From the IMG/VR virus record IMGVR_UViG_3300007516_004456, positions 1-60,976 of that record: 60,976 nt of DNA, one strand, 5' to 3'. Position numbers and translations under genes: made by a program. Positions 1 through 60,976 of this stretch are shown piece by piece; position 1 is the first letter of the stretch; every line of letters starts with the position of its first letter. The notes under the pieces were generated by a model. That model made no database searches and had not been told where the DNA came from. It saw only the letters and a list, made by a program, of their open reading frames with translations. This stretch comes from a virus (lineage: Duplodnaviria; Caudoviricetes).

Positions 1-2
1 CT

Positions 3-1223
3 GCTTTTGCATCGTTTAATACGGTACAGGAAGTTAATGCAGATAAGGTTGCTATTTCTGGATTTAATGGAAGCAAATTGCCTCTTGCCCCAAATCAAGT
101 TTTTATTAATGGTAGAAACGCAACAGCTAAGCTTAATAATGCTGTTTCCGCAGAAAGATTGTTTGATAAAACGTTTGTTGTTTGCGATCTTGATAATGAT
201 CGGGTTTTATTGATAGACGACGATGGGAATTTGATTAAAGGGTTTGGTTCAAATAATGTTTTATCGGATTCTTTTTTCCCATTAATGTCTAATTATAATC
301 CAGATACAGGAGTGTTGTCTATCGCTTTGACGCAGGCGATTGATCCTGGATCAGTAGATGTAACAAAGATGTCTTTGTTTATTGGCTCTACTAAATTGCC
401 ATTTTCTGCTTTGGACGTGGTTCAAGATAATAATAAAGTTGGAGCAGCAGTTGAAATATTACTTTCTTCTTCTAAAGTGTCAGCTTTGCTTACTACTAAT
501 TCAACGAATATTAGAGTTGAGATTCGAGATGGTGCTTTCCCGTTGAATTTTGAAAGCAGCGACAGTAATCCATTGTTTGCTGGCTTACTGCCTGTTTCTA
601 TTTCCTATTTTACATTTATTGATGGTATCGTTCATCCTGTTTTTGCGATGATTACTGAAACGGACGAGAATTGGCTTATTTGTAATTCTATTACTCCAGA
701 ACCAAAACCAGAACCAGTACCAGGTGCTCCTACAGAGGAAGAGGAAGAGGAAGAGGAAGAAAATACAGTTACGGCTATTATTGAAATAAATCCTGATACT
801 CAAGCTACTACTTTTAGTTACAATGATGTTGTTTTTTCTTCTCAAGCACTTGGGTCGGTTGCAGAGATAGGTTATAATAGTATAGTTATTGGAGCATTGG
901 TAAAATCTACCGATACATTATCTGTTGCCGAGGAAGATAAAACGGGATTAGAGTCGTATAGAGGAGTTGTATTAATTTTGGATAAAACTTCAAAGAGCAT
1001 ATCGTTAAGATACAACTCTCCTGATGGTTTATATCCTTCCGATGTGGCAGTAACGTCAGGTGGAGAGATTTTAGTTGCTGAATCTAGTTTGATCTCGGTA
1101 GCAGGTAGAGTGATTCGTCTTGATCTTTCTGGAAATATACAGTGGCAAATTGGAAATGGTCGGTTTAAGGCAATTAATGATGCCCGTCCTAGAAATAATA
1201 GCAATGTTGTTATAAGTGTTTAA
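3..1223 (+). CDS. 5'-truncated putative virion/structural protein with NHL/PQQ-like beta-propeller blades and a Pro/Glu-rich linker
   Basis: The reading frame is open from base 3 (AFASFNTVQEVNADK...), so the real start lies left of the window. Propeller-like blades 'VVCDLDNDRVLLIDDDGNLI' and 'YPSDVAVTSGGEILVAES...GRVIRLDLSGNIQWQ'; linker PEPKPEPVPGAPTEEEEEEEEE. Confidence 0.7.
   Translation, partial: AFASFNTVQEVNADKVAISGFNGSKLPLAPNQVFINGRNATAKLNNAVSAERLFDKTFVVCDLDNDRVLLIDDDGNLIKGFGSNNVLSDSFFPLMSNYNPDTGVLSIALTQAIDPGSVDVTKMSLFIGSTKLPFSALDVVQDNNKVGAAVEILLSSSKVSALLTTNSTNIRVEIRDGAFPLNFESSDSNPLFAGLLPVSISYFTFIDGIVHPVFAMITETDENWLICNSITPEPKPEPVPGAPTEEEEEEEEENTVTAIIEINPDTQATTFSYNDVVFSSQALGSVAEIGYNSIVIGALVKSTDTLSVAEEDKTGLESYRGVVLILDKTSKSISLRYNSPDGLYPSDVAVTSGGEILVAESSLISVAGRVIRLDLSGNIQWQIGNGRFKAINDARPRNNSNVVISV
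735..761 (+). repeat. (GAGGAA)x4+GAA in-frame microsatellite encoding poly-Glu (E9), preceded by an imperfect CCAGAACCAAAACCAGAACCA Pro-Glu repeat
   Basis: Read directly: gaggaa gaggaa gaggaa gaggaa gaa. Confidence 0.9.
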
Positions 1224-4200
1224 TATGACTCGTTTAATTTTAAATCCTAAATCCGGTACTCGCAATCAAGCGAACAATATTGAGTTCAAAATTGAAGGGC
1301 TTGATTATTCAAATATAGTTCGTGTGCATTTTGAAAATGCCACGGTTGGTGTTCCTGTTCTTTTATTAAATAGTGAACATAATTATATTGAGGTTCCTGC
1401 CGGATCATCTTTGATTAGCGGTTTTGTTGATCTTCAAATTCCAGAGTTTAGTTCAAATGTTGTAGCGTCTATTTACGCTACTGTTTCTATGAAGCAGGAA
1501 TTTGGAGGGTTTGAGCCAGTAACTATTTTGCACGATTTTTATGAAATAGTTCATGAACAGTCTAAGAGTTTACCTGGTAAATTTTATATTACTCCTACAT
1601 TTGCGGCAGAACGAGATTTTTGTACTATTCACGCAGACGCCGAACCAGATAAGACCTATGTTGCATCTATTAATGATAAAAGATATGCAATACGTACTAA
1701 TGCAGAAGGTAAAGGAACAATCTCTTTCCGATGTCGAGATGTTCTTGGTCCTTCTGTTTCTAGATCAATACAAAAATTTCCGCTAGAAATATATACTGAC
1801 GATTCTAATTTTACCGAGAGACTATATTCAGGTTCAGCAATAAATGTATTACCTGATTCTTTAATAGCGGCAGCTACATGCATTGAAAGCGGATCGACGA
1901 CATTGCCTGATGTATGTTATGTTAACGAATCTGGTAACGAGGTAGTAAGAACCTCTGCTATTGCTCAAACTGAAAATACAGCAGGAGGTTTGACTGCTGA
2001 CGTTACTACAGGTGGAACAGTAAGTACATGGAGCTCTTTGACTGATGTGCAGGCAGAAGGGGTTTCTGCTGTTATAGGCCCGAATAATAAGGTTTTTCTT
2101 GCAACCTCATCAATTGTAACAAGTGGATCGGATAGATATGGTCAAATATCTGTTACTATTAGAAATTCAACATTTGACAATGCTGTTTTTCCGTTATCTT
2201 TGGGGGCGGTTATACCTGATGATGATTTTGGGCATTTAAGAATTGTTATTCCATCTGCAATTTATGATAATATATTAACGACATCTGGATTGAAGATGCA
2301 CATATTTCATGATACTTTTAATTTTGCTAGCTATGATGTAAGTATGCTTGATGTCGCTAATAATGTTTTGGTTTCTACTCCAACAAATATAGATAATCAA
2401 AGTCTAATTGATAATGTTCCATTTTTATTGTATTACAATTGTGCGTCAACGATATCGCCGGCATCGTATACGTTGCCGCTTATCAAAGATAAAGACGCCA
2501 ATGAAATATCGGCTGCGAATCCGTCAATTGCCATTCGTCCGGGACATATGGGACTTTGGAGAGATTTTTACGTTTATATAGTAGCAGAGGGAACTGTTGG
2601 TCGTACTAGTCAATTGTTTCTGTATACGTTATACGTTCAAGATACAGCAACGTGTGCTTCAACTCCCGAGAATTCTGGAATTGTTGATAGTAATAAAACT
2701 TTTGGATTTGCCGTGAAGCAATACGGATGGAAACAGTTAACTTTTGGTAGTGCCGCTCAGGGTGAGAATCGTAATCCTAAAGCGGTTTGTGACAATACTG
2801 GTAATCTACATATTTTCTGGGAGAGTGATCGCTCTGGCATTAGTCAAGTATATTACGGGATGCTAGGTCCGTCTCAGCGATCATTAAATGGATGTTTAGC
2901 ATCAGTTATTGATCGTCATGAAGATTTTTTGAGAGATAACGACGATAAGCCACATGACTATACAGATAATTCTCTTTGGCAGCCAATCACAACTACCGCT
3001 ATGGATTTATCCCGAATTATAGATGAATTTACTGTTGGTAATATGTGGTTAGAGAATGAAACTGGTTCTGGTACTGTTACTATTACAGATAACGAAACCA
3101 TAGGGATTCAGGGTAATCCTCTTAAAGATCAAGCTATTGCATTTGCTGTTCTAGATAAAGATGTTGACGGTAACTCGTTTGATCGTTTTGACCAATTGAG
3201 TTTCGGTTTTAGTTTTGATATAGTTGATAATTTAGCAGAAGTAGCTCTAACGGAGAAAGATATTGACGCTTTATATGTAAGTTGGAAAAATGGATTCACA
3301 TCTACTCCGGACACAGACGCAACTAATGCTATTTATTATGTGCAAAATGGTAATAAATTTCAGGTTGGTCGATTGGATGAAGTTTACGATACTATTATTC
3401 CCATTGCCGGTTCTTATGATTATTCTGCTGCTCGAACTAATCTTGACCAGCAAGTTGCAGCAATATCTTCAGTTTTTCAAGCCAATCTATCTAGAGATGA
3501 TTCAACATTGAAAAACTATATGCTTTCATTGATGCCTGAGAAGGTTATCTTTAGAGCAAAAAACACTCAGTCTCAGATAGAAAGCGGGTTATCTGATTCG
3601 GAATATATCGAAGAGACAGAAAATACGATTCTTACTGGTCGATATAAACTTGGACTGTTTATTAAAACAAACAATGATTGGCTTAATGACGCAGCAGATG
3701 TTCCTAAATATGCATTGTTTCGTCAGTCGGAACAATCTTTTAATTTTCAAGATGCAAAAAATATTCAAATAGGTGTTCATTACGCTAAGCTGTTTAGTGA
3801 AGATGCTGGAGCTGTATTTACATGCGGAGATCAAATAGCAGCGCTTTCACAGACCGTCGATCACAGAATCAATTCCGGTAGGAATCGACATTCAATTGCA
3901 AAAATTGGAGATCGTATTGGTGTAGCATTTATACAGAACAATAGCACGAATGATCTATATTACACCGAGATTGATCCTAATACTAGAGAAACGCATCCAT
4001 ATGGGCCAGTTGCGGTAGGCGTTGATTATGAGAAAATTAAATTGGTCGAACATCAGAATAGACCAGTTATTGCCTTTTCTGCAACTGCGGCTTATGGCGG
4101 AGAATTGAAAACGATAACTTATAATGGATCGTCTTGGGATGATGCCGTTATTGGTGATGTTTCGTCAACAGATCCATCTGCTTTTGATATTGCTGTTATT

Positions 4201-7200
4201 AACGGTCAACTATCTGCTGTTTTTCGACCTGAAGGCGGGTCGTCTGGAGAGTTAACATATAGTGTTAAAGGGTTATTTTCTTGGGTGGAAGCGTCAATGC
4301 AACCTGCATCGCTTAGTGGAGGAATGTCTACAGTTAAGGGAGAACCGATACTGATTGAGTTTAATGATAATCCGCATATTTTCGTATGTGGTTCATTTGT
4401 TTATTATACTTCATTTAATTCTACAGTATGGGGGAGCTGGAAATCAACCTCTCTAACCCCAGACGATTATTCAAGCTTTGCCGTTTCTTCTGATGAGAAG
4501 TATATGCATGGAGTTGTTGGTGATGCTAGTAAAATCTATCATTTTAGAACAGATGGAAGTTCGTCTGCATCGAAAACGGTTTCGGATATCAACAGTGCGT
4601 ATATTGTGGGGCTTACATCTGTTGGAGGAAAATTATATGCGGTTGCCAGAGAGACCGTTGAAGGGTTGAGGTCTCTGAAAATATTACAGCAAACAGAGAG
4701 TGGATGGAATGAAGTATATGGTAGCGATATTGACACGCCAATAGCAAGCGATTTTTATGATCTTTCTATAACGAATGCTTTTGGCAAGCTTTATATAGGT
4801 ATTCAAAACGGTATTGAGACTCCCATTGATACTGTCGATGAAGATTTTCGTATTAGAGAAGTAGGGGTAAACTCAAACGAAGGATATTATGTTGGGGATA
4901 TTCTTATAACGGTTGATAATGCCGCAGCTATTTCACAGGCATTTTATACGAAGATTCCTTCGGTTGTTTATTCTGATGATATTGTTCAGGTGACGATGAC
5001 GATGAAAGATTCTATTGGAGAAGGGGTTTACGCCAATGGGGAGACCGTCTATGCCGGAGCTAAAACAGGAACAGTTGTTAGTTGGAATATTGGCAATCGA
5101 ACCTTAGTTATCAGCACAAATTATTCCTGGGAAATTAATGATATTGTGATTGGAGCTGCTGCTTATTATCATACTGAGACAGTAAGCAACGAAGAAGCTA
5201 CTCGTCTATCAGGTTGTCATCAGAATTTTGCTATTGGTGTTGGATTCCCTGGTGGAGGCAAGCTCCGTAAGAACGATAGCATGAAATATTTGCCTGACAT
5301 TTACGATGACGGGGATGTTGATTTAGAATTCTCTAATATTAAAATAGGGTTATATCCATTCACTTTAGATATAACTTTATCAGAGTTTGATGGATTTACT
5401 CGGAATACTCTCGATATGATTGTTCCTTCAGCCTTGCCGGAATCTCTATCTCAATTGTTTTCATTTAGTGGTTCTTCTGATTGGAGACTAACGCTAGGGA
5501 CAGATATAGAAAACAATAGCTACGTTAGTTCTACGTTTGCTCAGGTTCCTATTACATTTGCAGGGTTGAATGTCAATCCGTGTATCGCTAAAGATAACGG
5601 TGATACAATGAATCTTGTTTGGCAATCAAACCGTAGCCGTTACTGGAACATCTATACTAGTCATGACAATATACTGTCTCATCCGTTTCGTTATGAGACG
5701 CAAGTTACAAATACCAAAAGTAACAGCATTATGCCTAGAAATGCTGTCGATTTTAATTTTAACCGTATGGTTGTTTGGCATGATAATCGTTTTGGGCATT
5801 ATCAGGTTATGTCGGCTCGTGCTAGCGGTGAAGATTCTTATGGAGAATCATTTAATAGACGCAATGTTCGAGGTGGTGGATGTGAAACAAAGAGAAATGC
5901 AGAAGATATTATATCTTCTGATGAATATATATTGGTTCAACCGGAGGATGGTTGTCCAATTGAATTTATGGTTACGAATAATAGTCAAACTCAAGTAGGA
6001 TTTCATTTTATCGTGAGATTCTTTAGCGATGCTGCTTTGCAGAATGAAATATTTGTTTTATCATCTCTTGATGATCCTTTACCATTTGCCGTCAATAGCG
6101 TTGATTTATCGGCAGACGGCTATATCGCCGATCCGCTTGAACAATTTGAGATTGCTATCGATCATGAGAAACTTTCTATATCAGAAGAAGCACTTTTTAA
6201 CTCTTTACATTATATAACGTTGCAGCCAATTTGTTTGATTGTACTTTGTACTCAACCTTGGTCTCAGATACAAAGAGCGACTCCAGTAACGTCTGATAAT
6301 TATGGATCGAACAATGCGATGCAGTTTGGAAGATCAGTAGCTATAGGACATGAATGGATGGCTGTAGGAGCTCCTCTTGACAATGAAAGCGGGAATACGC
6401 AGGGAGCTATTTCTGTTTATCGTCATTTTTCGGATGGAACATTTTGGGAATTCAAAAATAGATTTACCCCATCCGGTAATCCTTCTAATTCTGAATTTGG
6501 AGCGTCTATATCTATTGGCGGCGATACTCGCATATGTGTAGGATCGCCTGGTGAGGAAGCTGTTTACTTCTATCAGCTTAATGGAGATGTTTTTGAATAT
6601 GCAGACAAGATTACAAAACCAACAGGCGCAAATGGATTTGGATCATCGGTTGCTATGTCGGGGCGTTATGCGGCAATAGGAGCACCGGACGATAGTGCTT
6701 CTGATGGATTGGTTTACATCTATAAAGATGATGGGTTAGGGAATTATTCTCTAGTTGACACTCTTGATCCTGCTGGAGGCGCAGCAGCGGAATGCGGTAC
6801 GTCTGTAGCGATGTATGGGAATAATGGAGAGTATGTTTTGATAGGCGCTCCGCAGCACACTGGAGGTACTGGCAAAGTTTATCTTTATAAAAATAACGGT
6901 TCTGACACATATGTTGCAGTAGCGGCTAGTCCTTTTACAGCTAGTGATGCTGGATTGAGTAATCTTTTTGGAAGTTCTGTTGCTATTGACAATAATCGCT
7001 TTATTGTTGGAGCTCCTGATAACGGAGTAGGGGCGGCATATGTTTTTCTAGATTCCGGCGGAGATGCTTGGGCAGAAGAAGAAAAATTAATTTCAGGTGA
7101 TCCTGTAGGAGTTGATTCATTTGGTGCATCGGTAGACATAGATAGTAGTATTCCTATTTCGGCTCCCATTGCTATTGCTGTTTGCGGAGCAACCTTAGAT

Positions 7201-7470
7201 GATCGTTCCGAAATAGATGGTGGAGCGGCATATGTATTTGAAAAAGAAAATGCAGCAACCGGGTGGAATGAAGTTCGTACTTTAGTAATGTCTGATGCTG
7301 CCGCTAACGATCAATTCAGTGGCGCTGATAAAGGATTAGCAATATCAGGTTCAGGTACATTTATTGCAGTTGGTGCCGCATTAAAAGATACGGACATCAT
7401 GACAGATAGAGGCGTAGTTTATATTTATGATGCATGTTCTAGTTTAAGTTATCCCGATATTTTTGGGTAA
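1216..7470 (+). CDS. Giant multidomain putative virion protein (2084 aa; ATG at 1225 may be the true start): W(E/Q/H)(S/D)xR-type propeller blades, an inserted propeller, a shared 'FHF-R-F-D' Ig-like domain and a C-terminal FG-GAP (integrin-alpha-like) propeller
   Basis: FG-GAP repeats at ~6283-7440 (FGRSVAI..AVGAP, FGASISI..VGSP, FGSSVAM..IGAP, FGSSVAI..VGAP..GAAYVF). Blades LHIFWESDRSGISQVYYG, MNLVWQSNRSRYWNIY, MVVWHDNRFGHYQV. 'GETV..GTVVSWN..TLVI' module resembling myovirus neck/baseplate modules. No N-terminal signal peptide. Confidence 0.75.
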   Translation: MFNMTRLILNPKSGTRNQANNIEFKIEGLDYSNIVRVHFENATVGVPVLLLNSEHNYIEVPAGSSLISGFVDLQIPEFSSNVVASIYATVSMKQEFGGFEPVTILHDFYEIVHEQSKSLPGKFYITPTFAAERDFCTIHADAEPDKTYVASINDKRYAIRTNAEGKGTISFRCRDVLGPSVSRSIQKFPLEIYTDDSNFTERLYSGSAINVLPDSLIAAATCIESGSTTLPDVCYVNESGNEVVRTSAIAQTENTAGGLTADVTTGGTVSTWSSLTDVQAEGVSAVIGPNNKVFLATSSIVTSGSDRYGQISVTIRNSTFDNAVFPLSLGAVIPDDDFGHLRIVIPSAIYDNILTTSGLKMHIFHDTFNFASYDVSMLDVANNVLVSTPTNIDNQSLIDNVPFLLYYNCASTISPASYTLPLIKDKDANEISAANPSIAIRPGHMGLWRDFYVYIVAEGTVGRTSQLFLYTLYVQDTATCASTPENSGIVDSNKTFGFAVKQYGWKQLTFGSAAQGENRNPKAVCDNTGNLHIFWESDRSGISQVYYGMLGPSQRSLNGCLASVIDRHEDFLRDNDDKPHDYTDNSLWQPITTTAMDLSRIIDEFTVGNMWLENETGSGTVTITDNETIGIQGNPLKDQAIAFAVLDKDVDGNSFDRFDQLSFGFSFDIVDNLAEVALTEKDIDALYVSWKNGFTSTPDTDATNAIYYVQNGNKFQVGRLDEVYDTIIPIAGSYDYSAARTNLDQQVAAISSVFQANLSRDDSTLKNYMLSLMPEKVIFRAKNTQSQIESGLSDSEYIEETENTILTGRYKLGLFIKTNNDWLNDAADVPKYALFRQSEQSFNFQDAKNIQIGVHYAKLFSEDAGAVFTCGDQIAALSQTVDHRINSGRNRHSIAKIGDRIGVAFIQNNSTNDLYYTEIDPNTRETHPYGPVAVGVDYEKIKLVEHQNRPVIAFSATAAYGGELKTITYNGSSWDDAVIGDVSSTDPSAFDIAVINGQLSAVFRPEGGSSGELTYSVKGLFSWVEASMQPASLSGGMSTVKGEPILIEFNDNPHIFVCGSFVYYTSFNSTVWGSWKSTSLTPDDYSSFAVSSDEKYMHGVVGDASKIYHFRTDGSSSASKTVSDINSAYIVGLTSVGGKLYAVARETVEGLRSLKILQQTESGWNEVYGSDIDTPIASDFYDLSITNAFGKLYIGIQNGIETPIDTVDEDFRIREVGVNSNEGYYVGDILITVDNAAAISQAFYTKIPSVVYSDDIVQVTMTMKDSIGEGVYANGETVYAGAKTGTVVSWNIGNRTLVISTNYSWEINDIVIGAAAYYHTETVSNEEATRLSGCHQNFAIGVGFPGGGKLRKNDSMKYLPDIYDDGDVDLEFSNIKIGLYPFTLDITLSEFDGFTRNTLDMIVPSALPESLSQLFSFSGSSDWRLTLGTDIENNSYVSSTFAQVPITFAGLNVNPCIAKDNGDTMNLVWQSNRSRYWNIYTSHDNILSHPFRYETQVTNTKSNSIMPRNAVDFNFNRMVVWHDNRFGHYQVMSARASGEDSYGESFNRRNVRGGGCETKRNAEDIISSDEYILVQPEDGCPIEFMVTNNSQTQVGFHFIVRFFSDAALQNEIFVLSSLDDPLPFAVNSVDLSADGYIADPLEQFEIAIDHEKLSISEEALFNSLHYITLQPICLIVLCTQPWSQIQRATPVTSDNYGSNNAMQFGRSVAIGHEWMAVGAPLDNESGNTQGAISVYRHFSDGTFWEFKNRFTPSGNPSNSEFGASISIGGDTRICVGSPGEEAVYFYQLNGDVFEYADKITKPTGANGFGSSVAMSGRYAAIGAPDDSASDGLVYIYKDDGLGNYSLVDTLDPAGGAAAECGTSVAMYGNNGEYVLIGAPQHTGGTGKVYLYKNNGSDTYVAVAASPFTASDAGLSNLFGSSVAIDNNRFIVGAPDNGVGAAYVFLDSGGDAWAEEEKLISGDPVGVDSFGASVDIDSSIPISAPIAIAVCGATLDDRSEIDGGAAYVFEKENAATGWNEVRTLVMSDAAANDQFSGADKGLAISGSGTFIAVGAALKDTDIMTDRGVVYIYDACSSLSYPDIFG

Positions 7471-7473
7471 TTC

Positions 7474-7758
7474 GTGAAAAATAAATATATAACTAAAGCA
7501 CAACCTATACAGAGAGCTGTTCAGATGCATCTTGACGAATTGGTAAAACTGTCTAAAGGCACAAGCGACCCATCTAATTGTGTTGACAGTATTCTTGAAA
7601 GTGTTATACATCAAAAAGGAGCTGACATTTTAGTGCCGGAAGAAGTTTTTAATAAATATTTTGGTAAAAATAATGATAATTTAGATTTGAGGAATAAGTC
7701 AAAAGACTGTAAGGATTGCAGTAGACAGCAACGCAGATCAATGCAAGATAGAAAGTAG
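7474..7758 (+). CDS. Hypothetical protein (94 aa) with a C-terminal CxxC
   Basis: GTG start 3 nt after the previous stop; fills the gap exactly; CKDC motif. Confidence 0.55.
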   Translation: MKNKYITKAQPIQRAVQMHLDELVKLSKGTSDPSNCVDSILESVIHQKGADILVPEEVFNKYFGKNNDNLDLRNKSKDCKDCSRQQRRSMQDRK

Positions 7759-7767
7759 TTATTCTTA

Positions 7768-7789
7768 AGGCATTTTTGATCCGATCATA
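7768..7789 (+). promoter_or_regulatory. Putative promoter/regulatory motif AGG-CAT-TTTTGATCCGAT-C-ATA immediately upstream of the GT4 gene
   Basis: Near-identical copy at 38404-38425 before another glycosyltransferase gene. No Shine-Dalgarno between the motif and the ATG at 7795. Confidence 0.55.
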
Positions 7790-7794
7790 TTCAA

Positions 7795-8892
7795 ATGGCG
7801 GATATTAGCTATATATCTTTTTTGAATCATTCCGGTTACGGCCAGGCGGCTCGTGACTATATTTTATCAATTAGTCGTCACACTGATCACAATCTTTTTC
7901 TGAAACCAATAGGAGCGCTGCCGAGTTTACCTGGGGTTAGTGCTAATCAATTTGCGGAGTTGAAGCCCTTTATCAATAGGAAGTCACCGGATAGCGCTAT
8001 TACAGTGTTACATTGTACTCCATCAATTTCTCGTCGTTTTCAAAAGAGATGTAATCGTAAGATTGGATTTGCCACATTTGAAACATATGAACCTCCACAA
8101 GATTGGATTCGGTCTTTAAATGACAATGATGCGGTTATTGCTCCATCAAAGTTCAATTTTGATACTTTTGCTTATGCTGGTGTGAACAAGCCTATGTTTC
8201 ATATTCCTCATTCCATTGATACTGTTGTGTTTAATCATAATGTTGAACCTTTAACTAAATATGATCGGTTTACTTTTTTGTTTTTTGGAGCTTGGAAGCT
8301 AAGAAAGGGCTATGAGGGATTAATTGAAAGCTGGATGCTTAATTTTGCCAAATCTAAAGATGTGCAATTAATTATTAAAACAGATAAACCGTCTAAGGCA
8401 GAGAAATATATTGAAATAAGTTGTAAGACATTTGGACATTTGAGAAGGGATATTGCCCCGATTACAGTAGACAAGAAAGTATATGATGAGTTTGGGCTGG
8501 CTCGTTTGTTGAAATCTGTTGACTGTTTGATTGCTCCCTCTCTCGGTGAAGGATTTGGTCTTCCTGGGTTACAGTCTTTAGCGGTTGGCACGCCAGTAAT
8601 AACGACTAAATTTTCAGGCGTTTTAGACTACGCTAGCGACGAAACGTGTTATATGCTTGAGCCAAACAACTTTGTTTTGAAGAGTTGTCTTGATGATATT
8701 CCTCAATTCAGAAAACATAAATGGGCAATAGTATCGACTACTAGAATCTCTGAAGCTATGAATTTTGTTCGAAACAACATCTTAGAAATGCAGCAAAGAA
8801 CAGAGGTCGCTCGACAATTAATTCAGAATAAGTTTAGGTACGAGATTGTTGCTAAACAGTTTAACGAAATGCTGCAATCCATTTACGGATAA
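7795..8892 (+). CDS. Glycosyltransferase family 4 (GT-B fold)
   Basis: N-terminal SGYGQAAR, IAPSKFN, IPHSID, FTFLFFG..RKG, and APSLGEGFGLPGLQSLAVGTPVITT (EX7E motif with the second E replaced by Q). Confidence 0.9.
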   Translation: MADISYISFLNHSGYGQAARDYILSISRHTDHNLFLKPIGALPSLPGVSANQFAELKPFINRKSPDSAITVLHCTPSISRRFQKRCNRKIGFATFETYEPPQDWIRSLNDNDAVIAPSKFNFDTFAYAGVNKPMFHIPHSIDTVVFNHNVEPLTKYDRFTFLFFGAWKLRKGYEGLIESWMLNFAKSKDVQLIIKTDKPSKAEKYIEISCKTFGHLRRDIAPITVDKKVYDEFGLARLLKSVDCLIAPSLGEGFGLPGLQSLAVGTPVITTKFSGVLDYASDETCYMLEPNNFVLKSCLDDIPQFRKHKWAIVSTTRISEAMNFVRNNILEMQQRTEVARQLIQNKFRYEIVAKQFNEMLQSIYG

Positions 8893-8898
8893 TCTATT

Positions 8899-11679
8899 AT
8901 GCCTCAATCGATAGCGATACCTTATATTGACATTTGCTGGGTCATTGACGAATCAGGCTCAATGTCCGGTGAACACGCTTGGATGGCGACAGCTATTCCT
9001 TCTTTAGAGAATGGGTTAGTCAGTATTGGATATAAAGCATCTAATATACAATGGGGATTGGTTGGTTTCGGTCGTGCTGCAAGTAAAGGCGGACCTTTAG
9101 CTCAATTGCACACACAATTAGGCACAATGTCAGATATACTTACCGGAGTTGGTAGACTTTTTACTACTGGATCGAAAGAGGATGGGTATGAGGCTATCAA
9201 GTTTGCCGTAGACAATATGGTTTGGCGAGATTTTTCAGTTAAAGCAATTATTCTAGTGACAGACGAAAATAGAGATATTGAGGACGCTACAGTTACGCAA
9301 TCTAGCTGGATTAACAGTATGAATAGTCGAGGAATTGTTTTAAACTCGATTCTCAACATAGCCATTACTGGTCCAGGAACTCCTCCGGCAGTCATTGGAG
9401 TTTCATCTGACGGAACTGCGTATAGTGAAGACGGTAATGGAGGGTGGACTTCTCAATCTGGACTGTCTTTCAGTATTAATGATGGACCAGGAGGGGCTGG
9501 TTCGGCAGTTGATTATGCAATTCCGACATTAGTTTACGGTGGTGCTGTTTGGTCTTTGCTTATTTTGAGAAGCGGAGGAAAACAAGCATCTTCATTTGCT
9601 TCAGCATTTACTTATGTTAAAGTTCTTGAGATTTCTGGTTCTCCTCCTTCTGAGGAAACCGAATGTGAACATGAGGTATCTCCGGAAAGTATAGCATGGT
9701 TTTGTTTTAAAGAAGAGGAAGAAGATGACAATATAGATACCGTGATAGATACTACTGATTATACTATTCCGGAAGGATCGGGTGGAGTAGACGCAGGTTT
9801 ACATTTTCGTATTACCTTTTACGCTGATCCAAATCGGAGTTCGGTTGTTGATTCTGCGTTTTCTTTGACTGACCAAAACCGATGGTCGTATAGAGACAGT
9901 GATTTAAGTTTGATTTCTTTGCCGGGTTGTGGAATGCCAATTGGCGATCAACGGGTTGTTATTGTTTATAACCCTAAAATTTTGCCTTCACACCTTATTG
10001 AAAAACAACATGAGGTTCCTGTTTCTGCTGACGGGACTTTAGAAAAATCCCTTGTCTGCGGTGTGACTTATTATGTTTCTGTTGATGTTTATTCTGGTAG
10101 TGGTTTTGTTAATGTTCAAGAGTTGACTTATATAGCAAAATGCGGCAATATTCAAAATGAGATAATAAAAATTTATGACGAAGATGCTGCTCGTTGGATT
10201 TGTAGTGGTCAAGGACAATCAGACCAGAGAGTTACGGAAACTTCCAATAATGCATTGTACCCAGCAATCTCAGGGAACTCAAGAGGTCTATTTAAGATGG
10301 CTTGGGAAGATCATCGTTTTACGAGCACTAATGGATTTATTCAGGATCGTAGAATTTATTCTGCTCATTACAATAGTAATCAAGAAACAATGTGGTCATC
10401 TGGACAGGGGTTCCAGGATAATCAGATTGATGCTGATTTTGGGTTCCCAATTATATTGACTGATTTTTTACAAAACTACTATTTACTTTATTCTAGATTG
10501 AATGAGGTTTATGAAAATAGAATAGTTGTTTCTGATGAAGTTGTAGCAGTAGATGTTTCTACTGTTTATGAATCAACTTTACCTGAAGATCAGACACTTT
10601 TAGTGTCTCAGACAGATCGAGATGTTGAGCAGTATTTGAAAATAAGAGTATACGACCAAGACGTGAAAGGCTCTTTTGTTAGATCGGACGAATTTGCAAC
10701 AGTTGTTGTTGAGGATGGTTTAATTCGTTTGGATGTTAACACTTTACCGAATGCATATGCTATCCGTCTCAGAAATGACCAAAATGAAAATTGGACTGAT
10801 TGGTTGCCTTTAGCTCATGGAACGACAAATCAATTGCCTAATGCTCCTGCCTCTCCTTATAAGGATGTCCTTAAACCCCACCAGATCGATTCTGAGCGAT
10901 TTGTTATTCCTTGGGTTCTATCCCCCGGCAATGGAATCAAAAGAGTTTCAGGGCAACTGCTGACGCTTCTGGGGGTTACTAAGTCTTTTTCGATGGAATG
11001 CATGCTTAATATGAAAGAATTAGCATATTCTGTCAAATTTTTCTCTGACTCTAGCCGATTGATTCCTCTTAGCACCTACCAGGGGTCGTCAATCTCTAAA
11101 AGCGGAACTGTTTATATAGAGGTTGAATTTGACGACAAAGATCGTTTAGAAAAGATTACTACTCTTTCTGCTATTAGTGATTACAGTTGGCTCCCTTCTG
11201 ATTTGACGACTGCTATTCTGACGTTCAATGTTGTACAAGAAGGGATAGAGGATCAGTATAATTTAACACTTACTCCTGTTAGTGGTTCTCCTGGAGTTTA
11301 TAGTGGGTCATTTATCGTGTCGGTAAATGATGGAGTGATTAATAAAGATGGAACTTCATTGGTTGTTGTCAATTTGCCTGATCCGTTGCGTAGATTTTTC
11401 TCGCCGAATCAAACAGCAGATACTTTTACCGGAGACAAGAACAGATTGATTTTCGGAGCTGCCGATCCTATTAATGCTATGAACTTACCTTTAATGGGAG
11501 ATAATCGTAGAAATTATCAACCATATTTCAATTCCGTTGATTCTGATACAATAATTAATAAAGATAATCTTGGTAAAGAGAAGACGTCTATGACGTTGGA
11601 TGAATTTAAAAATTTATATAGCACAGATGATCCTCGATTTGTATTTGGAAATCCCAAGCAACAGAGGGAGGATAAGTAA
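8899..11679 (+). CDS. vWA-domain putative virion protein (926 aa) with a shared Ig-like domain and WEDxR propeller blades
   Basis: MIDAS DICWVIDESGSM, GSKEDGYEAI and IILVTDE at ~8930-9640; LHFRITFYADPNR domain; FKMAWEDHR blade; WVLSPGNGIKRV Ig-like strand. Confidence 0.8.
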   Translation: MPQSIAIPYIDICWVIDESGSMSGEHAWMATAIPSLENGLVSIGYKASNIQWGLVGFGRAASKGGPLAQLHTQLGTMSDILTGVGRLFTTGSKEDGYEAIKFAVDNMVWRDFSVKAIILVTDENRDIEDATVTQSSWINSMNSRGIVLNSILNIAITGPGTPPAVIGVSSDGTAYSEDGNGGWTSQSGLSFSINDGPGGAGSAVDYAIPTLVYGGAVWSLLILRSGGKQASSFASAFTYVKVLEISGSPPSEETECEHEVSPESIAWFCFKEEEEDDNIDTVIDTTDYTIPEGSGGVDAGLHFRITFYADPNRSSVVDSAFSLTDQNRWSYRDSDLSLISLPGCGMPIGDQRVVIVYNPKILPSHLIEKQHEVPVSADGTLEKSLVCGVTYYVSVDVYSGSGFVNVQELTYIAKCGNIQNEIIKIYDEDAARWICSGQGQSDQRVTETSNNALYPAISGNSRGLFKMAWEDHRFTSTNGFIQDRRIYSAHYNSNQETMWSSGQGFQDNQIDADFGFPIILTDFLQNYYLLYSRLNEVYENRIVVSDEVVAVDVSTVYESTLPEDQTLLVSQTDRDVEQYLKIRVYDQDVKGSFVRSDEFATVVVEDGLIRLDVNTLPNAYAIRLRNDQNENWTDWLPLAHGTTNQLPNAPASPYKDVLKPHQIDSERFVIPWVLSPGNGIKRVSGQLLTLLGVTKSFSMECMLNMKELAYSVKFFSDSSRLIPLSTYQGSSISKSGTVYIEVEFDDKDRLEKITTLSAISDYSWLPSDLTTAILTFNVVQEGIEDQYNLTLTPVSGSPGVYSGSFIVSVNDGVINKDGTSLVVVNLPDPLRRFFSPNQTADTFTGDKNRLIFGAADPINAMNLPLMGDNRRNYQPYFNSVDSDTIINKDNLGKEKTSMTLDEFKNLYSTDDPRFVFGNPKQQREDK

Positions 11680-13136
11680 TGAGCGAGCTTGATACTAGTA
11701 GCGTTGAGCCGGTTATATCTATCTCTAGTCCTCATGGAGGCGAGAGTATTTTCGAGCGACAAATCACTGTGCAATGGCAACCAAATGTGTTGCCTGATAC
11801 TTATTTTGGTGGATTCTATGAGATTTTCTATACCGATAATTATCGTTTGGACGAAGAGAACGATTGGCGAATTATAGGGACAGCACCTTTTGCTTCATCG
11901 TCATATCAATGGGTGTTGCCGAACGGTTTATATAGCGATAGATGCCGTCTGTCTATACGAGTTAGATTTAGAGATGCAAGTTGGGGTCGCATGTCGGTCT
12001 CTCCTGGGGATTTTGCAATTCGTAGAAAAATTATTCACGCTCCTACATTTGTGTCTCCTTTATCTAATTCTCATTACGAACAAGTAGTGCCAATAGTGTT
12101 TGATTCGGCGGCGATCAGAAATAGTGCTTCTAGAAATGCGTACTATTATGTTTTTTATGATAGTGAAAAGAAAGGGATTGATTGGCGTCAGATAGGAAGA
12201 GAATTACGAGTTGGAGAAACTTTATTTTGGGATGTGTCTGTACTACCGTCGTCTAACGACTATAGGTTAAGAGCATTTCTTGTTGATGGTGTAGGAAATA
12301 GGTCGAAAGGCGTTTTTGTTAACAATATAAGTATAGGACATAAAGGAAGGTTAATTGTTGATACGGTAGCACCTCAAGGAAGTATTGTTGTAGCTAATAG
12401 ACAGCAGTATGTTCGTGAACGAGATGTTATTCTTCAATTGTTTGCAATAGACGAGCTAACCGGAGTTGCTTCCGCTGAGATTACTGAGACTAACGTAACC
12501 GATAATACTACCACAAATTCCGAAGAACCACATGCTCAGGTTAAGAGCTGGACTCTTAGTGAAAACGATGGACGTAAACGATTACAGGCTGTTTTCACGG
12601 ATAATGCTGGAAATAAACTCAGTAGTTCAGTATACAAGTATGCAAGAACTTATTTTGACGTTAATGCTGAGATTATTGATATAGTTAAATTAACTGACGA
12701 TATTTATGTTTTAGTTTCTGGTTCTTCGCCGGCATTATATCAAGGACAGAATATTTGGCTTACTCTATCGGACACTCCAACGGCAATGGAAGTCTATTCT
12801 GGAACTATATATATTGGGACTAGAAACTCTATTAATAGAGGAAAATTGAGCATAGTTAGTGGGTCAGATATTATAGAGGCAATTGAGTTTACGTCTAATG
12901 ATTCATCTATTAATGCTATGGAGGTTATTGATACAACTCTTTATATGGGATTACAGAATGGAATGTTGTATTCTTATGATGGAACATCGTTTACTCTATT
13001 AACTACTTTTGGATTTAAAATAGCAACTCTTGTTGCTAAGGATGATGTTTTAATTATTGGTTTTGAAAATTCTTCGGATATTTATGTGTATGATGGTATG
13101 TCGTTTGTTCTAGCAGAGGTATTGAATGGCAGTTAA
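11679..13136 (+). CDS. Putative virion protein (485 aa): tandem Ig/FN3-like domains, a DTxAP-type Ig domain and a C-terminal beta-propeller
   Basis: SPHGGE..ITVQW..YQWVLP (Kre9/GPI-anchored-like Ig pattern); DTVAPQGSI..DELTGV..WTLSENDGRKRL..DNAGN; propeller blades (INAMEVIDTTLYMG..LYSYDG). 1-nt overlap with the upstream stop. Confidence 0.7.
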   Translation: MSELDTSSVEPVISISSPHGGESIFERQITVQWQPNVLPDTYFGGFYEIFYTDNYRLDEENDWRIIGTAPFASSSYQWVLPNGLYSDRCRLSIRVRFRDASWGRMSVSPGDFAIRRKIIHAPTFVSPLSNSHYEQVVPIVFDSAAIRNSASRNAYYYVFYDSEKKGIDWRQIGRELRVGETLFWDVSVLPSSNDYRLRAFLVDGVGNRSKGVFVNNISIGHKGRLIVDTVAPQGSIVVANRQQYVRERDVILQLFAIDELTGVASAEITETNVTDNTTTNSEEPHAQVKSWTLSENDGRKRLQAVFTDNAGNKLSSSVYKYARTYFDVNAEIIDIVKLTDDIYVLVSGSSPALYQGQNIWLTLSDTPTAMEVYSGTIYIGTRNSINRGKLSIVSGSDIIEAIEFTSNDSSINAMEVIDTTLYMGLQNGMLYSYDGTSFTLLTTFGFKIATLVAKDDVLIIGFENSSDIYVYDGMSFVLAEVLNGS

Positions 13137-14109
13137 TAAATCGGATATTAAATACTATTTAACTAGCTTAGAGGAAAGTATAGCGCAATCTTATGGTTCG
13201 CAATCTATAGGCGGATATATCAGCACAACGTTGTTATATCCGGAAACTACTTTATCTGTGGCATCTGTTCTTACTACAGATACGACTTCTTTTAGCCTGA
13301 CTAATATTACTAATTTTTCTGGGTTGGAATACGTCGGAATAAACAATGAGGTAATTCAAGTTCCTTCTATTAGTAGCACTTCAATAGATGCAACTACTCG
13401 ATCTTTAAACGAAAGAGTTAATGCTCATGATAATTTAGATAGAGTATGGGGATTATCTAGGAGCGGGTTATTTAATACTCAATTTAATGTTGAACGTAAA
13501 CAATTTCGTTGTATTGCCATTAAGAATACCTCTACTACTGAGACGGCGTTTGGATTGACTATCTATTTACTTAGTAATAGTTATAACCAGTCATCTAATA
13601 TTCGTATTGCTATAGAAACACCTCAAGCAGACTATGAATCAAGCTCAGCAACGGGAGGTTCGGAGATTCAATTGATTGATAGTTCGTTAATTGGACAGTT
13701 TCTAGATGACCATTTTGAGGATTGTTTACTATCTATGACGAGTGGTAGTAATTCCGGTCAGGCTCGTATCGTTTCTTCTTTTGATTCTGCTACTGGAACT
13801 TTTGTTCTAGATTCGTCGATGCCTTCTGATATAGAATCAGGTGATACCTATACGATTGATCCTACTCCTGCTCAAAGATTGGCTTCTGGAATTATATCTC
13901 CATCTATTAATTCTGGTTTAGTTACAACGTTCCAGTCTCCTTCTGCCGCATCTCCTTTAGGTATTAATGTTAACGGAGAGCGAGATCATGGTGATGATTT
14001 GCAAGCGAATGATGTTATCTATGTCTGGATTGAAAGAACTTTAGTGAAAAACGCAATGTCTAAAAATGCGAATTCTGGTATGATAGGAATTCGCTATTCG
14101 GATACATAA
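13126..14109 (+). CDS. Putative virion structural protein (327 aa) with an inserted module
   Basis: Host pattern SIGGYIS..LFN..QFRCIAIKN..GDDLQANDVIYVWIERT resembles a recurrent phage structural-protein pattern. Inserted module ATGGS..LIDSSL..DDHF..MTSGSNSGQARIVSSFD..GDTYTI at ~13645-13860. Confidence 0.65.
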   Translation: MAVNKSDIKYYLTSLEESIAQSYGSQSIGGYISTTLLYPETTLSVASVLTTDTTSFSLTNITNFSGLEYVGINNEVIQVPSISSTSIDATTRSLNERVNAHDNLDRVWGLSRSGLFNTQFNVERKQFRCIAIKNTSTTETAFGLTIYLLSNSYNQSSNIRIAIETPQADYESSSATGGSEIQLIDSSLIGQFLDDHFEDCLLSMTSGSNSGQARIVSSFDSATGTFVLDSSMPSDIESGDTYTIDPTPAQRLASGIISPSINSGLVTTFQSPSAASPLGINVNGERDHGDDLQANDVIYVWIERTLVKNAMSKNANSGMIGIRYSDT

Positions 14110-14110
14110 T

Positions 14111-15100
14111 ATGGCTTGGAATACTAATTTAAAACTTTTTCTTTCATTTTCATCAATCAATATTATTGATGAGGTTGATGGTGGTGTTTTTTCTGCGGTT
14201 GGAGATCAAAATATTGAGATCGATAGTGTTCGTGGGATGCAGATGAAACGAAGTCAAAGCATATCTGGTTCTACTGATTTGGATATTCCTGGAACGGGGT
14301 TAGCGTCTGTCGCTTTTTGGTTATATTCAACAAATCCTGGACTTGCTAGAAATCCGTCTACTGGAGATTTAGAACCGATTCAGATGCCTATTTTTGATGT
14401 TTTCGTTGACGGTGTTGATTTTGTTATGTTGGCCTATGAGGAAACTCAGCTAAGCGGTAACAATGTTCTTGTATTTAAGGCGTGGGATTCTAGTGAAGTA
14501 GAATATACGGTTACAAGCAGTGAATATACTGTTGATCGTTGGCATCATTTTACTTTGATCGTAGACGGATCAGGGTCGGCGACAATGACTATTGTTATTG
14601 ATGGGCTTACTGATATTTCTACAGGTGGTCTTCTTGCGGATTTGAATACTGGTTCTTCATATACTACTTCTATTAACAGATATGCTCCGGGAAATATATA
14701 TCAAAAGATTGGCAATACAGGAATAATTGATGATTTTTTGTTTTTTAATACAAATTTAGCAACAACAGCGATAGCGGAATTAATATATGCTGGTCCGGAA
14801 TTTGTTTATGATACACAGTACGCAGACGATCATGAAATTTATTTACCATTGATCTATGATGATCCCTATGCAGTTACAACTTCTGCTTTTATTTCGGATG
14901 GTGTGCAATTACATGCAACTCGTTCTGATGGCTTATTGCTTTCTGGAGAGAGGATTCTATGGCAGCGACGTTTACGTTTTGATGGACAAAATATTGATGA
15001 AAATGATTTGCCAAAAGATATATCGATAAATGGTGCTGGCGTAGTATTTGGGAATAATAGTATTAAGATTACGGATGGGATAATATCTCTACACAAATGA
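14111..15100 (+). CDS. LamG/concanavalin A-like lectin domain protein (329 aa)
   Basis: SVAFWLY, DRWHHFTLIVDG, IVIDG, GIIDDFLFFNTNL are LamG-like hallmarks. Confidence 0.75.
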   Translation: MAWNTNLKLFLSFSSINIIDEVDGGVFSAVGDQNIEIDSVRGMQMKRSQSISGSTDLDIPGTGLASVAFWLYSTNPGLARNPSTGDLEPIQMPIFDVFVDGVDFVMLAYEETQLSGNNVLVFKAWDSSEVEYTVTSSEYTVDRWHHFTLIVDGSGSATMTIVIDGLTDISTGGLLADLNTGSSYTTSINRYAPGNIYQKIGNTGIIDDFLFFNTNLATTAIAELIYAGPEFVYDTQYADDHEIYLPLIYDDPYAVTTSAFISDGVQLHATRSDGLLLSGERILWQRRLRFDGQNIDENDLPKDISINGAGVVFGNNSIKITDGIISLHK

Positions 15101-17199
15101 GTATACAGATTACATCATATATTAATGGACAGAATGCATCATCTTCTGTGATTCGAGTAACAGATCAAAGGGTTACGGTGTCATGGGTAGTGGTTCAGGA
15201 CGTTATTCTGATCCCAAGCGAATACGCTCTTGAGACAGATACAACTAATCAAACTGGTTATGAGATTCGCATTGGAACAAGCTTGACTAATTGGGGAGTG
15301 TCTGCTTTTATTGGAGATCTTTATCAAAGCGGAGTTGAAGTTTCTGTTGAACAGCAAGTTGCTAGAGACTTTGTTAATTTAACTAGAGGCGTTCTTTACT
15401 ATGGACAGGTACGTCTTTATGACGATGCAGGGCGAACAAGTGATTGGGATACATTCCAGTTTAGATTTAATACGCTTCCGGAATTATCATCTGTTTCAAT
15501 AAGCCCTGACGATCCATCGTTAGATACAGACATAGATCTGCAATATGAATTTAATGCTATTGATGTGACTGCTACTGGAACAGTTTTGACTCGTTGGTAT
15601 AGAGATGGACAGCGACAGCAACATCTAGACAATGCTTTAAGTGTTAATTCTCGCTTTCTGAGATACGGAGACACCTGGTCCGTTGATGTATTTCCATATG
15701 ACGGATATCAATCTGGTCCTCGTATGAGTACTCAGGCTGTTACTGTTGCTACCTCATCTCCTGTTGCTTCCAATGTTCAGATTTTACCTGAAAATCCTAA
15801 TGAAAACGATATTCTTAAGGCGGATTTTACTTTTGCTGGCGACATAGAAGAAGATAATAGTAGAATTAGATGGTTTGTTAATGATTCTCAGATTACATCC
15901 GAGAATGACAAACAGTATGTAAGGTTAAATTTTTCTGCTGGAGATATTGTCCGTTGCGAAGTTCAACCTTTTGATGGTTATTCTTTAGGATATTCTATTA
16001 GTTCATCAGAGGTTACGATTTTAGCATCTTCGTTTTTTGTTTATAATATTAGAATAAATGGGGATATTAATACACAAAATGTTTCATCACAACAACCATT
16101 AATTTCTTGGGATGTACGATCTCCTGTAAATAGATCTCATCAATATGCATCGGTTAGAATAGGTTCATTCTATGGAGACGGAAGTGCATATTCTGAGGTT
16201 TTGGAAATTGATGGTAATGAAGTTTCTATACCTGTAAATACGCTTGAACGAGGTAGAGATTATTATGTTGCAGTCTCGGTAAGTGACACAACGACTTTTG
16301 ATCGTTATGCATTTGCTAAATTTTCAACTATTGGTTCACGATGGGCGGAAGAAGTTTCTAATAGTACCGGCTGGACAATGGAAACAGTTTTTGAGATAGT
16401 CAGTGGTAGCGATAATAATGAAAATAGACAGATTGTTAGAATCAGCGATGGGTCGAAATTTGCTGAAATAAAAATTCATCCCAATAGAATATCTTTGTTA
16501 TCTAGTGAATTGACAGAGAGTCTAACTCAAACAATGACGGGATCTAAAACATTAACTGTCGCAGGGCATGGTAGTGATATTAAAGTTTATCTAGATAGTG
16601 ATTTAGTAATAGATGGAACCGGACTATTTAATCAAATAGATAACGAAAGAGTGCTTGAATTTGGAACACAGAGCGAAAATAAATTAGGAGTTCGTTATTA
16701 TGCTTTCCAGTATTCAACGGCTGGGTCGTTTGAGCCTGGAATATCATCGCAATATAATTCATTGCAGTTCTACCCGTTAATTTCTTTTGGAGATGTTGAT
16801 GCAATTGCATCTGCTAGCGAGTTAGATGATGATGAGGTTAATATCTTCGTTGCCGTAAACAATAAGGAAGAAGGTTCTTCGACTATTTATAGTATAGAAA
16901 AGTATCAGCAAGCAGTTACTTTGCCAACTGTTCCTCGTACGTTAACTCCTGTTTATTCTATTTCTCGATCTCCTGATGGTAAATATGCATTTTTAGGACA
17001 TGCGAGAGGAGCAAGTCGCATTAAGGGATATGCCATACCTGCTTGGGACTATTCTGTAGACCTGACATCTAATGGGTCGGAGGCTACTATGGCATCTGGA
17101 TGGAGACTAGTACAGAATGTAGGTTCTAATGTTTCAAGTTTTGATTCTGATGGATTGGAGATTGATACGACCTTTTCTAATGTAGGGGCAATAACTTAA
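15097..17199 (+). CDS. Putative virion protein (700 aa): FN3-like domain, two 'ISP..P..RW(Y/F)..GD..V.P(Y/F)DG' Ig-like repeats and a lectin-like domain
   Basis: YYGQVRLYDDAGRTSDW (FN3-like). Repeats NTLPELSSVSISPDDP..TRWYRDG..GDTWSVDVFPYDG and PVASNVQILPENP..IRWFVND..GDIVRCEVQPFDG. RWAEEVSNSTGWTME lectin-like domain. ATGA overlap with the upstream gene. Confidence 0.75.
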   Translation: MSIQITSYINGQNASSSVIRVTDQRVTVSWVVVQDVILIPSEYALETDTTNQTGYEIRIGTSLTNWGVSAFIGDLYQSGVEVSVEQQVARDFVNLTRGVLYYGQVRLYDDAGRTSDWDTFQFRFNTLPELSSVSISPDDPSLDTDIDLQYEFNAIDVTATGTVLTRWYRDGQRQQHLDNALSVNSRFLRYGDTWSVDVFPYDGYQSGPRMSTQAVTVATSSPVASNVQILPENPNENDILKADFTFAGDIEEDNSRIRWFVNDSQITSENDKQYVRLNFSAGDIVRCEVQPFDGYSLGYSISSSEVTILASSFFVYNIRINGDINTQNVSSQQPLISWDVRSPVNRSHQYASVRIGSFYGDGSAYSEVLEIDGNEVSIPVNTLERGRDYYVAVSVSDTTTFDRYAFAKFSTIGSRWAEEVSNSTGWTMETVFEIVSGSDNNENRQIVRISDGSKFAEIKIHPNRISLLSSELTESLTQTMTGSKTLTVAGHGSDIKVYLDSDLVIDGTGLFNQIDNERVLEFGTQSENKLGVRYYAFQYSTAGSFEPGISSQYNSLQFYPLISFGDVDAIASASELDDDEVNIFVAVNNKEEGSSTIYSIEKYQQAVTLPTVPRTLTPVYSISRSPDGKYAFLGHARGASRIKGYAIPAWDYSVDLTSNGSEATMASGWRLVQNVGSNVSSFDSDGLEIDTTFSNVGAIT

Positions 17200-17211
17200 T
17201 GAGGTCAGATT

Positions 17212-20200
17212 ATGACTGATATCATCGACGATAGATTAGAACCAACATGTGAAGATCCTTCACAGGATTCTACTGAATATTGTTATTTTGGAGACCTTAG
17301 TGTCGATCAGTACAGCTCGATTCATGGAGGTAAGTGGTATTACGCTCATGACAAGCCAGGTACTCCATGGCATGATCGTGTTGACAATACGAAAGGTTGG
17401 ACGTTTGATTTTACGCTGCGTGTTATTGCCGTGGAAAACAGCGAAGGTTTAACTGAGACGGTAAAACCTGACGGGTTAGGTGTTTATGTAAACGACGGCA
17501 CAGCAATGGAAGTTCTTTACTTTTTTACACAAGAGATTGTTTTCGAAAATGCAGATGTAAAAATTTTATACGACACGACTGCGTTAACTGATTATCGATT
17601 GCTTGGTAAAGGGAATGGTTTGCAATTATTTGCTAAATCTAATACTGAGGTTCAATATAAATTAATTGCTGATGTTCCGTTTAAAGAGACGGCTTCCGTT
17701 GAGGATAATTCTAGCAAAGCTGCTCAGGTTGTTGATACAAATGGAGATATTCATGCAGTTTGGCAAAATGATGGTGGAGGTTTGTCTAAAATTTATTATG
17801 CTAAATACACAAACAGCACATGGTCCGATCCTGAATTGTTGCTATCCGATGAATTCAACTCATTAAATCCAGATTTGACTGTTGATTCTCGTGGCTTTTT
17901 GTATTTAGTATATGAGTCTCGTCGAGGGGAACAATCTACTGTTGGTTTTATGTACAAAAATTTGATCGGTTGGAGCTCTCCTGAATTTTTAGGAGGAGCT
18001 GCTGATTGGGCGGTTAATCCGTCTATAGCGGTAGATAGTAATGATAATGTTCATATTGTGTGGGAAGATGATAGATTATTACATCCTGAAATCTTTTATG
18101 CTCGCAGACTTCGACAGACAGGGACATGGGACAGCGTTTACGCTGATCCTTACACTGGCGGTTTTGGAGAACATGAAGCAGTTCATAGAGCTACACAAAC
18201 TGATTTAGGGGCATTTAGACCATCGATTACAACTTATCACCAGAGAGTATATATCAGTTATACAGAAAAGCTTTCTGACGATACTAGCACAATATCTTTA
18301 ATGGAATACAGTCAAACTACGGAATCTTGGTCCGGTCCTGTTGATGTAATCAATGGAGAATATGCGGCTCGTCGAGCGGATCATTCTGATATTCTTTCTC
18401 ATGTTAGTGGTAATATATTTGTTGTTTGGCAGGATGATACTACAGGAGTAGAAGAGATTTACAGTGCTACACTCTATTCTAGCATGCTGTTCATGAATGC
18501 TGCGATACAGTTAACGGATGCAGGAACCATTGCTTATCGCCATCCGAAATTATCAATGCATTCGACGAATGGAAATTTGTATGTAGTTTGGTATGGAGAA
18601 TCTCTAACAGCAGAAATAGGAGCTGTTATAAACGACGACACTCTATTGTCATCGGGTAATTCTGCAATCTATTTAGCTTCATATGATTATCTTAATAATG
18701 ATTGGCGTAGTAGTAATCAAGGGGAATATGATACCATATTCACAACCGTAAAAGATAGAAGGGCAATGTCTCCTGCTGTTCCTAACAGTTTTACTGGATC
18801 ATTGCATATTTTGTACGATGCAATAGAATCCGAATCTGGTGGTGACGGATATCTGCCACAGACTGAATTTTATTCTGAAATTTATGATGGTATTTATGAC
18901 TTGTCGGAGGTAGAAACATTCGCATTTGTAGACGAAGAATACGTTGAAAGAGACATACAGATAAGCGGTCAAGGTTTACGGAAAGAGATTAGGTTTGGTG
19001 ACTTTTCCAATGTTTTGAGTTGTAATTTTATCTTTGAAAATATAAATTACTATCTTGGAGATGCTGTTAACCCTTTAGAAGTTCTTGCAATTTCCCCAAA
19101 ACAATTTGGGTTTGATGAAATGAGGGTTTTCGATTCTGTTGTTAACAATTATGGTGATGCATGGTTAGCGACAACAAAGGGTTTGATATTTTTTTATAAT
19201 TCAGATAATACAATATATCGTCCATCGAATTTAACTTCAGAAATTATTCGTGGGGTTGCTTTTTCTAGTGATAATGTTATATTTTGTGTCGCATTAGGAC
19301 GTAAAATATATTACAGTACAGATCATGCAACATTTGTAGAATTGACAGGTCACGCTTTGACAGATAATGACGACGGAGAGATTACTAGTATCGCTTTTGA
19401 CGATCAAAATCGTATGATTTTAGGTATGGAAAAAGGTATTAGAATTTTTAATATTATTGTAACCAATGAGTTTGATAATGTTTTATCTATTACTGGGTCG
19501 AAAGAAACTATTTCTGAGGTCGAAGGGGAATATGTAACATGTGTTGAGTCTGATGTAAATAACGTTATTTGGATTGGAACTAAAAATGGATTGGTTCGAT
19601 TGTTTAAATCCAATACATTGCGATTTACAACAAATCAGGGGTTGCAGTCAAATTATATAAATGGAATTGCTTTGCGTAGCCCATCTATTCGCTATATAGC
19701 AACTAGATCGGGAATAGCTCGTATGGTTGGATCTAGTATAGACTCAATGGATTCGAGCAATGTTGATATTTTATCCAATAATGTTAAAGCCGTTTCTTGG
19801 ACTGATCCAGATATCCTTTGGGCTTCCACGCTGTCTTACGTTAATCAAATTAAGGTTGATGATTTTGATGGCAATCACACTGTTGTGCGATATGGACCTA
19901 GCGATTATTCTTTGGAGTCGGATGCTTTCGATGACCAAAGAACATTTTTTATTAACGTAGAAGGTTCTGCTTTTGAAAATGTCAGTATCCCAGAAAATGC
20001 AGTTGTTGAGATTTATTTAAATGGAAACAAGATAGATTTTGGATATGAATTATCAAGAAGTCAAAAGGTTTTGCGATTTTTAATGGATTTGCAATCATCT
20101 GATATTATTGATGTTGTAATACGAAATGATGTTAAGATTTACACTTCGTTATCACAAAATAGAGCTGCCGTTGCATCTCAGGGGGCAAAGACTATTGAAG

Positions 20201-22983
20201 TTCACGAAATGAAGGTTATTGATGGAGATTTATACACCTTAGTTACAGGTAGTGACAATGAGGTTAAAATCATTGATCCTTATATTGATTTGCCGCATCA
20301 AGAAGTCATTATGGATACGACTCCCCCACAGGGACAAATGTTGGCAACGATATTAGGTGGCACTCTAGTTAATGTTTCAATCTCTGAGATTGATGAATAT
20401 ACTCCACTTGATAATCTCTCTGGTGTTAACCAGATGATACTGTCTAATTTTTCGAATTTTACAAGTGATGGATATACGACTCTTTCTGCAATTGATTTTT
20501 CGATAAACATAACACATGATCTTGGTATTACATCTGGAACTCAAAGCACACTTTGGACTCCAGATGGCAGCAGAAACCTTGATCGACTTCGGCTCATTAA
20601 AGATACATCTTTGGTTAATAAATTATGGCTTGGATCGTCTGGACCTGCTGAAGTGTATCAGTCTGATGTCAATATTTCATCTTTTACTTTTGTGCAACAG
20701 TTAGAATCTTCTATAACTTCGTATGTCGATTTTGTAATAGATTTGAATGGTTTAGTCGTTGTTGGTGTTGGTTTTGATTCTAGTAATGCTAAGGTTTATG
20801 TTTCGAATTCCGCACAAACATCTTTTGTTGCGGCTGGTACCGTAAATGGGTATAGAATTCAAGGCGTAACTAAACTAGATGGAAAACTTTATATTGGAAC
20901 TGGTAAAGCTACAGATGGTAAGGGTCGCATTTATTCATTTGATGGGAGTTCTCTTACGGTTTTATTGGAAGACGTAGGAGATACTGTATATTCGCTTTGT
21001 AATGACGGAATTGCTCTTTATGCCGCAACAGGTGATAATGGTAGATTATATCATATTGATTTAGCGAATTTAACGGCATTGATTATTCATACCGATGCTG
21101 ATACGGCATTATTGTCTACTGAAGTTGTATCTCTAGATGGAAATAGGTTTCTTTTCGCCGGAAACAGCGATAGTGGCAATATAGTTCGCACTCCAGTTGA
21201 AGGTTTTACGATTTCAACATCATTTAATACTACAGATGCACAAGTAACAGTGCTTAGAGTATTTAATGGTGATCTTTATGCAGTAGTAGGAGCTGTGGTT
21301 TATAAACTAGAAAGCGGGGCATGGGTGTGGCAGTTTACTCATTCTGTAAACATTAACGATATAGCTGTTACTTCCGATGACACTTTGTACGTTGCGTCGG
21401 ATAGTAGTTTGTCTGTAAAAATTGCGGAATCGCTTAATCGTCGTATTTATTTGAAGCTTATCGATAGAGCAGGAAATGAGTCTGATACTATATTTTATGA
21501 TGTTTCTATTTCTGATTTGCAGGATTTAGTAAATGAAAATCAACTTATTGAGATAGATTCTACAGGAACTACAGTATTCAATATATCAGGTGAGAGTGAT
21601 TTTTATTCTGGTATCAGGGTAGACGAAGAAAGAGGTGAGTATATTAGTGAGATTTTCAATGGAACTAATGAGATTATTAAATGGGATACATTGACATATC
21701 AAGCAACAATTCCAACTAATACTGCTATTAAGTTTTACGCTAGATCGTCTGTATCTAGAACAGATATATTAACGCAAAATTGGCAATCTATTACATTCGA
21801 ATCGTCAAATTCAACAGATATTTCTCATTTTAGTGGGCAGTTTTTCCAGTTTAGAGTAGATATGACAAGCGAGCAGCGAGATATTAGTCCGTCTTTGAGT
21901 CAGGTTGTAGTTCGATCTGTAACTGGCGAATCTGTTCATTTCTTCTCTTCTAATTTTACTTTGGGAAGCAAAATAAGGAAGGGAATATTGACAAGCGAAG
22001 AATTAGTACCAATTGCAGCGGATATTGTTTTTGGCATTAACACTACAGACTCAGTTGATTTTTCTGATTATCAAATTATTGATACAAATAGAGTGTTTGA
22101 TTCTATTGGAGTTGGAGAGAATATGAGAGTTGGTATTAAGCTTCTTACTCCAACGAGAGGGTTGTTGTCTGAAAGTGATATTAGCGAATACGGACCTTAT
22201 TCTACAGATGTTTTTGAAAACACTGTTGATTTTGATTATACGAATAGTGGGGCGACAGCTATATTTGATTTTAGGGTAACTCTATATGAGGATGTTGATT
22301 TATCTAGAGAGGTAGCAACATTATTTACTTCAGAAGATTCTGATGGGTTTAGTATAGATGGAGCTGCGTTTCCATCCGGAGGAAAAAAAATAGCGTCCGG
22401 TAGTAGTATAAGCGTTTTGTTTACCGTACCATTTACAGCTAATATACTTTGTAATACTTTTTACTTTATTAAAATAGAATCATATAATAGTATTTCGTTT
22501 GAGACGATATCTGACAGTAAAACTTTTATTTACGCTTGCAATCCATCTTTCGTGGATAATCTTGATTTTGATTTTACGAATATTACTGGCAGTGCAAAGA
22601 CATATAATTTTCGAGTAAGAACATATAGTGATCCTGAACGAACAACTCTAGTTCAGACATATTATAGCGGAAATAACACAACAGGATGGTTTGTTGATAG
22701 TGTGCAGTTAGCTGAAGGAGGAATTATAGTATCTTCAGGTGAAACTGTAGCTGTAAACTTCACTCCAGACACTAGCGATCTTGAAGCTAATAGACTTTAC
22801 TTCTTTATAATTGATGTATTTGATGGTAGCCAGTTTGTTCTTGCTTCGAATTCCTATACTTTCCAATTCCTCGATATTAGTAGTGAAATATATTGCGGAC
22901 CATACAGTGATGTTCCTGTAGTTAAAAATTTTGGCGTGATGTTCGAGCTTGAAAATAGCGAACATCTAACATTAAACCAGTAA
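17212..22983 (+). CDS. Giant multidomain putative virion protein (1923 aa): lectin-like domain, WEDxR propeller, regulator-type (Reg_prop-like) propeller, further propeller, jelly-roll and tandem shared Ig-like domains
   Basis: Blades IHAVWQND, LYLVYESRR, VHIVWEDDR, IFVVWQDD. GDAWLATTKGL and IWIGTKNGL..FTTNQGLQSNYI. DTTPPQG..DNLSGV..DRAGNES. GEYIS..W..PTNTAIKFYAR..FQFRVDM..SPSL. GAGGT SD-like sequence upstream. Confidence 0.75.
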   Translation: MTDIIDDRLEPTCEDPSQDSTEYCYFGDLSVDQYSSIHGGKWYYAHDKPGTPWHDRVDNTKGWTFDFTLRVIAVENSEGLTETVKPDGLGVYVNDGTAMEVLYFFTQEIVFENADVKILYDTTALTDYRLLGKGNGLQLFAKSNTEVQYKLIADVPFKETASVEDNSSKAAQVVDTNGDIHAVWQNDGGGLSKIYYAKYTNSTWSDPELLLSDEFNSLNPDLTVDSRGFLYLVYESRRGEQSTVGFMYKNLIGWSSPEFLGGAADWAVNPSIAVDSNDNVHIVWEDDRLLHPEIFYARRLRQTGTWDSVYADPYTGGFGEHEAVHRATQTDLGAFRPSITTYHQRVYISYTEKLSDDTSTISLMEYSQTTESWSGPVDVINGEYAARRADHSDILSHVSGNIFVVWQDDTTGVEEIYSATLYSSMLFMNAAIQLTDAGTIAYRHPKLSMHSTNGNLYVVWYGESLTAEIGAVINDDTLLSSGNSAIYLASYDYLNNDWRSSNQGEYDTIFTTVKDRRAMSPAVPNSFTGSLHILYDAIESESGGDGYLPQTEFYSEIYDGIYDLSEVETFAFVDEEYVERDIQISGQGLRKEIRFGDFSNVLSCNFIFENINYYLGDAVNPLEVLAISPKQFGFDEMRVFDSVVNNYGDAWLATTKGLIFFYNSDNTIYRPSNLTSEIIRGVAFSSDNVIFCVALGRKIYYSTDHATFVELTGHALTDNDDGEITSIAFDDQNRMILGMEKGIRIFNIIVTNEFDNVLSITGSKETISEVEGEYVTCVESDVNNVIWIGTKNGLVRLFKSNTLRFTTNQGLQSNYINGIALRSPSIRYIATRSGIARMVGSSIDSMDSSNVDILSNNVKAVSWTDPDILWASTLSYVNQIKVDDFDGNHTVVRYGPSDYSLESDAFDDQRTFFINVEGSAFENVSIPENAVVEIYLNGNKIDFGYELSRSQKVLRFLMDLQSSDIIDVVIRNDVKIYTSLSQNRAAVASQGAKTIEVHEMKVIDGDLYTLVTGSDNEVKIIDPYIDLPHQEVIMDTTPPQGQMLATILGGTLVNVSISEIDEYTPLDNLSGVNQMILSNFSNFTSDGYTTLSAIDFSINITHDLGITSGTQSTLWTPDGSRNLDRLRLIKDTSLVNKLWLGSSGPAEVYQSDVNISSFTFVQQLESSITSYVDFVIDLNGLVVVGVGFDSSNAKVYVSNSAQTSFVAAGTVNGYRIQGVTKLDGKLYIGTGKATDGKGRIYSFDGSSLTVLLEDVGDTVYSLCNDGIALYAATGDNGRLYHIDLANLTALIIHTDADTALLSTEVVSLDGNRFLFAGNSDSGNIVRTPVEGFTISTSFNTTDAQVTVLRVFNGDLYAVVGAVVYKLESGAWVWQFTHSVNINDIAVTSDDTLYVASDSSLSVKIAESLNRRIYLKLIDRAGNESDTIFYDVSISDLQDLVNENQLIEIDSTGTTVFNISGESDFYSGIRVDEERGEYISEIFNGTNEIIKWDTLTYQATIPTNTAIKFYARSSVSRTDILTQNWQSITFESSNSTDISHFSGQFFQFRVDMTSEQRDISPSLSQVVVRSVTGESVHFFSSNFTLGSKIRKGILTSEELVPIAADIVFGINTTDSVDFSDYQIIDTNRVFDSIGVGENMRVGIKLLTPTRGLLSESDISEYGPYSTDVFENTVDFDYTNSGATAIFDFRVTLYEDVDLSREVATLFTSEDSDGFSIDGAAFPSGGKKIASGSSISVLFTVPFTANILCNTFYFIKIESYNSISFETISDSKTFIYACNPSFVDNLDFDFTNITGSAKTYNFRVRTYSDPERTTLVQTYYSGNNTTGWFVDSVQLAEGGIIVSSGETVAVNFTPDTSDLEANRLYFFIIDVFDGSQFVLASNSYTFQFLDISSEIYCGPYSDVPVVKNFGVMFELENSEHLTLNQ

Positions 22984-22984
22984 G

Positions 22985-25900
22985 ATGCCTCTTTTTTCTC
23001 CAACATATCAGTTAGCCATGTTTTTGCCGGGCGAAGGTTTTTCGGTTAGCGCTGATCGTGCGCGAATGGAGATTATTGACAACCAGCTTGGATTTTTGCA
23101 CGATATAGTAGGAGACGGTCGTATTACAGGCTGGGCTGTTACTGACACTTCTTCTGGCGGTATTCCGTCTATCAATATTAGTGCAGGGATGGGTATAATT
23201 GATCGGTTTGTTGTTCGATCTTTTGGTAGTTTTGATATTACTTTGCTTGATAATAGAGAACTATATCTTTATATGAGGCGTAAGCAAAATATCATTGGTG
23301 GATTTAGTGGTTTTTCGGATATGGCAAATTATGTTCATGTCGATTCTGCTGACGTTGATCCTTATACTGGATTGAGTGATCCAGCTCCACCTATAGGATT
23401 TAGTGTAACATCTAGTTCTCGTAATAGTATTTCGCTAACATGGGATGCTAATTCGGAACCAGATTTTAATCGTTATATTGTGCAGCGAAGTCCTGATGGA
23501 CTGACCTATACTAAGATAAAGCAAACGACGTTAACAAGCTATGTCGATATTAATTTAACTCAAGATACGACTTATTATTATAGATTAATTGCTGTAGATT
23601 TGAGTGATAATGAGTCTGATCCATCTCCTCTTACAACAAGTACTCAACAAGATTTAAGAACCCCGCTTAATGCTAGTTTGATTAAGGGATTTGGAGGAGA
23701 TGGGATTATACAGATTTTGTATTCCGATTCGCCGCTTGGAGAAGTAGACCATTATGAGGCTATCATTCAAGAGGTTGACGGTGAATTCCAGGTTTTAGGA
23801 TCATCATTTATAGTGACTGCATCAGTTGATGATAGCTTATTGATTATCGAAGACAATATTGACAATGGATCAGTATATAAAGTCCAGTTTTATGCCGTTA
23901 GCGTAAATGGAATAACTTCAGATCAGGCTACTTTTTTTGTTTTTCCGGCAGCTGATTTTGGACCAACAGAAGTTTCGGATATAGATGTAAGCTTTGCTGC
24001 CGGAGGTAATACTGACGGTAATATTGCGGTAACAGTTTCTTGGACACCGGGTGGTAGTGAATACGAAACTCATCCTGATGCTTATGTTTTAAAATTTTTC
24101 ACTAATGACGGTCGAGGATCAAACACCATTACAGTATCTAGTTCAACGAGTCGTACTGTAATGGTTCTTAATTTTACTTCGGCAAGTGGAACAAAATTTG
24201 AGCTTATTACTCCTAGAACTGATTATATAGTTAGGGTGCAAGCAAAAAATACTGATGGGGATATTAGTAATGGTATATTCCGTTTTTTTGAAACACCGAC
24301 ATTCAAACCACTTTCTATGCCCCGCAATCTATCAGTCACTAAAGAGACTGATTTGGTTATCATGGTATCTTGGGATAATAGTACAAGTATATTTACTCAC
24401 AACGTTTTAACTATCACGAGACAATATCTTGTCGATAGCTCTACTACGATTTTATTGAATGGATTAAATATTGGGGCGGTACGGTCTTATTCTCTTGATA
24501 GTTCAGTATTTCTGGAAAACTCCATATATACTTTTCAGCTTGTTGCTTTGGATGAATTCGGTAATGTTAGTCCAACGGCTACTGGGTCTTATACTACGAC
24601 AGCAACAAACCTTACAGATCGCCCTCCCGTTCCTGATAATCAATTTGTGGTGTATGGAGATAAATTAGCTAGTTTAACATGGAAGGAGCCGGATACAGAA
24701 GATTTTGAAGTAGCTTATTATCGTATTTGGCGGGCAAGTACAATTGTTCCTGTCTTGGCTAGTCAATTTAGTCTTATTGAGACCGTTCCCGCAGATCAAT
24801 TGCAATATGTTGATTATACGGTTGAGAACGGAACAGGATATTCATATTTTGTAACAACTGTTGATGTTTTGGGTAGAGAGTCAGAAAATCCTATTAATGA
24901 TGGATATTTTCGATATCCTTTGTTGACTGCTCATCCAACAGCGAATGCTCAATTTTCAAATACGGAGAATGTAATCGTTTCTCAGCAAAGTCAGACACCA
25001 GGAGATCCTGGTTTTTATAATGCTATTATTGCATGGGATTTGTCTACTGGTATTTTTGACGGTTATGAGATTTGGCGATCTGATAATAATACTTATGAGT
25101 TCATTGTGGTAGGACATGCCTCTCCTTCAGATACATCGTATGTAGATGAAGAAGCTTTATTAATTGATGGATATACTTATTACTATCTTGTTCGTAAATT
25201 TAGGAATGAAGTCGATCCTATAATATTGGAATCAGCAACATCCCCACAAGGTTCTATACTTATATCTAAAATTATTACATCAAGTGGATTGTCAACGATT
25301 GATGAGACGGTTGCAACCGAGCTAGAAAATATGGAAGACCCGATTCGTGCTGCTACTCAAATACAAATAAAATCTCATAAGCACAACTATCCAGAAAATG
25401 GAACGGATAAAAGAGTTAGCTTTAACGACAATTTTATTTTAGATGAGTGGACAACGACTGATTATCAAACATACACTACCGAGCAATCTGTTAGTGGATC
25501 AACTACATATATAGTTAAAGTAAATGGCAAAATTACAGATTTGCTTTATAGTTTTAATCTATCAACTGGCGTGCTTTCTTTTGAACGGAAGTTTTATTCT
25601 ACATTTAGTTTTGTTTCTGGTGAATTTGATTCAGCTCCAACTATTACTGTAGAATTGCAGGGAGCTTCTGAGACACAAGGAGAACTGCCGAATTTTAGAG
25701 TCGGTTCCTTAAGTTCGTCTCAATTCTCTAGCGGTCGTTTAAGGGTTGCGCAAATTCCAACGTATGACCATGAAGGTCGTTTGAATGAAAAACTTATTCC
25801 TACACAGGAAAATACTGAAACTTCTGATTATACAATATATTCGTTAGCGGATGTTTCTGAAACCCTTGGGGACGGAACGACTTTCTATGACCTTATTGGT

Positions 25901-28552
25901 GTTGTAGGAGAATCTGATGGATTATTGGCTGCTACCAGTAGAGGGGTATTAAAGAGTGACGATTTTGGTACTAGTTGGAATGCTGTATTTGAACCTAATT
26001 ATCCTACTACTAAGTTATTTTACTCTGCAACTGCTGGCAAATATTTTGTCTTAACTCCGGGGGGAGTATTTGCTAGTGACGGAGATTTATCTGATTGGGC
26101 AAGAACTAATGGACTAAACAATGATAAAATTATTCGGGATATTATTGAAGATAATAGCGGTAATATTTATGTGTCTACTGATCTTGGAGTTTCAACGATT
26201 GCCGCTGATACGATTGCAACTTCTTTAATATGGGAACAGTCTGCACTGTTTAGCGCTAGCAGTACAGAAGCATATGCATTGCTTTATGACGGCACAAGAG
26301 ATAGAGTTATTGCCAGTAATGAGTTAGGAGTTTTATCTTCAACGAATCAAGGAGCAAGCTGGGTATTTACTGGCGAATTTGATGAATTTATTAAGTTCTA
26401 CTCTTTGATTGAATCTGGCGGATATATTTTTGGGATTGCGAATAAATCTGTTTGGAGGAGAGGTCCGTCTGATTCTGTTTTTGAAAGAATAGCTGAAATT
26501 CCATCCGAAAAAAGTCGTCGAGCAGTTATTTATGAAGAACGATTATTAATTTCTACTGAAGATGGGTTGATTAGTTCTTCTGCTGGTGTTGATATTTTTA
26601 CAGCAACAGACATTGAGCTTGATCTTAATTTCCCGCAAATATCCCGTAATGGAAGAGCATTACCAGTAACGGCTATTGCTGTTGTTGATGGCTTGTTGAT
26701 GATTGGGACGGATAAGAATTTGTTCATTTCTGACAAAAATTATCGTCCATGGACACAATATAGTGAAACATGGTCGCAATATAACGAAACGGCTACCGTA
26801 GTTCCTACGATATATGTAAATAGTTCGGTTGTTATTGTTGGTGTTTATTGTGCGTCTGCTGGTGATTTGCAGTCAATAGTTTTTGATGAAAGAAATAAAC
26901 CTAATAGTATCGTTACTGTTGCTAATCAATATGCGATATTTACCGTAGAGAAAGGAGGCTGGTCTAATCTTCTATATGACGCTCCCGTAGATTTACGAGT
27001 AAATGCAACTACCATACAAAGTAATATTCAAGGATCAATTGAACGATCTACGATCTCTGCTATAAGTCTTCCGTCTGTTGCTGAAAGAACTTCTAATTTC
27101 GCTATAGCTAAAAATAAAAGAGCATCTCTCGTAGAGTCTATTTCAGCAATAGGTAGTAGTGAATCAGAAGACAGTATTACGGCTGCTGAATTAAGGAATT
27201 TGTTTTCGGATATCGAGGGATTTTTGTCGGAACTAATTCCTTCTGCGAGAGTTGTTATTATCGTTGATGAGAATGGAATAGAGACTTTTGCTTCTTTCGT
27301 ATTCCCAAATGTTAGTGCTAATTTTACTGGTGGAGCAATAGACGTAACAGAAGGAATTGTTACTTTTGCTTCAGCGTACGATAAATATGATGATTTGAGA
27401 ATAGATATTCATAAGTGTTTGGTTGATAATATCGGGGAGAACACTCATCAACAAATTGATGATGCTTTTGAAAATGTAAATTCAGGATTACCAGGCGGTT
27501 TGTCTGTTGTTCAGCAGGCAAATATTTTGAAGTTTGATATTTTTAATCAACGACAATGGCCGTTGGAGAGAATGACTATTAGTCCGCTGTATCAAGCATC
27601 GACTATTATTCCTGGAACGAGATCGTGGTACGACCGATTAAATTCTACTATTGATTATACAGAACAAATTTTAGAAGAAGATATTAATGGCAGCTTAGCA
27701 TACGCTTCAGCTGTTATTTATCTTTCTGCTTATGGTAGAGTTTTAGTTGGAGGTGATAACGGATTTTTGAGAATTAGTACTGATACGTTGAATATTGAAT
27801 ATGACCAATTCGATTCTGATGAGACAGATTTTACTAGAGCATTTGTTAATTTTAACAACAATCTTTATGCTTTAACAAATAGTCGTTTGTATAAGAGTGA
27901 AGATGGAGGAATGATTTGGGAGCCAGAAGATAGAAGTGGTTTACCTAACGATCTATTTAATATAGTAACTATTGGGGGGAATCTCATTATTAGTGGTTCT
28001 GGCGGACTTTATTTACGATCAGCTAATGATGCTAATTGGCAACAAGTACTTGAGTCAACTAACAATATTGAAGTGATTATTTCCCCGGACCTTTCATTCG
28101 CTTTCGATGGAGCGAAGGTATATTCATCGAATAGTGGTTTGGTTTGGAATGAAAAAAGCTCGTTTGTTCAGAGTTTTTCTATTCGTTCTGCTGTTAAATT
28201 CCGTTCTTTGATTTTTCTAGCGACTAGTGCTGGACTATACAAAGATGACGGTACTCTCTATAGTAGTAATGGTCGAGTCGGTCTAATCGATGTAGCTGGA
28301 GATGTTACACAATCAGCAGTACTTGGATTTAATGATGTTATTGTAAGCGACACTTCGGTTTATGCGGCATCTAGTAATGGATCGTATTACCAACTGTTGA
28401 GCAATGCTTGGACATTAAATACAGTATCCGCTTTAGATACTATTCATAAAATGTTATTAGTTGGAGACGATCTTTGGCTATTTGGGTATGATTTGCTGAA
28501 AGTTCCCGATTTAGAATTTCCGATAAAACTAACAACAGGGATTTCTGTTTAA
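22985..28552 (+). CDS. Tail-fibre-like giant protein (1855 aa): fibre-type N-terminus, ~6 FN3 domains, HxH and SGRL..QIP fibre motifs, BNR/Asp-box propellers
   Basis: N-terminus SPTYQL..MEIIDNQL..GDGRITGWAV. FN3 motifs ISLTWDANSEPDFNRYIVQRS..YYYRLIAVDLSDNES and LTWKEP..YYRIWR..YFVTTVD. SHKHN. SSSQFSSGRLRVAQIP. Asp-boxes SDDFGTSW, STNQGASW, SEDGGMIW. Confidence 0.75.
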   Translation: MPLFSPTYQLAMFLPGEGFSVSADRARMEIIDNQLGFLHDIVGDGRITGWAVTDTSSGGIPSINISAGMGIIDRFVVRSFGSFDITLLDNRELYLYMRRKQNIIGGFSGFSDMANYVHVDSADVDPYTGLSDPAPPIGFSVTSSSRNSISLTWDANSEPDFNRYIVQRSPDGLTYTKIKQTTLTSYVDINLTQDTTYYYRLIAVDLSDNESDPSPLTTSTQQDLRTPLNASLIKGFGGDGIIQILYSDSPLGEVDHYEAIIQEVDGEFQVLGSSFIVTASVDDSLLIIEDNIDNGSVYKVQFYAVSVNGITSDQATFFVFPAADFGPTEVSDIDVSFAAGGNTDGNIAVTVSWTPGGSEYETHPDAYVLKFFTNDGRGSNTITVSSSTSRTVMVLNFTSASGTKFELITPRTDYIVRVQAKNTDGDISNGIFRFFETPTFKPLSMPRNLSVTKETDLVIMVSWDNSTSIFTHNVLTITRQYLVDSSTTILLNGLNIGAVRSYSLDSSVFLENSIYTFQLVALDEFGNVSPTATGSYTTTATNLTDRPPVPDNQFVVYGDKLASLTWKEPDTEDFEVAYYRIWRASTIVPVLASQFSLIETVPADQLQYVDYTVENGTGYSYFVTTVDVLGRESENPINDGYFRYPLLTAHPTANAQFSNTENVIVSQQSQTPGDPGFYNAIIAWDLSTGIFDGYEIWRSDNNTYEFIVVGHASPSDTSYVDEEALLIDGYTYYYLVRKFRNEVDPIILESATSPQGSILISKIITSSGLSTIDETVATELENMEDPIRAATQIQIKSHKHNYPENGTDKRVSFNDNFILDEWTTTDYQTYTTEQSVSGSTTYIVKVNGKITDLLYSFNLSTGVLSFERKFYSTFSFVSGEFDSAPTITVELQGASETQGELPNFRVGSLSSSQFSSGRLRVAQIPTYDHEGRLNEKLIPTQENTETSDYTIYSLADVSETLGDGTTFYDLIGVVGESDGLLAATSRGVLKSDDFGTSWNAVFEPNYPTTKLFYSATAGKYFVLTPGGVFASDGDLSDWARTNGLNNDKIIRDIIEDNSGNIYVSTDLGVSTIAADTIATSLIWEQSALFSASSTEAYALLYDGTRDRVIASNELGVLSSTNQGASWVFTGEFDEFIKFYSLIESGGYIFGIANKSVWRRGPSDSVFERIAEIPSEKSRRAVIYEERLLISTEDGLISSSAGVDIFTATDIELDLNFPQISRNGRALPVTAIAVVDGLLMIGTDKNLFISDKNYRPWTQYSETWSQYNETATVVPTIYVNSSVVIVGVYCASAGDLQSIVFDERNKPNSIVTVANQYAIFTVEKGGWSNLLYDAPVDLRVNATTIQSNIQGSIERSTISAISLPSVAERTSNFAIAKNKRASLVESISAIGSSESEDSITAAELRNLFSDIEGFLSELIPSARVVIIVDENGIETFASFVFPNVSANFTGGAIDVTEGIVTFASAYDKYDDLRIDIHKCLVDNIGENTHQQIDDAFENVNSGLPGGLSVVQQANILKFDIFNQRQWPLERMTISPLYQASTIIPGTRSWYDRLNSTIDYTEQILEEDINGSLAYASAVIYLSAYGRVLVGGDNGFLRISTDTLNIEYDQFDSDETDFTRAFVNFNNNLYALTNSRLYKSEDGGMIWEPEDRSGLPNDLFNIVTIGGNLIISGSGGLYLRSANDANWQQVLESTNNIEVIISPDLSFAFDGAKVYSSNSGLVWNEKSSFVQSFSIRSAVKFRSLIFLATSAGLYKDDGTLYSSNGRVGLIDVAGDVTQSAVLGFNDVIVSDTSVYAASSNGSYYQLLSNAWTLNTVSALDTIHKMLLVGDDLWLFGYDLLKVPDLEFPIKLTTGISV

Positions 28553-28561
28553 GGAGTGTTG

Positions 28562-29416
28562 ATGACTCAAGTGAAACTAGCGCAGATTTTTGAAGTAGAT
28601 GGTTATTTTGAGCCTACTAAGGTATCTCTCTATCTTAAACGAGCAGGATATAATTCTGCTAGCTATTTCGATTTGTCGGATGATCCATCTATTGATTCAA
28701 CTAATTTTTCTAGCATATCACAAGGTAATGGTAGCGTTTTAATTCTTGAAGATATCTATAGTGGATGGACAGGAAACGGTTATTTGTCTTACCAGAGTAT
28801 TGCTGGGTCTGGCACAGATGCTATAGTGAGATATCCGATTAGGGCGTCGTCTGCCGGAATATACGACTTATGGTTACGGTACAGATCGTCTGCTGGATCG
28901 TTTTCTGCGGATATCTATATCGATGGAAATTTCGTTCAAACGATAACAGAGGTTCCTCCTTCTACTGATTGGGAATGGATTCAGGGAAGTTTTGTTGTAC
29001 CGGACAGTGAAACGCATACGCTTGGAATAGTTTTGAAGGAATTAAATACCTCTTTAGACAAGATATACATTGCTGCCAATTCAACCGATCCAAGTAATGA
29101 GTATGGCGGACCAGCGTTGACTGCGAGTCCATTTATAACGGCTCATCTTCAGCTATACACTTTAACGAACGAAGTTGAGCCTAACAGTCCGTTATTGATT
29201 TATGACTATTCTACAACACTTAGCGATATAGTTGCTGACGGTTGGTATAATTTTGCTCTTACTATAATAGATGGCTCCTCTTATGATTTTGACTCTTCGT
29301 ATGCAATAGTTTTTTCTACTAGCGGAGGAGGAAGTAAAAATTATTTAATTTGGGAATTAGTAGATAACGATGAATATTTTGCAACTCCTTCTGCAATAAA
29401 ATTTGAAAATGACTGA
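28562..29416 (+). CDS. Putative virion protein with an inserted carbohydrate-binding-module-like jelly roll
   Basis: AAGGAG SD at 28551-28556 favours the ATG at 28562. Host domain LAQIF..VSLYLKRAG...GWYNF..YAIVFS with inserted GWTGNGYL..YDLWLRYRS..WEW..HTLGI..LDKIYI (CBM6/35-like). Confidence 0.65.
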   Translation: MTQVKLAQIFEVDGYFEPTKVSLYLKRAGYNSASYFDLSDDPSIDSTNFSSISQGNGSVLILEDIYSGWTGNGYLSYQSIAGSGTDAIVRYPIRASSAGIYDLWLRYRSSAGSFSADIYIDGNFVQTITEVPPSTDWEWIQGSFVVPDSETHTLGIVLKELNTSLDKIYIAANSTDPSNEYGGPALTASPFITAHLQLYTLTNEVEPNSPLLIYDYSTTLSDIVADGWYNFALTIIDGSSYDFDSSYAIVFSTSGGGSKNYLIWELVDNDEYFATPSAIKFEND

Positions 29417-32400
29417 TATTAATAATAAAGACTATTATGGCGTTCAAGATGGTTCTTCGTCACTATCCGAAGATCAGTGGCATATCAACTACACTCAACG
29501 ACATGCATTTCGTATTTATAGCGATTTTGATTCTGTAGACGAAGATAACCGTAGAATCCTAACAGAAGCAGCAGACCCGCAGACTAATGTTGTTGACGAA
29601 TTCACATCTGGGGCATCTGATAAAGTTTTTGTTCAAACTAAAATTGTTAATGATAACGCAGGCGGAGAAAATATAGAGTTAAATTTAGATGATCGTATCT
29701 TGACTATTTTGATGGATCAAAGCGGGAGTATGACCTGGAACGATAATGAGGGGTTGCGGCATGATGTTGCCGAGCGAGTCGTTTATCGTCTTTCTTCTAC
29801 TTATCCTGGAGATTTGAAGTATAATTTGATCCAGTTTAACGGGAAACCAATCAACACAACAATTTTTGCCGTTAAGGAAAATGACAAGATAGACGTTAAT
29901 AATGTGCAGAGTTTGGCAACTCGGTTTTTCCGAGATGAAGAATCTCGTTTTGCTGGCGCTAGAGTTGTCCGTAGAGAAGGAACTTATCCTACGTCTCCTT
30001 TAGATGGTGCTGTTGTTTCAGAGGGATTTCTCTCTAAGTCTTTTGATGACGGATTAACAGAAGGAACGGAGTATTTCTATAAAGTATTCACGTTTGACAA
30101 GAATGGCACATTTAGTAACGGAGTCCCTGTCTCTGGTGTTCCGAGAAACAGAATTATTCCTCGTGGTGTTTCTCAGTTTGATGCAACGGTGCTTACTGGT
30201 ACTGGGGTATCTATAGATGACAATGTAATTGGAGCTTGGCATTTTGATGAAGGATCAGGTACTATATCTTTTGACTTTACAAACAACTCTAATAATTTGA
30301 TTAGTTTGGAAACAGAGCCAATTTGGTACAATCCTGAAGATGTTCCAATCGGCGTGTCTGGGGCAAGATATAACGGTAGTACTTCTGGATATGTGACGAA
30401 CGGTGGATCGTCTAATCTGGCGTTAAGTAGCGGTAATGATATGACTATCATGTTTTGGATTTACCCTTTCACTGCAACTGTAAATGAAGCTGTAATAGAA
30501 AGAACAGCATCGGTAGATGGAACAACAGACGTTAATTATTTTGTAGGAAGAACTCCTACAGGACAAGTTATCGTTGGTGTGGAGTCTGATCCTAGTTTAT
30601 TTATAAGTACTGCGACTCCTTTAGCAGTTAATGCATGGCATCATGTTACTGTTACTTTTACGGAAACGGCAGTACCGAATGAATGGAGTATTAGCTTATA
30701 TATTGATGGTTCTTTTCTTGAGTCAGGGACACAAACACTTTCATCCGCTCCTATTGATGATGATATTGCAATGGATTTATCTATTGGTCATCACTATGCA
30801 ACTGGTAGTGCGGCGCTTGGGTCTGTTGGTAATTTCTTTGGAAGGATTACTGAAGTTAGTATTCATAATGTTATTCGTAGCGCTGTATATATCGAGACAG
30901 CGGCGGAAGTTTTTGTTCCAACTTCTATTTTCGGGGCAGATCAAGAGCATATTACCAGACAAGATCAAGATAATTCGGATCGTTTGTTTGTTCTTAGATA
31001 TGAGGTTCCTAATGATTTTAATTACTCAGGTGGTGAGGTTAGAATTATTCGTAAGACACAAAAATATCCTTCTCACGAAAATGACGGAGATATAGTTGTT
31101 GCTGAAACCGCCACAGTGGGAGAACATTTTATAACCGATTCATTTCCGGTTGTGTTCGGAGAGACTTATTTTTACCGGATATTTTCTAAGAACTTTATTG
31201 GCAATTATAGTTATCTAACTGATTCTCCCTTAGCGAAAATAAAAATACCTGAAGCATCTGATTATCTTATTAGTACGCTTGACGATCTATCTCCTGATTT
31301 ATTAACGGTGAGTGGGTTGTCCACAACTCCAGGTAATCGTAAAATTTGGATAGAGTGGCTTAATCCAACGTTAGAAGATCGTTTTGCTCTAGTTAAAGTA
31401 TATTATGCTGATGATGGTTTCCCTGTTATTGAAGACGGAGAAGTTAGTAGTGGAGAATTGATTTTTAGTGGGACTCTTAATGAAGAGAGTTATGTACATC
31501 GCAATATAAATAATGCTGAAGGAGCATTTTATACTGTTGTTGTCACAGACCGTTTTGGGCGGATATCTAATACTGCCAATGTTAGCGAAATTCCATCTAA
31601 TAGCGTAGATGAATCTTCTATACCGTTATTAGATGTAGAAAATGTTCATTATGAAGTTGCAAATAATCAGGCTCTTACAATAAAATGGGATAATCCTATT
31701 GAATTTACGGCAGATATTGAAGGATTCTTCGATGATACTATTTTAGTGTATGCTGCTTTGACGGATGAATTTGGAGAATCCATTTCCGATGATACGAATA
31801 TAACAATGCGTGTGACTTCTATTTTGGGGACTTCGACACAGGCGGATGATGTTTTTGGAACGACGAGACCAGTAAAGATCGAAGTTAATGATACATATAC
31901 GTTTGCTGTTGCTAATCCGTCAAATGGAATTATCAAAGGCACTTTGAAGATGAATGGAGATATCAATGTTCTTTCTCAGATGGAACTTGTTGATTTTGAA
32001 ATTCAAGTATTTGCATTTGTTCCAGATACAACTAGTGAATTATTAAAAAACGGAAAATACTCAAAAAATCTGTTTGAGTTTTTATCTAAATCTGTAACTA
32101 TAAGACTGAGAAATCCTTGGTTTGTGAAATTGACAAATCGAGATGAAAAAATAATATCTCATCTTTGCCGAGTTCAGTCTGATATTTTTGCATTTACAAC
32201 TTTTGTCGATGACGATATCAAAATAGAAAAAAAGATATTTGATGGGGCTTACATCAGAGGAACAAGTCCATTTTATGCGAGAGTAGAGGTTAAGTGGAAA
32301 GACCTTCCATTAAACAGTGCATCTACTGTTTCTGCTCGTATTTATGATGCGACTATGAATTTATGTGATGATTTGAAGAAAAACAAACCCAGTAGACTAG

Positions 32401-35400
32401 GCTTAAGCTCTACTGTTGTTACCCCTCAACGTAGTTTTCCTATTCAAAGAGGAACAATAGACGTTCTTGATTCGAAAGGAGAGCCAACGGGATCAACTAG
32501 AGAGATTTCTTTTGTTGATATTCCTATATCTCCTCCAAACCAGCCACAAGCAGCGTATTTGATAGTGCAGTCTAGATATGGTGGCTACGTTTCAACTCAA
32601 GAGATGTATTTGGTATTTCAAAATATTTTACAGATAGAATTGGATGCTGAGGCTCCTGTTGGCGATGGAGTTGATATATCTGAGCAACGCGCTAGTATTT
32701 ATATTATTAATCCTGATTTCCCAGAGGATATCACAAAAAGGACTACCGTTCCTGATCTAACAACTGTTCGATGGCGGTTAGTTGTATCCGATTTTGGGCG
32801 TAATGACATCCCGTTCTATTCAACAGATAATGTTCCTGCCACCAATGGAGTATTTTCCTATGCTCGTGGCGGAAGCTCTCGTAACATTTTTGTCGGTCCA
32901 ACTCGTGCTATTATACATATAATAGCAACGCCAGCCGGGCCAGTTCTATCAGGAGAGAAGTATAAAATTTCATCTACTATTGTTTATGACGGATTGACTG
33001 CAACTGATGAGGCGTTACTTGAAGTGTTGCCGCCGGGACATAAAAACAGGTTTGGTTCTCGTTTTTTAATGGAGTTTCCTAAGTATAAAAATGAATTATG
33101 GTCGGACGGAGAAGATTACGAGAAACTAATTATTACTCATGACGCTAATAGTTCGATTACAAAATATTCTGGCTGTTTTCGTAGCTGTGCTTTGAGCTTT
33201 GGTAATGATGTTATTCCATTAGTTGCCAATCAAATTGTTGGGATATTTTTTCCTGAAGGATGGGAAGCTATTTGGGGCGATGTTACTGAAGTTGTTGATC
33301 CCTATACGGGAAAAACTACATTACAAATAGGACCGGACGCAGAAATATACCCTGCTGTAAATGGTACTGGGTCAGCTCAGGTTTCGATTATGGAAGATCA
33401 GGATAGTACTCCTGTTTATTTTCGGGTTAATAAATATTACCCTCCAGTGCAAGTTGTTCTGTCTGCTCAGGATTTGATTTCTGCTACTTTTTTAAATCCT
33501 TGTGAGTGTTTGGGTATTTTAGGAGACAAACTGCAACCTTATGAAGAATCTATTTCTGGGGCATCAACGATTTTAATTGACGAATCTACCTATAGTATTT
33601 ATGGAGGTGGAAGGATTGCATCCGGTGTGCCTCCAACAATTCTTGTCCCCAAAGAACCTCTCAATGTTAAAATTGTTGATAGGCGAGTAAATGGGGTTCC
33701 GTCAAATACAGTCGTATTTGACGGGGAGTCTGTTAATCAACTAATAGTTGAGGTTAGTTTTGCTGGTAATCCGGTACCAGACGGTACTCCTCTTTCTGTT
33801 TTTACGACAGATTCAAATGGTTTTTTTGTTATACCAGAAGATAAGGTTATTTATACGGAAACCAGAATCGAAGAGCTTATTGATCCAAATAATGCTCGTA
33901 GTTATGCAACTATTTCTTTAAAGCCTATTGTTCCGGTTGAGGAATTTACGGAGACAATTGTAGTTACTAGTAACTACAATAAAATTGGTGATGTTGAAAG
34001 GTTAATGGCTGACTGTTTGACGATAAGCTATAGCCCCGATGATCCAAGCGATGAGATACAAGATATTTTCAGTGGTCAATTAGATAGGTATGATATCGAT
34101 AGCGATTCTTGGGTTAATCTTGATAGTATGCAGAATCCAAGAGGCGATGTTATTTTTGAAGCAGTTAACGGTAAGATATATGCCATCGGCGGATTATCTA
34201 GATCTACAGTTAGCTCTATTAATGAAGAATATGATCCTCTCACCGGAGATTGGTCGGCTAAAGAAATTATGCCTACATCTCGCTTCTCTGCTGTGTCTGT
34301 CGTCTTTGACAGTAAGATATATGTTATTGGTGGCATTGAAATAGATAATGATAGTAGTGATCTAAATGTATCTAGGGCTTTGGAGAGGTACGATCCTGTA
34401 ACAGATGAATGGGATGTTTTGACAAATATGCCATCGATTGATGTTGGAGAGGTTGATGAATTTACTTATGGAGTTGCTTTTGGAGTTGCTGAGTACGCAA
34501 ATGTTGGGGGCAACGATAGGATATATGTTTTGTGCGGAGTCCGAGAAATTGACTCTAATGGGAGACCGTCTCAATATAATGATCGTGTTCTATATTATGA
34601 TATAGGAACCGATACATGGTTCTATTCTAGTGTTTTAAGCGATGAGGATTTGACATCATATCAGAGAATTGCGCCGCAGGGATTTGTTCGTAGCTCTGAC
34701 AGTAATCTATACGTTGTTGGAGGATTGTTTTCTCCTGTTGATAAACAGCCAGATTCAACTATGGCTCGCCAGCAGTCTATTTTACTGAAAGACGCATTCA
34801 GTATTAATGTTACAACTCTTGCATTGACTGTCTCTGATGGTGAATTTTATGATTTACCTGAACCTCGTTTCCGAGCTGCAACAGTAAAATTCAGTGACGA
34901 TGTATATTTCGTTGGCGGAGGAAATGACAGATCGCTATTTCGGCGAACATTTGAAAAAATAGATACTTCATCCGATCCAATGGATAAGTCCGTTTTGACT
35001 TCTATTCCTCATGGAAGATCATCCGTTGGTGTCGCTGTAGATACAGATGATTATGGGGATCACATTTATATAGTAGGAGGATATCAAAGTGGTCGTAGTG
35101 CAGGATTTTTACAAATAGGGGTAACTTCTTTATCTAGCTCTGATTCATTGGCTGATAGTTTACTTGGAGATGGAAATTGGTTTCGTCTTGACGGTAAAGC
35201 AACGGCTTCTGTTCTACTTAACTTAAAAGATCAATACGGAGACCCACCTGATAGCGATGTGACGGTTGTTGCTCGCGGCTATTTAGTTTTGTTGGATGAC
35301 AAAGGAAAAGCTATTAATGGATTACCGGGATCGAAATTTATAGATGGAAACGAAAAATATAAAACGGCAGCTGAAAAACTTCGCAATGATACGTTGATTT

Positions 35401-38327
35401 ATCCCGTATTATTTGCCCAGAACGAAATAGTTGTTAGTGGTGGCAGTGATATTGTAACGTTACTTTCTCGTTCTGATGATTTGCTTGCATCTCTTAAGGA
35501 TATCGCTGATGTTCTTGGGTTAAGTTCGCAGGATATTGGTATAAATATAAGTGATAAAGTAGAGCATGGATTACTAATAAAAAGTGGAGTTGTTCGTCGT
35601 CCTTACGATATTTTTGTGCAGTTAACCGTTGTAGATGATACTTATTTTGGTCAAACCGTAAATAATATTCCAGATATATCGGGAGGAGCCGGAGGAACAT
35701 TAGATGATGAACAAAATTCAAGAGGAACAGACCTTTCAATTATTCCGGAAATAGGAGACGGAATAAGATGTGTTAAGGTTTATGGAACAAATACATGGAA
35801 AGGATATTCTAGAGGAGACGATATATCCAGATCGGGCACCTTAACAAAAGCTTTAACCGCTTTAGAAGATGGAATTTCGGGATTTCTATTTGATCTTGTT
35901 CCTCCGGCTATAGGACAAGTTAGTAGCCCTGTATTTAATTCTTATGTGGATATAGATTGGGTACCACAGGTTGATAATATTATAGATGATAATTCTACGT
36001 CTGCCGCAGATGTTATTGAGCAGATAGATATTTTGCGCAATTCGATTCCATTTGGAGCTTCAGCTTTATTTGATGCGATGGTTAATGCGTCCGATCTGTT
36101 GGTTGATGAATCTTTAGATAACATCTATAAACACATATATATTTATACAGATAATGAGTCCAACATGTCGGCAGTGACAGCAGATGAAGCTCTAGAAGCG
36201 ATTCAGTCTATTGACGGTGAACGAAAAGTTTCTCTTGTTGTAGGCAACTATTCTATAGTATCTCCTGTTACTCTTTCTGCTAAAGCAAATAGAAGTGATA
36301 CGGAATCACTCGATTATATCGCTAGCCAGACAGGCGGTCAAACAATTACAGTGCTTTCTGCGGAATTTGAAGATGATATAGTCAATATTATGATTGGTCG
36401 AGTTTCAGGCTCGATGGGATTCGGTTCAGCTGATTTTGTGATTGACTTGGGGCAATCTTCAGTACTTGATACTATTCGTTCTTATTTCGATTTACCAACA
36501 AATACAAATTCTAATTGGTCAGTTCAATTTAGCGAAGATGGTTATAATTTTGTCAATGGAACGGATCAGCTGAAACCAGAAGTAGAATTGGATGTTTCGG
36601 ATATAACAGCTCGTTATTTGAAATTTCATATTGAATTGCTAACTGGATTTAGTAATTTTACGGATGAAGTTTACGAGGTAGTGCCTACCGCTTCATCTCC
36701 ATCTCTAACACATATCACCATATCCTATGGTGAGCCAAAAGATACTGAGCTGTTTTTTAATACGGAGACGGCATTAACGGTTCCGCAGCAAGTTGTTGTG
36801 TCAGTAAATTCAAACAATTTGACAACCAATATTATTCAGTCTGGAGTTTCTCAAACCAATTCTCATCAATGGCAAGACTTTTTTAGTGGGTCCAAGCGAA
36901 TTATGGGCAAAGACGGTAAAATGCTATTGCCTATTCGTGTATCTAATAACGAACCCATAGTTGGTCCTGAACCTCTAGTCAAAGTAGATAGACTTACATA
37001 TAGAGTAGCTCAGGGTAAATGGGAGCCTGGTGCTATTATTAAGATTTTAGATAGCAATAATAATATTATTCTCGATAGTTCGTATCAATTGTTTCCCCGT
37101 AAAGGATTAATTGTTTTTAGTGAACCTCCAAGTGGCAGCATGACCGCTCAGATTGAATTTGGAAATACTTTGCGTGTTGGAGTGAAATTTTTGAATATGA
37201 ATCCTAACCAGTCTATTGAAATAGATGGGATAGGGTATATGTACAATACCAATGTAAATCTATTGCCTCCAGCGGAGAAAATAGCGCCAATTGCTCAAAA
37301 TCTGATTATCACGCCTTCAGAACTTCACCTGTTTGACAAAATCACAGCTAGCTATGAATTTATTGACGCCAATAATGACGAAGAAGATACTGATGAGACA
37401 AAGATTAAATGGTACATCAACAATGTATATATTAGTTATTTAGATGGTCTGTTAATCTGGAATGATATAGATAATCGATCTGATCTTCTTTATACTAGAG
37501 CTTTTTCGTTTGATCCAGATGCTTTAGATGAGAACGAAACGGTTTTATTGACAGCTCGCCGTCTCGGTCAATCGATTTTGAAAGCAGGAGATCAATTGTA
37601 TTTTACGGTAGAGCCAAGTGACGGTCAACTGTTTGGTGATGTGGTTAAATCAGAAGTTATGACGGTTTATGAAGATAATCCGTTAATAGATCAAATTGTT
37701 ATTAGAGGGCTTGATCGTAATTCTAAATTAAAAAACACTATTACCGCAGCAGATTCAGCCGTTTTGCAATTTAATATAGTTGCTGATACTGGCTCTAATA
37801 ATTCAGTTGTAATTTGGTATGTTAACGATGAAGTTTTCAAGAATGGAACAATTAATGAAGATGGGATGAATAAGATTACGTCTGGAGAAGAAATTGGTGG
37901 CGTAATAGCTTTGAAAATGAACAATGAGATTCGAGTTGAAGTTACTCCTCAAACCGATGGAGCGATTGGAGAGACAGTATCTAGTGCTTCTGTTTTAATT
38001 GGTAATGCTAAACCAAAAGTTTTAATAGCAGTGATAAGCCCTTCTGTTCCATCCGCTTCTCAGAATTTGTCTTTGGTATATCAGTTCGAAGACGCTGACA
38101 TTCAGATATCTTTAGATCTCAACCAAGATAATCTTTCTGTAGTGAAATGGTATAAGTCTGTGCTTAGTTCTTCATCAGGATTTTTGGAAATTGAAAGTCT
38201 TAGAGGAAAAACATCTGTGCCTTCGTCATCAACTAGTCGAGGGGAGTTTTGGAAAGCAGAAGTGACACCGTATGACGGAATTGATTTTAATGATCCAGTT
38301 TCAAGTAATGTTGTACTGATAAGGTAA
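29403..38327 (+). CDS. Giant multidomain putative virion/adhesin protein (2974 aa; ATG at 29409 likely): split vWA, FN3-like repeats, LamG, Ig-like, Kelch propeller, discoidin (F5/8C)-like and three C-terminal Ig-like repeats
   Basis: ILMDQSGSM (29706-29732) and FGASALFDAM..IYIYTDN..IASQTGG (~36000-36350). RREGTYP..DG..YFYKVF repeats. LamG GAWHFDEGSG..NAWHHVTVTF..FFGRITEVSIHN. Kelch KIYAIGG, KIYVIGG, LYVVGG, VYFVGG, IYIVGG (~34075-35090). FVIDLG..QFSEDG..TARYLKF. KWYINN..GDQLYFTVEPSDG repeats. Confidence 0.8.
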   Translation: MKMTDINNKDYYGVQDGSSSLSEDQWHINYTQRHAFRIYSDFDSVDEDNRRILTEAADPQTNVVDEFTSGASDKVFVQTKIVNDNAGGENIELNLDDRILTILMDQSGSMTWNDNEGLRHDVAERVVYRLSSTYPGDLKYNLIQFNGKPINTTIFAVKENDKIDVNNVQSLATRFFRDEESRFAGARVVRREGTYPTSPLDGAVVSEGFLSKSFDDGLTEGTEYFYKVFTFDKNGTFSNGVPVSGVPRNRIIPRGVSQFDATVLTGTGVSIDDNVIGAWHFDEGSGTISFDFTNNSNNLISLETEPIWYNPEDVPIGVSGARYNGSTSGYVTNGGSSNLALSSGNDMTIMFWIYPFTATVNEAVIERTASVDGTTDVNYFVGRTPTGQVIVGVESDPSLFISTATPLAVNAWHHVTVTFTETAVPNEWSISLYIDGSFLESGTQTLSSAPIDDDIAMDLSIGHHYATGSAALGSVGNFFGRITEVSIHNVIRSAVYIETAAEVFVPTSIFGADQEHITRQDQDNSDRLFVLRYEVPNDFNYSGGEVRIIRKTQKYPSHENDGDIVVAETATVGEHFITDSFPVVFGETYFYRIFSKNFIGNYSYLTDSPLAKIKIPEASDYLISTLDDLSPDLLTVSGLSTTPGNRKIWIEWLNPTLEDRFALVKVYYADDGFPVIEDGEVSSGELIFSGTLNEESYVHRNINNAEGAFYTVVVTDRFGRISNTANVSEIPSNSVDESSIPLLDVENVHYEVANNQALTIKWDNPIEFTADIEGFFDDTILVYAALTDEFGESISDDTNITMRVTSILGTSTQADDVFGTTRPVKIEVNDTYTFAVANPSNGIIKGTLKMNGDINVLSQMELVDFEIQVFAFVPDTTSELLKNGKYSKNLFEFLSKSVTIRLRNPWFVKLTNRDEKIISHLCRVQSDIFAFTTFVDDDIKIEKKIFDGAYIRGTSPFYARVEVKWKDLPLNSASTVSARIYDATMNLCDDLKKNKPSRLGLSSTVVTPQRSFPIQRGTIDVLDSKGEPTGSTREISFVDIPISPPNQPQAAYLIVQSRYGGYVSTQEMYLVFQNILQIELDAEAPVGDGVDISEQRASIYIINPDFPEDITKRTTVPDLTTVRWRLVVSDFGRNDIPFYSTDNVPATNGVFSYARGGSSRNIFVGPTRAIIHIIATPAGPVLSGEKYKISSTIVYDGLTATDEALLEVLPPGHKNRFGSRFLMEFPKYKNELWSDGEDYEKLIITHDANSSITKYSGCFRSCALSFGNDVIPLVANQIVGIFFPEGWEAIWGDVTEVVDPYTGKTTLQIGPDAEIYPAVNGTGSAQVSIMEDQDSTPVYFRVNKYYPPVQVVLSAQDLISATFLNPCECLGILGDKLQPYEESISGASTILIDESTYSIYGGGRIASGVPPTILVPKEPLNVKIVDRRVNGVPSNTVVFDGESVNQLIVEVSFAGNPVPDGTPLSVFTTDSNGFFVIPEDKVIYTETRIEELIDPNNARSYATISLKPIVPVEEFTETIVVTSNYNKIGDVERLMADCLTISYSPDDPSDEIQDIFSGQLDRYDIDSDSWVNLDSMQNPRGDVIFEAVNGKIYAIGGLSRSTVSSINEEYDPLTGDWSAKEIMPTSRFSAVSVVFDSKIYVIGGIEIDNDSSDLNVSRALERYDPVTDEWDVLTNMPSIDVGEVDEFTYGVAFGVAEYANVGGNDRIYVLCGVREIDSNGRPSQYNDRVLYYDIGTDTWFYSSVLSDEDLTSYQRIAPQGFVRSSDSNLYVVGGLFSPVDKQPDSTMARQQSILLKDAFSINVTTLALTVSDGEFYDLPEPRFRAATVKFSDDVYFVGGGNDRSLFRRTFEKIDTSSDPMDKSVLTSIPHGRSSVGVAVDTDDYGDHIYIVGGYQSGRSAGFLQIGVTSLSSSDSLADSLLGDGNWFRLDGKATASVLLNLKDQYGDPPDSDVTVVARGYLVLLDDKGKAINGLPGSKFIDGNEKYKTAAEKLRNDTLIYPVLFAQNEIVVSGGSDIVTLLSRSDDLLASLKDIADVLGLSSQDIGINISDKVEHGLLIKSGVVRRPYDIFVQLTVVDDTYFGQTVNNIPDISGGAGGTLDDEQNSRGTDLSIIPEIGDGIRCVKVYGTNTWKGYSRGDDISRSGTLTKALTALEDGISGFLFDLVPPAIGQVSSPVFNSYVDIDWVPQVDNIIDDNSTSAADVIEQIDILRNSIPFGASALFDAMVNASDLLVDESLDNIYKHIYIYTDNESNMSAVTADEALEAIQSIDGERKVSLVVGNYSIVSPVTLSAKANRSDTESLDYIASQTGGQTITVLSAEFEDDIVNIMIGRVSGSMGFGSADFVIDLGQSSVLDTIRSYFDLPTNTNSNWSVQFSEDGYNFVNGTDQLKPEVELDVSDITARYLKFHIELLTGFSNFTDEVYEVVPTASSPSLTHITISYGEPKDTELFFNTETALTVPQQVVVSVNSNNLTTNIIQSGVSQTNSHQWQDFFSGSKRIMGKDGKMLLPIRVSNNEPIVGPEPLVKVDRLTYRVAQGKWEPGAIIKILDSNNNIILDSSYQLFPRKGLIVFSEPPSGSMTAQIEFGNTLRVGVKFLNMNPNQSIEIDGIGYMYNTNVNLLPPAEKIAPIAQNLIITPSELHLFDKITASYEFIDANNDEEDTDETKIKWYINNVYISYLDGLLIWNDIDNRSDLLYTRAFSFDPDALDENETVLLTARRLGQSILKAGDQLYFTVEPSDGQLFGDVVKSEVMTVYEDNPLIDQIVIRGLDRNSKLKNTITAADSAVLQFNIVADTGSNNSVVIWYVNDEVFKNGTINEDGMNKITSGEEIGGVIALKMNNEIRVEVTPQTDGAIGETVSSASVLIGNAKPKVLIAVISPSVPSASQNLSLVYQFEDADIQISLDLNQDNLSVVKWYKSVLSSSSGFLEIESLRGKTSVPSSSTSRGEFWKAEVTPYDGIDFNDPVSSNVVLIR

Positions 38328-38403
38328 ACTCAATTTTTACCATACTTCCATAAGGTCACAATTTTATTTTTGCGAATTGGTTTCGGAACTACTGTGGAGA
38401 GCT

Positions 38404-38425
38404 AGGTCGTTTTGATCCGATGATA
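38404..38425 (+). promoter_or_regulatory. Putative promoter/regulatory motif AGG-TCG-TTTTGATCCGAT-G-ATA immediately upstream of the GT2 gene
   Basis: Matches 7768-7789 at 18 of 22 positions; ATG at 38430 with no SD in between. Confidence 0.55.
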
Positions 38426-38429
38426 AAAT

Positions 38430-39203
38430 ATGCAGCAACTATATCCAAGGTCCAACGCTACCTATAGAGTCTTTTTATCAGTTTTGACATATAACGGTCT
38501 TGCTGTCACTCAAAAATTCGTTAAGAAATTTTACAAGAATACTGATTCTTCTTTGGCTGTTCTCGCTATTACTGACAATGGCTCCACAGATGGCACCGGT
38601 GAGTTCCTGGACGATTTGCACGCTGAACATGATAATGTGTTGGTTACTAAGAACGACGAGAATAAGGGAGTAATAGGTGGCAGGAATCAAGGATTTGATT
38701 TATTCCTGGATTCCGATTCTGAATTATTATGTTTTCTAGATAACGATCAATTTGTTAGAGAAGGATGGCTTGAACAACATATTGCTGTTCTTGAGTCAGG
38801 ATATGGATTGGTGAGTGTTGAAGCGTGGGAGATGAGTGAGTCATTTATGCCGAGACGAAAAAATGTTAGTTTGAAACAGACATTCACTTATGTCGGTTGT
38901 GGAGGTATGTTGATTCGTAGAGAGGTTGTTGAGAAGGTTGGAAAGTTTGATGAGCAGTTTAATCCTAGTTGGTTTGAAGATCCGGACTACAATATACGAA
39001 CAAAAGATGCTGGGTTCCAGATAGGATGGAACATTTGTGCAAGGATAGACCATTTGCCACATCAAACATTGGGTAAAAGTCCAAATAAAAGGGAAATATT
39101 TTTACGAAGCTATAGCAGATTTAAGGAAAAGTATAAAAAAAGAAGACTTCCTCGTTTAAAGCAAAGATATATAGACGTATTTGACTGCGTTAAGTCTCAT
39201 TAA
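38430..39203 (+). CDS. Glycosyltransferase family 2 (GT-A fold)
   Basis: VLTYN, TDNGSTDGT, GGRNQG, FLDND (DxD), GCGGMLIRREV, FDEQF, EDPDY. Confidence 0.9.
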   Translation: MQQLYPRSNATYRVFLSVLTYNGLAVTQKFVKKFYKNTDSSLAVLAITDNGSTDGTGEFLDDLHAEHDNVLVTKNDENKGVIGGRNQGFDLFLDSDSELLCFLDNDQFVREGWLEQHIAVLESGYGLVSVEAWEMSESFMPRRKNVSLKQTFTYVGCGGMLIRREVVEKVGKFDEQFNPSWFEDPDYNIRTKDAGFQIGWNICARIDHLPHQTLGKSPNKREIFLRSYSRFKEKYKKRRLPRLKQRYIDVFDCVKSH

Positions 39204-39257
39204 AATGTCAAAAAATCGAATATTTTATCACAATGTAGACTTTAATGTTAAATATTT

Positions 39258-40367
39258 ATGAAACTCGCAATAGCATCTAATTTTATGTATTCGCATGTTG
39301 GTGGGTCGGAGATTGTTCTTCAAGCTATATCTGAGCGTTTGACACAATCTTATGATTATGATGTGACTTGTTTTGGTAAGAATGTCCGTAAAAAAAATGT
39401 CCACAATAATGTAAAATATGAAGGCATTCCTACTCGCTATGAGGATTTTGTGTCCGGTATCAACAAAGGTGGATTTGATCACTTATTTGTGTACAGTGAT
39501 TATTTTATATTTTGGTCTAAAATGGTCGTGCAGCCAGATGCCATTAAGTGCTCTAAGTCTATAGCGCTTGTCGGGATGAATCAAATGATAGGTAATCCCA
39601 ACTTATCTAAATTTTTTCGACGGACGCATGATGGATTTACTGTAATAACACATTCTAATAATTATTTGGACCACAAAGAATGTACTAGATTAAAAATACC
39701 AGTTAAGGTTATTCCTAATGGTGTTGATCTGAAAGAGTTTGATGACTGTGAAATTGATTTTCGAAAGAGATTTGATATTCCAGATAAACCGATATTGCTT
39801 TGTGTTTCTAACTTTTTTCCGGGTAAGGGGCAAGATCATTTATCTAATATTCTACAGTATGTAACTTCTGATTTTTATCTTGTTTTGATTTCAACGACTG
39901 TAAGTATTCCTATGGCTAAAATGCTAGCCACTCAGGTAAGACAGCAGCTTGCACAAGGGCGTATAAAGCATAAGTTTTTGCAGGACATAGGGAGAGAATC
40001 CACTGTTGCGGCATTCAAGGCAGCAGATATTTTTGTTTTTCCTTCTTTGAAAGAAGTTGCCCCATTGGTTCTAATGGAGTCTATGGCGGCTAATACTCCT
40101 TGGATATCTATGCCTGTTGGTAATGCGACAGACCTTGCCGGTGGTGTTGTGGTTCAACATCCTCGTTACGATGTTCATCGTAATATAAAATATTCAGATC
40201 AAGCACATAAAATGTTTGGCGATGAAATAGAGTCATTGTTGAATGATAGAGATAGAAGAATGCGATTAGGTTCTAATGGTAGGGTTTGTATTGAGGAGAA
40301 TCATAATTGGTACGATATCTGCAAGCAGTACCACGAGATATTTAGTCATGGCTCAACCGTTAGTTAG
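39258..40367 (+). CDS. Glycosyltransferase family 4 (GT-B fold)
   Basis: VGGSE, IPNGVD, CVSNFFPGKG, ADIFVFPSLKEVAPLVLMESMA (EX7E). Confidence 0.9.
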   Translation: MKLAIASNFMYSHVGGSEIVLQAISERLTQSYDYDVTCFGKNVRKKNVHNNVKYEGIPTRYEDFVSGINKGGFDHLFVYSDYFIFWSKMVVQPDAIKCSKSIALVGMNQMIGNPNLSKFFRRTHDGFTVITHSNNYLDHKECTRLKIPVKVIPNGVDLKEFDDCEIDFRKRFDIPDKPILLCVSNFFPGKGQDHLSNILQYVTSDFYLVLISTTVSIPMAKMLATQVRQQLAQGRIKHKFLQDIGRESTVAAFKAADIFVFPSLKEVAPLVLMESMAANTPWISMPVGNATDLAGGVVVQHPRYDVHRNIKYSDQAHKMFGDEIESLLNDRDRRMRLGSNGRVCIEENHNWYDICKQYHEIFSHGSTVS

Positions 40368-41133
40368 TGTAGTTACTACCGTTTACAATTGTGAGAAGTT
40401 TATTAAAGAGTCAATAGATTCTATAATAAGTCAATCGTTTCGGGATTTTGAGTTAATTCTTGTTAATGACGGCTCGACCGATGGAACTCGTGATATCTGT
40501 ATCTCGTATACTTCAGATAAGCGAGTTATTTTCATTGATAATGATAATAATAAAAAAATTCCAACAAGAAGAAATCAGGGTATTTCTTATGCAAAAGGTC
40601 GTTATATTGCTATTCATGATGGGGACGATGTTAGCTTGCCCTTTCGTCTTGAAAAACAGGTCAATTTGCTAGAGGGGAGTAATAGTGTTTTTTGTGTTGG
40701 ATCACATGCTATACAGATTGATCCAGAAGGGAACGAAACACACATAATGGATTATCCGCCAGAAACTCATGAGCAGATTGTGCATGATACAGTTGATAAA
40801 ACGATTAATCCGATGATTGACCCTACAACAATGTTTAATCGTAGAATTTTTAATTTTTTAGGTGGATATACCCTAGATCGTCGTTTTTGGTTGGTGCCGG
40901 ATTTTAATTTATGGATTAGAGCGTTAAAACTTGGTTTTAAATTCGCTAATATCCAAGAGCCGTTAATTAAATATCGTCACAATCCTTCCGGTAACACTTT
41001 AAAGTACAAAAGAGAGATGATTTTTCAGTTTGCTATTTTATGGAGGAAATTCGCATCCGATCATCTCCATATTATCAGAAATAAAATGGAAAGGAAAAAA
41101 CAGGGAACGGAAGGTCAAAAACTTGATTTATAG
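40348..41133 (+). CDS. Glycosyltransferase family 2
   Basis: Likely start MAQPLVSVVTTVYN (ATG 40348 rather than 40276); LVNDGSTDGT, RNQGI..AKGRYIAIHDGDD, DFNLWIR, PLIKYRH. Confidence 0.9.
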   Translation: MAQPLVSVVTTVYNCEKFIKESIDSIISQSFRDFELILVNDGSTDGTRDICISYTSDKRVIFIDNDNNKKIPTRRNQGISYAKGRYIAIHDGDDVSLPFRLEKQVNLLEGSNSVFCVGSHAIQIDPEGNETHIMDYPPETHEQIVHDTVDKTINPMIDPTTMFNRRIFNFLGGYTLDRRFWLVPDFNLWIRALKLGFKFANIQEPLIKYRHNPSGNTLKYKREMIFQFAILWRKFASDHLHIIRNKMERKKQGTEGQKLDL

Positions 41134-41173
41134 AATAGTAAGTAGCAAAATACTCGCTGCTTAGGAGTGAATT

Positions 41174-41695
41174 ATGAAGCAAATACCAACGTGGCTTGAA
41201 GCCGCGCTACATCATCTTGTTTGTCCTAATTGTAATTATAGAATGCATCCTGGTGGGGTGATATCAATTGGTATCAAAAAGATATTTGATAGTAAAAAGC
41301 AAAAACAGACGGTATTGTTTTTTCGGCATGTTTGCAGTAAGTGTCGTTATTCAGCGGAAATAGATTCTGATGAAATGTCACTTGAGGATTTTGCCTTTGA
41401 GGTACTAGACGATCTTTCTAATAACATCGATAAAGAGAATCCGCCCAATAATTTTAAGGCTGGAGATCGTAAGGCGAGAAAAAAAATAATGAGTAAAAAT
41501 TTATCTTCTTCGAAAATAACACAATATGAGGCTGATGCCTATTCAAAGATGACAGATAAGTGCAAGAACCATGAAGAGTTTATGATAAGTATTGGTCTGA
41601 CTCACCAGCAAATTATTGACTCTAATAGTAACTTGCGAAAATTTAAGCGTAAAATTTCACCGCAAACGAGTAAAAAAGATGTACAAAATCAGTGA
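41174..41695 (+). CDS. Zn-ribbon hypothetical protein (173 aa)
   Basis: AGGAG SD upstream; CPNC...CSKC. Confidence 0.7.
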   Translation: MKQIPTWLEAALHHLVCPNCNYRMHPGGVISIGIKKIFDSKKQKQTVLFFRHVCSKCRYSAEIDSDEMSLEDFAFEVLDDLSNNIDKENPPNNFKAGDRKARKKIMSKNLSSSKITQYEADAYSKMTDKCKNHEEFMISIGLTHQQIIDSNSNLRKFKRKISPQTSKKDVQNQ

Positions 41696-42692
41696 TTTTA
41701 AGATTGCCGAGATTTTTATTCGCAAAGTTTGCGATCTCAAGAATTGTGATTTTTATGATTTCGCTGTAACTGATGAAGATGTATGTCTTTGTAATGATGA
41801 TGCAATTAGTATTAGCGGGTGTGATCATATTGGACAAACTTATCTCAGAATTTTTTCTGAGTACATAAATAATATGAATACGTTATACGGACATATTATT
41901 GATAATGGGGATCAGGAAGCTATTATTAAAAGTACTGCTGTTATGATTCGTCGTATTTGTTTTTCTCCTTTAGTTTTTGGGGAGGGACAACCTGAAGAAC
42001 CTGTGGCATTGAAGCTATATCAGAAACCTTTGCCGTATCTTTTTATGAGAGATTTAGTGTGTCCTTTGTTTTCTGTTCCTCTTCAAAATGTCCGTATGAT
42101 TGCGATGAAATCTAGCACTCTTGATCCGGCTAAGTTTATACCTGAAGTGGACAGTATTGATGGAGATGGAGCTATTTTTGTCAATATGTCTATCGAAGAT
42201 TTGCCGATTCGTAATGCATTTCTTTGTATTGCATCTATGCATGCTCATGATTTAAATCCAGCAGAAGTAGTTAGGCAGCTTTATGACTCAGGTATGGCGT
42301 CAAAAATATCAGGGTTAGGAAGACTCGCTTTCCCTGATAGCAAAGATGTTGATAGTTTTGTCGGTTCATTAGCATCTTTTGCCGATTTAAGTGGTTTAGT
42401 AAAGATGAAGAAGCAAGCCCAGGTGTTCTCGCACCAGGGAACTTATGATCTTTGGTGGTATTTAGGTCTTATAGAAGGGATGCTAGAACCAGTAAGAGGT
42501 GCAGATTGGTCTACTTACGCAAGATTACACAAATATCTTGAAGATTTTTGGGAAGAAGTTGAAAAAGCCAGAGCTGATAGGGGAGGCGAACACGTACCGT
42601 TTGAAACACTATTAAGGATTAAATGGAAAGATTTCAAGACTCCCGAGAAGAAAACTCTACAATCGCTTTTATCGAATAACAGAGTTTGGTAG
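41679..42692 (+). CDS. Hypothetical protein (~337 aa)
   Basis: Long ORF; ATG at 41679 (MYKISDF) preferred over TTG at 41616 to minimise overlap; no recognisable motif. Confidence 0.7.
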   Translation: MYKISDFKIAEIFIRKVCDLKNCDFYDFAVTDEDVCLCNDDAISISGCDHIGQTYLRIFSEYINNMNTLYGHIIDNGDQEAIIKSTAVMIRRICFSPLVFGEGQPEEPVALKLYQKPLPYLFMRDLVCPLFSVPLQNVRMIAMKSSTLDPAKFIPEVDSIDGDGAIFVNMSIEDLPIRNAFLCIASMHAHDLNPAEVVRQLYDSGMASKISGLGRLAFPDSKDVDSFVGSLASFADLSGLVKMKKQAQVFSHQGTYDLWWYLGLIEGMLEPVRGADWSTYARLHKYLEDFWEEVEKARADRGGEHVPFETLLRIKWKDFKTPEKKTLQSLLSNNRVW

Positions 42693-42704
42693 TGAATCTT
42701 CTTA

Positions 42705-42732
42705 TGTTAAAATCCGATGATTAACTAGGAGG
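42705..42732 (+). promoter_or_regulatory. Extended -10-like TGnTAAAAT overlapping a third ATCCGATGAT motif, followed by an AGGAGG Shine-Dalgarno
   Basis: tgttaaaatccgatgattaactaggagg, 7 nt before the ATG at 42740. Confidence 0.5.
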
Positions 42733-42739
42733 TCTTATT

Positions 42740-42994
42740 ATGAATCAAGAAGCAACGACTCAGAATCAGCAGATAGTAGCAATAATGACGCAGGACGAAC
42801 TGGTGCAAGAATTGAAAACAATACTTGCTCGCCAGACTGGAGCGATGAATCTTTTTCGAGAAGGAAGATGGTATCATGCTCATAATCGCTTTCAAAGCGT
42901 TAAAGATAAACTAGAAGCATTAATATTGCTGATAATTCCATCTAATACCATTATTGCAGAGGATGATATTCCGGCAGACGAGGCTCAAATATAG
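42740..42994 (+). CDS. Small helical hypothetical protein (84 aa)
   Basis: Perfect AGGAGG SD and ATG start. Confidence 0.75.
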   Translation: MNQEATTQNQQIVAIMTQDELVQELKTILARQTGAMNLFREGRWYHAHNRFQSVKDKLEALILLIIPSNTIIAEDDIPADEAQI

Positions 42995-43281
42995 TGAGAA
43001 TTTTGTTAACGCCACATTGTCGTAAGATTGCCCAGTCGGTTGGGTTTGACGATAATACTTCGCGAGGATATATGAATAGTTATCCTGATGGCATTAGACA
43101 TATGTTTGATGAATTTGATGATCCTATGAAGAGGCGGAATAAGAAGCATCGAGATAAAAAGAAGAAATCCAGAAAGCGAGGACTTCCTATGCCTGATTCT
43201 ATTTCCCCTGGTAATATAGTATATCAGACAGGGTTGCGAACTCCGTCGCTTGGCGATGAAATGCCAAAATCTCCATTATAA
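42994..43281 (+). CDS. Small basic hypothetical protein (95 aa)
   Basis: GTG overlaps the upstream stop; Lys/Arg-rich stretch KRRNKKHRDKKKKSRKR. Confidence 0.6.
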   Translation: MRILLTPHCRKIAQSVGFDDNTSRGYMNSYPDGIRHMFDEFDDPMKRRNKKHRDKKKKSRKRGLPMPDSISPGNIVYQTGLRTPSLGDEMPKSPL

Positions 43282-43286
43282 AAAGC

Positions 43287-46247
43287 ATGCCTGAACAAAA
43301 TTCTATTCAGCTGCGAATAACGCATAATTCGACTTTCGTAAACGGTCGTCTCGATAAACAGGTTTATCAGTCTCTTCGCAAAGCGATTGGATATACACCA
43401 GAAACTGCACGTTGGATGCAGTTTAAGCATCCAAAGTGGGATGGTCATATTTCTTGTGTTTGCTATAGTAGAAAGTATTGTAAATGTTTTATTAAAAAAG
43501 ATGGTACTCATTTCCCTACTGGATTATTATGGAAAGCGAGAGAGATTTTTGATAACTTTAATATTTCTTATTCTATTGTTGATAGTCGTTCTACGGTAAA
43601 AAAGACAATCTCTTTTTCGATGTCGGATACGTTCGAGTTAAGAGATTACCAGCAAAAGGTTGTCGATATCGCAGTTAAAAAAGAGCGAGGTATTATTCGC
43701 ATGGCGACCGGCAGTGGAAAAACCGCTTGTTCTGCTCATATTATTGCTAAGCTTGGTGTGTCTCCTTTTATATTTTATGTACCTTCAAAAGATTTATTAT
43801 ATCAAGCTAAGAATGAGTTTGAATCTTTTTTAAGACAAAATGGATTACCAATTGAGGTAGGAATTATAGGAGGTGGGCATAAAAATATTAAACCAATCTC
43901 TGTAATGACTATTCAAACGGCGGTTAGAGTTTTAGGAACAAAATATAAAAAAGTTGACGAAGAAGATCAAGACGATGATACGGACATTGATGATATCAAA
44001 CAGGATATCAGAGATTTGATTCGTTCTTCTAAGGGCATAATTTGTGACGAAGTACAGCATTGGGCAGCAGATACATGTCAGATTATTGCTGATGCATCTG
44101 AAGAATGTCGTTATCGTTATGGGATTTCTGCAACTCCATGGCGAGATATGAATGACGATATTTTGATTGATGCGTGTTTTGGTAAAATTATTGCGGATAT
44201 TAATGCATCATTTCTGATCGATAGAGGATTTTTGGTGCCTCCTGAGATATTTTTTATTCCTGTAGGAAATATGCGAGGGATTAAATTAACTAGTTATCCA
44301 GAAGTTTATCAGACAGCAATTGCGGAAAATGATCTTCGAAATTATTGGATTGCCAATCTTGCTCAGGTAATGAAACAGAACGGGAAAACAGTTCTTGTTC
44401 TTTGTCGTCTTATTAATCATGGTAATCTATTAGAGTCTTTGATTCCTGGTAGCGTATTTTTGCATGGAAGTGTTTCTGGGAAGAAAAGGCAAGAGCATTT
44501 GCAGTTGATGAGAGAAAAAAAGGCTCCAGTAACAATCGCAACCTCTTTGCCGTTCTGCGAAGTCATTCCTGTTAGGATTAAAGGGTTTGTTCGTTTGATA
44601 CAAATTGGGCATCTGGTAGAAAACCTGCATACAATAGTGTCAGAAGGTTACGTGGAAGCATTATGTTCTTTGGACGGTAAATCTGCTATCTGGCAAAAAA
44701 TTACAGGATTACATAAACATAAGCGGATGAATACTGTAAAAAGAGTACTAACAGATTATAATGAAGAAGTTTTGGTCACTGAAAATCATTCGCTTGTTGA
44801 TTACAACAAGGATCAAGTTAAACCAACGGTAGGAGGTTTAGCTAGTTGTCCTGTTTTTAATGAGTCTATAAGTTCGTCTACACTAATTGATTCAATTGAT
44901 CTTGTTGATTTGTTATCTTCGTTAGATGATCGGTCTATAGAGGTCGAATTACTTGGCCTTACTCAACCTATAATGAGAAAGTTGCGTACGTGGAATAAAT
45001 ACTGGACTGGTAATCATGTATGCAAAAATTCACGTCTTGCTGCGGATAGATACATTAAAGACAAAGGGAATGACTATAAAATAGCAATTAAACAGCTTAT
45101 AGATCATTTTTCTTACGAAAAAGGAAAAATGCGAGCTAAATTAGTTGATCTTAAAAATTGCAAAACAATATTTGATTTTTTTGAAGCAAGGATTTTTATA
45201 AGGCGTAGTAGAAAAGGGTTTTTTCTGCCAATACGGTTGCCGGTGACACGTGATTTGGCAATTTTATCGGGGTTAATGTGTTCTGAAGGACATATAAATG
45301 AAGCGTCATGCAAGACGTGTCGATCAAGATTCGATTGGATTTTCACTGGGCTATTACATAATGTTGACTCATCTGAGGGAAAGCATGATATTGATAAGAA
45401 AAACATACGTCAGATATTTAAATCTGCTTTTTATGGTTCTATTGGTAATTTTCATTTAATTGAAAACGATAAACAGATCAAGTTTAACAGTAAGTTGATG
45501 TATTTATTATTTCAGTCAATGGGACATATTAATTTAGACAGAGAGAAAAGAGTCCCTGATTATGTTTTTAATTCTAGTAGAGAAATTCAAGAGGCTTATT
45601 TATGGGGAGTGTATTTGGGAGATGGGAGCAAAAGATTAGATTATAGACCAGGCAAAAAAAAGTCTGATATTTTTAGTGCGTTGATTATATCTAGTTCTAG
45701 TCGAGAGATGGTTAGCGGTATAGTAATGTTATTGAAAATGATGGGTAAAAAATATTATATTACATATCAGCACGCTCATGGTCGCACTAAAAAAAGATAT
45801 CAAATATGTATTGGAGATTCTATAGACAAGTTACATCCAACTCGTTTGTTAGATAAAATAGGCAGTTCTACATTTGAACGAATACAAAGCGTTGTTGAAG
45901 ATACAGATATTTTAGATGATTATGTTTATGATATCACCGTAGAAAATTCCCATAATTTTGTTGCTGGAGTTGGATGTGTTTTGTGTCATAACTCGATTTT
46001 TGATGAAGGAATTGACTGCAAACCACTTGATACGCTTATACTTGCCGGTTCAGGGAAAAGTGCGACTCGTGCTTTGCAGCGTATTGGTAGATGTTTACGT
46101 CCGTATCCCGGAAAACAGTCTGCGACTATTATTGACTTTGAAGATCGTTGCAAATTTATGTTAAAGCACAGTAATCGTCGTAAAAAGATTTATCAGACAG
46201 AGCCTCGTTTTGCGATTAAATATATGGAAATAGATCAACCTAAATGA
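43287..46247 (+). CDS. Superfamily 2 (UvsW/XPB-like) DNA helicase containing an intein (~503 aa after splicing)
   Basis: Q motif LRDYQ, motif I ATGSGKT, motif II DEVQH, motif III SAT, motif V IAT|SIFDEGID (interrupted), motif VI QRIGR. Confidence 0.9.
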   Translation: MPEQNSIQLRITHNSTFVNGRLDKQVYQSLRKAIGYTPETARWMQFKHPKWDGHISCVCYSRKYCKCFIKKDGTHFPTGLLWKAREIFDNFNISYSIVDSRSTVKKTISFSMSDTFELRDYQQKVVDIAVKKERGIIRMATGSGKTACSAHIIAKLGVSPFIFYVPSKDLLYQAKNEFESFLRQNGLPIEVGIIGGGHKNIKPISVMTIQTAVRVLGTKYKKVDEEDQDDDTDIDDIKQDIRDLIRSSKGIICDEVQHWAADTCQIIADASEECRYRYGISATPWRDMNDDILIDACFGKIIADINASFLIDRGFLVPPEIFFIPVGNMRGIKLTSYPEVYQTAIAENDLRNYWIANLAQVMKQNGKTVLVLCRLINHGNLLESLIPGSVFLHGSVSGKKRQEHLQLMREKKAPVTIATSLPFCEVIPVRIKGFVRLIQIGHLVENLHTIVSEGYVEALCSLDGKSAIWQKITGLHKHKRMNTVKRVLTDYNEEVLVTENHSLVDYNKDQVKPTVGGLASCPVFNESISSSTLIDSIDLVDLLSSLDDRSIEVELLGLTQPIMRKLRTWNKYWTGNHVCKNSRLAADRYIKDKGNDYKIAIKQLIDHFSYEKGKMRAKLVDLKNCKTIFDFFEARIFIRRSRKGFFLPIRLPVTRDLAILSGLMCSEGHINEASCKTCRSRFDWIFTGLLHNVDSSEGKHDIDKKNIRQIFKSAFYGSIGNFHLIENDKQIKFNSKLMYLLFQSMGHINLDREKRVPDYVFNSSREIQEAYLWGVYLGDGSKRLDYRPGKKKSDIFSALIISSSSREMVSGIVMLLKMMGKKYYITYQHAHGRTKKRYQICIGDSIDKLHPTRLLDKIGSSTFERIQSVVEDTDILDDYVYDITVENSHNFVAGVGCVLCHNSIFDEGIDCKPLDTLILAGSGKSATRALQRIGRCLRPYPGKQSATIIDFEDRCKFMLKHSNRRKKIYQTEPRFAIKYMEIDQPK
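44544..45992 (+). mobile_element. Intein with LAGLIDADG homing endonuclease (483 aa) in helicase motif V
   Basis: Starts with Ser (SLPFCEVIPV); block B VTENHSL; LAGLIDADG-like LSGLMCSEG and YLWGVYLGDG; block F/G YVYDITVENSHNFVAG..CHN followed by +1 Ser. Confidence 0.92.
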
Positions 46248-47365
46248 AGCCAATTCAATCTAATCATATTGATTTCGGTACTTTAAAATCAACCGATATG
46301 ATTCTTGGTCGAGCTGGTGCTGTACAACAGAAACTTGCTTCGATTGCGAATCCTTATATCGGGAATAAACGTAAGCTGTTTGTTAAGATTATCGAGATTT
46401 TGGATATACATAAAGTACCGTACTCTAGTGTGCTCGATCTTTTTGCTGGAAGTTGTTCTGTTTCATTAGGCTTTAAAAGACTAGGCAGTTCTGTTTTTTG
46501 CAATGACATAATGAATTGGTGTTGGGGGATAGGATTATCTTTGGTTGAAAATAATTCACTTTTTCCTTCAGAGAAACAGCGGCAGTTTCTTTTAGAAAAC
46601 GAAGTAGATCAATCTTACCCGATGTTTAAGATTCTGGAGACCAAATACGGTGATCGTTTTACTTCAAATGAGATAAATCGCATTGCCAATTATAGAGCCA
46701 ATGTTGATAATATTATCAATCAAATGCCTCACGGCTCTGTAGAAGGTACATATATGAATGCTTTGCTTCTTACTGGTATGTTGTTTTATATTCTAGAGAG
46801 ATGTTTTGTTGGTGGACGACTTAATAATGGACAGGTTCTTGCTAAAGTGAATCATAGAATTGCTCACGCTAGAAATGGTGGGCAAGAAATGAAATTCACG
46901 AAAATTACATATCCTGATTTTCGTATGAAAAATGGACCACTTTGTCATGCTACTCGTCTTGACGCAATTAATTTATTAACAATGAATCATCCTAAACTTG
47001 GCGAACGAGATTTAGTTTATATTGATCCTCCTTACGGGGGAGATCAAAGTGATTACGGTAAAATGTATGAATTTTGTGAAGATTATTGGATATGCGGCGA
47101 CTATTCAATGATGTCTAAGTCTCAAAAATTTATAAAAACCAAAGGGTATGCTGAGCATTTTGAAGATATCTTGATTTGTCTGGATAATTTTCCTAATTTA
47201 CTTTTTAGTTATAACGATAGTAGCTGGGCGGACATAGATAAAATCAAAGAAATAATTGGGGGATACAGAAAGGATGTTGTCGTTGAATCAGTCAATTACA
47301 AATACAACTATCGAGATCAAGAAGAAGATACGGGTGCAACTGAATATCTTATTGTTGCCAGATAG
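46244..47365 (+). CDS. Alpha-class N6-adenine DNA methyltransferase (D12/Dam-like), orphan
   Basis: PYIGNKRKL, DLFAGSCSVS (motif I) precede YIDPPY (motif IV); FSYND and EYLIV at the C-terminus. Confidence 0.88.
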   Translation: MKPIQSNHIDFGTLKSTDMILGRAGAVQQKLASIANPYIGNKRKLFVKIIEILDIHKVPYSSVLDLFAGSCSVSLGFKRLGSSVFCNDIMNWCWGIGLSLVENNSLFPSEKQRQFLLENEVDQSYPMFKILETKYGDRFTSNEINRIANYRANVDNIINQMPHGSVEGTYMNALLLTGMLFYILERCFVGGRLNNGQVLAKVNHRIAHARNGGQEMKFTKITYPDFRMKNGPLCHATRLDAINLLTMNHPKLGERDLVYIDPPYGGDQSDYGKMYEFCEDYWICGDYSMMSKSQKFIKTKGYAEHFEDILICLDNFPNLLFSYNDSSWADIDKIKEIIGGYRKDVVVESVNYKYNYRDQEEDTGATEYLIVAR

Positions 47366-47372
47366 GAAAAAT

Positions 47373-48299
47373 ATGAAAAGTGAACATCTCATTAGACAGG
47401 CTTTAATTCCAACTATAAAGAAAGACGGTTCAACTGTTCAATTTACAAAAAAGCACAAAAAGAGTGTTTCTGCGGCTCAGATTGAAAGGGAACATAATAA
47501 TTCAGGGGTTGAAATAACTGGCGAAGATAGTGCGAATAAAGTAAAATGGGGAGATCTAAATCAGAAGAAGCGACAATCCCTCAAGCCTTTATCAGAAAAT
47601 ATAAGCGAATGGAGCTTGAATGGATTTTTCCGTTATATTATGCGAAGATATGTGAAACAATTTGGACAAGGGAAACATTTAACCATTGGTAATGTTCTTG
47701 TCTTACAAAGACTAAAAGATGATTTGATTAAACAATTTGGGTTCTGCGATAATGTTTTAATGAAGAACTATATCGATTTTTTCTGGACAAATTATGCTGA
47801 TCGTGTATATCTGATGAAGGGAGAATTATATTTTAATGAGTTTCGAAGAAAAGCTATTATTACTCAGTTCTCCAGTGTTCACGATCATGCAAAAGCTATT
47901 TCTAAAATGACAACAACAACAATAACAGAGCATCCTAAGAAAAGCTCACTTTCTGTATTTTCTAAACACAATATGGATCAGACCTATTTGTTGGGTGTTC
48001 CGTCGTTGTTGATGGAATATGGGTTGATGTTGTCTGTTAATTTTCTAATGGTACAGAAAAAAATGGATCAGGAAAAATCTGTCATTCTAGTAAATAAAGC
48101 AATGGATATGATGAAGAATGAACAACATCGAACTAGAGTAGTAAGTAGAACGGTCAAATACTGGCCATTGCCAAGTAATTTTTATTTTCAAGATATAGAA
48201 TCTTTTTTGCACATTGTTAGTGAGAAAGAGTTAAAGGGATCAAAAACAGAAAATCTTGATTCTATATTCAAGGCATTTTCATTTTTAGGAGCTAAGTAA
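47373..48299 (+). CDS. Basic hypothetical protein (~308 aa), possibly replication-associated
   Basis: ATG at 47373 after AGGA, in frame with the 347-aa ORF; located in the replication cluster; no motif recognised. Confidence 0.65.
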   Translation: MKSEHLIRQALIPTIKKDGSTVQFTKKHKKSVSAAQIEREHNNSGVEITGEDSANKVKWGDLNQKKRQSLKPLSENISEWSLNGFFRYIMRRYVKQFGQGKHLTIGNVLVLQRLKDDLIKQFGFCDNVLMKNYIDFFWTNYADRVYLMKGELYFNEFRRKAIITQFSSVHDHAKAISKMTTTTITEHPKKSSLSVFSKHNMDQTYLLGVPSLLMEYGLMLSVNFLMVQKKMDQEKSVILVNKAMDMMKNEQHRTRVVSRTVKYWPLPSNFYFQDIESFLHIVSEKELKGSKTENLDSIFKAFSFLGAK

Positions 48300-48305
48300 A
48301 TAAGC

Positions 48306-48818
48306 ATGAGTACAGACAGTAGTATCGTTGCAAATGACGCTATTCGAGCATCAACCGTATTAGTTATTTCACCAGAAGGAGACAACCTTGGCGAGTTCAA
48401 TCGTCTTGCTGCGATATCTAAAGCAGGAGAGTTCGATCTTGATCTAGTTCAAGTTTCTCCATCGAATAATGGAACTCCGCCAGTATGTAAAATTATTGAT
48501 CTCGGCAAATATAAATACGAGATAAAGAAAAAACAACATCGTAAGCAAGTTAGACAGGACACTTCTTTGAAGGAGATTCGTGTTCATCTTCATACAGCAG
48601 AGCATGATTTGAATATTAAACACAAACGTATATCTGATTTTCTAATTAAACGCCATCCGGTTAAATATACTATGGACCTAAAAGGTTCCGAGCGAAGATT
48701 TATAGAAAAAGCAAAGCAACAAGTTGAGAATAATATTTCCCTATTTTCGGATGTTGCTACTTGGGATGATATTAGTGTTAGCGGAAGGCGGATTTCAACA
48801 ATTCTAAAACCGCAATAA
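48306..48818 (+). CDS. infC: Translation initiation factor IF-3 homologue
   Basis: IF3-N signature ANDAIRASTVLVISPEGDNLG..A..A.EFDLDLVQVSP..PPVCKIIDLGKYKYEIKKK; IF3-C KEIRV..AEHDLNIK..FL..VK..KGSE. Confidence 0.92.
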   Translation: MSTDSSIVANDAIRASTVLVISPEGDNLGEFNRLAAISKAGEFDLDLVQVSPSNNGTPPVCKIIDLGKYKYEIKKKQHRKQVRQDTSLKEIRVHLHTAEHDLNIKHKRISDFLIKRHPVKYTMDLKGSERRFIEKAKQQVENNISLFSDVATWDDISVSGRRISTILKPQ

Positions 48819-48842
48819 ATACATTGTGAAGATAAATCTGTT

Positions 48843-48869
48843 AAATTGCGTTGCTTAACATTGCAATTT
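48843..48869 (+). promoter_or_regulatory. Imperfect inverted repeat (AAATTGC-GTT-gctt-AAC-att-GCAATTT) between infC and the AAA ATPase, adjacent to the GGAGA SD
   Basis: Complementarity read directly; no U-tract, so an operator or translational-control hairpin rather than a terminator. Confidence 0.3.
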
Positions 48870-48879
48870 GGAGACAGAT

Positions 48880-50529
48880 ATGGTGATCGACGAATTAACC
48901 GCCGAAGAGTGCGCAAAGCTGCTGTCCAAAATGGGGACTGAGGAGTTTACACAAGATTTTACAGCTCTTCTAAAAAGTCGATATCCACTTATATATATTG
49001 TAAACAATGAAGAACAGCGACTTATTCGTTATCTTCAATATCTTTCACGGTCTAAGGGTTATCGCATATACATATGGAATTGCGTAGATGGTCTATGCGA
49101 CATAGGCAGCGGAAATGTCGTTAATGCCGTTACAGAAGATATTAAGGATCCCGATGTTGTTTTGGATAAAATTATTGAGGAATCTGAGAACGAAGAATAT
49201 AATCAAAATCTTCGAAACGCAGGCATTAATGGCTCTATTTATGTATTGTTGGATTTCCATAGATTTATAGATGGAGCTGCGCCTGATACTGAAAGAAGAA
49301 TTAAAAAGATTACGCAAACGGAATCCATGACTCAGGTTATTGTGACCGGACCTTTCTATAAAGCAACACCGACACTTGAAGACCTTTTTGCTGTTTTAGA
49401 TTTTCCTCTTCCGAATGAAATAGAAATAGCTAATACTCTTTACAATATAGTTGATGCTGTATCCAGCAAATTGCCTACTTTAAGAAAGAAAACAAAAGCT
49501 AGGGAAGAAGAATTAATAAAAGCTGCATCCGGATTAACTCTTATGGATGCGCAGAGTGCGTACTCCAAATCTATTGTCCGTCATAAGACTTTTGATATAC
49601 CGACCATTTTGAAAGAAAAGAAACAGATCATTCGCAAAAAAGGGATTCTAGAGTATTTTGATTCTCATGTGACTATGGATGATGTTGGAGGTCTTGATAC
49701 GATGCGAGAGTGGTTTGTGCGTCGTAAACTGGCATTTAGTTCTGAGGCTCAGAAATTTGGACTCAAACAGCCAAAGGGAGTGCTAATGATCGGGACTCCA
49801 GGAAGCGGCAAAAGCTTGTCCGCTAAAGCTTGTGCTAGCTTATTTGAGATGCCATTGCTTCGTATGGATTTTGGCGCATTATTCGGGTCTTTAGTTGGAG
49901 AATCTGAGGGGACAACTAGAGACGCACTGAAGCTCGCAGAGGCTATTTCCCCTTGTTGTTTATGGATGGACGAAGTTGAAAAAGGATTGTCTGGGGGAAG
50001 CTCCAGCGGCTCTACAGATGGAGGTACGACTTCTCGTGTTATTCAAACTATTTTGACTTGGATGCAAGAGAAAGAAAAACCAGTTTTTGTTGTTTGTACG
50101 GCAAATGACTATGAACGCATTCCTCCAGAATTTATGAGGGCAGGCCGTTTTGATGAGGTGTTTTTTATAGATTTACCTACGCCACCAGAGCGAGTTGATA
50201 TTTTCCGTGTGTTAATTAAAAGAGCTAAAAGAGAACCAGAAAATTTTAACCTTCCTGAGCTTGCATCTGAATCTGAGGGTTATAGCGGTGCTGAGATTGA
50301 AAAATCTATTGACGAAGCAATATCAATGGTGTATCAAGATAGTAGGGGCAAAAAGGATATTGAGCAAAGTGATATTATATCTGCACTAAAAAGCTTTAAG
50401 CCGCTTTCGACGATTCGATCTGATTATTTTGAGAAAATCAGGGAGTGGGCACAGAGTAATTGCAGACTAGCTAATCGATCTCCAGAAAAGAAAGTAAAGG
50501 GATCAGGTAAGATAGATCTCGATGTATAA
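48880..50529 (+). CDS. Ycf46-like AAA+ ATPase
   Basis: N-terminal SRYPLIYI..EEQR..WNCVDG..LLDFHRF; EKKQII..GILEY; DVGGLD; Walker A GTPGSGKS; Walker B WMDEVEKG; TAN; RAGRFDE. GGAGA SD favours the ATG at 48880. Confidence 0.88.
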   Translation: MVIDELTAEECAKLLSKMGTEEFTQDFTALLKSRYPLIYIVNNEEQRLIRYLQYLSRSKGYRIYIWNCVDGLCDIGSGNVVNAVTEDIKDPDVVLDKIIEESENEEYNQNLRNAGINGSIYVLLDFHRFIDGAAPDTERRIKKITQTESMTQVIVTGPFYKATPTLEDLFAVLDFPLPNEIEIANTLYNIVDAVSSKLPTLRKKTKAREEELIKAASGLTLMDAQSAYSKSIVRHKTFDIPTILKEKKQIIRKKGILEYFDSHVTMDDVGGLDTMREWFVRRKLAFSSEAQKFGLKQPKGVLMIGTPGSGKSLSAKACASLFEMPLLRMDFGALFGSLVGESEGTTRDALKLAEAISPCCLWMDEVEKGLSGGSSSGSTDGGTTSRVIQTILTWMQEKEKPVFVVCTANDYERIPPEFMRAGRFDEVFFIDLPTPPERVDIFRVLIKRAKREPENFNLPELASESEGYSGAEIEKSIDEAISMVYQDSRGKKDIEQSDIISALKSFKPLSTIRSDYFEKIREWAQSNCRLANRSPEKKVKGSGKIDLDV

Positions 50530-51364
50530 GATAGAACCACTTAAAAGAGCTTGGACAAAGAAATTCGCACAAAAATATTGTGGACTAAATGATCCCTCTT
50601 CATGTGACAAATCTCCATGTCATTGTCAGCTGGCAGCAGAACTTACAGCGTATCTTCGTACTGTAATCCCTCATGATACGCTATCTTTGACTATTCACGA
50701 TCTTAATGGCAGAGGACAAGATGGAGAGATTCTTGTTGATGCAAAAATAATATTGAAAGCAAAACAACAGCTTTTGGAATATTGCTGGAAGCCTTCGGTT
50801 ACTCTTGATTCTATTGTTGCCAATATGGATATTGATTTGGATAATTTATCCATAATGGATCAAAGATATGTGGAGGGTCGCAATATAGCAGTTTATGCAT
50901 CAAATATGGACATTGAACGTCGCAGGTTTAGCCAGCACGGAAAAACATTGATTGCTTCTATAGTCATGAAGGAAGCTATTAAGCGTAGGGTGCATAATGA
51001 ACGGATTGAAAATTTCAATCATTCATATGCATGGGTCAACTATCAGAATCTTAAACAGTTATTGATATCAGATGACAATGCAGGGCAGTACTGTAGAATG
51101 TGTGATTGGCTTGTTGTCGATGATATAATTCCAGAAGAGAACGTAGTAGTGGATACTAAGGGAGGCAAATTTATAAAATCGCATACGGACCCGTTTTTTT
51201 TGGACCGACACCGGAATAATAAACCAACCATTTTGACGTTTAAGGTTAACATCGATGATACTCAATGGAAACTTAGTATGAATGATGCATTTGGAATTGG
51301 TATCAGTAAGATATTGAATGACCGTAAGACGGTCAAGATTTGTTTGTCTCAGGCTAGAATTTAA
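50522..51364 (+). CDS. DnaC/IstB-like helicase loader (divergent AAA+)
   Basis: N-terminal Cys/His cluster (C..C..CHC), HGKTLIASIV, CDWLVVDDI (Walker B), R..NNKPTILT; directly upstream of DnaB. Confidence 0.7.
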   Translation: MYKIEPLKRAWTKKFAQKYCGLNDPSSCDKSPCHCQLAAELTAYLRTVIPHDTLSLTIHDLNGRGQDGEILVDAKIILKAKQQLLEYCWKPSVTLDSIVANMDIDLDNLSIMDQRYVEGRNIAVYASNMDIERRRFSQHGKTLIASIVMKEAIKRRVHNERIENFNHSYAWVNYQNLKQLLISDDNAGQYCRMCDWLVVDDIIPEENVVVDTKGGKFIKSHTDPFFLDRHRNNKPTILTFKVNIDDTQWKLSMNDAFGIGISKILNDRKTVKICLSQARI

Positions 51365-51369
51365 TCAAA

Positions 51370-54288
51370 ATGAATGTAACAGATAATTATAAAGAGCAAA
51401 AGATTCAGAATGAACGTAAGTTCATGAATCTGTTACTTAAAAATCAAGAACTTATTGACGACTATCTAGATAGTGGGATGGATGTTAATTTTTTCGAAGA
51501 AGATCATCGCCATTTTCTTAGATCAATGGTGTATGCTGCTCAAAAAGGATTCCATCTTACCGAAAGTTCATTTGATGATTATCTGAAAAAAGTTGTTACC
51601 AATATAGAAAGGCAAGCTCATCTTAATCTTTTTGATGAAATTGCTTCTGATGCCAATGATAGAGACGATTTTCCATCATTGATGAATAAAATCATTGAGA
51701 ATCACGTGAAGTCTCAGACGATGGAGTTCATGTTTGAATACGAGAAAGACGCTAAACATAAAAGTAGTATTATTGCTGCTCGTAAACTAAAAGAGAAACT
51801 AGATGGATTAGTTTCTGAGTCAGTATCTAACCGTAAAATTGTTTATGCTGATATACGAGAAATTTCCAAAACAGTTTACGAAGAAATAGCTGATGATTTG
51901 GATAATCCGAACAAATCAGAAGAAGCGGTTATTGTTTCGGGTATTAAAGAGATAGACCATATTCTTAGCGCTGGGTTTGAGGCAGGCAGTATTACTTTGT
52001 TTTGCGGCGATACCGGAGGATTCAAGTGTGGATGGTACAAGAATTTACATCAAATAGTCGGTGGGGAGCGTATCGATCTAGAAGAAATTCACAAGAGAGT
52101 TTCTGCTGGACAGACTGTATTTTTACAGCAATTGAACGAATCGACTGGAAAAATTATTACACAGCCAGTCTCCGCATCTTTTGATTCTGGTGTTAAGTAC
52201 TGCTATCGTATTACTACTAGTTTAGGACATGAGATTGTTGCAACGGCTGAACATCGACATCGCTTGTTTGATGGATATCAGAGAGTTAGTGCGATTTCTG
52301 CCGGAGATTATTTAGCTATTACGAGACGAACGGAAATGGGAGATGTTCAAGCATCTCACTCAGAAGCATTGTTTTTGGGGCTATTAATAGCAGAAGGTTC
52401 TACTGTTAGTGGTTGTCGTTTTACTAATTATGATGCTGATATCGTATGGAATATGCGAAGATCGTGTATTGATCTCGGTGGCAGTATGATCTGTAAACAC
52501 AAAAATAAAGTAAGGATCAAGGGGCAATATGAAGTACGAGATCTTTACGCAATTGTTGATAATTACGGTCTGAGGGGATGCAAATCTGTTAATAAAACCG
52601 TCCATTCATCTGTTTTTAGATGGAATAATCAATCTATATCTATAATGCTGCATGCAATGTTCAGTTGTGATGGACGATTTTTGGTTGAAATCAGCAAAAA
52701 ACATCAATATAAGATTGGGAAAAGAAAAGGTGAGGGTAAACGTAAATACAAAATAATGTATTGTACTTCATCGAATCAATTAGCTAAAGATGTTAGAGAT
52801 TTGTTATTAAGATTTGGAATTATCGCATCAATATTTGAATATAATTCTTACTATAAAGGTACTAACGGAGATAGACAGGTGGAAGGTCCGTCATGGCGTG
52901 TTGAGATTAGTGATGCTACTCAAATTATTAAATTCATCAAAGAAATCGGATTTATTGGCAAAAAGCAAAAATTAGCATTAAAGCATTTGTCGTATCTCGA
53001 AGAAATTATTAACAATCCTAATAGAGATATTATTCCATCTGCTGTTTGGAATATTATTGATCGTAAGTTTAAGGAATATGGTAAATCTAGAACTGGTTGT
53101 CGTCGTTTTTATAGAAAAGACGTACATTCTAACTGGAAAAAAGATTTAGGACATTGCGGGAGTCTTAAAAAGTCTATGAGCCGAGACTGTTTGAGAAAAA
53201 TATCTCATTATCTAGATGACGATGCAGAGTTATTAACAATTGCTAATAGTGATGTTTACTGGGATAGAGTTGTTTCTATCGAACCTATTGGATTACAGCA
53301 AACTTATGATTTATCAATGCCTGGTGATCATAATTTTGTTGCAAACAATATAGTAACGCATAATTCTACTATGATGATGAATTGTGCGTTGAATATATGG
53401 AAAGTCCAGCATAAAAATGTTCTTTACATACCTTTAGAAATGCCGCAAAAGCTTGTAATGTGCAAGATTTTATCTCGTGAAACAAAAGTTCTTTTTGAGC
53501 ATTTGATCCGTCCGTCTAGAATTGGTTTAGGTAATCCTGAAGAAGAAAAAGCAAAAGCACGAGAAATAATTAAGGGAAAGATAAAAAAAGAAATTGATTC
53601 ATGGGATCAAAAGGAAGGTAGTTTATTCTTGATGGACTGTATTTCGGAACGAGCTAAAGTATCCGTTTTACAGAGAGAAATTGAAAAACATTTGGAGATA
53701 TTTAATCCTGATTTGGTGGTTGTGGATTACATTGCGAATCTAGAGCCTGACAAATCACGCAGTGACCGTAATGATCTTGAAATTGGTGAGATTCTCTATG
53801 CTTTACAGCATTATGGACACGCTATGAGCTTTGCTGTTATTTCAGGAGCTCAAGTCGGAAGAGAAGCACTTAAAAGGCATCGTAAAGCAGGCGGTGAAAA
53901 TATTCAATTTTTCTCTGAAGACGTTCGAGGGTCACACGAGTACAGCTCTATTGCAGATAATATTTTCTTTCAGATGAAAGATGAGAATCAGCCTAATGAG
54001 CGATTGAATATTACGGCCGTCAAATCTCGTTGGGGTCCAACTGTATTTTTGAATGGTGAATCATCAGCTACTTTGTATGTCAATCCGGCAATTGGTCTTA
54101 TTACCAGTGCTAAACCGCAATATGAGTCAGATGATACCGGAGACATCCTTGATAAAGTAAATAATACGATTACTGATGAGCTTGATTTTGAATTTGATGA
54201 GTCCGAGCCAGAAAATCTGATGGAAGATGGAATTGATGTTGTTCCAGAAGATGATTTTGATAAGGAAATATTCAGTGGAAAGAAATAG
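51370..54288 (+). CDS. dnaB: DnaB-like replicative helicase containing an intein (~526 aa after splicing)
   Basis: SGIKEID..GFEAG, P-loop GDTGGFK|ST, YIPLEM, LVVVDYI, ISGAQVGR, GSHEYSSIADN, VKSRWG. Confidence 0.88.
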   Translation: MNVTDNYKEQKIQNERKFMNLLLKNQELIDDYLDSGMDVNFFEEDHRHFLRSMVYAAQKGFHLTESSFDDYLKKVVTNIERQAHLNLFDEIASDANDRDDFPSLMNKIIENHVKSQTMEFMFEYEKDAKHKSSIIAARKLKEKLDGLVSESVSNRKIVYADIREISKTVYEEIADDLDNPNKSEEAVIVSGIKEIDHILSAGFEAGSITLFCGDTGGFKCGWYKNLHQIVGGERIDLEEIHKRVSAGQTVFLQQLNESTGKIITQPVSASFDSGVKYCYRITTSLGHEIVATAEHRHRLFDGYQRVSAISAGDYLAITRRTEMGDVQASHSEALFLGLLIAEGSTVSGCRFTNYDADIVWNMRRSCIDLGGSMICKHKNKVRIKGQYEVRDLYAIVDNYGLRGCKSVNKTVHSSVFRWNNQSISIMLHAMFSCDGRFLVEISKKHQYKIGKRKGEGKRKYKIMYCTSSNQLAKDVRDLLLRFGIIASIFEYNSYYKGTNGDRQVEGPSWRVEISDATQIIKFIKEIGFIGKKQKLALKHLSYLEEIINNPNRDIIPSAVWNIIDRKFKEYGKSRTGCRRFYRKDVHSNWKKDLGHCGSLKKSMSRDCLRKISHYLDDDAELLTIANSDVYWDRVVSIEPIGLQQTYDLSMPGDHNFVANNIVTHNSTMMMNCALNIWKVQHKNVLYIPLEMPQKLVMCKILSRETKVLFEHLIRPSRIGLGNPEEEKAKAREIIKGKIKKEIDSWDQKEGSLFLMDCISERAKVSVLQREIEKHLEIFNPDLVVVDYIANLEPDKSRSDRNDLEIGEILYALQHYGHAMSFAVISGAQVGREALKRHRKAGGENIQFFSEDVRGSHEYSSIADNIFFQMKDENQPNERLNITAVKSRWGPTVFLNGESSATLYVNPAIGLITSAKPQYESDDTGDILDKVNNTITDELDFEFDESEPENLMEDGIDVVPEDDFDKEIFSGKK
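52027..53364 (+). mobile_element. Intein with LAGLIDADG homing endonuclease (446 aa) in the DnaB P-loop
   Basis: Starts with Cys (CGWYK); block B ATAEHRH; FLGLLIAEG and MLHAMFSCDG; WDRVVSIEPIG.QQTYDLSMPGDHNFVANNIVTHN followed by +1 Ser. Confidence 0.93.
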
Positions 54289-54469
54289 TAAAATTTGTTC
54301 TCATTGCAGTACTCCTATAGATAGAGATTTGGATCATTGGCAAGGACAGCCATGTGGAGTTCACTATTTACAGGAATACGAATTAAGTGATGATCGATTT
54401 CACAGATGTGCTGATGGTAAGCAGGGAGTAGCGATAGATAAACCTACTTCTCAGAAAAAGAAAAAGTAA
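54275..54469 (+). CDS. Small Cys/His-rich (Zn-finger-like) hypothetical protein
   Basis: GTG at 54275 after AAGGA; CSHC..C..H..HRC; fills the gap between dnaB and the primase Zn-finger gene. Confidence 0.5.
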   Translation: MERNSKICSHCSTPIDRDLDHWQGQPCGVHYLQEYELSDDRFHRCADGKQGVAIDKPTSQKKKK

Positions 54470-54470
54470 A

Positions 54471-55052
54471 ATGTCGCAGCGATTGATTATCGAATATATT
54501 CTGAAAACGCACAAGATTACCGATTATCTGGCAATGCTTGGGATCGATCCCGTACATCATCATGGAGATAAGATATCTTATCTTTGTCCAGTCCATAAAG
54601 ATAGTAATCCGTCTTTCTATGTATATACACCTACAGGTGAATATCAAAATTTTTATTGTTTCGGATGTAAAATTCACGGTAATATCATACATCTTAAACA
54701 GAAAATAGAGAAGAAAAATTTCGGGGAAACTTTAGAAGGGCTTTCCGGAGGTGTAGATATAGGAAATATATCCGCAGCAGAAGTGATAGCAAATGGGTTA
54801 TTCTCTGTTCCTGATGAGTCTGGTTCTGTCGGTAAAATTGTATGGCAATTTAGTAGGATGGTACGGAAGTATTTAAATGATGTTAATCGAGATCCAGCAG
54901 AAGTTGCTTTTGTAGATCAAGCGATGCAAAAGGTTGATAAAAGAATTCACGAAATGAATGTTAGCGAACTTAAAGCAGCAAAAAAAAAGATGGCTGATTT
55001 GCTTTCTAATCGTAAGTTGAAAATCTTACAAAGTACAAAAAAAGACCAATGA
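54471..55052 (+). CDS. Stand-alone CHC2 zinc-finger protein (DnaG primase zinc-binding domain, no TOPRIM)
   Basis: CPVHKDSNPSFYVY...FYCFGC..GNII; the rest is a short helical region without a primase catalytic core. Confidence 0.85.
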   Translation: MSQRLIIEYILKTHKITDYLAMLGIDPVHHHGDKISYLCPVHKDSNPSFYVYTPTGEYQNFYCFGCKIHGNIIHLKQKIEKKNFGETLEGLSGGVDIGNISAAEVIANGLFSVPDESGSVGKIVWQFSRMVRKYLNDVNRDPAEVAFVDQAMQKVDKRIHEMNVSELKAAKKKMADLLSNRKLKILQSTKKDQ

Positions 55053-55855
55053 AACTTAATCATATATATAATAAATCCTGTGAGGATATGAGTGATTTAG
55101 ATGATGGATCAATTGATCTTATTGTCACTAGCCCTCCGTATTTTAATCTTAAAGAGTATTCTCAGTGGGATACATATGATGATTATCTTTGGTGGATAGA
55201 CGGGGTGATACTAGAATGTTATAGAGTTTTGCGACCAGGTGGATGGGTTTGCTGGAATGTGCAGGACAGTATTCCGTTCCCTCCTAGACTTTCTGCTGGA
55301 GAACGATATTCTGAGGCTTTGGCTTCTGATTCTATTAAAATGTTACAATCAGCTGGATTGTTTTATGAGAAAAGTATAGTTTGGTATAAGGGACAAGGGA
55401 CTGCTACCCAGCGTCTATTTGGTTCTTACCCTAGACCCGGTTTACTGTTAGTTAGTGGTTTGACTGAACATATTATTTTATGTAGGAAGCATAGAGGCAA
55501 ATACAAAAGAAAGATAACAAAAGATATTGAAACAAAAAGCTTACTAACTAAAGATGAATGGTCAAAATGGACACTTGATCTTTGGACGATATCGCCAGAA
55601 TCATCAAAAAGAATAGGGCATCCTGCTCCGTTCCCTGTAGAAATTCCATATCGTTTAATTAGGATGTTTTCATTTTACGGAGATGTTATATTAGAGCCAT
55701 TTTTGGGCAGCGGCTCAACAGCACTTGCGGCTAAGAAGGCAGGCAGGAATTTTATTGGATATGAAACAAGTAAGAAATATATAAAAATCGCTAAAGATAG
55801 AATTAGCTCGGTAGTAGATATTTTCGGAGATAAAAATGACAAAAACAATTTCTAA
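55049..55855 (+). CDS. Beta-class N4-cytosine/N6-adenine DNA methyltransferase, orphan
   Basis: IDLIVTSPPY precedes HPAPFP and ILEPFLGSGST..RNFIGYE. Confidence 0.92.
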   Translation: MKLNHIYNKSCEDMSDLDDGSIDLIVTSPPYFNLKEYSQWDTYDDYLWWIDGVILECYRVLRPGGWVCWNVQDSIPFPPRLSAGERYSEALASDSIKMLQSAGLFYEKSIVWYKGQGTATQRLFGSYPRPGLLLVSGLTEHIILCRKHRGKYKRKITKDIETKSLLTKDEWSKWTLDLWTISPESSKRIGHPAPFPVEIPYRLIRMFSFYGDVILEPFLGSGSTALAAKKAGRNFIGYETSKKYIKIAKDRISSVVDIFGDKNDKNNF

Positions 55856-56327
55856 AAGAATAGATATTCCAAAATATATTAAAGATCATGAAATAGAACC
55901 TAAAAATATATCGGATAATATTTTTTGCGGGAACATTGAAGAATTCATTGGCGGAGACAAACAGTCAATTGATTTGCTAATTGAACGCCTTAAAAAATTT
56001 AAAGAAATAGGAGAGAAGAAAGGTTTTGACGAGTTTAATATTTGGGTTGAGGGTGGATTTTGTCCTGAAGATAAAGAAACACTAACAATTGTAGCATCTC
56101 GTAAAGAGACAAAAGAAGAAATTGAAAAAAGAATTCAATCTATTATAGAATTACATAAAGATAAATGTCGAGAATCAAGGGAAAAAACAAAAAAACGTAA
56201 ACAGCGAGAAAAAGAGCATGCCATCAATATCCTCAAACGAGATGGATATACTATCAATATCCTCAAACGAGATGGATATACTATCAATATCCTCAAACGA
56301 GATGGATATACTATTACAAAAGATTAA
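55836..56327 (+). CDS. Hypothetical charged protein (163 aa) with a C-terminal (INILKRDGYT)x3 repeat
   Basis: GGAGA SD; fills the gap between the two MTase genes. Confidence 0.7.
   Translation: MTKTISKRIDIPKYIKDHEIEPKNISDNIFCGNIEEFIGGDKQSIDLLIERLKKFKEIGEKKGFDEFNIWVEGGFCPEDKETLTIVASRKETKEEIEKRIQSIIELHKDKCRESREKTKKRKQREKEHAINILKRDGYTINILKRDGYTINILKRDGYTITKD
56223..56314 (+). repeat. Perfect 30-bp tandem repeat x3 (atcaatatcctcaaacgagatggatatact)
   Basis: Three identical copies at 56223, 56253 and 56283; in frame. Confidence 0.97.
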
Positions 56328-56344
56328 AAATCGGAAATACAAAT

Positions 56345-58285
56345 ATGAATGACTATGAAAATAAAATTATTCACGCAGATGTTATCGAAGGATTGAAACA
56401 GATTCCTGATGAATCCGTTTCACTAGTTTTCAGTAGCCCGCCTTATAATGTTCGTATATCATATGGAGGTAATCATGACGACGATATGCCTTATGCTGAC
56501 TATTTGAACTGGCTTAGGGGAGTCTGGATTGAGTGTAAGCGAGTACTTAAGCCAGGAGGACGCCTTATTATCAATATTGACGCTCCCACCAATCGTCAAG
56601 AGGATAGAGAGCAAGAATATCTGCGTCCTATTTATGCTGATCTGATTAATATGATGAAAGATATTGGTGGATTGTTGTTTAAGACAGAGATTATGTGGTA
56701 TAAGCAGAATGTAGCGGGACGTAAAACTGCTTGGGGGTGTTTTGATGAACAAACGAGAGTTGTGACTAAATCAGGCATTAAGAGATGGATAGATGTTACC
56801 GAAGATGATTATTTTTTGACTCTTAATCTCTCAACAAGGGATGTTGAATATCAAAAACCCCTTGGATTGGTTAAACGTCCGTACAAGGGGGCGATGTATA
56901 GGCTGAAGAACAAGACAACCGATTTGTTGGTGACTCCTAATCATAACATGATTGTTGAAGACTATCGGCAACGACTAAAATTGAGAGAGATGCAAAATTG
57001 TCCTAAATCTTTTCGAATGCCTAAGCACCATAATGGATTAAAATTCACCAACGAGGATGTGGAAAAATTTGAGATACCAACTTGCTCTTATGGGAAGAGA
57101 ACAAATCCGGCATATATCGAAAATGAATCATTTAGTGTTTTAATGGATGATTGGTTGAGGTTTCTGGGTATTTGGTTTACAGACGGTAATGTAGATTACA
57201 GTAAAGATAGAGGATATTATAAGGTATCGATTTATCAATCTAAACCAAAGTTTCTTTCTGAAGTTAAATCGCTTTTAGACCGACTTCCTTGGTTTTTTCG
57301 TTACAAAGCGAGCAAGACAGAATGGTATGTTTGCAATAAACGGCTTGCAGCATTCCTCTATCAATTTGGAGATAAGATTAATAGACAGGTGCCATCTTTC
57401 ATATACGATTTGTCTCCTCGCCAGAAAAGGATTTTTATAGATTGGTTATTCATTGGAGATGGACATAAGAGTGACAAGTGCAATGGATATCTCGCAATAG
57501 CATCCAGGGCATTTGTTGATGGAATAGTCCCGCTTTTTTATGAATGTGGGTTATTTGTTTCCATATCTCGCAAATCTGAAAAGTCTATGACGACGCAGAA
57601 TCAAAAGAATCGTTTGTTAAACGGTAAGGTTGTAAATTGCAACCACAGGTTATGGTTGATAAACATTTTGTCTTCTAAAAACTATTATATTGAAAAAGAG
57701 TACATTGATAAAATAGATTATGATGGTATGATTTATTGTGCTGAAGTTCCTAATCATGCTCTGTTGGTAGAGCGAAATGGTAAAATGGCATGGTCGGGTA
57801 ATTCTTATTGTTTGCCTTCAAACCCAAATATTCGTCGTTTGCATGAGTACGTTTTAGTTTGGTGTAAGGATCAATTTAAATTAGAGGGCGATTCTAATCT
57901 TGCAGATATTACAGATGAAGAGTTCCAACAATGGACAACATCTATGTGGTTTATTTCTCCAGAAACTAGAAACCTTGGGGGTCATCCTGTTCCTTTTCCA
58001 GAAGAGCTTGTTAAGCGAGTAATTAAACTTTTTACCTATCGAGAGAATTTGGTTTTGGACCCGTTTTCTGGTTCCGGGACAACTTGTGCTGTAGCCAAGA
58101 AGCTAGGTAGAAGATATGTTGGGATTGATAATAATCTTGATTTTGTGCAATATTCTAAAGATCGTTTGAGGTCAGTGGCTTCCGCTGATATGTTTGCTGT
58201 AGATAGAGACTCGTTAATGGTAAGACGAAATAGGTTGAAGAAAGAAGCGGGGAAAAGAGTAATAGAAACCGATATATTTAAGTGA
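56345..58285 (+). CDS. Beta-class DNA methyltransferase containing an intein (~291 aa after splicing)
   Basis: VFSSPPYN, RVLKPGG, EIMWYK, TAWG|SY..PSNP..HEYVLVW, HPVPFP, LDPFSGSGTT. Confidence 0.92.
   Translation: MNDYENKIIHADVIEGLKQIPDESVSLVFSSPPYNVRISYGGNHDDDMPYADYLNWLRGVWIECKRVLKPGGRLIINIDAPTNRQEDREQEYLRPIYADLINMMKDIGGLLFKTEIMWYKQNVAGRKTAWGCFDEQTRVVTKSGIKRWIDVTEDDYFLTLNLSTRDVEYQKPLGLVKRPYKGAMYRLKNKTTDLLVTPNHNMIVEDYRQRLKLREMQNCPKSFRMPKHHNGLKFTNEDVEKFEIPTCSYGKRTNPAYIENESFSVLMDDWLRFLGIWFTDGNVDYSKDRGYYKVSIYQSKPKFLSEVKSLLDRLPWFFRYKASKTEWYVCNKRLAAFLYQFGDKINRQVPSFIYDLSPRQKRIFIDWLFIGDGHKSDKCNGYLAIASRAFVDGIVPLFYECGLFVSISRKSEKSMTTQNQKNRLLNGKVVNCNHRLWLINILSSKNYYIEKEYIDKIDYDGMIYCAEVPNHALLVERNGKMAWSGNSYCLPSNPNIRRLHEYVLVWCKDQFKLEGDSNLADITDEEFQQWTTSMWFISPETRNLGGHPVPFPEELVKRVIKLFTYRENLVLDPFSGSGTTCAVAKKLGRRYVGIDNNLDFVQYSKDRLRSVASADMFAVDRDSLMVRRNRLKKEAGKRVIETDIFK
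56738..57802 (+). mobile_element. Intein with LAGLIDADG homing endonuclease (355 aa) in the DNA methyltransferase
   Basis: Starts CFDEQTRVVTKSG; block B VTPNHNM; FLGIWFTDG and FIDWLFIGDG; ends YDGMIYCAEVPNHALLVERNGKMAWSGN (no penultimate His) followed by +1 Ser. Confidence 0.92.
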
Positions 58286-58722
58286 TAGATATGGAATGCG
58301 AAATAGAGTTTGATGATATCACGGTAATTGAGGCTGAGGGTCTCTTTGAAGTTATTTATGAGATTATGAGTAACGATGGCGTTATTCTTGGTCCATGGGT
58401 TGTTAAAACAAACGCAAATATTATGACTCCGTATGGAGTTAGTTGGATTACCTTAGATCTATATAGTAATCGGGACATTTTTATTGTTGATTACAGTCCG
58501 TCTGTGAAAGATGTTTATTACAATCCAGATTTACAGGTGTTAGCTGAATGGGCTACAAAATCAGGATGGCATATGCCTAAAGTTACGCAGGATTTAGCTG
58601 AGACAAGTATAAATTTTTGGCAGCATTTTCGTCTTTCTGGACTTGTTGAAAGCGAATATCTAGAGAAGCGATATGGTAGATTACCAGAAATGGAGATAGA
58701 GGGAGAAGATGGTTTTGGCTAA
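58282..58722 (+). CDS. Acidic hypothetical protein (146 aa)
   Basis: GTGA overlap with the upstream stop; consistent tiling. Confidence 0.65.
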   Translation: MIDMECEIEFDDITVIEAEGLFEVIYEIMSNDGVILGPWVVKTNANIMTPYGVSWITLDLYSNRDIFIVDYSPSVKDVYYNPDLQVLAEWATKSGWHMPKVTQDLAETSINFWQHFRLSGLVESEYLEKRYGRLPEMEIEGEDGFG

Positions 58723-58939
58723 TGAACCGGATCATATTTCTGAATGTCCAGTCTGTAGATATGCTTCAAAAGGATATCTTAATATCTATGGTAGAGTCTG
58801 CACTAAGTGTGGAGAGTTCATAGAACCGGATGTTGAACCTAAATTTGTGACGATAAATAACCAACAGAAGCAAAAAAATCAAGAGACGGTGAGATATCAC
58901 CTGCGTAAGAAAATGCGGAGAACAGATAATGTCAATTGA
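58709..58939 (+). CDS. Small Zn-ribbon protein (76 aa)
   Basis: CPVC...CTKC; GGGAG SD upstream. Confidence 0.65.
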   Translation: MVLANEPDHISECPVCRYASKGYLNIYGRVCTKCGEFIEPDVEPKFVTINNQQKQKNQETVRYHLRKKMRRTDNVN

Positions 58940-59735
58940 GAGAGAAGATGCCAAAATCAGTTTGAATTTCACATATTCTCATGAAGATGAGGATAGGGAT
59001 ACAGAAATTAAGATTATGGTACAATTTGGTCAAACCGAGGAATTTGGTGATACTATATCGTGTAGCTCAGATGGCGAGGAGTGGTTTAGTTTTCCGGCTG
59101 AGTTTTTTAAAGAAGTCTCTGATTTTCTGGTGGAGAAAGGTGTTTTTATGCCGACATCTCCATCCCTTGATGCTGCTGAAAGAAAAGTTTCAATTATTAA
59201 TCGATCTACTACAGCAGCGATTACTCCTCCTTCGATTGAAAGAAAAGCTGCTATTCCAGTTCCTCCTAATGCTATTACCGCTCAACCAGTAACTACGTCT
59301 CCTGCAACAGCAACAATAATGTCTGATGAGGATTTGCGGTCTATAGATGAAACTGAACCAGTTGGAAGCTTGACGAGTGATCCAGCGTCCAATCAAACGT
59401 CTGTGATAGTGCCAGTAGCAGTTCAAGCAGCAAGACCGTCAGCAGCAAGACCGTCTTCTCCGATTAAGACAGCTCATCGTATTGACCCTAATGAGCAACA
59501 GGTTCAGCAGAATAAAGTCGGTATTGTTATTACGCCGGAGACAGCCAAGAGTATGCCAATTCCCAATCGTCCTGTAAAAAGGTCTTTGCCAGACGTAAAA
59601 GAAGAATCTCCATATCGAAGACCTATCCCAAGAGGACATTCATCGTCTAATGAGGGTTCATTGTTGCCGGATGACTTTGACCCAGCAACGGACGGAAATG
59701 AAGGACATATGCTTCCTGACGATTTCGATGAGTAA
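58929..59735 (+). CDS. Hypothetical protein (268 aa): small folded N-terminal domain plus long Pro/Ser/Thr-rich disordered tail ending in two LPDDFD motifs
   Basis: Composition; LLPDDFD..MLPDDFDE at the C-terminus. Confidence 0.7.
   Translation: MSIEREDAKISLNFTYSHEDEDRDTEIKIMVQFGQTEEFGDTISCSSDGEEWFSFPAEFFKEVSDFLVEKGVFMPTSPSLDAAERKVSIINRSTTAAITPPSIERKAAIPVPPNAITAQPVTTSPATATIMSDEDLRSIDETEPVGSLTSDPASNQTSVIVPVAVQAARPSAARPSSPIKTAHRIDPNEQQVQQNKVGIVITPETAKSMPIPNRPVKRSLPDVKEESPYRRPIPRGHSSSNEGSLLPDDFDPATDGNEGHMLPDDFDE
59426..59455 (+). repeat. 15-bp tandem duplication (agcagcaagaccgtc x2) encoding AARPS-AARPS
   Basis: Read directly from the sequence. Confidence 0.85.
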
Positions 59736-59740
59736 TAGTT

Positions 59741-59956
59741 ATGGAATATCGTTGTAAAAGTATTCCTATAACAAAGTTGCCTGTTGGGGCTAGAGGTTTG
59801 GGTCGCCCACTTTGTGATCTTTGTGCAACTAGAGACTGTACTAATCCAATTCAACAAAGACGGGTGGCGATATTCGGTGTTACAGTAAACATGCGAGTTA
59901 TTGATCGAGGTATGGATCCCGGTATGGTTATAGAGTGTGAGGGATTCACTCAATGA
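59741..59956 (+). CDS. Small Cys-rich hypothetical protein (71 aa)
   Basis: C..CDLC..C..C pattern; tiles between its neighbours. Confidence 0.6.
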   Translation: MEYRCKSIPITKLPVGARGLGRPLCDLCATRDCTNPIQQRRVAIFGVTVNMRVIDRGMDPGMVIECEGFTQ

Positions 59957-60741
59957 TAAAAAAATTAACATGGTCTGATGCTGTTAAAATAAAAAGAACA
60001 GACAGGAAACAAAAAGAGCAGGCTGTTCAAATATCTGCCGATAATATGAATCGTATTGCTAATTATCATGGCACTTCAAAAATTTGTTATCCAGAATATG
60101 CAAAATCTTTTGATTATGTAATCTCCTGCTGTCCCTCTGTTAAGGCTAGTGAAGTATCTCTTTATTTTTGTCCAGCAGCATATTTAAAAAAAATAGGATA
60201 CGATAGGGTTGCTGGCTTCTATGACGTATCACATAGAGTCGTAGTTATCTGTGAAGATACTGATAAAATTACTGTCTCAAAACAAAATGGTCCGTTTGAA
60301 TCTGTGCGAGGTAAATTTGAGATAGATGAGATCATCGTTCATGAGCTTCTTCATTACGCTCATCATGCGATGGGATATATGGGTATAAGTATTAACCTGG
60401 AAGAAGAGTTTGCTTATGGAAATTCAGTAGGATATCTTAAAAAAAAGGGCTATTCTGACGAGGAAATTATCAGGTATAATTTTCTACCATATCTTATACA
60501 AACAATAAATACTCGTAAAATTTTCGCACAAGTTATTGGCGAACAACTTTCAACGCTGACTCCGGATAAACTAAAAAGACTTTTTAAGAAGCATGAACAA
60601 GAAATATTTGATATTGTCGAGGAAATTGCATTAGAAAAAGGTCGTAAGCTCATTTTGATCTATAGTGAACAAATAACAGATAATGTGTCGATAAATAAAT
60701 CTATGAAAACTAATAGGTTAGATTTTTTGGATTTATCATAA
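59953..60741 (+). CDS. Putative zincin-like metalloprotease (HEXXH)
   Basis: VAGFY..VVIC..IIVHELLHYAH..EEEFAY (HEXXH plus a downstream Glu, gluzincin/ImmA-IrrE-like layout). Confidence 0.65.
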   Translation: MIKKLTWSDAVKIKRTDRKQKEQAVQISADNMNRIANYHGTSKICYPEYAKSFDYVISCCPSVKASEVSLYFCPAAYLKKIGYDRVAGFYDVSHRVVVICEDTDKITVSKQNGPFESVRGKFEIDEIIVHELLHYAHHAMGYMGISINLEEEFAYGNSVGYLKKKGYSDEEIIRYNFLPYLIQTINTRKIFAQVIGEQLSTLTPDKLKRLFKKHEQEIFDIVEEIALEKGRKLILIYSEQITDNVSINKSMKTNRLDFLDLS

Positions 60742-60976
60742 TGGCTTTATACCAGTTTAAGCATCCTGAGACAGATGAAATATTTGAAGAATTTCGACCT
60801 ATAAGTAAAAGAGACGAACCATTTATCGCTCCTGATGGAGTTAAATGTGAAAGATTAATAGTTCCAAGTAGTGTAAGTGTAAAAGATAACAGTAAGGAAG
60901 TTTGGGACTATAACGATTTCCGAGGAAAATCTATGCCAAAGTACGTTCGATATCGAGATGGTCATAGAGAGAAATA
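60741..60976 (+). CDS. 3'-truncated small protein resembling a degenerate FmdB-type Zn-ribbon regulator
   Basis: ATG overlaps the upstream TAA; MALYQFKHPETDEIFEEFRPISKRDEPFIAPDGVKCERL... runs off the window; not in the supplied ORF track. Confidence 0.55.
   Translation, partial: MALYQFKHPETDEIFEEFRPISKRDEPFIAPDGVKCERLIVPSSVSVKDNSKEVWDYNDFRGKSMPKYVRYRDGHREK

What the first reader, a model, noticed from the sequence alone, without database searches (positions are those of the whole stretch)
29691..36395. vWA domain split by a ~2,050-aa (~6.1 kb) insertion in the 2974-aa protein
Seen: the first vWA half (RILTILMDQSGSMTWND..LRHDVAERVV..KYNLIQFNG, ~29691-29843) carries the MIDAS DxSxS. The complementary half (ADVIEQIDILRNSIPFGASALFDAMVNA..HIYIYTDNESN..VSLVVG..LDYIASQTGGQTITV, ~36003-36395) appears only about 2,050 residues later. 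FN3-like repeats, LamG, Ig-like domains and a full Kelch propeller lie between. Established: vWA domains tolerate arms inserted near the MIDAS face (e.g. pilus tip adhesins such as RrgA), but those arms are far smaller. Inference: the protein forms a giant loop closed by reassembly of a metal-dependent vWA, possibly a metal- or force-sensitive clasp. Ser replaces the usual MIDAS Thr (GAS vs GxT).
Basis: partly seen in the sequence, partly recalled or inferred. Interest (0 to 1): 0.75.

Follow-up and report, generated by a model that had tools for sequence, protein, structure and literature searches.

The report
Two-piece vWA domain in giant phage protein
A 2,974-residue protein of a roughly half-megabase phage carries a metal-binding vWA domain in two pieces about 2,000 residues apart, and related phages put the two pieces on separate genes, so the domain probably forms by the pieces docking together.

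Summary
ORF 29403-38327 (+) has a vWA N-piece (residues 96-165) and a C-piece (2185-2345). They match complementary parts of Pfam VWA: profile 2-57 and 64-159, each below the cut-off. A profile of the C-piece reaches canonical vWA proteins library-wide (E 1.4e-8).

All five MIDAS positions are near-invariant across the family. Ser replaces the usual Thr in 146 of 154 C-pieces.

Given as two chains, the pieces are predicted to dock: ipSAE 0.84, best control 0.00. Strand 99-104 pairs in parallel with 2242-2248, as in a vWA sheet. This pass may reflect likeness to solved vWA structures.

The split is universal in the family. Seventy-five representatives carry both pieces, 1463-2872 residues apart, and none has them contiguous. 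Two lineages encode the pieces on adjacent separate genes, cut at two different places. The constant is therefore the pairing of the pieces, not a closed loop.

The "clasp" idea is untested, and pairing in cis versus between copies is unresolved. The role is unproven; a virion adhesin is my inference. I rate it a new variant of a known kind.

The parts
29403..38327 (+). Gene for the 2974-aa protein (P0001; TTG at 29403, more likely ATG at 29409 giving 2972 aa)
29403..29687 (+). N-terminal leader, residues 1-95, no family match; AF2 pLDDT below 50
29688..29897 (+). vWA N-piece, residues 96-165 (strand A, helix 1, strands B and C by position in the Pfam profile)
   Evidence: Pfam VWA_2 2-59/107 and VWA 2-57/174; docks on the C-piece; Atlas nearest clusters are vWA at 0.88, a lead only
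29715..29729 (+). MIDAS motif D105-x-S107-x-S109
   Evidence: D 75/76, S 74/76, S 74/76 of N-pieces
29955..30152 (+). First inserted domain, FN3-like beta-sandwich, residues 185-250
   Evidence: AF2 pLDDT 66-89; tblastn to a Bacillus phage tail protein, E 7e-5
30384..30884 (+). Laminin_G_3 (concanavalin-like lectin) domain, residues 328-494
   Evidence: Pfam E 7.6e-12
34074..34727 (+). Kelch beta-propeller, Pfam range 1558-1775; the propeller region runs on to about residue 1907
   Evidence: Kelch_1 E 2.9e-20, Beta-prop_ATRN-LZTR1 1558-1775; type I gene A ends at the equivalent of residue 1905-1907
35124..35180 (+). Ser-rich linker, residues 1908-1926, at the place where type I relatives have a stop codon and a new start
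35181..35954 (+). Beta-rich region, residues 1927-2184, equivalent to the start of gene B in type I relatives; fold unresolved
   Evidence: AF2 low confidence
35955..36437 (+). vWA C-piece, residues 2185-2345 (helix, MIDAS loop, helix, strand D, helix, strand E, helix, strand F, helix)
   Evidence: Pfam VWA 64-159/174, E 0.05; family profile hits canonical vWA proteins at E 1.4e-8 to 1.1e-4; secondary-structure order; Atlas vWA clusters at 0.94
36060..36062 (+). S2220, the MIDAS position normally held by Thr (G-A-S)
   Evidence: S 146, T 5, gap 3 of 154
36150..36152 (+). D2250, MIDAS Asp after strand D (T-D-N-E)
   Evidence: D 151 of 154, the rest gaps
36420..36734 (+). Discoidin-like (F5/8 type C) beta-sandwich directly after the C-piece, about residues 2340-2444
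   Evidence: AF2 pLDDT 75-82; F5_F8_type_C in relatives (4 of 42)
36735..38327 (+). C-terminal tail with repeated W-x-x-N ... P-x-D-G modules; no family match

Best explanation
The protein holds one vWA (MIDAS) domain made from two distant segments. Residues about 96-165 supply strand A with the DxSxS loop, helix 1 and strands B and C. Residues about 2185-2345 supply the remaining helices and strands D-F, with the Ser and Asp that complete the metal site. The two segments co-fold, with strand A lying between strand B and strand D. The metal would therefore be held by side chains from both segments.

The domain acts as a hub that ties two arms together. One arm runs FN3-like, LamG and onward to Kelch. 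The other is the discoidin-like C-terminal arm.

In this window's fused protein the pairing is most simply in cis, which would close a loop of about 2,040 residues. In two related lineages the same pairing must occur between two separate gene products.

Shown here: the complementary profile matches, the conservation, the gene fissions, and a predicted docking.

Inferred: actual co-folding, metal binding, cis pairing, and the role. I take the role to be a virion-surface or tail-fibre adhesin of a phage of about 0.5 Mb, whose free MIDAS face binds an acidic ligand.
For: (1) Complementary Pfam matches: N-piece to VWA profile 2-57, C-piece to 64-159. Four C-piece-only relatives match VWA only from position 60-78 to 137-167.

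(2) The C-piece profile (A3) searched against 1.84 billion representatives hits canonical vWA proteins. P0125 scores E 1.4e-8 in 12 stretches and carries 12 Pfam VWA domains (1175 bits). P0149 scores 2.2e-5 and P0157 1.1e-4.

(3) MIDAS columns: D105 75/76, S107 74/76, S109 74/76, G2218 151/154, S2220 146 S plus 5 T of 154, D2250 151/154.

(4) Complex prediction on residues 88-185 and 2185-2345: ipSAE 0.84, 0.82, 0.84, best of 3 controls 0.00. That mark was reached by 58 of 80 solved complexes and 2 of 110 mismatched pairs. Runs agree in at least 88% of contacts, and partner pLDDT is at least 73. The closest pairs are 99-104 with 2242-2248 in parallel register. All MIDAS residues lie in the interface.

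(5) Confidence in each piece rises only with its true partner. The N-piece has pLDDT 32-36 with unrelated partners and 64-66 with the C-piece. The C-piece has 43 and 74-76. Alone in AF2 the N-piece is below 50 apart from one helix.

(6) Seventy-five representatives of 2236-5031 aa carry both pieces, 1463-2872 residues apart (median 1917). None has them contiguous.

(7) Type I fission: 6 of 18 IMG/VR loci have gene A (1917-2075 aa) and gene B (1002-1052 aa), with a clean stop followed by ATG or GTG. These six form one side of a branch with 99/98 support.

(8) Type II fission, at a different place: 10 metagenome loci have A' (1217-1307 aa) and B' (1421-1541 aa).

(9) Atlas feature search: vWA clusters at 0.94 for the C-piece and 0.88 for the N-piece.
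Against: Each piece is below Pfam's cut-off (16.9 and 14.3 bits against 23.8). PF00092 was not listed for the whole protein.

Profile searches of PDB sequences gave nothing significant. The N-piece's best hit was a dUTPase at E 0.07, with vWA proteins only at E 0.19-0.75. The C-piece had no hit at E up to 1. hhalign against the window's own contiguous vWA protein was weak (E 0.0037 and 0.41).

The AF2 models of each region alone are poor (mean pLDDT 48.3 and 46.1). The Foldseek hits to integrin beta I-like and vWA chains (E 2e-5 and weaker, TM 0.12-0.16) are therefore of doubtful weight.

The complex pass may come from the model's memory of solved vWA folds, and my own alignment was used. No coordinates were returned, so the MIDAS geometry was not inspected.

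Nothing here shows expression, metal binding, virion location, or cis rather than trans pairing. No structural hallmark gene was found near the gene: PHROGs gave no structural hits for the neighbours, and tail sheath and terminase Pfam models found nothing in 5 related genomes.
Confidence: 0.75

Rival explanations
1. The pieces pair between copies rather than within one chain. The N-piece of one molecule completes the C-piece of another. This would give head-to-tail dimers, rings or polymers of the giant protein, for example a fibre or mesh on the virion.
For: Two independent two-gene architectures show that pairing in trans is viable in this family. The docking prediction was itself run on two separate chains.
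Against: Within one chain the local concentration of the partner piece favours cis pairing (general principle, my inference). No repeat, coiled coil or other oligomerisation signal was looked for or seen. No data distinguish the two modes.
Confidence: 0.15
2. The two stretches do not form one domain. They are relics of vWA domains, or unrelated alpha/beta segments, each packing against its local neighbours.
For: Each Pfam match is below the cut-off. PDB sequence searches were negative. No confident 3-D model of the assembled domain was obtained.
Against: The MIDAS positions are near-invariant in both pieces across 76 and 154 sequences of clusters at 50% identity. The profile ranges are complementary, with the same breakpoint in relatives. 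Both pieces always co-occur in full-length proteins (75 of 75 proteins of 2236 aa or more that had an N-piece hit; only 2 proteins of 1800 aa or more lacked it). The docking score is 0.84 against 0.00 for controls. Neither piece folds confidently with its local sequence.
Confidence: 0.06
3. The intervening 2,000 residues are a removable element, an intein-like or otherwise spliced insertion, so that the mature protein has a contiguous vWA domain.
For: The same window holds inteins in three other genes, so protein splicing occurs in this phage.
Against: No Intein_splicing, Hint or LAGLIDADG match was found in P0001 at E up to 1. The insert is made of conserved adhesin-type domains aligned along its whole length in 16 homologues. 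In two-gene relatives the insert is divided between two proteins that keep it.
Confidence: 0.02

Closest known systems
Canonical contiguous vWA / integrin I-type domains with MIDAS (Pfam PF00092, PF13519)
   Same: Same profile, covered in two parts. Same DxSxS ... S/T ... D metal-site pattern. Same order of secondary-structure elements, and the same strand A to strand D pairing in the prediction. The window itself encodes a contiguous example in the 926-aa ORF 8899-11679 (28.3 bits).
   Different: Here the domain is interrupted after the third strand by 1463-2872 residues in every family member examined. In two lineages it is divided between two genes. Ser takes the usual Thr position in 146 of 154.
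Pilus tip adhesins RrgA / GBS104 (vWA D3 domain with two inserted arms)
   Same: An adhesin built of beta-sandwich domains plus a MIDAS-bearing vWA domain that tolerates insertions. Non-contiguous domains that fold back on each other occur there too (PMC7893114, passages read).
   Different: In RrgA the vWA domain is the inserted unit, and D1/D2 are the non-contiguous ones. Its arms are hairpins and short helices, not about 2,000 residues of whole domains (PMC7893114). P0001 has no LPxTG motif and no hydrophobic anchor. No sequence relationship beyond the vWA fold was tested.
Integrin beta-subunit headpiece (beta I-like domain nested in the hybrid domain)
   Same: Top Foldseek matches of the C-piece model are integrin beta chains (E 2.2e-5 and weaker). 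It is also a case of nested domain insertion next to a beta-sandwich. A neighbouring ORF (1216-7470) has FG-GAP repeats like integrin alpha propellers.
   Different: The nesting is the other way round, since in integrins the vWA-like domain is the insert (recalled). The Foldseek query model was of low confidence (mean pLDDT 48.3). No ADMIDAS or SyMBS sites were tested.
Naturally split domains that reassemble, such as split inteins (functional analogy only, recalled)
   Same: Two polypeptides each carry an incomplete fold and would associate by completing it, as inferred for the type I and type II two-gene relatives.
   Different: There is no splicing chemistry and no Hint domain. The association here is inferred, not shown.

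Membership tests
vWA domain (Pfam PF00092 / PF13519) | Sequence-profile match at or above the curated cut-off | tested here: inconclusive
   The N-piece scores 16.9 bits (PF00092) and 22.1-25 bits (PF13519, cut-off 27). The C-piece scores 14.3 bits (cut-off 23.8). Each is below cut-off, as expected for part of a domain. The ranges 2-57 and 64-159 are complementary.
vWA domain (Pfam PF00092 / PF13519) | Homology of the second piece to canonical vWA domains | tested here: met
   The A3 profile hits P0125 (12 Pfam VWA domains, 1175 bits) at E 1.4e-8, P0149 (VWA 34.4 bits) at 2.2e-5, and P0157 (VWA 54.2 bits) at 1.1e-4, library-wide.
vWA domain (Pfam PF00092 / PF13519) | MIDAS residues DxSxS, Thr, Asp | tested here: met
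   D105, S107, S109 and D2250 are conserved in at least 97% of sequences. The Thr position holds Ser in 146 and Thr in 5 of 154. A hydroxyl side chain is kept; metal binding itself was not tested.
vWA domain (Pfam PF00092 / PF13519) | Alpha/beta fold with strand A next to strand D in a parallel sheet | tested here: met
   By prediction only. Residues 99-104 pair with 2242-2248 in parallel register at 0.4-0.7 A expected error, with ipSAE 0.84 against 0.00 for controls. The helix and strand order of the C-piece fits. No coordinates were inspected.
vWA domain (Pfam PF00092 / PF13519) | One contiguous stretch of about 170-200 residues | tested here: not met
   The pieces are about 2,020-2,040 residues apart here and 1463-2872 apart in 75 relatives. 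This departure is the finding.
Sortase-anchored pilus tip adhesins (RrgA/GBS104 type) | C-terminal LPxTG sorting signal and signal peptide | tested here: not met
   No LPxTG anywhere and no hydrophobic 19-residue window. The gene lies in a phage record.
Inteins | Hint / Intein_splicing domain at the borders of the insertion | tested here: not met
   No such Pfam match in P0001 at E up to 1, whereas three other genes of the window do match.
Phage tail fibre / receptor-binding protein | Presence in the virion, or homology to a known fibre or baseplate protein | tested here: inconclusive
   PHROGs matches come only through the Kelch region; one is labelled virion structural protein (E 2e-5). A 55-residue tblastn match falls on an annotated Bacillus phage tail protein. 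Virion presence cannot be tested with these tools.

The most novel reading that the evidence does not exclude
The vWA domain of this family is an obligate two-piece domain whose metal site is built from both pieces. It works as a natural fold-complementation docking module. In fused proteins it closes a loop of about 2,000 residues. In two independently fissioned lineages it joins two giant gene products into one adhesin. This would be the first natural split vWA/MIDAS domain, and among the largest insertions inside a single small domain.
Probability: 0.6. Interest if true: 0.78.

Novelty: new variant of a known kind. Interest (0 to 1): 0.7.

Why it matters
vWA/MIDAS domains are among the best-studied adhesion modules, and they are treated as compact, contiguous units whose ends lie close together (abstract of PMC3919171, seen in the listing).

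This family differs in three ways. The domain is always interrupted by 1,460-2,870 residues of whole domains. It has twice been divided between genes. It keeps every metal-binding residue throughout.

If the pairing is real, three things follow:
- A small Rossmann-like domain can serve as an assembly joint for proteins of thousands of residues.
- It offers a natural, possibly metal-dependent, split-domain pair that could be tested directly by co-expression.
- It gives a handle on how phages of about 0.5 Mb build their very large surface proteins.

The family is also missed by domain annotation, because each piece scores below the Pfam cut-off.

Tried and rejected
PDB sequence-profile searches gave nothing usable for either piece. 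hhalign of each piece against the window's own contiguous vWA protein P0019 gave collinear but weak matches (E 0.0037 and 0.41).

AF2 folds of residues 1925-2525 and 1-330 were poor (mean pLDDT 48.3 and 46.1). I ran Foldseek only on the first and give its integrin and vWA hits little weight.

Single-protein locus searches with P0068 and P0108 found no relatives in IMG/VR. The alignment A7 found only the fused forms there. The single metagenome scan then found type II loci.

Tail sheath (PF04984) and terminase (PF03237) models found nothing in 5 related genomes of 351-494 kb. The gene's module remains unassigned.

Literature:
- Six phrases for a split, discontinuous, interrupted or bipartite VWA gave 0 papers.
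- 'split domain' with 'von Willebrand factor A', 'two polypeptides' and 'complementation' gave 0 papers.
- The listings held nothing on such a domain.
- PMC12619734 has no mention of Kelch, vWA or fibronectin.
- Supplementary files were not consulted, and subscription journals are not in the library.

I considered and rejected an intein reading, an alternative genetic code or readthrough at the gene junctions (TAA, TAG and TGA all occur as stops there and the frames mostly differ), and an assembly artefact (the architecture recurs on many contigs).

The 926-aa ORF's partial VWA match (profile 1-122) looked like a second split. Read by eye, however, its sequence shows a contiguous domain.

Rows dropped: L008 (identical to L005 in the compared stretches) from A2-A5, L018 from A4 and A5, and L015 and L019 (cut at the 5' end) from A2 and A5.
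Full report
WHAT THE WINDOW IS. The window is a whole IMG/VR virus record of 60,976 bases that CheckV rates 12% complete. Of 38 ORFs of at least 100 aa, 35 lie on the + strand. The right half encodes phage-type helicases, a primase, DNA methyltransferases and a translation-factor-like protein. Relatives of the gene of interest lie on records of 461-494 kb with direct terminal repeats, rated 98-100% complete. The source is therefore a phage of about half a megabase. The left 38 kb is a run of very large ORFs (2084, 926, 700, 1923, 1855 and 2974 aa) with FG-GAP, vWA, LamG, Ig-like and FN3 matches. It is flanked by glycosyltransferase genes.

THE OBSERVATION. ORF 29403-38327 (+) is 2974 codons from TTG. 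The database copy starts at the ATG two codons later. Residues 96-165 read DDRILTILMDQSGSMTWND...KYNLIQFNG...TTIFAV. They match Pfam VWA_2 positions 2-59 of 107 and VWA positions 2-57 of 174. Residues 2201-2366 match VWA positions 64-159 of 174 (E 0.05). The two matches are collinear, meet at the same point of the profile, and are each below the curated cut-off. Between them lie an FN3-like sandwich (185-250), Laminin_G_3 (328-494) and a Kelch propeller (from 1558).

IS THE SECOND PIECE REALLY vWA? I built a profile of the C-piece from the window and 17 related loci (A3). I searched it against 1.84 billion cluster representatives. It gave 162 hits at E up to 0.001, of which 150 were listed. 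Most are family members, but canonical vWA proteins also appear:
- P0125 (E 1.4e-8, 12 matched stretches) has 12 Pfam VWA domains scoring 1175 bits.
- P0149 (2.2e-5) and P0157 (1.1e-4) pass the VWA cut-off.

Four family members that hold only the C-piece match Pfam VWA from position 60-78 to 137-167 and never the first third. Five of the ten scanned in that call had no VWA match. A language-model feature search put the C-piece among vWA clusters at 0.94 and the N-piece at 0.88, which is a lead only. PDB sequence searches were negative.

CONSERVATION. Sixteen full-length homologues at 30-42% identity align along the whole protein. I built local HMMs of the two pieces and ran them on all 157 stored proteins. 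Seventy-five proteins (2236-5031 aa, not counting the window's own) carry both pieces. The gap from N-piece end to C-piece start is 1463-2872 residues, median 1917. Seventy-eight proteins carry the C-piece only: 29 under 900 aa, 27 of 900-1300, 20 of 1300-1800, and 2 larger. In none are the pieces contiguous.

The MIDAS columns are near-invariant. D105 is D in 75 of 76, S107 is S in 74 of 76, and S109 is S in 74 of 76. G2218 is G in 151 of 154, and D2250 is D in 151 of 154, with the misses being gaps. S2220 is S in 146 and T in 5 of 154. The Ser-for-Thr replacement is thus a family trait, not a defect of this copy.

DO THE PIECES COME TOGETHER? I gave residues 88-185 and 2185-2345 as two chains, with rows of alignment A1.
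- ipSAE was 0.84, 0.82 and 0.84, with the best of three controls at 0.00.
- That mark was reached by 58 of 80 solved complexes and 2 of 110 mismatched pairs.
- The runs share at least 88% of contacts, and partner pLDDT is at least 73.
- The tightest pairs are 99-104 (ILTILM) with 2242-2248 (the strand before T-D-N-E), in parallel register. This is the strand A to strand D neighbourhood of a vWA sheet.
- Helix 120-127 packs on 2205-2208, and all MIDAS residues are in the interface.
- The N-piece's pLDDT is 64-66 with its partner but 32-36 with unrelated proteins. The C-piece's is 74-76 against 43.

Three cautions apply. My own alignment was used, so the calibration holds only roughly. vWA folds are abundant among solved structures, so the pass may reflect that likeness and does not show that these copies bind. 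No coordinates were returned.

Folded alone by AlphaFold2, the N-piece is below pLDDT 50 apart from one helix, while the adjacent FN3-like domain is confident. The C-piece reaches 50-73 and shows helix, helix, strand, helix, strand, helix, strand, helix in the order expected for the second part of a vWA domain. Neither piece forms a complete domain with its local sequence. Foldseek on the poor C model lists integrin beta I-like and vWA chains first (E 2.2e-5 and weaker, TM 0.12-0.16). I treat this as weak support.

THE NATURAL EXPERIMENT. Of 18 related IMG/VR loci, 10 have one long ORF, 2 were cut at the 5' end of the fetched stretch, and 6 (L009, L011, L012, L014, L016, L017) have two adjacent ORFs. 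In those six:
- Gene A (1917-2075 aa) aligns to residues 1-1907 of the window's protein and carries the N-piece at residues 41-183.
- Gene B (1002-1052 aa) aligns to 1927-2973 and carries the C-piece at 191-375.
- Gene A ends just after the last Kelch blade. Gene B starts with ATG (GTG in L014), from 3 nt of overlap to 11 nt downstream. The frames differ among loci.

In the window, a 19-residue Ser-rich linker (1908-1926) sits at that spot. On a tree of the C-terminal region (17 rows) the six form one side of a branch with 99/98 support. Their internal branches reach 1.25 changes per site, so the state is old and stable.

A second architecture appeared in metagenome loci. In 10 loci (L033-L037, L040, L042-L045) an ORF A' of 1217-1307 aa, stop to stop, carries the N-piece at about residues 198-313. 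It is followed within 0-8 nt of its stop by B' of 1421-1541 aa, cut to 1040 and 1126 aa at the locus end in L043 and L034. B' begins M(S)IWAQIGD, contains the Kelch repeats, and carries the C-piece at about residues 700-950. TAA, TGA and TAG all serve as stops at these junctions, and most frames differ. Recoding or readthrough is therefore unlikely. DxSGS and the G-x-S and D motifs are kept in these pairs.

Of all 39 loci:
- 23 have one ORF with both pieces. Two of these are ORFs of 4421 and 4658 aa that also take in the upstream neighbour.
- 10 are type II pairs.
- 6 are cut, so the N-piece region is out of view.

Many loci come from the same or near-identical contigs, so these are counts of loci, not of independent events.

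READING. The chain between the pieces has been cut at two different places, and in other relatives lengthened. The pieces and their metal ligands persist throughout. What selection keeps is the pair. The simplest account is one vWA domain assembled from two segments, in cis here and in trans in the two-gene relatives. It would serve as the joint between an N-proximal arm (FN3-like, LamG, Kelch) and a C-terminal arm (discoidin-like sandwich and repeats).

The DxSxS loop comes from one piece and the Ser and Asp from the other, so a bound metal would bridge the two. That makes some metal dependence of the joint plausible, but it is untested. From the canonical topology as I recall it, the chain leaves after the antiparallel third strand and returns at the start of the helix that leads up to the second MIDAS loop. 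Both points lie on the face opposite the metal site, where the domain's own termini lie. The abstract of PMC3919171 (listing) states that those termini are close together. The MIDAS face would then stay free for a ligand. This differs from RrgA and GBS104, where short arms flank the MIDAS and the vWA domain is itself the inserted unit (PMC7893114, passages read).

WHAT IS NOT KNOWN. Cis pairing versus pairing between copies is open, as are metal binding, the ligand, expression and location. The adhesin or tail-fibre role rests on four things. The first is domain content. The second is the gene's place in a run of similar giant ORFs beside glycosyltransferases. The third is one PHROG labelled virion structural protein, matched through the Kelch region (E 2e-5). 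The fourth is a short match to an annotated tail protein. The protein has no LPxTG motif and no hydrophobic anchor.

NOVELTY. Searches of the held library for split, discontinuous, interrupted or bipartite VWA phrases returned no paper. Subscription journals and supplements were not covered. I file this as a new variant of a known kind. It has a known fold and metal site, in a discontinuous and sometimes two-chain form. It is conserved across at least 150 clusters at 50% identity.

Noticed in passing
window 8899-11679 (+): A 926-aa ORF with a contiguous N-terminal vWA domain (PF00092, 28.3 bits; DESGS motif). This is a second vWA protein in the same gene run. The Pfam match stops at profile position 122, but by eye the sequence continues as a normal domain.
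   Followed up: partly
window 1216-7470 (+): A 2084-aa ORF with five FG-GAP repeats near its C-terminus (PF14312, E 8.1e-42). This is the repeat of integrin alpha propellers, lying in the same cluster as two vWA proteins.
   Followed up: no
window 43287-46247, 51370-54288, 56345-58285 (+): Three replication or modification genes appear to be interrupted by inteins. These are an SNF2/DEAD-type helicase, a DnaB-like helicase and an N6/N4 DNA methylase. The two helicases match Intein_splicing and LAGLIDADG_3; the methylase matches LAGLIDADG_3 only, between the halves of its methylase domain.
   Followed up: partly
window 7795-8892 and 38430-41133 (+): Four glycosyltransferase genes (GT1 and GT2 families) flank the run of giant ORFs. 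Three of them lie directly downstream of the split-vWA gene, and the same downstream neighbours appear in related loci.
   Followed up: no
window 48306-48818 (+): A 170-aa ORF matching a PHROG labelled translation initiation factor (E 1.4e-27).
   Followed up: no
L046 1037-14299 and L047 563-14536: Single ORFs of 4421 and 4658 aa. The upstream roughly 2,050-aa neighbour of type II loci is fused in frame to the A' and B' parts. The representative library also holds proteins of 4625-5031 aa with the N-piece near residue 2030-2170.
   Followed up: partly
P0103, P0106, P0108, P0112, P0113, P0121, P0138 and P0056, P0058, P0088, P0091: C-piece-only proteins of about 1050-1110 aa with the C-piece at about residue 540-555 or 340-360. 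These hint at further break points beyond the two verified, but their genomic context could not be fetched.
   Followed up: partly
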